Source of the DNA: an uncultured Nitrososphaerales archaeon | GTDB lineage: Archaea > Thermoproteota > Nitrososphaeria > Nitrososphaerales > Nitrososphaeraceae | Assembly: GCA_963695855.1 (NCBI GenBank) | Contig: CAVOHZ010000011.1 | Span: forward strand, 1 to 17,044 | Length of the DNA: 17,044 bases | Reading direction: 5' to 3' | Shown: one piece after another, positions 1-17,044 of the stretch | Layout of the letters: every line of letters starts with the position of its first letter | How positions within the stretch are numbered: the first letter of the stretch is position 1 | The notes under the pieces: model-generated | Told to the model about the DNA's origin: nothing | Database searches by the model: none | What the model saw: the letters and a program-made list of their open reading frames with translations, nothing else | Translations under genes and position numbers: made by a program

Positions 1-740
1 ACACTATCTTTCCATTCTTGCAAATCATTCTTCTGCATTTTCACCATCTTGTTTCTAAGGTAATGATTGGTCTTGTTTCTGCATCTAGAATTCTTTCTTA
101 CCTTTATTGCTGGTTGTATGCCTTTAAATGATAGAAACTGAAGATTCTTGTTGCTATCATAGGAACCATCCATGATAGCAGTATCTATTACCTTATTCTG
201 TTTTATTGCTATATAATCAACCAATTTTGGAAGTACTTTTACATCATGTACTTCTTCACTAGTAACATCTAATGATAGAATTCTCTTCTTTTTTATATCG
301 ACTGCTAAATGTATCTTTAGATATCCTCTTTTTACATTCCACTTGTGTCTAATCCATTCACCCCTCTTAGATACCTTTATACCGGTAGAATCAATTGCAA
401 TAACAAAATTATCATCATGCAAGTTAGATTTGGTTATATCATCAGAAATCTTGATATCCAGTCTATTTATTCTTCTGCTAATGTTACTATAATCTGGAAT
501 TGATGGCAAAGTGTTTGAAGCATGTTCTCTTACTACTCCTTCAGTTTGTCTGTAGGGTAAGTGAAAGTATGCTCTCATGTATCCCAATAACTTGACAAAT
601 GAATCTGGATATACGAATTTCCTACCTTCCTTTTCCTTATTCATCTTCTCTAGTTCAGTATTCCAGTTATCTATAACATCAAAATCCAGTAATACCTCAC
701 CACGTTTAACAAGAGATTCGTTGTAATTTCTCCAGTTCAC
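1..740 (-). CDS. IS5-family (IS903 group) DDE transposase, 3' end outside window
   Basis: My translation from GTG at 740: MNWRNYNESLVKRGEVLLDFDVIDNW...FHLPYRQTEG...PDYSNISRR...IAIDSTGIKVSKRGEWIRHKW...YLKIHLAVD...VHD...MDGSYDS. It stays open to the window edge. NWxxYNxxLxxRG, DSTGxK, GEW and DGxYD are IS903-group signatures. Absent from the ORF track because there is no stop in the window. Confidence 0.93.
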   Translation of the reverse strand, partial: MNWRNYNESLVKRGEVLLDFDVIDNWNTELEKMNKEKEGRKFVYPDSFVKLLGYMRAYFHLPYRQTEGVVREHASNTLPSIPDYSNISRRINRLDIKISDDITKSNLHDDNFVIAIDSTGIKVSKRGEWIRHKWNVKRGYLKIHLAVDIKKKRILSLDVTSEEVHDVKVLPKLVDYIAIKQNKVIDTAIMDGSYDSNKNLQFLSFKGIQPAIKVRKNSRCRNKTNHYLRNKMVKMQKNDLQEWKDS

Positions 741-802
741 ATAATATGACTAGAATTGGTTAGCTAAATGTGTTGGGAAGAACAAGTTGTGCAACAAGGC
801 AC
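1..802 (-). mobile_element. IS5/IS903-group insertion sequence (left end at about 801-802; right end outside window)
   Basis: The transposase has, about 60 bp upstream, the minus-strand sequence (G)TGCCTTGTTGCACAAC, which resembles the IS903 terminal repeat GGCTTTGTTG. Similarity between the two copies stops exactly here. Confidence 0.85.
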
Positions 803-940
803 AGTTATCTATAATATCAAAATCCAGTAATACCTCGCCACGTTTAACAAGAGATTCGTTGTAATTTCTCCAGTTCACATAATATGACTAGAATTGGTTA
901 GCTAAATGTGTTGAGAAGAACAAGTTGTGCAACAAGGCAC
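803..940 (-). mobile_element. Second, truncated IS left end (terminal repeat plus first 25 transposase codons)
   Basis: 803-940 repeats 665-802 directly (period 138) with 3 substitutions. Confidence 0.9.
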
Positions 941-1105
941 CCATTACAACAGAATAAATATGATCAATATTTTATGAATCATGAATTATATGATAACAAT
1001 TATGTTACTGATTTCCATTTTATTTTAATGTATTGTATCTCTCTTCTTTCTTGATCTTGTTAATTCATTGCTTATATATTATACTTCCATAGAGAGGTAA
1101 CAGAT

Positions 1106-1412
1106 TCACCATTTAACATGGGTAACACTTTTTATCTGCTTGATCGTCTTGTTATTTTCACAAATATTTAATCTTCTTACTTTCCTAAATAACATTTCAC
1201 CTATACTGTGAGCATTGATGTAACGATGTTGTTTTGTATAGTTGTGTACCTTAACATTCAGAGAATACACCTTCCTACCCTCTTCACAGTTGGGAATATT
1301 TATTGCAAGGAACTCGTTTTTGAGTCCTTTCTCAGTAAATGAAATTTTAATCTATACTGGGAGGTACAACAAACAGAACAGAATCTCTATATATTTTTCT
1401 ATATTCCGTCAT
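1106..1412 (-). pseudogene. Possible frameshifted hypothetical gene
   Basis: ATG at 1412 gives MTEYRKIYRDSVLFVVPPSID*. A different frame is open from 1351 to the stop at 1106 (IKISFTEKGLKNEFLAINIPNCEEGRKVYSLNVKVHNYTKQHRYINAHSIGEMLFRKVRR...KW*). One base change near 1351 would join them. Confidence 0.35.
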
Positions 1413-1470
1413 TGATGCACTTTTGAGGAAGGCGAACAGGATTTATTTGTCTGTTAGGCACTAATTATAC

Positions 1471-1478
1471 TTTATATA
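1471..1478 (+). promoter_or_regulatory. Archaeal TATA box candidate
   Basis: TTTATATA about 33-41 nt upstream of the ATG at 1512. Confidence 0.45.
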
Positions 1479-1511
1479 TATGTTTTAATACTATAAAAAC
1501 AAAATTAAGAT

Positions 1512-1922
1512 ATGCCAAAAACAACAGCGAATGGTCCAACACTGGTGATTTCTGGTTCTTGTATTAATTTTGACAAAGAAAGAATTAGGATAATTGAGCA
1601 TATAAACGAATTAGAATTGATATCACACACAAAAACTGATTACGAAGTGTCATCAGAGGGCTCTTCTTTAGGATGGGACTTTTTTCGGATTTATTTTGAG
1701 CAAAATTTTGTCGAACGAATATCCGAAATTTTTCCAGAGATGCAAAAAGAAGTAGGAGTTACTTTAGAACAACGCTTCGTAATTTGGTTATCCAAAAGAT
1801 TTAAAAAAAGAAAATTAGATTATTATTTGAAACTAGAAGAAATACCGTATGAAAAAACATTAGGTTTTAGACTTGATCCAGAAAACTATCGTAACGAAGA
1901 AGATCTGGTGGATTTACGCTAG
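1512..1922 (+). CDS. Hypothetical protein (136 aa)
   Basis: ORF track; protein-like composition; upstream TATA; no recognised motif. Confidence 0.8.
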   Translation: MPKTTANGPTLVISGSCINFDKERIRIIEHINELELISHTKTDYEVSSEGSSLGWDFFRIYFEQNFVERISEIFPEMQKEVGVTLEQRFVIWLSKRFKKRKLDYYLKLEEIPYEKTLGFRLDPENYRNEEDLVDLR

Positions 1923-2039
1923 CTTTACTTTCTATTAGCTTCATTTTATTTGTAATATTCATTGTTTTCCACATTTATTGGTTAGGGACTATGAATAATT
2001 TGTCATACGCTTTATAGGACAAGTAACATATTAAAGATT

Positions 2040-2354
2040 ATGAGTTATGGATACGAGATAGGTCCCGGCGATAATCAGGGTCTATCAAATAAACAACTTG
2101 CATTGATATTTGGACTAGGTATAACAGGGATTTTTCTAGTGTTTGCTATTTTTATTTTCCCAATACAAAATCTTTTTCGTGAATCAGTTAGTGAGCAAGT
2201 TGTAATAGTTACTAAAAGTGATGGTGATTGTGTTGTAAATAGTCAAGATCACCCAAGAAGCATTCCTAACTGCAATTATGATGTAGGAGATAAAGTACAA
2301 ATCACATACAAATATGGCACTGCTATGATTGAGGATCATAAAAAAATAAATTGA
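2040..2354 (+). CDS. Small membrane-anchored hypothetical protein (104 aa)
   Basis: One hydrophobic segment (LALIFGLGITGIFLVFAIFIFPI) followed by a beta-rich domain with two Cys. TTTATA at 2011 suggests a leaderless transcript. Confidence 0.8.
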   Translation: MSYGYEIGPGDNQGLSNKQLALIFGLGITGIFLVFAIFIFPIQNLFRESVSEQVVIVTKSDGDCVVNSQDHPRSIPNCNYDVGDKVQITYKYGTAMIEDHKKIN

Positions 2355-2455
2355 GACTCATATGATTTTTTTCTACACACCTTTTAAAAATCTAAATTTA
2401 CCTAATGATGAAAATATAAGATAACATTAAATCTTTGAACAAGCAATAATTTCAT

Positions 2456-2752
2456 ATGGTATTAGAAGATGAATTAACCAGAAAGTTACTGGATAAAATA
2501 ATCCAGAATGTTATTTCATGCTTGCCCATGATAGAAAGAATATCTAAAGTACAAAATGAAAGAATCAAAGAAGAGATAGGAGTCGTTAACCAAAGAGACT
2601 TTATCATGGGAGCTATATGGTGTACGATATTAGAGAAATTCCTCGTTTCTTCATATCTTTATACTGGTAAAACTATTACCTATGAACAAGGTTTAGAAAT
2701 AAGTGACTATACATTAGATAGCATATCAAAGTTATCACTTGAGATCAAATAA
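2456..2752 (+). CDS. Hypothetical protein (98 aa), predicted helical
   Basis: ORF track; same strand as its neighbours. Confidence 0.7.
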   Translation: MVLEDELTRKLLDKIIQNVISCLPMIERISKVQNERIKEEIGVVNQRDFIMGAIWCTILEKFLVSSYLYTGKTITYEQGLEISDYTLDSISKLSLEIK

Positions 2753-2896
2753 ATAAATAATTATTAAATGTGAAGCTACGGTAATACTTTATATGATGAG
2801 GTTCAGAGAATTTATAATAAAAAAACCAGATATTGTCTTAAATTAAGAATTAAAATTATGAAACCAAATTATCAAGCCAATAACAAATTAAGTGAC

Positions 2897-3792
2897 CTAT
2901 AAACCACTCATAATTTGATTTATTAGTTTTAGTGCATTTTTAGCACTTTTTTCTTTATCTTTTATCTCCAACATGATATCTAAATCAACAGAAGTAATGA
3001 CGAGAACAAATTCCTTGAATTGTTTCATATCCAAAGTAGCAGAATGTTTTCCTTTTCTTTCATTTGGCTCCTGATTACTATAATCAATCATTATTATTCC
3101 ATCTCTATGATTATACCATGTATCGCTAGCCCTTTGCAAGGCATGAATTAATGACAAATTATCTCCAAAACACTTATGATGAAATGTGTCAAAAAGAATT
3201 GGTATATCTGTATTCGAGTGAATTTCTATACAATCATTCAAATTATAAAGATGATCGTCGTTTTCGAATACCAACCTTTTTTTTACTTTTTCAGAAAGCA
3301 AATTCTTGTAATTTGATATGAATTTTTTCTTTGAATCTTCTCTGTCTCCATAAACTCCTCCAACATGAATTTGAACTTTTGCTGAGGTATGAAGTCTCAT
3401 TAGATCCAGAACATCTGTATGATACTCTAGTTCTTTAATACTATTATTCACAATATCTGGATTTTTTGAATTTATGAGAACGAATTGGTCTGGATGCATA
3501 GATATTCTCATATCATTTTCTTTTATCAATCTGCCAATTTTTATAAAATCACATCTAAAAGATTTTTTCCAGTCGAATTTACATATTGAATGAGATGCGA
3601 ATGGAATTAAATCTGAACTTATTCTAAAAAACATGAGATTGTTTTCTATATTATACTTTAATATTTCAACAAGAGTGTCAAGATTGTATTATATGGATTG
3701 AATCAATCGTTCTTCAGTGTAAGAAGATAATCGAAATGTTGATACCGTTTTTTTCCAATTGAATAATTTATACACGGATAACCGATCTTCAT
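2897..3792 (-). pseudogene. uvsE: UV-damage endonuclease UvsE/UvdE, disrupted
   Basis: Motifs FFRISSDLIPFASH, RISMHPDQF, IHVGG, ENDD, FDTFHH, GKHS and DIMLEIKDKE. The true start is ATG 3792 (MKIGYPCIN). A 1-nt deletion in the 7-A run (3748-3754) and an in-frame TAA (3689-3691) precede the listed ORF 2897-3634. Repaired length is about 298 aa. Confidence 0.92.
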
Positions 3793-4004
3793 AAGCAATT
3801 ATTTAATACCATCGAGAAAATTAAGATTTTTTTACTTATTGAAATACTCAATTTATTGTAAATTAAAAATATCGGTTTTGATAAAAATATAGACAAATTT
3901 ACGCGACTTTTTTTCTTTTGAATTTGTTAATAATGTTATAATTAATCGACGTTTTTCTTTAGTTAAGTACAAAAATTTGGGTGATTGTATTTTCTAACAA
4001 GTTG

Positions 4005-4041
4005 GCACTATGTTAATTTTTTTACCTCTAGTTTTTATATA
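4005..4041 (+). promoter_or_regulatory. GCACTATGT motif (4005-4013) plus TATA box TTTATATA (4034-4041)
   Basis: Upstream of the ATG at 4061. The same 9-mer occurs twice upstream of the B12-binding gene. Confidence 0.5.
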
Positions 4042-4060
4042 AATAAGAAAAAGATATGAT

Positions 4061-4624
4061 ATGTTAAAACAAAAAGGATGCAATATGGTGATTCTTTATT
4101 GTACCATTGCTGGCTTCATTTCAGCTTGGACAATATCTGGATTACTTGTAATTGTAGATATTGTTTCAAATACTCCTGCAGATACATTCTTTTCGGTCAC
4201 AGGAGTATCAATTGGAATAGAAGATCCTGTTGTGGCTCAGTATATTGGTTTTGGATTACACGCGCTAACTGGAACTGCGGCTGGCAATATTTTTGGACAA
4301 GTAACATCCTTTTGGAATAAAGTATTTCCAACTGGCATCAGACGAGGGATACCGCTTGGAATAATTCAGGGAATAGCATTGTGGATTTTATTGTTCGTTC
4401 CTTTAGCTACTATGGCAATTCAAGCCAAACTTGATTCTCTTGTGACCATGGCCACAAATGAGAATTTCAAAAACATTGCATTTCATTTTGAAGGATGGTA
4501 TCTAGTCATCATAAGTGGATCATTGATATTTCATATAATGTAGACAGTTTTACTGGGCTTTATTGTTGGGAGTATGTCAGAACTTGATTTGTTTGTTCAC
4601 CCGACTTTCAATAAAAATGTATGA
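4061..4624 (+). pseudogene. Multi-pass membrane protein interrupted by TAG at 4541-4543 (listed ORF 4061-4543)
   Basis: About four hydrophobic helices, with intramembrane His in GFGLHALTG and LIFHIM. After the TAG the same frame continues the hydrophobic helix, TVLLGFIVGSMSELDLFVHPTFNKNV, to TGA at 4622-4624 (187 aa if read through). Confidence 0.7.
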
Positions 4625-4847
4625 TGTCTTTGACGAAATTACATACAATAAGATAGTAAATATGATAGCCATAACAAAAATAAGTACATTTAATAAAAAG
4701 TGATCTAAAAATGGATACATTAACAAAGTCATATACAGATAATCAGTATAAAAGCGGATGCATTTTTTGTTACTAAGGATTAAAAAATATTCTAAAATAT
4801 CTATTTAAAAATATTATAGAGTATTCAACTGTTGGAGAGAAAAATAA

Positions 4848-6224
4848 TTGAAAAATAATCAAAATCAAGAGAAAAAATTACGTATTTTAGTAACAGGAGC
4901 AACTGGATTTATAGGTTCAAGGCTTACTAGAAGATTAATTGCCTTGGGAAAATATCATATTCGTTGCATGACTAGAAATCCAGATGAAATATACAAAAAG
5001 ATATTTGGGTTAAGTGAAAATATTATTGAGATAGTAAGGGTAGATGCTACCAAATATGAAGAAGTATTAAAAGCCTTAGAAGATATTGATGTGGTTTTTT
5101 ATTTAATTCATTCAATGGAAGGTACATCTTTAAAATGGAAAGAATTCTCGTACAAAGATAAATTAATAGCTGAAAATTTTGCTAAAGCTGCCTCAGAAAA
5201 AAGAGTTAAAAGGATAATATATTTAGGAGGTCTAATTAATGAAATTAATAATCTTTCCGAACATATGCGAAGTAGGAAGGAAGTTGGAGAAATTCTCAAA
5301 AAATCTACGACCAAAGTTACAGTATTACGTGCCGCAATAATTTTAGGAGCAGGAGGAGGATCGTTTCAAATGCTAAAATATCTAGTAGAAAGACTTCCAA
5401 TTATGGTGTGTCCCAGGTGGGTTCAAACCAGATCACAGCCAATAGCAGTTGATGATGTTGTAAACTATCTTGTGACTTGTTTGGAGGTTTCAGAAACACA
5501 AGGAAAAGACTTTGATATTGGAGGTCCAGAAATAGTCACCTATTTTGAGTTAATGAAAAGATATGCAAGCACATTCAATAAATCATTAAGAATACTAGTT
5601 ATACCTTTTTTAACTCCGAGATTATCTTCTTACTGGATAGACCTTGTCACGCCAGTTCAGGCCTCTTTAGCAAGACCATTGATTGATAGTTTGAAACATG
5701 AAGCCACAGTTAAGGATGAACAAATAAGAAAATTAATCCAATTTGATCTTTCTACTATTGAGCAAGCCATAAAAACGTCTAAAAAAGAATCTGAAATCAA
5801 ATCGAAAATTCTAAAAATAAATGAAAAAAGTTCCATTTCATTGAACAACAAAATACTAATTATATCACTTTTATTGTTGGCAGCAATTGGTTCAACATAT
5901 TATTTTTTAGATACACGACAAGATGTTTTTCGGCCATATTGGATCGTTTTAAGTTTTTTATGGTATTTTGGAATATTCTTTTCTATTTATTTTGTTAGAT
6001 ATGGCGCAAGGCTTGGATCTCTCATTGCAGGGACTTTAGGATGGATAACAATAACCTTTTGGTTATTAGATAACATTCGCTTGGTTTATGATACATCTAT
6101 TATAACCTCCTCACCATCAGACCTTATAATGACTATTAGGAATTTTCTAGGGGGTGTAATATCTATTTCGGTAATATTATCGTCTCATAATGTCTTTCAC
6201 AAGATAAGATTATATAAAATATGA
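4848..6224 (+). CDS. Atypical SDR / NAD(P)H-binding protein (YbjT-like) with a C-terminal ~4-TM domain
   Basis: ILVTGATGFIG Rossmann motif; family motifs YLIHSM, IIYLGGL, SEHMRSR, LRAAIILGAGGGSF and QPIAVDDV. Residues from about 335 onward are hydrophobic helices. TTG start. Confidence 0.88.
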   Translation: MKNNQNQEKKLRILVTGATGFIGSRLTRRLIALGKYHIRCMTRNPDEIYKKIFGLSENIIEIVRVDATKYEEVLKALEDIDVVFYLIHSMEGTSLKWKEFSYKDKLIAENFAKAASEKRVKRIIYLGGLINEINNLSEHMRSRKEVGEILKKSTTKVTVLRAAIILGAGGGSFQMLKYLVERLPIMVCPRWVQTRSQPIAVDDVVNYLVTCLEVSETQGKDFDIGGPEIVTYFELMKRYASTFNKSLRILVIPFLTPRLSSYWIDLVTPVQASLARPLIDSLKHEATVKDEQIRKLIQFDLSTIEQAIKTSKKESEIKSKILKINEKSSISLNNKILIISLLLLAAIGSTYYFLDTRQDVFRPYWIVLSFLWYFGIFFSIYFVRYGARLGSLIAGTLGWITITFWLLDNIRLVYDTSIITSSPSDLIMTIRNFLGGVISISVILSSHNVFHKIRLYKI

Positions 6225-6503
6225 TAATGTGATCCAACGAAAAGAAAATTAAATCTCTTTAAAATATATTTTTTATTTTGGGGCATATTATAATTACCAT
6301 TATCCATATATTTATTATAAAAATATTTTGCTAATATTACCGCATTTCAATAATTATATTAAATTAGATTAAATACTGTGAAAACCTCATTTATTTGAAT
6401 AATAATTTTTATAGTGCTATTATATTATAACCAATACTAAATTTGAACCTAAAAACAAGAAATTAACATTTTAAAAAAATCAAATTGAATAATAGGGCTA
6501 AAA

Positions 6504-7379
6504 TTAAACATTTATGTATTCATTAATATGGCGTATAAAATTACTTATTGATTCGTTATGCAAAATACTAATTTTGTTCTGTTTGTTTTGATTTTCTATC
6601 GCCTTGTCCCCTTTCAATGCAATGACCCCTGCTCCAGCAACTACTATGTTAGTTGGATATTTTTTATTTATTTCATTTATTAGTCTTATAGCGGTATTTT
6701 TATGTTCTGATAATGTAATGCATATTATTATTAAATTCGGGCGTGCTTCATTTACATATTCAATTATTGATTCGTTCGGAGCTGATGGAGATATATTATA
6801 AACGTGATATTTTTTTTCTAATAATAGTGATTCAAGTATCTCACACCCAATCTTGTGTATTTCTCCCTCTGGAGTACATAAAAGGACCTTTATCGGTTTT
6901 TTCTTTTCTGTGTCCAAACTATGAAACTTGTTATTTATTATACTTATTAGGTTCGAAGCTGCATTACTGCAAGCGTGTTCCGTGGCAACATCTAATTCTT
7001 CTTTCTCCCACAGGTTCCCTACCTTTTGCAACACAGGAATTAGAATAAATTCATAAAAATCAGTTAAATCAATATTCTTCGTAGAAGTAGAATAAATGTT
7101 TATTACTTTATTTATATCGTAATTAATCAGAGCTTCAAATAATCGATCTTGAAATATCCTTTCTGATTCTTTATCTCTTCCTTTATCACTAAATTTTCCA
7201 AAAAATGATATTACATTTTCTGTTTTGCGATATTCTTCCGGAATATCATCAATGGATAATTTAGAAATATTTCCTAAATATTTGACTGTTATTTGTTTAG
7301 GTTTTTTTTCTGTCCAGACATTTTTTACTAAATAAGCATAGGAATTATTTTTTATTTTTTTTACTCTGATATAGACCAT
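6504..7379 (-). CDS. Cobalamin-binding regulator, CarH/LitR-like sensor domains with a non-MerR N-terminal domain
   Basis: W-x9-EH (WEKEELDVATEH) in the cap domain. E-x-H-x2-G (EIHKIG)-x41-C-x-T-x25-AG matches the spacing of the B12-binding consensus D/E-x-H-x2-G-x41-S-x-T/V-x22-27-GG. Confidence 0.88.
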   Translation of the reverse strand: MVYIRVKKIKNNSYAYLVKNVWTEKKPKQITVKYLGNISKLSIDDIPEEYRKTENVISFFGKFSDKGRDKESERIFQDRLFEALINYDINKVINIYSTSTKNIDLTDFYEFILIPVLQKVGNLWEKEELDVATEHACSNAASNLISIINNKFHSLDTEKKKPIKVLLCTPEGEIHKIGCEILESLLLEKKYHVYNISPSAPNESIIEYVNEARPNLIIICITLSEHKNTAIRLINEINKKYPTNIVVAGAGVIALKGDKAIENQNKQNKISILHNESISNFIRHINEYINV

Positions 7380-7465
7380 TTTTACTCATCGTCGTACAAC
7401 ATGTACGTAGGGTAGCCGAAGTAATAGAATTTTTCATAATTGTATAAAGCGTTCATGCCTATTTA

Positions 7466-7499
7466 TACATAGTGCTAAATCTGTTACATAGTGCTAAAT
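7466..7499. repeat. Two perfect 15-bp direct repeats TACATAGTGCTAAAT (7466-7480, 7485-7499), period 19; candidate operator
   Basis: Read directly from the sequence. Lies upstream of the B12-binding gene and its minus-strand TTTATA (7448-7443). Confidence 0.85.
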
Positions 7500-7660
7500 G
7501 TGAAAGAAAGAATAAAAATTTTATTCGATAAAATATTTTAAATATTGCTTTGGACTGCTTTATAGAATCTAAGTAAAGTCCAGAACTATTTCGTATGCAT
7601 TAATTAGATTTTTCTATATTTTATTGTCTTTTTAGACCAAGATTTGAACCAGATATTCAG

Positions 7661-7734
7661 TGGGGTCGGCCGGATTTGAACCGGCGGTCTCCAGCGCCCG
7701 AGGCTGGAATCATGCCAAACTAGACCACAACCCC
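7661..7734 (-). tRNA. tRNA-Pro(CGG), no intron, CCA not encoded
   Basis: Minus strand GGGGTTG TGGTCTAGTTTGGCATGAT T CCAGC CT CGG GC GCTGG AGACC GCCGG TTCAAAT CCGGC CGACCCC A. Acceptor, anticodon and T stems all pair. Confidence 0.96.
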
Positions 7735-7918
7735 GAAAATCATTGGATGTACTCACGGTCACCGTAATTATTAACTTATTTTTCGATATAAAAAGTCAAT
7801 TCTGTAAAAAACATATGATTTCCATATCATTTTTTAAGATATTATAGAGGCTCAATATCCAGAGTAAAAATAAATTTTTACTTTCCATAGTCTCGTCAGT
7901 TAATCTATCTTTAAAAAA

Positions 7919-9274
7919 TCAATATCTAATTCTAGAATATATATCTTCAATGTTCCATAAATGTTCTGGAACACCTTGAAGAGTTTTAGTTTTTCGTTTC
8001 TCTTTTGTTATATTTTTTAAAATAATTCCTTGCTTGGCCAGATCATGTACAATCATTGCAGCCATTGGTAATGCACCAGTTGCACCAGGTGAATTATAAT
8101 TCAGGATATGCAACGATGAGACATCCTTTAATAAGATAGTATCTGGTATAAATGAACCTTGATTATTTATTAGAACCAATCTTATTCCAGAAATTCCTCT
8201 ACTATTAAATTTCTTAGGATCTATCAATGGAAGAAATTGTTTTACTCTATTTATCATGGCTTTTTTAGATAATGAGCTATTTGTTTCTGTTAATATCAGA
8301 GAAAGAAATTCTTTCTCCATAACTAGTGACCAAAACCCCTTTTTTCTTACTACTTCTTGTATTCTTGGAAACACTTCTCTAAAATTTTTTCTTATGTTAT
8401 ATGCATAGGCTCCACAAACTGGTAGCGCATTTGGGCCGACCTCACAATGACCATCAATCCTTACAATCCAATGAGGATCAAGAAAAGGAAATTTCTTTTG
8501 TCTAGGCACCGAGTAAATACTACGAGACGTTAAAGATTCATATTCCTTAGGTGAAATCCAGTATTCTCCTCTAAAATATAAGTTAATAAAGCCTTTTCCA
8601 ATTCCGAAAGAATGTGCAATTTCAAGAGAATTTCCTCCAGCAGCGTTGACGATGTAGTCGGTCTGAATTGTTTTTTCCTTCCCTTTGTCGGATCGTATTG
8701 TTATTGTGTTTTGACCCTCCGACGACTTTATTCCTTTTACCTTGTGAGAAAAAAGGATATTCCCTCCTCTAAATAGATAATCTTCCTTTAAAAACTTAGT
8801 TAGGAGAGAGTAATCTACACTTGCATCTCTTCTGCAGTATATCGATGCCCTGCATTTGACATTAGGTTCAATTTTTTGTGTCTGATTGAAATCAAGAAAA
8901 GAAATATCATTCTCATCGAGCCCATTTTTTATTCCCCATTCTAAATATTTCCTTAGAGTATCTATGTCTTTATCTTCTTTTGCGATTTCTATTACTCCAT
9001 CGTTTTTAAAATAAATATTCTTAGACTGAGAATATTTTTCCCACATCTCGTATCCTAAGTAAGCAATTTTTCCAAAAATTTTCTTTTTTTCTGGATCATA
9101 TAAGAAAGGTGAATGAACTTTTCCAGTGTTTCTAGAACTTGTGTGGTATCCCACATCTTTTTCCTGTTCAATGATTATTGTATTAGCTTCACTATTTAAT
9201 GCCAAAAAATATCCAATAGAAACCCCTAATATTCCTCCACCAATGATTGCAATATTGTATTTTTTTTCTTCCAC
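7919..9274 (-). CDS. FAD-dependent oxidoreductase, L-2-hydroxyglutarate oxidase (LhgO)-like
   Basis: Motifs IAIIGGGILG, HTSSRNTGKVH, VNAAGG, FRGEY, FPFLDPH, VGPNA and NYNSPGATGA. Confidence 0.88.
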   Translation of the reverse strand: MEEKKYNIAIIGGGILGVSIGYFLALNSEANTIIIEQEKDVGYHTSSRNTGKVHSPFLYDPEKKKIFGKIAYLGYEMWEKYSQSKNIYFKNDGVIEIAKEDKDIDTLRKYLEWGIKNGLDENDISFLDFNQTQKIEPNVKCRASIYCRRDASVDYSLLTKFLKEDYLFRGGNILFSHKVKGIKSSEGQNTITIRSDKGKEKTIQTDYIVNAAGGNSLEIAHSFGIGKGFINLYFRGEYWISPKEYESLTSRSIYSVPRQKKFPFLDPHWIVRIDGHCEVGPNALPVCGAYAYNIRKNFREVFPRIQEVVRKKGFWSLVMEKEFLSLILTETNSSLSKKAMINRVKQFLPLIDPKKFNSRGISGIRLVLINNQGSFIPDTILLKDVSSLHILNYNSPGATGALPMAAMIVHDLAKQGIILKNITKEKRKTKTLQGVPEHLWNIEDIYSRIRY

Positions 9275-9471
9275 CGTTTGTTTAGGATTAGATAAATGTA
9301 ATTCTAATATGATTTTTTTTATTAACAGATACGAAATGTATCTTGTTTTAGTATAATCTTTATTATCAAGACTCTATTTTTACATTATCTTTCCGTTATT
9401 AATTATTTAATTGAAAATATAAATGGATACAGAGAATATCCTATTTTTTTATATTTATTATTATTTTTATA

Positions 9472-9801
9472 CTACCTTTTGATGTCGACTTGTAAAATCT
9501 CTCCTACCTGCGGATTTCCCATAATTTGATATTTTCTTTTTGGCATTGTTATCTGTATAACGGTTTTAGGATATGTTTTGATGACTGTCTGTGGTTGTGA
9601 TTTTAATATAGCTTCTAGTAAGGGTTTTATCTGTTGTTTGACCTCGTCGTCTGTTACTGTTCTATCCACAGCCTCCAATATCATCTGTTGCTGTGAAATA
9701 GGTTCTAATTCTATATCTTCACTCAAAGATAATGTAACATTGGATCCATTGTCCACCAATTGTTTTATCATATACTTACTTGTTGCCTCAGAATTTTCCA
9801 A
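9472..9801 (-). CDS. Small protein resembling arcadin-1
   Basis: Beta-beta, helical insert (IKPLLEAILKSQP), then IQITMPKRKYQIMGNPQVGEILQVDI, which recalls the arcadin-1 C-terminus. The start may be the ATG of MIKQ rather than TTG 9801. Confidence 0.6.
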   Translation of the reverse strand: MENSEATSKYMIKQLVDNGSNVTLSLSEDIELEPISQQQMILEAVDRTVTDDEVKQQIKPLLEAILKSQPQTVIKTYPKTVIQITMPKRKYQIMGNPQVGEILQVDIKR

Positions 9802-9908
9802 ATTTTTATTACAAAGTAAAAAATAAATATAATATTATTAATTGTTATTTTTTTATATTTTTACAATTCAAGTCAAAATATTGACTCAAAATAATATTGT
9901 TGAGTATT

Positions 9909-10226
9909 TTAAACAGAATACATTATTCCACCAGATACAATTGGCACTTGTTCAACTTTGGCAAGTTCTTTGATCCTAGCTATTATTGCATTGAACCACA
10001 AGCTATCTATACCTTGACTCCATATCGTTATCTTTTTGTAACTTTTTTTTATGCCATCGTGAAAATAGCCGGAGCAATCTTCTGCGGTAATATTGCAGTA
10101 TTTTTGACTAACCTCTTCTATTACATCTGAAGCACTTTCAGGTAAATACAAAATAGTTAGGGTCGGAAAGGGGATTGTACTAGACGTTTCTGTTGAACTG
10201 CTGCTATTCTTTTCGTTCATTTTCAA
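9909..10226 (-). CDS. Hypothetical protein (105 aa)
   Basis: ORF track; same strand as the flanking genes; alternating beta/alpha pattern. Confidence 0.75.
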   Translation of the reverse strand: MKMNEKNSSSSTETSSTIPFPTLTILYLPESASDVIEEVSQKYCNITAEDCSGYFHDGIKKSYKKITIWSQGIDSLWFNAIIARIKELAKVEQVPIVSGGIMYSV

Positions 10227-10322
10227 TAGATTAAATATTTCCTGTAATAAGTAAATTTCGTCTTCATTGTATTGGTTATAAGACTAAAAATTCATAATTC
10301 TTTGTAAAGGTATTAGAAATAT

Positions 10323-11084
10323 TTAAGATTCTGTTATCAACGAGATTATTTTCTCCAAGTTTTTCCTGTTTTTCTCCTTCTTATACTCTCTTAGATTCTC
10401 AACCATCAAGTCTTCCTTGTTAAAATCCAATATCTTTTTTATTTTTTTTGCAAGTAATCCACCTAAAATTAGAGAATGTGTTATCGATGTAACATTTGTA
10501 GTTTTTCTATTGATTGAAGAGCTCTCAAAATCTATTATAACAACTTTTTTTTCATATGAGATAATTATATGGTTATCTATTCTTGTTAATTCACCATGGT
10601 CAAGATAGATTCCATCTAAGTGATAACATTGTTCCAAGATTTCATTTATTACCTTTTTTACAGCCTGTTTGGAAATTAGATTATTGCAATTACCCTGTTC
10701 ATCAATCCATAGAGAAATTTTTTTTCCATCTATTAGTTCCATTAGAATAAAATCTTTTTTCTGATCTATGAGTTTTGGACCAATATCTAGTATATTTGCA
10801 ATTATCATCATTTTTGCTTCTTCATGTGAATTCTTTCTAGGAGAATCAGATCTTCTGATTTTTAAGGCAAGATTCTTCCCCCTGTTCGTGTTTACTTTGA
10901 CAACTATGCCAGAGTGACCTTTTCCAAGAATATCTAAATTATGTATTTTTGTAGGACCAGAAATGATAATTTCTTCTATCCCCAGATCAATTAATTCTTT
11001 AACCCTTTCTTGATATACAAAATGATCAAATTTTGGATACGAAATTAAATGCTGTACTATTGGAGAATTTATATCAATCTTCAA
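10323..11084 (-). CDS. Archaeal Ser/Thr kinase-like protein (RIO/Bud32-related)
   Basis: Gly-loop LGKGHSGIV, ALKIRR, HGEL and IIDFE. Overlaps cca by 11 nt. Confidence 0.88.
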   Translation of the reverse strand: MKIDINSPIVQHLISYPKFDHFVYQERVKELIDLGIEEIIISGPTKIHNLDILGKGHSGIVVKVNTNRGKNLALKIRRSDSPRKNSHEEAKMMIIANILDIGPKLIDQKKDFILMELIDGKKISLWIDEQGNCNNLISKQAVKKVINEILEQCYHLDGIYLDHGELTRIDNHIIISYEKKVVIIDFESSSINRKTTNVTSITHSLILGGLLAKKIKKILDFNKEDLMVENLREYKKEKNRKNLEKIISLITES

Positions 11085-12570
11085 AGATCATCGAATTCTT
11101 GAATATAAAGTCATATAATACATCCTGATATATAGGATCCTTTCTTATTTTTTTACTATTTAGGAAAAATAATCCAACTCCTTTCTTGAGGTCAGATCTC
11201 AATCCTTTTGGAATTCCTATCTCTGTGTTACTGGTTATTGCTTCCTTTAAGAATTCTATTATGTCATCATTCTTTCGTTCCTTCAGACAAGAAATTTTCA
11301 TTTCCTCATTTATCCAAGTGAATATTGAATTGTTCTTGTTTTTTTTGATAAAATTGCTAACTTCGTCTTTCATAAAAACGTCTGGTCCTTTATTAACCAT
11401 ATAGAAAGGTAACTTTTTAAATTCTAATAATAATATGATTAGTGCAAGATTGCACTCATCTTTTATGTAGCATTGACTTTTTAATATATTGAAGTCAATA
11501 CTATTTGTTTGATTGACAATGGCTTTTGTCAGTTTCTTTAATTGTCCGGATATTACATCTGGGCTTCTAGTACTGTAATGAAATTTCATAACGACCAAAT
11601 TTGAAAGTATATCACTTTTTCTCTGATCCGCAACTACTTTGGTTACTTTGTTAAATGATTGTTGAAAGTTAAAAAAGTACATCGAAGGATGTTTCAAAAA
11701 AGTTCTGGAAGCCATTATGAATTTTGATAAACTTTCAGCTGAGATAGCAGCACCTAGATTTCTATTTTCATCAATTGGGTCGATAATGATTATGGGACTA
11801 TGAAATTTGGTTTCGTCAATTTCTTTATTTTCATATGTAGAAATCACGGTTTCTTTTTTTTCCAAATTTGAAATATTTACTAGCACATCTTTAAATGTAT
11901 TATATTTTAAAACCAATACTTCAGAAACATATCCACTAAATCCAGAGGTAAGCATTTCTGCTCCATAGATTCCAATAGTTTTTAAAAATTTTTTTAAAAT
12001 TCGTACTTGATCCTTATGATCCTTTGATAAATTCTTGGTCATATATTCTGTGTGATATTGGGATCTATCTGCAGCACTTTTCCAATTACCTTTTTCTACG
12101 GCATAGCAAGGTACTATGTTGATTCTGACTTGACACTCTTTTTTGTTTTTCCATACAAAACCCTCGACATAAGGATGTTCTGAAAATCTTGTTCTTGGTG
12201 TGTACTTGGATAGTGATTTGAAACCAATGTCCATGGCAATTCCCTCAAAATGACTTTCGCTAACTTTTTTGTCTATTAAAATGAAAATATCAATATCTGT
12301 GTCATTTTTTAGGTTTGTTCCTTTTGCAAATGAACCACCAGACTTTATAGCTACCACTTCTGGCACCAAGTTATTCTTGATTTCATTTATTATCTCTTTT
12401 TCAACGGAACGTAGTGTTTTTAATTCCAGTTTATTGGGTTGGCATGCTTTCAACGCTTTTTGAATAACTCTATCAAGATCCAGTGCAATGTGATTTTTGA
12501 TGCTATTATTACTTGTGGTAGCCGTCACTTGATTTTTGATTTTTGAATTTGTTTTATTTTTTGTTATCAT
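11074..12570 (-). CDS. cca: Class I (archaeal) CCA-adding tRNA nucleotidyltransferase
   Basis: GGSFAKGTNLKNDTDIDIFI nucleotidyltransferase motif, plus SEHPYV, SAADRSQYH, GIYGAE, GFSGY and IDPIDENRNLGAA. Confidence 0.96.
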   Translation of the reverse strand: MITKNKTNSKIKNQVTATTSNNSIKNHIALDLDRVIQKALKACQPNKLELKTLRSVEKEIINEIKNNLVPEVVAIKSGGSFAKGTNLKNDTDIDIFILIDKKVSESHFEGIAMDIGFKSLSKYTPRTRFSEHPYVEGFVWKNKKECQVRINIVPCYAVEKGNWKSAADRSQYHTEYMTKNLSKDHKDQVRILKKFLKTIGIYGAEMLTSGFSGYVSEVLVLKYNTFKDVLVNISNLEKKETVISTYENKEIDETKFHSPIIIIDPIDENRNLGAAISAESLSKFIMASRTFLKHPSMYFFNFQQSFNKVTKVVADQRKSDILSNLVVMKFHYSTRSPDVISGQLKKLTKAIVNQTNSIDFNILKSQCYIKDECNLALIILLLEFKKLPFYMVNKGPDVFMKDEVSNFIKKNKNNSIFTWINEEMKISCLKERKNDDIIEFLKEAITSNTEIGIPKGLRSDLKKGVGLFFLNSKKIRKDPIYQDVLYDFIFKNSMIFED

Positions 12571-12587
12571 CTTTTTTCACTTTGTAT

Positions 12588-13145
12588 TTATCTATTGATG
12601 GCATAAACTGTTAATAGGTTGGAGTAAATCGGCCCAGTTGGTCTGATATCACTTTTCTTTAGATAAATCTTATCAATTGTATCCTGTCCAAATTTCATGC
12701 CCTCATATTTTTTACATATCTCTTTTATGTTTTGGATCTTTGTTTTCACCCTAAAGATAGTTAGATGCGGTACAAATTTATTGTCCGTTTTAAAGCCAAT
12801 TTGCTTCATTTTTTCGTTAATCATATTAAATATCTTTACTAGATCTTTGGTCCCCTCTTCATCTATCCCTATCCACATTATCTTTGGAAACATTATAGAA
12901 GGGAATACTCCTATGCCGCTATACACTAATATCGTTTTCTCAAATTTTATTTGCGAAATTTCTTTTTTAACGGCTTCTACTTGAGAGTCATTTATCTCTC
13001 CTAAAAAAAATAATGTAAAATGCAAATTATTTACATCAACCGGTTTTAGATAGTTTTTATTCGCAATAACTTGATCTAAAACCTCTTGCTGTATCTCTCT
13101 AAACCTATCTTTTATTTCACAGTCTACAGCAATGAATGTTCTCAT
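12588..13145 (-). CDS. thpR: RNA 2',3'-cyclic phosphodiesterase (2H family, LigT/ThpR)
   Basis: MRTFIAV start, two HxT motifs (NLHFTL, VPHLTI) and C-terminal GPIY. Confidence 0.94.
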   Translation of the reverse strand: MRTFIAVDCEIKDRFREIQQEVLDQVIANKNYLKPVDVNNLHFTLFFLGEINDSQVEAVKKEISQIKFEKTILVYSGIGVFPSIMFPKIMWIGIDEEGTKDLVKIFNMINEKMKQIGFKTDNKFVPHLTIFRVKTKIQNIKEICKKYEGMKFGQDTIDKIYLKKSDIRPTGPIYSNLLTVYAINR

Positions 13146-13225
13146 TATGGATAGTCAAAAAACTAAAAACATATAATCATATCTTTTTAATATATCTTGT
13201 TAGATTAGTCTGAATATTAGTTTAT

Positions 13226-13254
13226 GATCGGCTTCTGTAGCCGATCGGCTTTTA
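13226..13254. repeat. GC-rich inverted-repeat/palindrome element; possible terminator or binding site
   Basis: GATCGGCT-tctgt-AGCCGATC forms an 8-bp hairpin. The overlapping AGCCGATCGGCT (13239-13250) is a perfect palindrome followed by TTTT. Confidence 0.55.
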
Positions 13255-13318
13255 TGGATCTGAATTTTTTTATAATTCAGTTGTATCTTTAGTAATTAGA
13301 TTTTTAGATTATATATTT

Positions 13319-13873
13319 TCAACTGTCTTTTTCTTGCATTATTTTATTGAAAACTCTGTCTATCTCTTCTATAGATTCGATATCTATATCCTTGTAGTCT
13401 TTTTTTAGGATATCTTCCAACATGCTTTTAGTAAATGTTTTCATTTCAAAATGCTCAATCCCATCCATTAATTTACAATTTGTTTGTTGACATGTTTCAA
13501 CATTTGTTGTAGGTTCCAAAGTATGTAATGCATCACCAATATCATGAATTAACGAAATCCTAATAGATGTCTGTTCGATGACCTTTTTTGATGTATCTAG
13601 AATTCCAATATCCCTTCTGATTCTATTCAATTCTTCAAATAGCTGTCTTGCTTCTTTATGTCTGCCTTTTTTAATTAGATCTAAAATCTTCATTAGCGTC
13701 TTATTTTCTTTTTCTTTTAATAGTGGATAAGCCTGATTTATTTTAGACATTCTTTCAGGAAAATCACTGATGGAAAAAATATCACTCTTTTTTGAGTCTA
13801 GCGGAGGATCTTCTTTATCATTTTTATCGTATACTTTTTTATGATCTGGTGTTTTCCTAAAGAAATTCCACAT
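13319..13873 (-). CDS. Divergent ESCRT-III (CdvB/Snf7-like) protein
   Basis: EARQLFEELNRIRR...KKVIEQTSIRISLIHDIGDALHTLEP matches the CdvB core pattern (A..ya.ELaeiRk...LEQi.lRl.t..dlGD...tL.P). Confidence 0.7.
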   Translation of the reverse strand: MWNFFRKTPDHKKVYDKNDKEDPPLDSKKSDIFSISDFPERMSKINQAYPLLKEKENKTLMKILDLIKKGRHKEARQLFEELNRIRRDIGILDTSKKVIEQTSIRISLIHDIGDALHTLEPTTNVETCQQTNCKLMDGIEHFEMKTFTKSMLEDILKKDYKDIDIESIEEIDRVFNKIMQEKDS

Positions 13874-14383
13874 GTCAAAAGAAATCTTTTTTTGATTTAA
13901 TAATATCGTTGTTTGTTTATGTAAATTAATTGATTAACTTTGTTAAAGATCGTGACTAATTGTATTTAGTAAATAATTAATTGGATTTGGGACGTAGTAA
14001 GGAAAAAACGAAGATAGTTCTGTGTAAATCGAAATATTTTCAATAATCTATTATTTTATTATTTTAAATTCTTATTTTAGATTACTCGATTTATACTCTA
14101 TCGACTTTACTTTTATCGATTGTCAATCTACTATTGTGTTAATTTCTTTCTATCTGCTTATTTTTAAGAAGTAGATTTTAAGTGATAATAGGTAACATAT
14201 TAGGTTTATTTAAGCAATTTTTCCAACCCTTGATGAAATACATAAAAGCAAAAATAAACGTTTGATTTTGTAAATTCAGCTAATAGAATTAATTATTTGA
14301 AATGGATTAATTAAAGAATTCACAATTTTGACTATTCTATTATCTGTAAACTTAAAATAATTGGAAGATTCTTTCAGTGTATT

Positions 14384-15334
14384 ATGTGGAAAGTAATGAT
14401 GCCTAAAAAAATAGTTTTTGGGGCAAATGCTGCAAAGGAGTTTGAATATCCAAAAAATTCTTTGATTATTACTACTACTAGCCCAGAAGTTTATGAGAAA
14501 TGGACAGAGTACATGGGAGTTACAAATTACGAGATTTATGATAAAGTTACTCCGGATCCTTCCATTGAAACAATTGAAAAGATAAAGAATGAATTTGAAG
14601 GAAAGAATATCTCTACTTACGTCGGACTTGGTGGTGGGAGCTCTATGGATGTCTGTAAATATCTTAGTAAATTGACTGGTGTTCCAAAGATTCTCATTCC
14701 GACGACATTTGGAACGGGAGCAGAAATGACTACCTATGCTGTGGTAAGCTTTAGTCACAAGAAAAAACTCTTACAAGATGAAGCCTTTCTGGCTGATACG
14801 GCAATAGTTGATCCGTACTTCCTACCAGGAACACCATTTAATATCATGAGAAATTCAGCTTGCGATGCCGCTGCTCAAGCTTCTGAGGGATATGATAGCA
14901 AAATTGGAAATCCATTTACAAGATTTTTCTGTAAAGAGGCATTTGATATCCTTGAAGATGCAATAATAAATGACAAACCTGACCTTCTTCCATATGGAGC
15001 TATGCTATCTGGAATTGGTTTTGGCAACTCTTCTACAACTTTGGGACACGCACTTTCATACGTATTTTCTAATGAAGGTGTACCACATGGCTATTCTCTT
15101 TCTTCTTGTACTACAGTAGCACACAAATTTAACAACTCCATTTTCTATGAAAGATTCAAGAAGATATGTCAAAAGCTAAAATTCGAACCTCTTACTTTAA
15201 AACAGCCACTTGATGAAGCAGCAGATGTGATCATGCCAGACAGAGGTCATCTTGATAACAATCCAATCGAAGTTACAAAAGAAGATATTATCAAGTGTCT
15301 AGACGAGATTCTGAATAAAAATCCACTAGCATAA
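14384..15334 (+). CDS. Iron-containing alcohol dehydrogenase family; probable malonic semialdehyde reductase of the thaumarchaeal 3-hydroxypropionate/4-hydroxybutyrate cycle
   Basis: GLGGGSSMD, PTTFGTGAEMTTY, CDAAAQASEGYDSK and STTLGHALSYVFSNEGVPHGYSLSSCTTVAHK closely match my recollection of the Nitrosopumilus enzyme. TATA-like TTAAAATA at 14352. Confidence 0.88.
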   Translation: MWKVMMPKKIVFGANAAKEFEYPKNSLIITTTSPEVYEKWTEYMGVTNYEIYDKVTPDPSIETIEKIKNEFEGKNISTYVGLGGGSSMDVCKYLSKLTGVPKILIPTTFGTGAEMTTYAVVSFSHKKKLLQDEAFLADTAIVDPYFLPGTPFNIMRNSACDAAAQASEGYDSKIGNPFTRFFCKEAFDILEDAIINDKPDLLPYGAMLSGIGFGNSSTTLGHALSYVFSNEGVPHGYSLSSCTTVAHKFNNSIFYERFKKICQKLKFEPLTLKQPLDEAADVIMPDRGHLDNNPIEVTKEDIIKCLDEILNKNPLA

Positions 15335-15484
15335 TTTTTTACTATCATTTGCTTATACAGGATATGGTTATTAACAGTGTAAAGGTTACAATAAAAAAAG
15401 TAAATCGTAAATCTGTTTTAATATAATGATACCAGTAAGAAACCTTTAAATTCATAATATTGAATATGAAGTGCAGATAGGGTT

Positions 15485-16090
15485 ATGACTACAACTATAA
15501 ACAAGTCGATGACAATTAACTCTCCAGTTAGCGAAGTTTTTACGTATTTTGCTCGTCCTGAACATATGGCTGATCAATTTCCAGAAAACATGGGACTCAA
15601 TGTTATTCCAATTGAAGTAAAAAATGGTTTTGGTATAGGGACAATTTTTAGAATAAGTGGCGATTTCGATGGTAAAAGATTAGAATGGGATTGTGAAACC
15701 ATTGACTATATTCCCCATAGAAAGATTGTTGCAAAAATGATCGAAGGTCCATTCAAAAAATGGAAAATAGAGGTCGATTTTGAAGAAATTGGCGAAAAGA
15801 CAACGAAAACAATGATTAAAGTTGACTATGATATGCCAATGGGTCCCTTAGGAGGATTTCTTGACAAGGTAAAGCTGAAGAAAATTGCAGAGAGGGGAAT
15901 TGAGAATGGATTGTATAATGTGAAAGCTTTGTTGGAAGGTACAGGTTCAATTCCAGTGTATATAACCTTGGATGCCTATAGAATAATTCTAAAAGAAAAA
16001 GAAAGATTGAATTGTTCTGTTTCTGAAACGATAGTAAAATTGTTTGAAAATAATAAAGAGCAAACTACGGTTACCGAACACACAGTATAA
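15485..16090 (+). CDS. SRPBCC (START/polyketide cyclase-like) protein with a C-terminal RHH-like extension
   Basis: INSPVSEVFTYFARPEHM start, EGPFKKW, and VDYDMPMGPLGGFLD. Tail: IPVYITLDAYRIILKEKERLNCSVSETIVKLFE. Confidence 0.85.
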   Translation: MTTTINKSMTINSPVSEVFTYFARPEHMADQFPENMGLNVIPIEVKNGFGIGTIFRISGDFDGKRLEWDCETIDYIPHRKIVAKMIEGPFKKWKIEVDFEEIGEKTTKTMIKVDYDMPMGPLGGFLDKVKLKKIAERGIENGLYNVKALLEGTGSIPVYITLDAYRIILKEKERLNCSVSETIVKLFENNKEQTTVTEHTV

Positions 16091-16331
16091 GATATACGTA
16101 CTCTGGAGTCAAGAATTTCATATATTTCTCCTTTGAGTTTGTTAAATTTTATCTTTTTTCCCATTTATTTTTGAATTTGATATTTATTTTAAAGCAACAA
16201 TTCATATTTACGGTCAAATGATTTCAATTTGCTCTCAGATGATTTCGAGTTACTCGGAGTTAATCCATGATTAAAAATTCTCAAATTTAACATAATTAAT
16301 AAACATCGATATAACAAAATCATATGTTATC

Positions 16332-16339
16332 TTTATAAA
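16332..16339 (+). promoter_or_regulatory. TATA box for the zinc-finger gene (probably leaderless)
   Basis: TTTATAAA 23-30 nt upstream of the ATG at 16362. Confidence 0.55.
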
Positions 16340-16361
16340 TAAATTTTCTTTATGTTCAGAA

Positions 16362-16924
16362 ATGCCAGAAAAATATCAATGTAAAATATGTAAAAAAATA
16401 TTTTCAAGACGATGGAATCTTCAACGACATCTCAAGGATGTTCACTCCATACCAAAAACATTTCCGAATGATTTTTTTAATCAAATAGAAAAAACAAGTA
16501 AAAATTTGAGTTTAAATAGAAATAACAAATTTTATAATACTAGGACCGATTCCTTTTTGGATGGAAAATATGGCAAAAAAAGCAATTTGGGAAATTTTAT
16601 TCAACATCGCATTCGCGATTACACGGAAATTCTAATCATGTTTATTCAAAGCCATTAGGTTCAATTTCAGATTCGTATCCATTCGATCAACCCCAACAAC
16701 GGTATCCATTCGATCAACCCCAACAACCATATTATGGCAGAGAAATGAGAAAATATTCCAAACGAGATTTAGATCATACGACATTGTTCGAATTGAGGAA
16801 CCGATTATATTGGAATCTTCCACCGTCCGAAGCTTCTGAATGGTATTCCTTTGCGTTAAAGAGTAGAATATCTTTTAGGGACAACGATATTGTTAATCAT
16901 ATGTTGGTTTTTTTTGATCATTAA
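16362..16924 (+). CDS. C2H2 zinc-finger protein; frame 0 ends at 16658 and a -1 frame continues to 16924
   Basis: YQCKICKKIFSRRWNLQRHLKDVH fits Y-x-C-x2-C-x3-F-x5-L-x2-H-x4-H. The -1 frame is stop-free from 16544 to TAA 16922-16924. Confidence 0.75.
16675..16727 (+). repeat. Tandem duplication, period 27 (26 identical bp, two copies)
   Basis: GTATCCATTCGATCAACCCCAACAAC at 16675-16700 and 16702-16727. Encodes YPFDQPQQR/YPFDQPQQP in the -1 frame. Confidence 0.92.
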
Positions 16925-16966
16925 TTTAGTTTGGTATAAATAGTTAGATTATTGGATAATAAAGGA

Positions 16967-17044
16967 GGGTTCGTAAGCTCAGCCAGGTAGAGCGTCTGGC
17001 TCGAAACTAGTTTTTCGAAGGTTAAAATGTCGTGGGTCTGAATC
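16967..17044 (+). tRNA. Degenerate or intron-containing tRNA-like gene (Lys-like body), truncated by the window
   Basis: GGGTTCG TAA GCTC AGCCAGGTA GAGC G TCTGG CT forms a clear 5' acceptor strand and D-arm. The later ATGTC GTGGG TCTGAATC resembles a variable loop and T-arm. TATAAATA at 16935-16942. Confidence 0.65.

Follow-up and report, generated by a model that had tools for sequence, protein, structure and literature searches.

A candidate cobalamin-based light-sensing repressor and its putative operator in ammonia-oxidising archaea

Does a small gene cluster beside a tRNA gene equip an ammonia-oxidising archaeon with a cobalamin-dependent light response? We analysed a 17,044-nucleotide stretch of a Nitrososphaerales contig (CAVOHZ010000011.1; hereafter the window). 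The original prediction, made from the sequence, proposed here an archaeal B12 photosensing regulon composed of uvsE, a membrane protein gene, a fusion of a short-chain dehydrogenase with a membrane part (SDR-TM) and a CarH-type regulator. All four genes and the tRNA-Pro lie where they had been placed. Because the tRNA gene is on the minus strand, the module stands on its 3' side. The features are as follows.

2897-3634, minus strand: uvsE open reading frame (Pfam UvdE, 173.7 bits)
2897..3792, minus strand: uvsE pseudogene, full extent, with a frameshift at 3748-3754 and a stop at 3689-3691
4002..4046, plus strand: promoter and putative operator of the membrane gene, read from the sequence; same arrangement at the paralogue on contig C3
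4061-4543, plus strand: membrane protein open reading frame (ORF list)
4061..4624, plus strand: membrane protein gene including the remnant of its last helix (read-through aligned by eye with paralogues)
4848-6224, plus strand: SDR-TM fusion, 458 aa (Pfam and NCBIfam)
6504-7379, minus strand: regulator, 291 aa, B12-binding_2 and B12-binding domains (Pfam)
7460..7497, minus strand: promoter and putative operator of the regulator gene, read from the sequence
7660-7734, minus strand: tRNA-Pro(CGG) (ARAGORN; Rfam tRNA, 58.9 bits), context only

Two of the four genes in the window are damaged. The uvsE gene, which also matches TIGR00629 (158.5 vs 124.45), has lost one nucleotide from a homopolymer (seven T at 3748-3754, eight in relatives) and carries an AAA to TAA change at 3689-3691; it is therefore a pseudogene. 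An overlapping contig (C1) has both lesions, and two sister genomes have an intact gene of 300 aa. The membrane gene is cut by a TAG at 4541-4543, where its paralogues (185-206 aa) have Tyr, with the loss of about 26 residues. The regulator and SDR-TM genes are intact. This module is a second, divergent copy in its own genome: another cluster there repeats the membrane gene, the SDR-TM gene and the regulator, and adds a photolyase gene.

At its N-terminus (residues 1-40) the regulator has a three-stranded beta domain, which a linker joins to a four-helix bundle; a Rossmann B12 domain follows (Pfam B12-binding_2, 44.1 bits; B12-binding, 35.8 bits). The bundle carries W124-x9-E134-H135 and the Rossmann domain E173-x-H175-x-x-G178. 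Excerpts of two reviews (PMC9304148, PMC8156234) give the Wx9EH and B12 histidine motifs as defining features of CarH homologues and link Wx9EH both with the adenosyl group and with activity as a photoreceptor. W124, E134, H135, E173 and H175 are invariant in the 21 sequences of alignment A1. Across 57 homologues covering several families, Wx9EH is present in all and the histidine motif, scored as [ED]xHxx[GAS], in 56. The window's copy departs from the classic B12 motif: C-I-T stands in place of SxT, and A-G-A-G in place of GG. Most paralogues have S-V-T and GG. A PduO-type adenosyltransferase is encoded in the genome.

Structure prediction points the same way. When the AF2 model of the regulator (pLDDT 84.7) was compared with the PDB by Foldseek, the top matches to the sensor were all B12 photoreceptors (E 9e-12 to 1e-9). 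The best was photocobilin (8j2w, E 9e-12), and TtCarH (5c8a_B) scored E 7.6e-10 with a target TM of 0.82; the B12 domain of a Chloracidobacterium MerR-family protein (8jbs) and AerR (7te2) were also listed. The sensor domain was predicted to form a bundle-to-Rossmann homodimer (score 0.64 vs 0.00 for the best control; contact agreement at least 88%, pLDDT at least 84). Among proteins solved as pairs of one chain, 20 of 30 reach this mark, vs 1 of 23 solved as single chains, and the pass may stem from likeness to solved CarH. These data indicate that the sensor, as judged from motifs and models, is a CarH-type cobalamin-binding domain.

Membership of the CarH family is another matter, and here the prediction is not supported. 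No MerR domain was matched in the regulator by Pfam or NCBIfam, and NF052513 (TransRegCarH) scored 39.6 bits vs a cut-off of 400, with the sensor part alone aligning. The N-terminus is not a MerR winged helix; it is a beta domain, conserved and three-stranded, whose strands are predicted in residues 1-37 at a pLDDT of about 90. Foldseek found no confident match to known DNA-binding folds (best E 0.39), and the best VIA match was PSRP-3 (Z 5.0, rmsd 3.1, 65 aligned). The first 40 residues are the best-conserved stretch of the protein and include many invariant R, K, Y and W residues. The same domain also heads archaeal proteins of 155-215 aa without known function, some of them fused to an AAA_18 kinase.

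The two promoters had been said to share a motif. In the window, ACATAGTGC occurs exactly three times, at 4005-4013 (minus), 7467-7475 (plus) and 7486-7494 (plus), and only in those two regions. With one mismatch allowed, there are 4 matches vs 1.98 expected, which alone is not significant, and the 9-mer is not enriched in the genome as a whole (32 vs 44.6 expected). The motif exceeds chance because it is conserved in other genomes. There the consensus is GTT(A/G)GCACTA, usually doubled at a spacing of 19-21 bp and abutting the TATA box. The regulator promoter has a distal TTAGCACTA at 7489-7497 and a proximal TTAGCACTA at 7470-7478, a period of 19, and the TATA box TATAAATA (7460-7467) comes immediately after. 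Upstream of the membrane gene, the distal repeat TTGGCACTA (4002-4010) is followed by a degenerate proximal repeat and a TATA-like TTTTTATATAAATA, from whose end the ATG is about 15 nt away. The arrangement recurs at the membrane gene's paralogue on contig C3. This promoter and operator probably also serve the SDR-TM gene behind the membrane gene.

We counted the genes that have the strict core in the 150 nt upstream. The regulator gene does so in 45 of 57 loci, the other 12 lacking the core, vs 13 of 3922 open reading frames of the genome itself; 7 of those 13 fall in the two clusters or their duplicate. The architecture upstream of the regulator is kept across families, which implies autoregulation. 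Direct repeats overlapping the promoter occur at the regulator's own gene and at several target genes. Within the genus (25 genomes), there were 46 matches to the two-repeat pattern vs 3 to the reversed control. A class-wide survey of 401 genomes, 153 with the regulator and 248 without, gave 195 matches (control, 30) in the former and 27 (control, 18) in the latter. At least one match was found in 107 of the 153 regulator-positive genomes, leaving 46 with none, vs 25 of the 248 regulator-negative ones, and 2x2 tests on such counts overstate the association because related genomes are not independent. From sequence, these data suggest that the regulator binds the putative operator.

Recurrence of the SDR, photolyase or membrane protein gene beside the regulator had been set beforehand as a test of the module, and it is borne out. 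The SDR-TM gene proved to be the most conserved neighbour of the regulator, within 1.5 kb in 7 of 21 loci of a first set and adjoining it in half of the loci (11 of 22) taken from other genera and families. In its product, an atypical SDR that binds NAD(P)H is followed by a membrane part at the C-terminus. Pfam scores exceed the gathering values (NAD_binding_10, 56 vs 27.2 bits; Epimerase, 47.6 vs 20.9; NmrA, 44.2 vs 27), and no NCBIfam equivalog was reached at its cut-off. Identity is 95-97% to the copies in sister genomes and 60% to the paralogue in the same genome. The membrane protein has conserved His residues in its transmembrane helices. A full-length paralogue matches DUF6789 weakly (21 bits vs a cut-off of 27.1), the truncated protein of the window has no DUF6789 match in Pfam, and in the Atlas 11% of one cluster carries DUF6789, which is no more than a lead.

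We then counted the strict core within 180 nt upstream of candidate targets. It precedes amine-oxidase-like genes in 10 of 12 cases, genes for 80-aa and 66-aa membrane proteins in 5/6 and 3/3, and c50 in 3/3. The membrane gene has it in 4 of 12 cases (10 of 12 under a relaxed criterion) and photolyase in 6 of 22. For SDR-TM it stands directly before the gene in 6 of 25 and is usually ahead of the preceding membrane open reading frame. It was found upstream of none of 7 Hsp20, 7 CDC48 or 3 uvsE genes. A TFB paralogue is preceded by the repeat in two loci. Our weakest suggestion, a guess, is that the membrane protein, SDR-TM, the amine-oxidase-like protein and the small membrane proteins could protect or repair membranes under photo-oxidative stress. 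The uvsE gene was rejected as a regulon member: it is linked to the regulator in 3 of 57 loci, all orthologous. The proposed regulon is partly supported: in its linkage, common operator and sensor signatures, and not in its inclusion of uvsE or its placement in the CarH family.

Photolyase suggests a link to light. The regulator is encoded in 47 of 50 photolyase-positive genomes vs 106 of 351 photolyase-negative ones. Within genus g29, it occurs in all 19 photolyase-positive genomes vs 46 of 84 overall. Where both genes share a contig (27 pairs), they are less than 3 kb apart in 16 cases and less than 10 kb apart in 19, and in one genome they stand with no gap between them. Regulator and photolyase are genomically coupled.

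We put the probability at roughly two in three that this 291-aa regulator senses light through cobalamin and represses transcription in ammonia-oxidising archaea. We infer its cobalamin binding, light response and DNA binding from sequence, models and analogy. In the dark, by comparison with CarH, the Wx9EH cap would cover adenosylcobalamin, His175 would serve as its lower ligand, and the regulator would form head-to-tail oligomers. The N-terminal beta domains would then bind the direct repeats, about two helical turns apart. Because the proximal repeat abuts the TATA box, TBP and TFB would be kept from assembling. Light would cleave the Co-C bond, the oligomer would dissociate and the promoters would open.

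The same genes might instead be repressed when B12 is plentiful, by a protein that senses cobalamin supply or redox state and is only incidentally sensitive to light. Non-photosensory roles are known for B12-binding domains, 106 photolyase-negative genomes have the regulator, and most operator-preceded genes are without known light function. We consider this reading unlikely: neither neighbours nor operator-preceded genes include one for cobalamin synthesis, transport or a B12-dependent enzyme, and no cobalamin riboswitch was found in 2500-8000. The coupling to photolyase is strong, and the Wx9EH cap, which the review excerpts connect with photoreception, is invariant.

About equally improbable is that another factor, such as a specialised TFB or an unseen repressor, binds the repeat. 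The B12 protein would then be its partner in light sensing or an anti-repressor, comparable to AerR with CrtJ, and the N-terminal domain would be a protein-binding module. That fold lacks a confident DNA-binding relative and is found too in proteins with no obvious regulatory role. The proximal repeat lies at the expected BRE position, and in two loci the repeat stands ahead of a TFB paralogue. Yet no second regulator gene recurs beside this one, the repeat marks the regulator's own promoter across families (45/57), and it falls to background in regulator-negative genomes. The N-terminal 40 residues, with their invariant R, K, Y and W, are the most conserved part, and two direct repeats two turns apart would fit a tethered oligomer, as described for CarH in part of PMC8156234. 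Poorly supported, and very improbable indeed, is the idea that an MtbC/MtaC-like protein carries the corrinoid for a methyltransferase system and has its neighbourhood by coincidence. The best NCBIfam matches by E-value are corrinoid proteins and JGI calls some homologues MtbC1, but the scores are far under the cut-offs (TIGR02370, 45.4 vs 215.3 bits; MtbC, 40.4 vs 350), no methyltransferase appears in 20 neighbourhoods, and the N-terminal domain, Wx9EH, operator and photolyase coupling would be left unexplained.

A wider reading stands at about even odds: a lineage-wide photoreceptor transcription factor of ammonia-oxidising archaea that couples a CarH-type sensor to a previously undescribed beta-sheet DNA-binding domain, represses at the BRE/TATA region and acts as master switch of a light regulon. 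The regulon would comprise photolyase, a membrane-anchored NAD(P)H oxidoreductase, a flavoprotein like the phytoene-desaturase family and several small membrane proteins; in some genomes it could extend to a second tier driven by a TFB paralogue. Presence or absence of the regulator (153 of 401 genomes sampled) would predict which lineages cope with light, and the cobalamin production of ammonia-oxidising archaea would be tied to their light ecology. Such a B12-based regulon may account for light sensing in these light-sensitive organisms.

Several known systems resemble this one in part. Methyltransferase corrinoid proteins (MtbC, MtaC, MtgC) and the MetH B12 domain have the same two Pfam domains; the archaeal protein differs in falling far from their family cut-offs, lacking a methyltransferase partner and carrying Wx9EH. 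The closer parallel is CarH, or class I LitR (Thermus thermophilus, Myxococcus xanthus, Bacillus megaterium), an adenosylcobalamin photoreceptor-repressor. Common to both are the four-helix bundle with Wx9EH, the Rossmann domain with the ExHxxG lower-ligand motif, the sensor fold, the bundle-to-Rossmann dimer, here as predicted, and a direct-repeat operator overlapping the core promoter (for CarH, from part of PMC8156234). Unlike CarH, the archaeal regulator has in place of a MerR winged helix a three-stranded beta domain with no confident known fold, and no carotenoid operon was seen with it. Its 9-bp repeats, 19-21 bp apart, abut the TATA box, whereas CarH uses tandem 11-bp repeats over sigma-A promoter elements.

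Besides proteins of unknown function, the cluster controlled by class II LitR (PplR/PmlR) in Pseudomonas encodes photolyase, a short-chain dehydrogenase and an FAD-dependent oxidoreductase, according to PMC9758184. The archaeal island is similar in content, with photolyase, SDR-TM and an amine-oxidase-like flavoprotein; no furan fatty-acid synthase or folE was seen in the archaeal set. Class II LitR regulators lack the B12 Rossmann domain and are paired with a LOV protein, whereas the archaeal B12 domain is complete. Finally, AerR/PpaA and photocobilin share the B12-binding photoreceptor fold. These proteins and stand-alone B12 domains have no DNA-binding part or have other effector domains; the archaeal regulator, in contrast to AerR/PpaA and photocobilin, combines a conserved N-terminal domain with a matching operator.

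The regulator encoded at 6504-7379 of the window, a protein with a CarH-type cobalamin-binding sensor domain, is best read, at a probability of roughly two in three, as a cobalamin-based, light-released, autoregulated repressor of a small light regulon. In the proposed mechanism, the repressor would occlude BRE/TATA and light would release it. The regulator would control its own promoter together with those of the regulon. The original prediction placed four genes beside a tRNA-Pro, and this anatomy is borne out by the ORF listing, the tRNA scan and the family searches.

Features of the window
2897-3634, minus strand: uvsE (Pfam UvdE, 173.7 bits)
4061-4543, plus strand: membrane ORF, here called the membrane gene (no family match)
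4848-6224, plus strand: SDR-TM (NAD_binding_10, NmrA and Epimerase, then a hydrophobic C-terminus)
6504-7379, minus strand: B12 protein, the regulator (B12-binding_2 at residues 78-148, B12-binding at 164-251)
7660-7734, minus strand: tRNA-Pro(CGG) (ARAGORN, Rfam)

The window is the entire 17,044-base contig C11 of a 3.55 Mb genome, and only about 4438-9099 is unique. Bases 2-4437 duplicate the end of contig C1 (C1:1-4433, 99.87% identity), and bases 9100-17044 duplicate the end of contig C3 (C3:476671-484618, 99.7% identity). Therefore, the window bridges these two larger contigs. If so, the window's module and its paralogue on C3 (about 349.8-357.3 kb) would share a replicon, with some 120-130 kb between them. 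The window holds a second, divergent and partly decayed copy of the core module. In two sister genomes uvsE is intact at 300 aa; compared with these, the window's copy has lost one base in the homopolymer at 3748-3754 and carries AAA>TAA at 3689-3691; both lesions are also present in the overlapping C1 copy. The membrane ORF has TAG where its paralogues have Tyr and has lost its last ~26 residues, and the copies in the sister genomes are likewise frameshifted. SDR-TM and the B12 protein are whole, with 95-97% and 92% identity, respectively, to the sister genomes.

An integrative island at the tRNA-Pro was rejected, as no integrase was seen and synteny is unchanged in two sister genomes. The only RNA family detected in 2500-8000 was the tRNA, with no cobalamin riboswitch, and the gap at 6225-6503 held no convincing small gene. 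An IS element encoding a DDE transposase (DDE_Tnp_1_5, DDE_Tnp_1) occupies the left end of the window (1-940). Its bases 1-802 recur over a dozen times on contigs C1, C2, C3, C6, C8 and C10 at 98.5% identity or higher, and the element contains a 139-bp tandem duplication (664-802 and 802-940). Outside the module, an FAD oxidoreductase at 7919-9274 (minus strand) is syntenic in two sister genomes; it most resembles L-2-hydroxyglutarate oxidase but, at 223.5 bits, falls short of the NCBIfam cut-off of 299. Contigs from a soil metatranscriptome and from one run only guessed to be RNA match parts of the membrane, SDR-TM and regulator genes at 90-99% likeness and are silent on transcription, strand and starts. 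No run contained as many as half of the words searched.

The sensor part of the regulator carries the signatures of a B12 photoreceptor. W124, E134, H135, E173 and H175 are invariant across 21 aligned homologues and thus form an exact Wx9EH plus ExH lower-ligand motif. Across 57 loci from several families, Wx9EH is present in 57/57 homologues and [ED]xHxx[GAS] in 56/57. In the window's own copy, C-I-T stands in place of SxT and A-G-A-G in place of GG, a slight deviation from the classic B12 motif. The AlphaFold model (pLDDT 84.7) has only B12 photoreceptors as its top PDB matches: photocobilin 8j2w (E 9e-12), a Chloracidobacterium MerR-family B12 domain and TtCarH. For the sensor part, a symmetric dimer is also predicted, with each helix bundle packed against the partner's Rossmann domain (score 0.64 vs 0.00 for the best control, contact agreement at least 88%, pLDDT at least 84). 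Among proteins of solved structure, 20 of 30 same-chain pairs and 1 of 23 single chains reached the mark for this score. The score may be due to likeness to solved CarH. The genome encodes a PduO-type adenosyltransferase. The regulator is predicted to bind cobalamin and to respond to light.

Conservation in the regulator is highest over the first ~40 residues, which contain no MerR domain. In two models, this stretch folds into three antiparallel strands (2-9, 12-22 and 27-37, pLDDT about 90). The best Foldseek match to the PDB had an E of 0.39, and the top Z among 48,161 chains compared with VIA-align was 5.0, inside the tool's stated noise range; neither search pointed to a confident relative. 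A search of residues 1-62 against 1.84 billion representatives returned 199 proteins at E≤0.001. Besides B12 proteins, these include archaeal proteins of 155-215 aa without Pfam families (among entries P0186-P0270, for example P0242 and P0265), and in two proteins the ~40-residue domain is fused to an AAA_18 kinase-like domain. This N-terminus is probably the DNA-binding part.

The putative operator is a GTT(A/G)GCACTA repeat. The regulator promoter reads TTAGCACTA-N10-TTAGCACTA-TG-TATAAATA (7497-7460, minus strand), and the membrane gene promoter reads TTGGCACTA, followed by a degenerate second copy and a TATA-like run (4002-4046). In nearly all homologous regulator loci, the repeat occurs twice in direct orientation at a spacing of 19-21 bp, and its proximal copy abuts the TATA box. 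Of 57 loci, 45 carry the strict core in the 150 nt before the regulator gene. Across the window's own genome, 13/3922 ORFs have it at this distance, seven of the 13 in the two clusters or the duplicate contig end. The 9-mer alone is not enriched in this genome (32 vs 44.6 expected); the repeat is distinctive by its position relative to TATA boxes and genes, not by 9-mer count. Between TATA and the regulator start (7400-7468), relatives' contigs from two public runs have 68 unrelated letters instead, and they keep the operator from 7469 onward. The TATA-to-start spacing in most paralogues is only about 25-35 nt.

We then asked how the operator is distributed relative to the regulator. The two-repeat pattern gave 46 matches in the 25 genomes of the genus vs 3 for the reversed control. 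Among 401 genomes of the class, there were 195 matches (control 30) in the 153 regulator-positive genomes and 27 (control 18) in the 248 regulator-negative ones. At least one match occurred in 107/153 regulator-positive vs 25/248 regulator-negative genomes, a comparison in which kinship of the genomes inflates any P value. Therefore, the repeat goes with the regulator. One genome (G223) has a photolyase and three two-repeat matches with no regulator at E≤1e-20; its regulator may have been missed, diverged or unassembled.

In the window's own genome, good operator sites precede two regulator genes, two membrane genes, the C3 photolyase and c50, a 114-aa gene adjoining the C3 regulator. Counts across all loci are listed below; c10 is a gene of the f13 island described further on.

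Loci with the strict core within 180 nt upstream
Amine-oxidase-like gene: 10/12
80-aa membrane protein (c9): 5/6
66-aa Gly-rich membrane protein: 3/3
c50: 3/3
c10: 5/15
Membrane gene: 4/12 (10/12 relaxed)
Photolyase: 6/22
SDR-TM: 6/25
Hsp20: 0/7
CDC48: 0/7
uvsE: 0/3

The count for SDR-TM is low because this gene usually follows a membrane ORF (185-206 aa in the window's family, ~70-80 aa in family f13) and the operator stands before that ORF. Therefore, the membrane gene and SDR-TM probably form a single transcription unit. In the window, 300 nt separate the two and the repeat is absent there. The amine-oxidase-like protein resembles the phytoene desaturase family at scores below the cut-offs. 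Pfam and NCBIfam gave nothing for the regulator N-terminus, the membrane protein, c9, c10, c50, a 61-aa protein or a 300-aa secreted protein, and the ESM Atlas returned generic names for SDR-TM and 'hypothetical' for the membrane protein. The functions that we assign to SDR-TM and the membrane proteins are putative.

Further genes also stand behind the operator. The Gly-rich membrane protein of 66-70 aa (MNFIKNITYG...) has the best-conserved operator of all, AAGTTAGCACTATAAAAT.TAATTAGACACTAGTTTATATAT, at loci from several genomes of the genus (L060, L061, L069, L074, L077, L078, L079 and L082); the two-repeat pattern gave no such site in the window's own genome. The ~300-aa secreted protein, with repeated PxWVKNNAGWWADG motifs and no family match, is the commonest operator-preceded gene of the f13 islands (9/16 loci: L112:846-1781, minus strand, and eight others). 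In two loci a TFB (TFIIB) paralogue lies behind operator and TATA box: L117:6870-7778 (minus strand, genome G137) and a shorter 168-aa member in one other of L112-L127. This hints at a second regulatory tier; the paralogue resembles the UV-induced TFB3 of Sulfolobales.

The regulator keeps recurrent company. In a first set of 21 loci (±9 kb), it occurs with the membrane gene and SDR-TM in seven, including the paralogue on C3, and with Hsp20-CDC48 in seven; photolyase is directly beside it in two and 4 kb off in one. Among 22 loci added from other genera and families (±1.5 kb), SDR-TM adjoins the regulator in 11. When both regulator and photolyase lie on one contig (27 genomes, distances counted by hand), they are within 3 kb in 16 and within 10 kb in 19. 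The original prediction named recurring gene linkage in other genomes as support, and for SDR-TM, the membrane gene and photolyase the linkage does recur. Its inclusion of uvsE did not hold up: the gene has no operator and is near the regulator in just 3/57 loci, the window and its two orthologues.

Of 401 genomes of the class, 153 encode the regulator, and all of these belong to four families of the window's order (f1, f13, f9 and f15). The search gave 0/21 for the seven other families covered in that order and 0/64 for families of the class outside it. Photolyase (PF03441) occurs in 50/401 genomes, 47 of which also encode the regulator. Within one genus, 19/19 photolyase-positive genomes have the regulator vs 46/84 overall. 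In f13, an island of c10, amine-oxidase-like gene, regulator, small membrane ORF plus SDR-TM, and photolyase recurs in 16 loci, which were picked for a nearby photolyase and are thus biased for it. These islands hold 88 core motifs in about 150 kb.

At L039, L042, L044, L045, L048, L050 and L051, genes for Hsp20 and a CDC48-type AAA ATPase come after the regulator gene in the same orientation. An SRPBCC protein is nearby, and RTX/ABC/FtsX genes are inserted between in some. Neither Hsp20 nor CDC48 has an operator of its own in these loci, and we rejected both (0/7 and 0/7), as well as SRPBCC (0/4), as regulon members. Being on the same strand, Hsp20 and CDC48 could be co-transcribed with the regulator.

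Three other readings were weighed. The regulator could sense B12 or redox rather than light, which we consider unlikely. It could instead be the partner of another DNA-binding factor that reads the repeat. Two observations favour such a factor: the BRE position is where the proximal repeat falls, and in two loci the operator also stands before a TFB paralogue gene. On balance, we still regard this reading as improbable. That the protein is a methyltransferase corrinoid protein is very hard to credit, as its scores are far below the cut-offs and it has no methyltransferase partner.

Light inhibition of archaeal ammonia oxidation has long been known and shapes where nitrification takes place in oceans, lakes and soils. 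To our knowledge, no light sensor or light regulon has been described in ammonia-oxidising archaea. Light sensing in these organisms can now be tested through a specific protein, a conserved operator and a set of predicted targets. If our reading is true, B12 photoreception extends to archaea, a bacterial-type sensor module is coupled to archaeal TATA-based transcription, and a new DNA-binding domain is added. The regulator might also serve as a new light-switchable part.

Our full-text literature searches, with most subscription journals outside their scope, returned no B12 photoreceptor or light regulon in ammonia-oxidising archaea. In the available excerpt of a study of Nitrosopumilus strains, photolyases are discussed without a regulator (PMC4839502). 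As a light-released B12 repressor, the regulator would work like CarH. However, it lacks the defining MerR domain and is therefore not a CarH family member; the 'CarH-type' designation of the original prediction stands for the sensor motifs and fold and fails for family membership. Some homologues already carry the pipeline names 'MerR family ... light-induced transcriptional regulator' or 'MtbC1', and each is wrong in part. In gene content, the proposed archaeal regulon parallels the Pseudomonas LitR light cluster, which, in the excerpt available, comprises a photolyase, a short-chain dehydrogenase and an FAD-dependent oxidoreductase (PMC9758184). Because of this parallel, our analysis suggests, as its weakest step, that the archaeal regulon may protect or repair membrane components under photo-oxidative stress.

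Follow-up and report, generated by a model that had tools for sequence, protein, structure and literature searches.

The locus described here raised the question of what an archaeal protein does when its C-terminal portion looks like the B12-dependent photoreceptor CarH and its first residues look like the start of a transposase. The window, which is the whole 17,044-nucleotide stretch of DNA that was analyzed, comes from a soil ammonia-oxidizing archaeon. The candidate regulator gene is located at positions 6504 to 7379 on the minus strand, where an ATG-to-stop open reading frame (stop codon at 6504-6506) encodes a 291-aa protein, and a second copy of the fusion gene is present in the same genome as a paralogue. 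A single-protein search with this locus yielded only two relatives with 92% identity and a pair of bacterial proteins whose similarity was limited to the cobalamin domain. At E <= 0.001, we identified 798 homologues; the best 120 of the 798 were 289 to 328 aa long, and all 120 contained PF02607 and PF02310. The whole head-sensor fusion was kept across one archaeal order and was present in 76 of the 201 genomes of the class. The 291-aa fusion protein is described in no paper found in our literature search, and the fusion family may be among the 1561 sequences mined in PMC11796333. As detailed below, the protein is probably a CarH-type B12 light-sensor module joined to an IS1634-transposase-like head, and it probably serves as an archaeal light switch.

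The predicted cobalamin sensor module

The sensor region consists of two subdomains. Residues 78-148 (positions 6936 to 7148, minus strand) matched the four-helix-bundle family Pfam B12-binding_2 with an E value of 2.5e-11 (44.1 bits; cut-off, 23), and residues 164-251 (positions 6627 to 6890, minus strand) matched the Rossmann-type family Pfam B12-binding with an E value of 7.9e-9 (35.8 bits; cut-off, 32.1). The original prediction had placed both CarH hallmarks (W-x9-EH and ExHxxG-x41-xT-x25-G) in this region, with Ser-to-Cys and Gly-to-Ala deviations, and counting on the sequence located each of them exactly. The cap motif was W124-x9-E134-H135, with the W124 codon at 7008-7010 and the E134-H135 codons at 6975-6980 (minus strand, within the B12-binding_2 subdomain). 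The cobalamin motif, with exact spacing, was E173-I-H175-K-I-G178-x41-C220-I-T222-x25-A248-G249; the two deviations were C220 and A248 (GG to AG).

W124, E134, H135, G172, and H175, which represent Wx9EH and ExH, were invariant in 37 of 37 aligned family members. Because at least 90% of the 37 aligned rows kept Ser at position 220 and Gly at position 248 (family consensus, S and GG), C220 and A248 are quirks that this copy has in common with its nearest relatives. Three of the four elements that make up the SignatureFinder signature of light-responsive cobalamin-binding domains (GxxW, EH, GxxH, and GxxxP, as given in the available part of PMC11796333) were present, namely G121xxW124, E134H135, and G172xxH175. 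The GxxxP element was replaced by S197-P-S-A-P201 in this copy and was GTSxP in some orthologues (e.g., L028 and L029). According to the available part of PMC8156234, Wx9EH and the cobalamin motif together define CarH homologues, and H132 of TtCarH becomes the upper ligand after photolysis. E125 occupies the H132 position here, and no His lies beside the Trp.

The closest match in a PDB sequence search was CtMerR (8jbs; E = 3.9e-8), followed by TtCarH (E of ~5e-6). In Foldseek, ranks 1 to 33 were all AdoCbl photoreceptor domains (8jbs, E = 4e-11 and TMt = 0.77; 5c8a, TMt = 0.82), and methyltransferase corrinoid proteins ranked below CtMerR 8jbs, TtCarH 5c8a, and photocobilin 8j2w. These matches and the invariance of the motifs upheld the assignment of the module to the CarH type. 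All NCBIfam matches were far under their cut-offs, including CarH itself (39.6 bits versus a cut-off of 400; residues 77-226). A methyltransferase corrinoid protein (MtbC/MttC/MtaC) was rejected at a best score of 45.4 bits versus a cut-off of 215.3, and the corrinoid-protein and MetH-like readings were set aside on the sub-threshold NCBIfam scores and the genomic context; no methyltransferase was recognized among the annotated neighbor genes. The genome codes for a PduO-type adenosyltransferase and a methylmalonyl-CoA mutase, which indicated that AdoCbl is produced and used by the host.

When two copies of residues 66-291 were folded together, the score was 0.63 compared to 0.01 for the best of three controls, although this result may reflect mere likeness to CarH because CarH complexes have been solved. 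Of 30 proteins solved as one-chain pairs, 20 attained the same mark, as did 1 of 23 that were solved as single chains; these counts apply only roughly here because our own alignment was used. The runs, which were modeled without cofactor, agreed in at least 94% of contacts, with a partner pLDDT of at least 84. The predicted interface placed bundle residues 130-155 against Rossmann residues 193-208 in a head-to-tail dimer, and it contained the invariant residues N139 and P201 and the nearly invariant residue N195.

The N-terminal head

The N-terminal domain spans residues 1-66 (positions 7182 to 7379, minus strand), as judged from AlphaFold2 models, invariant residues, and IS1634 likeness. Its core is a three-stranded beta-sheet at residues 2-37 (nt 7269 to 7376, minus strand), in which AlphaFold2 placed strands at residues 2-9, 12-22, and 27-37 (block pLDDT of 87-91 in the whole-protein model). 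A domain-only model had an identical topology (mean pLDDT of 85.8). The core is followed by an IPEEYR turn and then a helix (residues 54-63). Residues K7, Y14, V18, W22, Q29, Y34, L35, and G36 were invariant, and residues 1-40 contained 10 K/R compared to 1 D/E. The modeled strands and this composition agreed with the basic three-stranded N-terminus that had been predicted. The head had also been predicted to differ from MerR; Pfam gave no MerR match up to E = 1, and residues 1-37 were modeled as three beta-strands. Indeed, residues 1-77 had no Pfam match of any kind up to E = 1, and when 31 head sequences were compared to Pfam at E <= 10, no family was matched by more than two of them.

The proposed likeness to the N-terminus of IS1634 transposases was substantiated by profile searches. 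When 1.84 billion library proteins were searched with a profile of residues 1-66, the transposase P0246 matched with an E value of 1.1e-10; P0246 is an IS1634-family transposase according to NCBIfam NF033559 (215.4 bits; cut-off, 100). Of 25 proteins in the transposase family of P0246, 22 matched the head profile at E < 1e-3 when they were searched locally. The profile also matched the N-terminus of an AbiEii protein (a fusion), an HNH-like protein, and other proteins. The head-bearing IS1634 transposases, the AbiEii protein, and the HNH-like protein all act on nucleic acids.

Separate fold searches with the sensor and the head had been recommended, and they had different outcomes: the sensor recovered AdoCbl photoreceptors, as noted above, and the head-only model had no matches at E <= 1e-3 in the PDB with Foldseek. 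The same model had no matches at E <= 1e-3 in BFVD. A VIA-align comparison of the head with 48,161 chains produced nothing convincing; the best match was a ribosomal protein (Z = 4.2), and the integrase arm domain 3jtz was ranked 44 (Z = 2.8). An integrase-arm or AP2-like fold is therefore no more than a candidate for the head. In the ESM Atlas, the top-scoring entry for residues 1-66 reached 0.77, too low to be useful.

Direct repeats in promoter regions

The candidate operator in the promoter of the regulator gene (positions 7460 to 7497, minus strand) contains two perfect direct repeats of TTAGCACTA, which are located at 7489-7497 and 7470-7478. The repeats are 19 bp apart from start to start, and 15 bp are identical (ATTTAGCACTATGTA). 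The second of them extends into the TATA box TATAAATA (7460-7467), which starts 88 nt 5' of the ATG. Only 1-3 nt separate the proximal repeat from the TATA box, so that the repeat covers the position at which the BRE is expected. This direct-repeat pair next to a TATA box is new here. Variants of the repeat were TTAGCACTA, TTGGCACTA, and TTATCACTA.

Only 16 pairs with three or fewer mismatches were found in the 3.55-Mb genome (7.1 million positions). The own-promoter pair was the best of the 16, and the two best pairs were those at the two regulator paralogues. The own-promoter site also had the top PWM score in its genome (34.1). The PWM sites C8:461912 and C10:1719579 (score of at least 16) were dropped as targets, as no open reading frame of at least 60 aa started within 300 nt downstream. 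Across loci, a pair with three or fewer mismatches in 18 positions was present within 300 nt upstream of the regulator gene in 25 of 33 cases, with the repeat consensus having been built from the regulator's own upstream regions.

An exact search through 121 genomes of the order located the pattern at 25 places, spread over 21 genomes, and a backwards control at 2 places. The 21 genomes were among the 36 with the N-terminal domain (15 of the 36 had no exact match), and the pattern was found in 0 of the 85 genomes without the domain, although the compared genomes are relatives and the counts overstate their independence. The conservation of the direct repeats in the regulator's own promoter and in neighboring promoters, and their restriction to domain-bearing genomes, strongly suggests that the head is a DNA-binding output. 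The domain make-up of the protein, its conservation, and this cis-element with its distribution are computational observations.

Regions extending 6 kb to either side of the regulator in 62 loci contained 162 pairs, whereas the rate in this genome would predict about 3.4. The gene immediately downstream of the pair was the regulator at 59 sites in 50 of the 62 loci, the secreted protein C1 at 38 sites in 35 loci, C2 at 14 sites in 13 loci, and a CrtI-like oxidase at 13 sites in 13 loci. Among 14 query families, only the regulator, C1, C2, the CrtI-like oxidase, C3, and C22 were preceded by the pair. As for DUF1722 genes, 23 of 27 had a pair 9-38 nt upstream. Genes located near the sites included those for photolyase, DUF1722, pyrimidine-dimer glycosylase, and oxidoreductases. 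Photolyase was present in 10 loci, with a DUF1722-photolyase operon in 5 and a regulator-photolyase tandem in 1. No pair was found within 400 nt upstream of photolyase (0 of 10) or pyrimidine-dimer glycosylase (0 of 4); thus, these two genes would belong to the regulon only via inferred operons.

In the window, a weaker operator-like pair, TTGGCACTA-N11-TTACCTCTA followed by TTTTTATATAAAT, was located at positions 4002 to 4044 on the plus strand, with three mismatches and a spacing of 20. The distance from the end of this pair to the downstream ATG at 4061, the start codon of C3, is 30 nt. C3 is a small membrane protein of 160 aa (positions 4061 to 4543, plus strand) that had no family match and adjoined the regulator in 7 of 62 loci. 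C2 (positions 4848 to 6224, plus strand) is a 458-aa NAD(P)-binding protein (atypical SDR/NmrA-like) with a C-terminal membrane region, and in 38 of 62 loci it was encoded no more than 6 kb away from the regulator. The UV-damage endonuclease gene uvdE (positions 2897 to 3634, minus strand; Pfam UvdE, E = 6e-51) is mentioned for context only; its orientation is divergent from that of the gene at 4061, and 368 nt separate its start from the closest repeat pair. The predicted targets in this window are the regulator, the small membrane protein C3, and the NAD(P)-binding membrane protein C2. In relatives, the predicted targets are a secreted ~300-aa protein, a CrtI-like FAD oxidoreductase, and the DUF1722-photolyase operon.

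A proposed light switch and related systems

We consider it likely that the gene codes for a one-component, AdoCbl-dependent, light-sensing transcription factor of ammonia-oxidizing archaea that represses its targets in the dark and releases them in the light. Four elements of this model are inferences: the identity of the cofactor, the responsiveness to light, the ability of the head to bind DNA, and the direction of regulation. In the dark, the CarH-type module would bind adenosylcobalamin, with H175 as the lower ligand and W124, E134, and H135 capping the adenosyl group. Cofactor binding would promote head-to-tail oligomerization, and the oligomer could offer two or three basic beta-sheet heads to the tandem TTAGCACTA repeats, which are 19 bp apart. 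Because the proximal repeat is located at the expected BRE and abuts the TATA box, we propose that TFB/TBP would be excluded and that transcription would be repressed. Light would break the Co-C bond, the oligomer would come apart, and the promoters would open.

The same DNA-binding regulator might instead sense whether B12 is present in the cell and in which form, light being physiologically irrelevant. The cobalamin fold is common to non-photic corrinoid proteins, NCBIfam corrinoid-protein models were the top matches (though sub-threshold), and the host is a soil archaeon that produces and uses B12. The Cys and Ala at canonical motif positions and the missing equivalent of TtCarH H132 would also suit such a sensor. 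We nevertheless regard it as unlikely, since the adenosyl cap Wx9EH is invariant in the family, defines CarH, and is absent from MetH (available part of PMC8156234), the neighbors identified included no gene for cobalamin biosynthesis or transport, and the genes found near the sites are those for photolyase, DUF1722, a pyrimidine-dimer glycosylase, and oxidoreductases.

An opposite sign of regulation, in which the dark or light form recruits TFB/TBP to the repeats and activates transcription, is in our estimate improbable. The repeats are indeed upstream of the TATA box rather than downstream, and sites immediately 5' of the BRE are used by some archaeal activators. However, the proximal repeat is placed over the expected BRE. 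Moreover, the characterized CarH-type proteins are all dark-state repressors, according to the available part of PMC8156234. It seems very improbable that the protein does not bind DNA, that some other factor reads the repeats, and that the head makes protein-protein contacts, as in AerR/PpaA-type antirepressors. Such a role would fit with the finding that the head matched no solved DNA-binding fold (Foldseek PDB, VIA-align, and BFVD), and B12-binding antirepressors that have no DNA-binding domain are known (available part of PMC9144470). Against it are the presence of the pattern in domain-bearing genomes only and in the regulator's own promoter at most loci, as well as the strongly basic character of the head and its position where transposases are inferred to carry end-binding domains. 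In addition, a TFB paralogue was present in 3 of 22 clustered loci, and otherwise no recurring candidate regulator was recognized, several recurring clusters being without a family.

The light-switch reading would place the protein beside CarH/class I LitR (Thermus thermophilus CarH, 5C8A/5C8D/5C8E, and its Myxococcus and Bacillus homologues), which has the same bundle and Rossmann sensor with Wx9EH and ExHxxG...SxT...GG. The CarH motif E/DxHxxG-x41-SxV/T-x22-27-GG recurs here with its spacing; Cys replaces Ser, and Ala replaces the first Gly. As in CarH, a linker joins the sensor to an N-terminal head that reads DNA (a predicted function here), and tandem direct repeats in the regulator's own promoter, known for CarH from the available part of PMC8156234, are predicted to have the same role. 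The CarH repeats are adjacent and 11 bp long in that source, whereas the 9-bp cores here are spaced 19 bp. The CarH head is a MerR winged helix, whereas the head here is a three-stranded beta-sheet common to IS1634 transposases. The promoter here is archaeal (TATA/BRE), the predicted targets are not carotenoid genes, the sequence identity is ~19-20%, and the His beside the Trp is missing.

CtMerR of Chloracidobacterium thermophilum (8JBS/8JBT), the best match in both sequence and fold, is an AdoCbl domain with an experimentally demonstrated light response and a tetrameric assembly (available part of PMC11796333); it has a MerR-type head and an intact GxxxP, in contrast to the beta-sheet head and SPSAP found here. 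CtMerR and TtCarH are reported in PMC11796333 to photoconvert under 530-nm light, with a new peak appearing at ~356 nm. Photocobilins and multi-domain B12 photoreceptors (8J2W; available parts of PMC10979010 and PMC11796333) use the same cobalamin module with varied outputs, which in the latter include HTH, DGC, biliverdin-binding, GAF, MEDS, ANTAR, and similar domains; the available main text of PMC11796333 mentions neither a transposase-like beta head nor archaea. In the case of IS1634 transposases (NF033559), the first ~40 residues are homologous to the head, and the DDE catalytic domain is absent from our protein. We found no description in the literature of the function of the IS1634 transposase N-terminus.

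Ammonia-oxidizing archaea drive nitrification in soils and oceans. Light is reported to inhibit these archaea (Merbt et al. 2012, as referenced in PMC9891703), and our literature search found no description of a light sensor in them. On balance, we favor the view that this protein is the first photoreceptor-transcription factor of ammonia-oxidizing archaea and among the first B12-based ones in Archaea, that its head represents a new beta-sheet DNA-binding class also found in IS1634 transposases, from which it may have been exapted, and that it controls a compact light/UV-protection regulon (photolyase, DUF1722, oxidoreductases, and envelope proteins) via 19-bp-spaced direct repeats at the BRE/TATA box. 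If so, the findings would define a function for an uncurated small domain that fronts IS1634 transposases and would add a compact non-HTH output to the green-light optogenetic parts. For the organisms themselves, a B12-based switch would tie their own B12 production to light perception and would predict light-responsive genes, which would provide a molecular handle on light perception by photoinhibited, B12-producing nitrifiers.

The sensor half

The original prediction called a protein at 6504-7379, and we found a single ORF there, on the minus strand, with an ATG start and a length of 291 aa. Its closest database proteins carried the name Nitrososphaeraceae archaeon. The genome (3.55 Mb, 11 contigs, ~30% G+C) contributed the entire 17-kb contig C11 as the window. 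Pfam recognised two domains, B12-binding_2 (residues 78-148, E = 2.5e-11) and B12-binding (residues 164-251, E = 7.9e-9), both over their cut-offs. No NCBIfam model matched over its cut-off; two corrinoid-protein models scored 45 and 40 bits, and CarH scored 39.6 against a cut-off of 400.

Both predicted motifs were present exactly, namely W124-x9-E134-H135 and E173xH175xxG178-x41-C220xT222-x25-A248G249, the latter with the Ser-to-Cys and Gly-to-Ala changes that had been claimed. In a 37-member alignment, W124, E134, H135, G172, and H175 were unvarying. Because at least 90% of the rows kept S220 and G248, Cys220 and Ala248 were local deviations of the window copy. The available text of PMC8156234 defines CarH homologues by the classic cobalamin motif and Wx9EH together. 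It also states that, in TtCarH, a His adjoining the Trp turns into the upper ligand after photolysis; in contrast, the regulator had E125 at this position. The signature of light-responsive cobalamin domains in the available text of PMC11796333 is GxxW, EH, GxxH, and GxxxP. The regulator had the first three, but its GxxxP position read SPSAP.

By sequence, 8jbs (E = 3.9e-8) was the best solved relative, and TtCarH entries came next (~5e-6). The whole-protein AlphaFold2 model (mean pLDDT 88.0, pTM 0.73) matched 8jbs (E = 4e-11, TMt 0.77), TtCarH 5c8a (TMt 0.82), and the photocobilin 8j2w in Foldseek; the first non-photoreceptor match, a trimethylamine corrinoid protein, stood at rank 34. The 8jbs structure shows CtMerR as a tetramer with AdoCbl in the dark state, and the green-light response of this protein has been demonstrated experimentally (PMC11796333). 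When two copies of residues 66-291 were folded together, the score was 0.63; the highest score among three controls was 0.01. Of proteins with solved structures, 20 of 30 homodimers and 1 of 23 single chains reached this mark, counts that were rough owing to a custom alignment. Across runs, at least 94% of the contacts agreed and the pLDDT was at least 84. The copies were predicted to pack head-to-tail, the bundle of one (residues 130-155) contacting the Rossmann part of its partner (residues 193-208). Because similar CarH assemblies had already been solved, the two-copy fold showed likeness rather than binding. The genome encoded a PduO-type adenosyltransferase (179 bits) and a methylmalonyl-CoA mutase (724 bits), and AdoCbl was therefore considered available.

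The head and its distribution

The three-stranded N terminus that had been predicted was recovered in both AlphaFold2 models (strands 2-9, 12-22, and 27-37), followed by short turns near IPEEYR and a helix at 54-63; in the head-only model, block pLDDT was 86-91 across residues 1-60. Its basic character was also confirmed, as residues 1-40 held 10 K/R and 1 D/E. K7, Y14, V18, W22, Q29, Y34, L35, and G36 were invariant in the aligned members. Residues 1-77 had no match in Pfam or NCBIfam, and when 31 head sequences were compared with Pfam at E ≤ 10, no family was matched by more than two. Fold searches with the head model (Foldseek PDB, VIA-align, and BFVD) returned nothing informative.

A profile of the head (residues 1-66) was searched against 1.84 billion representative proteins and yielded 975 matches at E ≤ 1e-3, of which 124 reached E ≤ 1e-10. 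The listed matches included head-cobalamin fusions of ~290 aa and P0246, a 526-aa DDE transposase whose score against NF033559, the IS1634 model, was 215.4 bits (cut-off 100). When 25 proteins of the P0246 family, whose members include one named Thermoplasmatota transposase, were searched locally, 22 matched the head profile with E < 1e-3, each at the extreme N terminus. The likeness to IS1634-family transposases that the original prediction had proposed was thus borne out by sequence comparison. The IS5-like DDE transposase in the window (3-740, minus; Pfam DDE_Tnp_1_5 and DDE_Tnp_1), which ran off the contig end, was without an IS1634-type head. Also listed were a 362-aa AbiEii protein (nucleotidyltransferase) of a Diapherotrites archaeon, a 172-aa protein whose sequence has an HNH-like nuclease motif, and a protein family of 160-215 aa with no Pfam domain, in which the head preceded an uncharacterised ~130-aa C-terminal domain. 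Non-cobalamin fusions of these types included P0255, P0251, P0225/P0233/P0241, and others. Another listed match, P0266 (338 aa), was an Ala/Arg/Pro-rich version of the head-cobalamin fusion with a long Pro/Arg/Ala-rich tail. This version occurred in unnamed assemblies, and its existence means that the fusion may not be limited to ammonia oxidisers.

A word-indexed search found 798 regulator homologues. The best 120 of these were 289-328 aa long; every one had the two cobalamin Pfam domains and, on visual inspection, also the head. JGI automatic names were "MerR family ... light-induced transcriptional regulator" or "methanogenic corrinoid protein MtbC1," and NCBI names were "cobalamin-dependent protein" and similar. 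Of 201 genomes from the class, 76 gave a match at E ≤ 1e-10, beginning at residue 1; apart from two weak ones, these fell in three families of one order (8/14, 61/114, and 4/5 genomes). The head was present in 33 of 36 loci examined, and the headless three were an unrelated 849-aa ORF of the window's genome and two bacterial proteins that matched the cobalamin domain only. This genome carried a paralogue with 45% identity (contig C3:355879-356706); no third head-bearing ORF was found in it, the next best match having E = 0.11. A midpoint-rooted FastTree built from 37 members placed the window and paralogue clades as sisters inside the radiation of the first family. Besides the full regulator, short frames with a head match, spanning profile positions 2-51 or 1-63, occurred in some genomes of the order (G229:C26 and G236:C10, 138 aa each; G268:C41, 66 aa; G171:C1:1044252, 79 aa).

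A candidate operator and its neighbourhood

Regions upstream of the regulator genes carried a direct-repeat pair, TTAGCACTA, whose starts lay 19 bp apart (range, 18-20). The second copy abutted a TATA box, and the ATG followed ~30 nt further on in most loci. The window pair was perfect and extended: two copies of ATTTAGCACTATGTA lay at minus-strand positions 7470-7497, and TATAAATA lay at 7460-7467. Here, the TATA box started 88 nt upstream of the ATG, compared with ~30 nt in most orthologues (leader 7380-7467, minus). This leader held a short upstream ORF that started 3 nt past the TATA box and stopped 4 nt before the main ATG; in the 90%-identical relatives P0002 and P0003, gene callers had joined a similar leader stretch in frame, giving 315-aa proteins.

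With up to 3 mismatches in 18 positions, a pair lay within 300 nt upstream in 25 of 33 loci. The upstream stretch resembled coding sequence by eye in five of the eight loci without such a pair, and in one of these five (genome G036) an exact pair instead preceded the upstream gene, which encodes the secreted ~300-aa protein C1. The 9-mer alone occurred 32 times in the window's genome, compared with ~44 expected by hand estimate from base composition; since it was not enriched, it was not a general promoter element. Repeat pairs were very rare (16 in 7,097,188 positions of that genome), and each paralogue had one of the two best. Another, at window 4002-4030 with 3 mismatches, ended 30 nt before the start of the membrane-protein gene (4061) and likewise had a TATA-like run after it. 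A PWM scan yielded an additional site facing the gene divergent from the paralogue. At contig C3:356920-356951 (plus), a strong half-site and a TATA-like run faced the 114-aa C22 gene, and a C22 family gene also had a pair upstream in locus L039.

The exact pattern TTRGCACTA-N9-11-TTRKCAYTA was present in 21 of 121 genomes of the order, at 25 places in total, compared with 2 places for the backwards control. The head profile matched 36 of these 121 genomes; all 21 pattern-bearing genomes were among them, and the pattern was found in none of the other 85. In one of the 21 (G032), the sole regulator gene (G032:C1:1500198-1500450, locus L064) was broken by a TAA stop within the head match, leaving an 87-aa ORF. 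Two exact pairs were kept there, before the remnant and before the C1-protein gene.

We counted neighbours by tblastn in 62 loci, within about 6 kb on either side of the regulator gene; genomes were related and gene order was conserved, so the counts overstate independence. The C1 protein was found in 41 loci, the NAD(P)-binding membrane protein C2 in 38, DUF1722 in 27, a CrtI/HpnE-like FAD oxidoreductase and the 126-aa protein C4 in 19 each, photolyase in 10, the C3 membrane protein in 7, a DUF6789-like membrane protein in 5, pyrimidine-dimer glycosylase in 4, and UvdE in 1, the window. The window genes were UvdE (2897-3634), the small C3 membrane protein (4061-4543), C2, with its membrane tail (4848-6224), and an FAD oxidoreductase (7919-9274); the remaining annotated ones encoded a kinase, an archaeal CCA-adding enzyme, a LigT-like enzyme, and an iron alcohol dehydrogenase. 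Positions 1-440 of the genome's contig C1 were a reversed repeat of window 4000-4440, covering the promoter, the identical repeat pair, and the first 125 codons of the gene at 4061. Either the assembly repeated this stretch or the contig end holds a real duplication.

These 62 loci held 162 repeat pairs in 1.51 million positions (triple arrays counted twice), compared with ~3.4 predicted from the own-genome rate. The ORF directly downstream encoded the regulator at 59 sites (50 loci), C1 at 38 (35), C2 at 14 (13), the CrtI-like oxidase at 13 (13), C3 at 2 (2), C22 at 1 (1), and other proteins at 23 (19); no ORF followed at 12 sites (10 loci). A conserved, unannotated 61-66-aa protein (start MAEEQEWANLLAEIF) had a pair and a TATA box directly upstream in L094, L101, L103, and L113. 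DUF1722 genes started 9-38 nt from a pair in 23 of 27 cases, and that pair faced the divergent C1 gene. None of the 10 photolyase genes had its own pair; photolyase lay downstream of DUF1722, in the same direction, in five loci and downstream of the regulator in one. Three-repeat arrays occurred in, e.g., L056, L091, L116, and L118. In the window's genome, both paralogues adjoined a C3-C2 gene pair, and the contig C3 copy lay 5 kb from a photolyase.

Proposed mechanism and meaning

By analogy with CarH, the AdoCbl-bound regulator would most likely oligomerise in the dark. The heads of the oligomer would occupy two or three direct repeats along the same face of the DNA, 19 bp being slightly less than two helical turns, and the oligomer would cover the BRE/TATA region. 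Light would remove the adenosyl ligand, the oligomer would dissolve, and the promoters would be freed. We infer that the protein binds the cofactor, that it undergoes the photochemistry, and that its head recognises DNA, and we likewise infer the sign of regulation.

Alternatively, the regulator could sense B12 without responding to light, which we consider unlikely, or it could act as an activator at the repeat-pair promoters, which seems slightly less likely again. That it is a partner protein that does not itself bind DNA is the least probable of these. We favor the light-responsive repressor.

We found no paper linking CarH-type proteins to Thaumarchaeota or Nitrososphaera-type archaea in a literature search judged partly by titles and abstract openings, and nothing on the N terminus of IS1634 transposases. 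Many output domains are listed for light-responsive cobalamin domains in PMC11796333, and a transposase-like head is absent from its main text as available. The window contributes a soil genome with two diverged regulator copies, each with its own candidate operator and its own C3-C2 pair, and the window copy is distinctive in its altered cobalamin motif (Cys220, Ala248) and unusually long leader.
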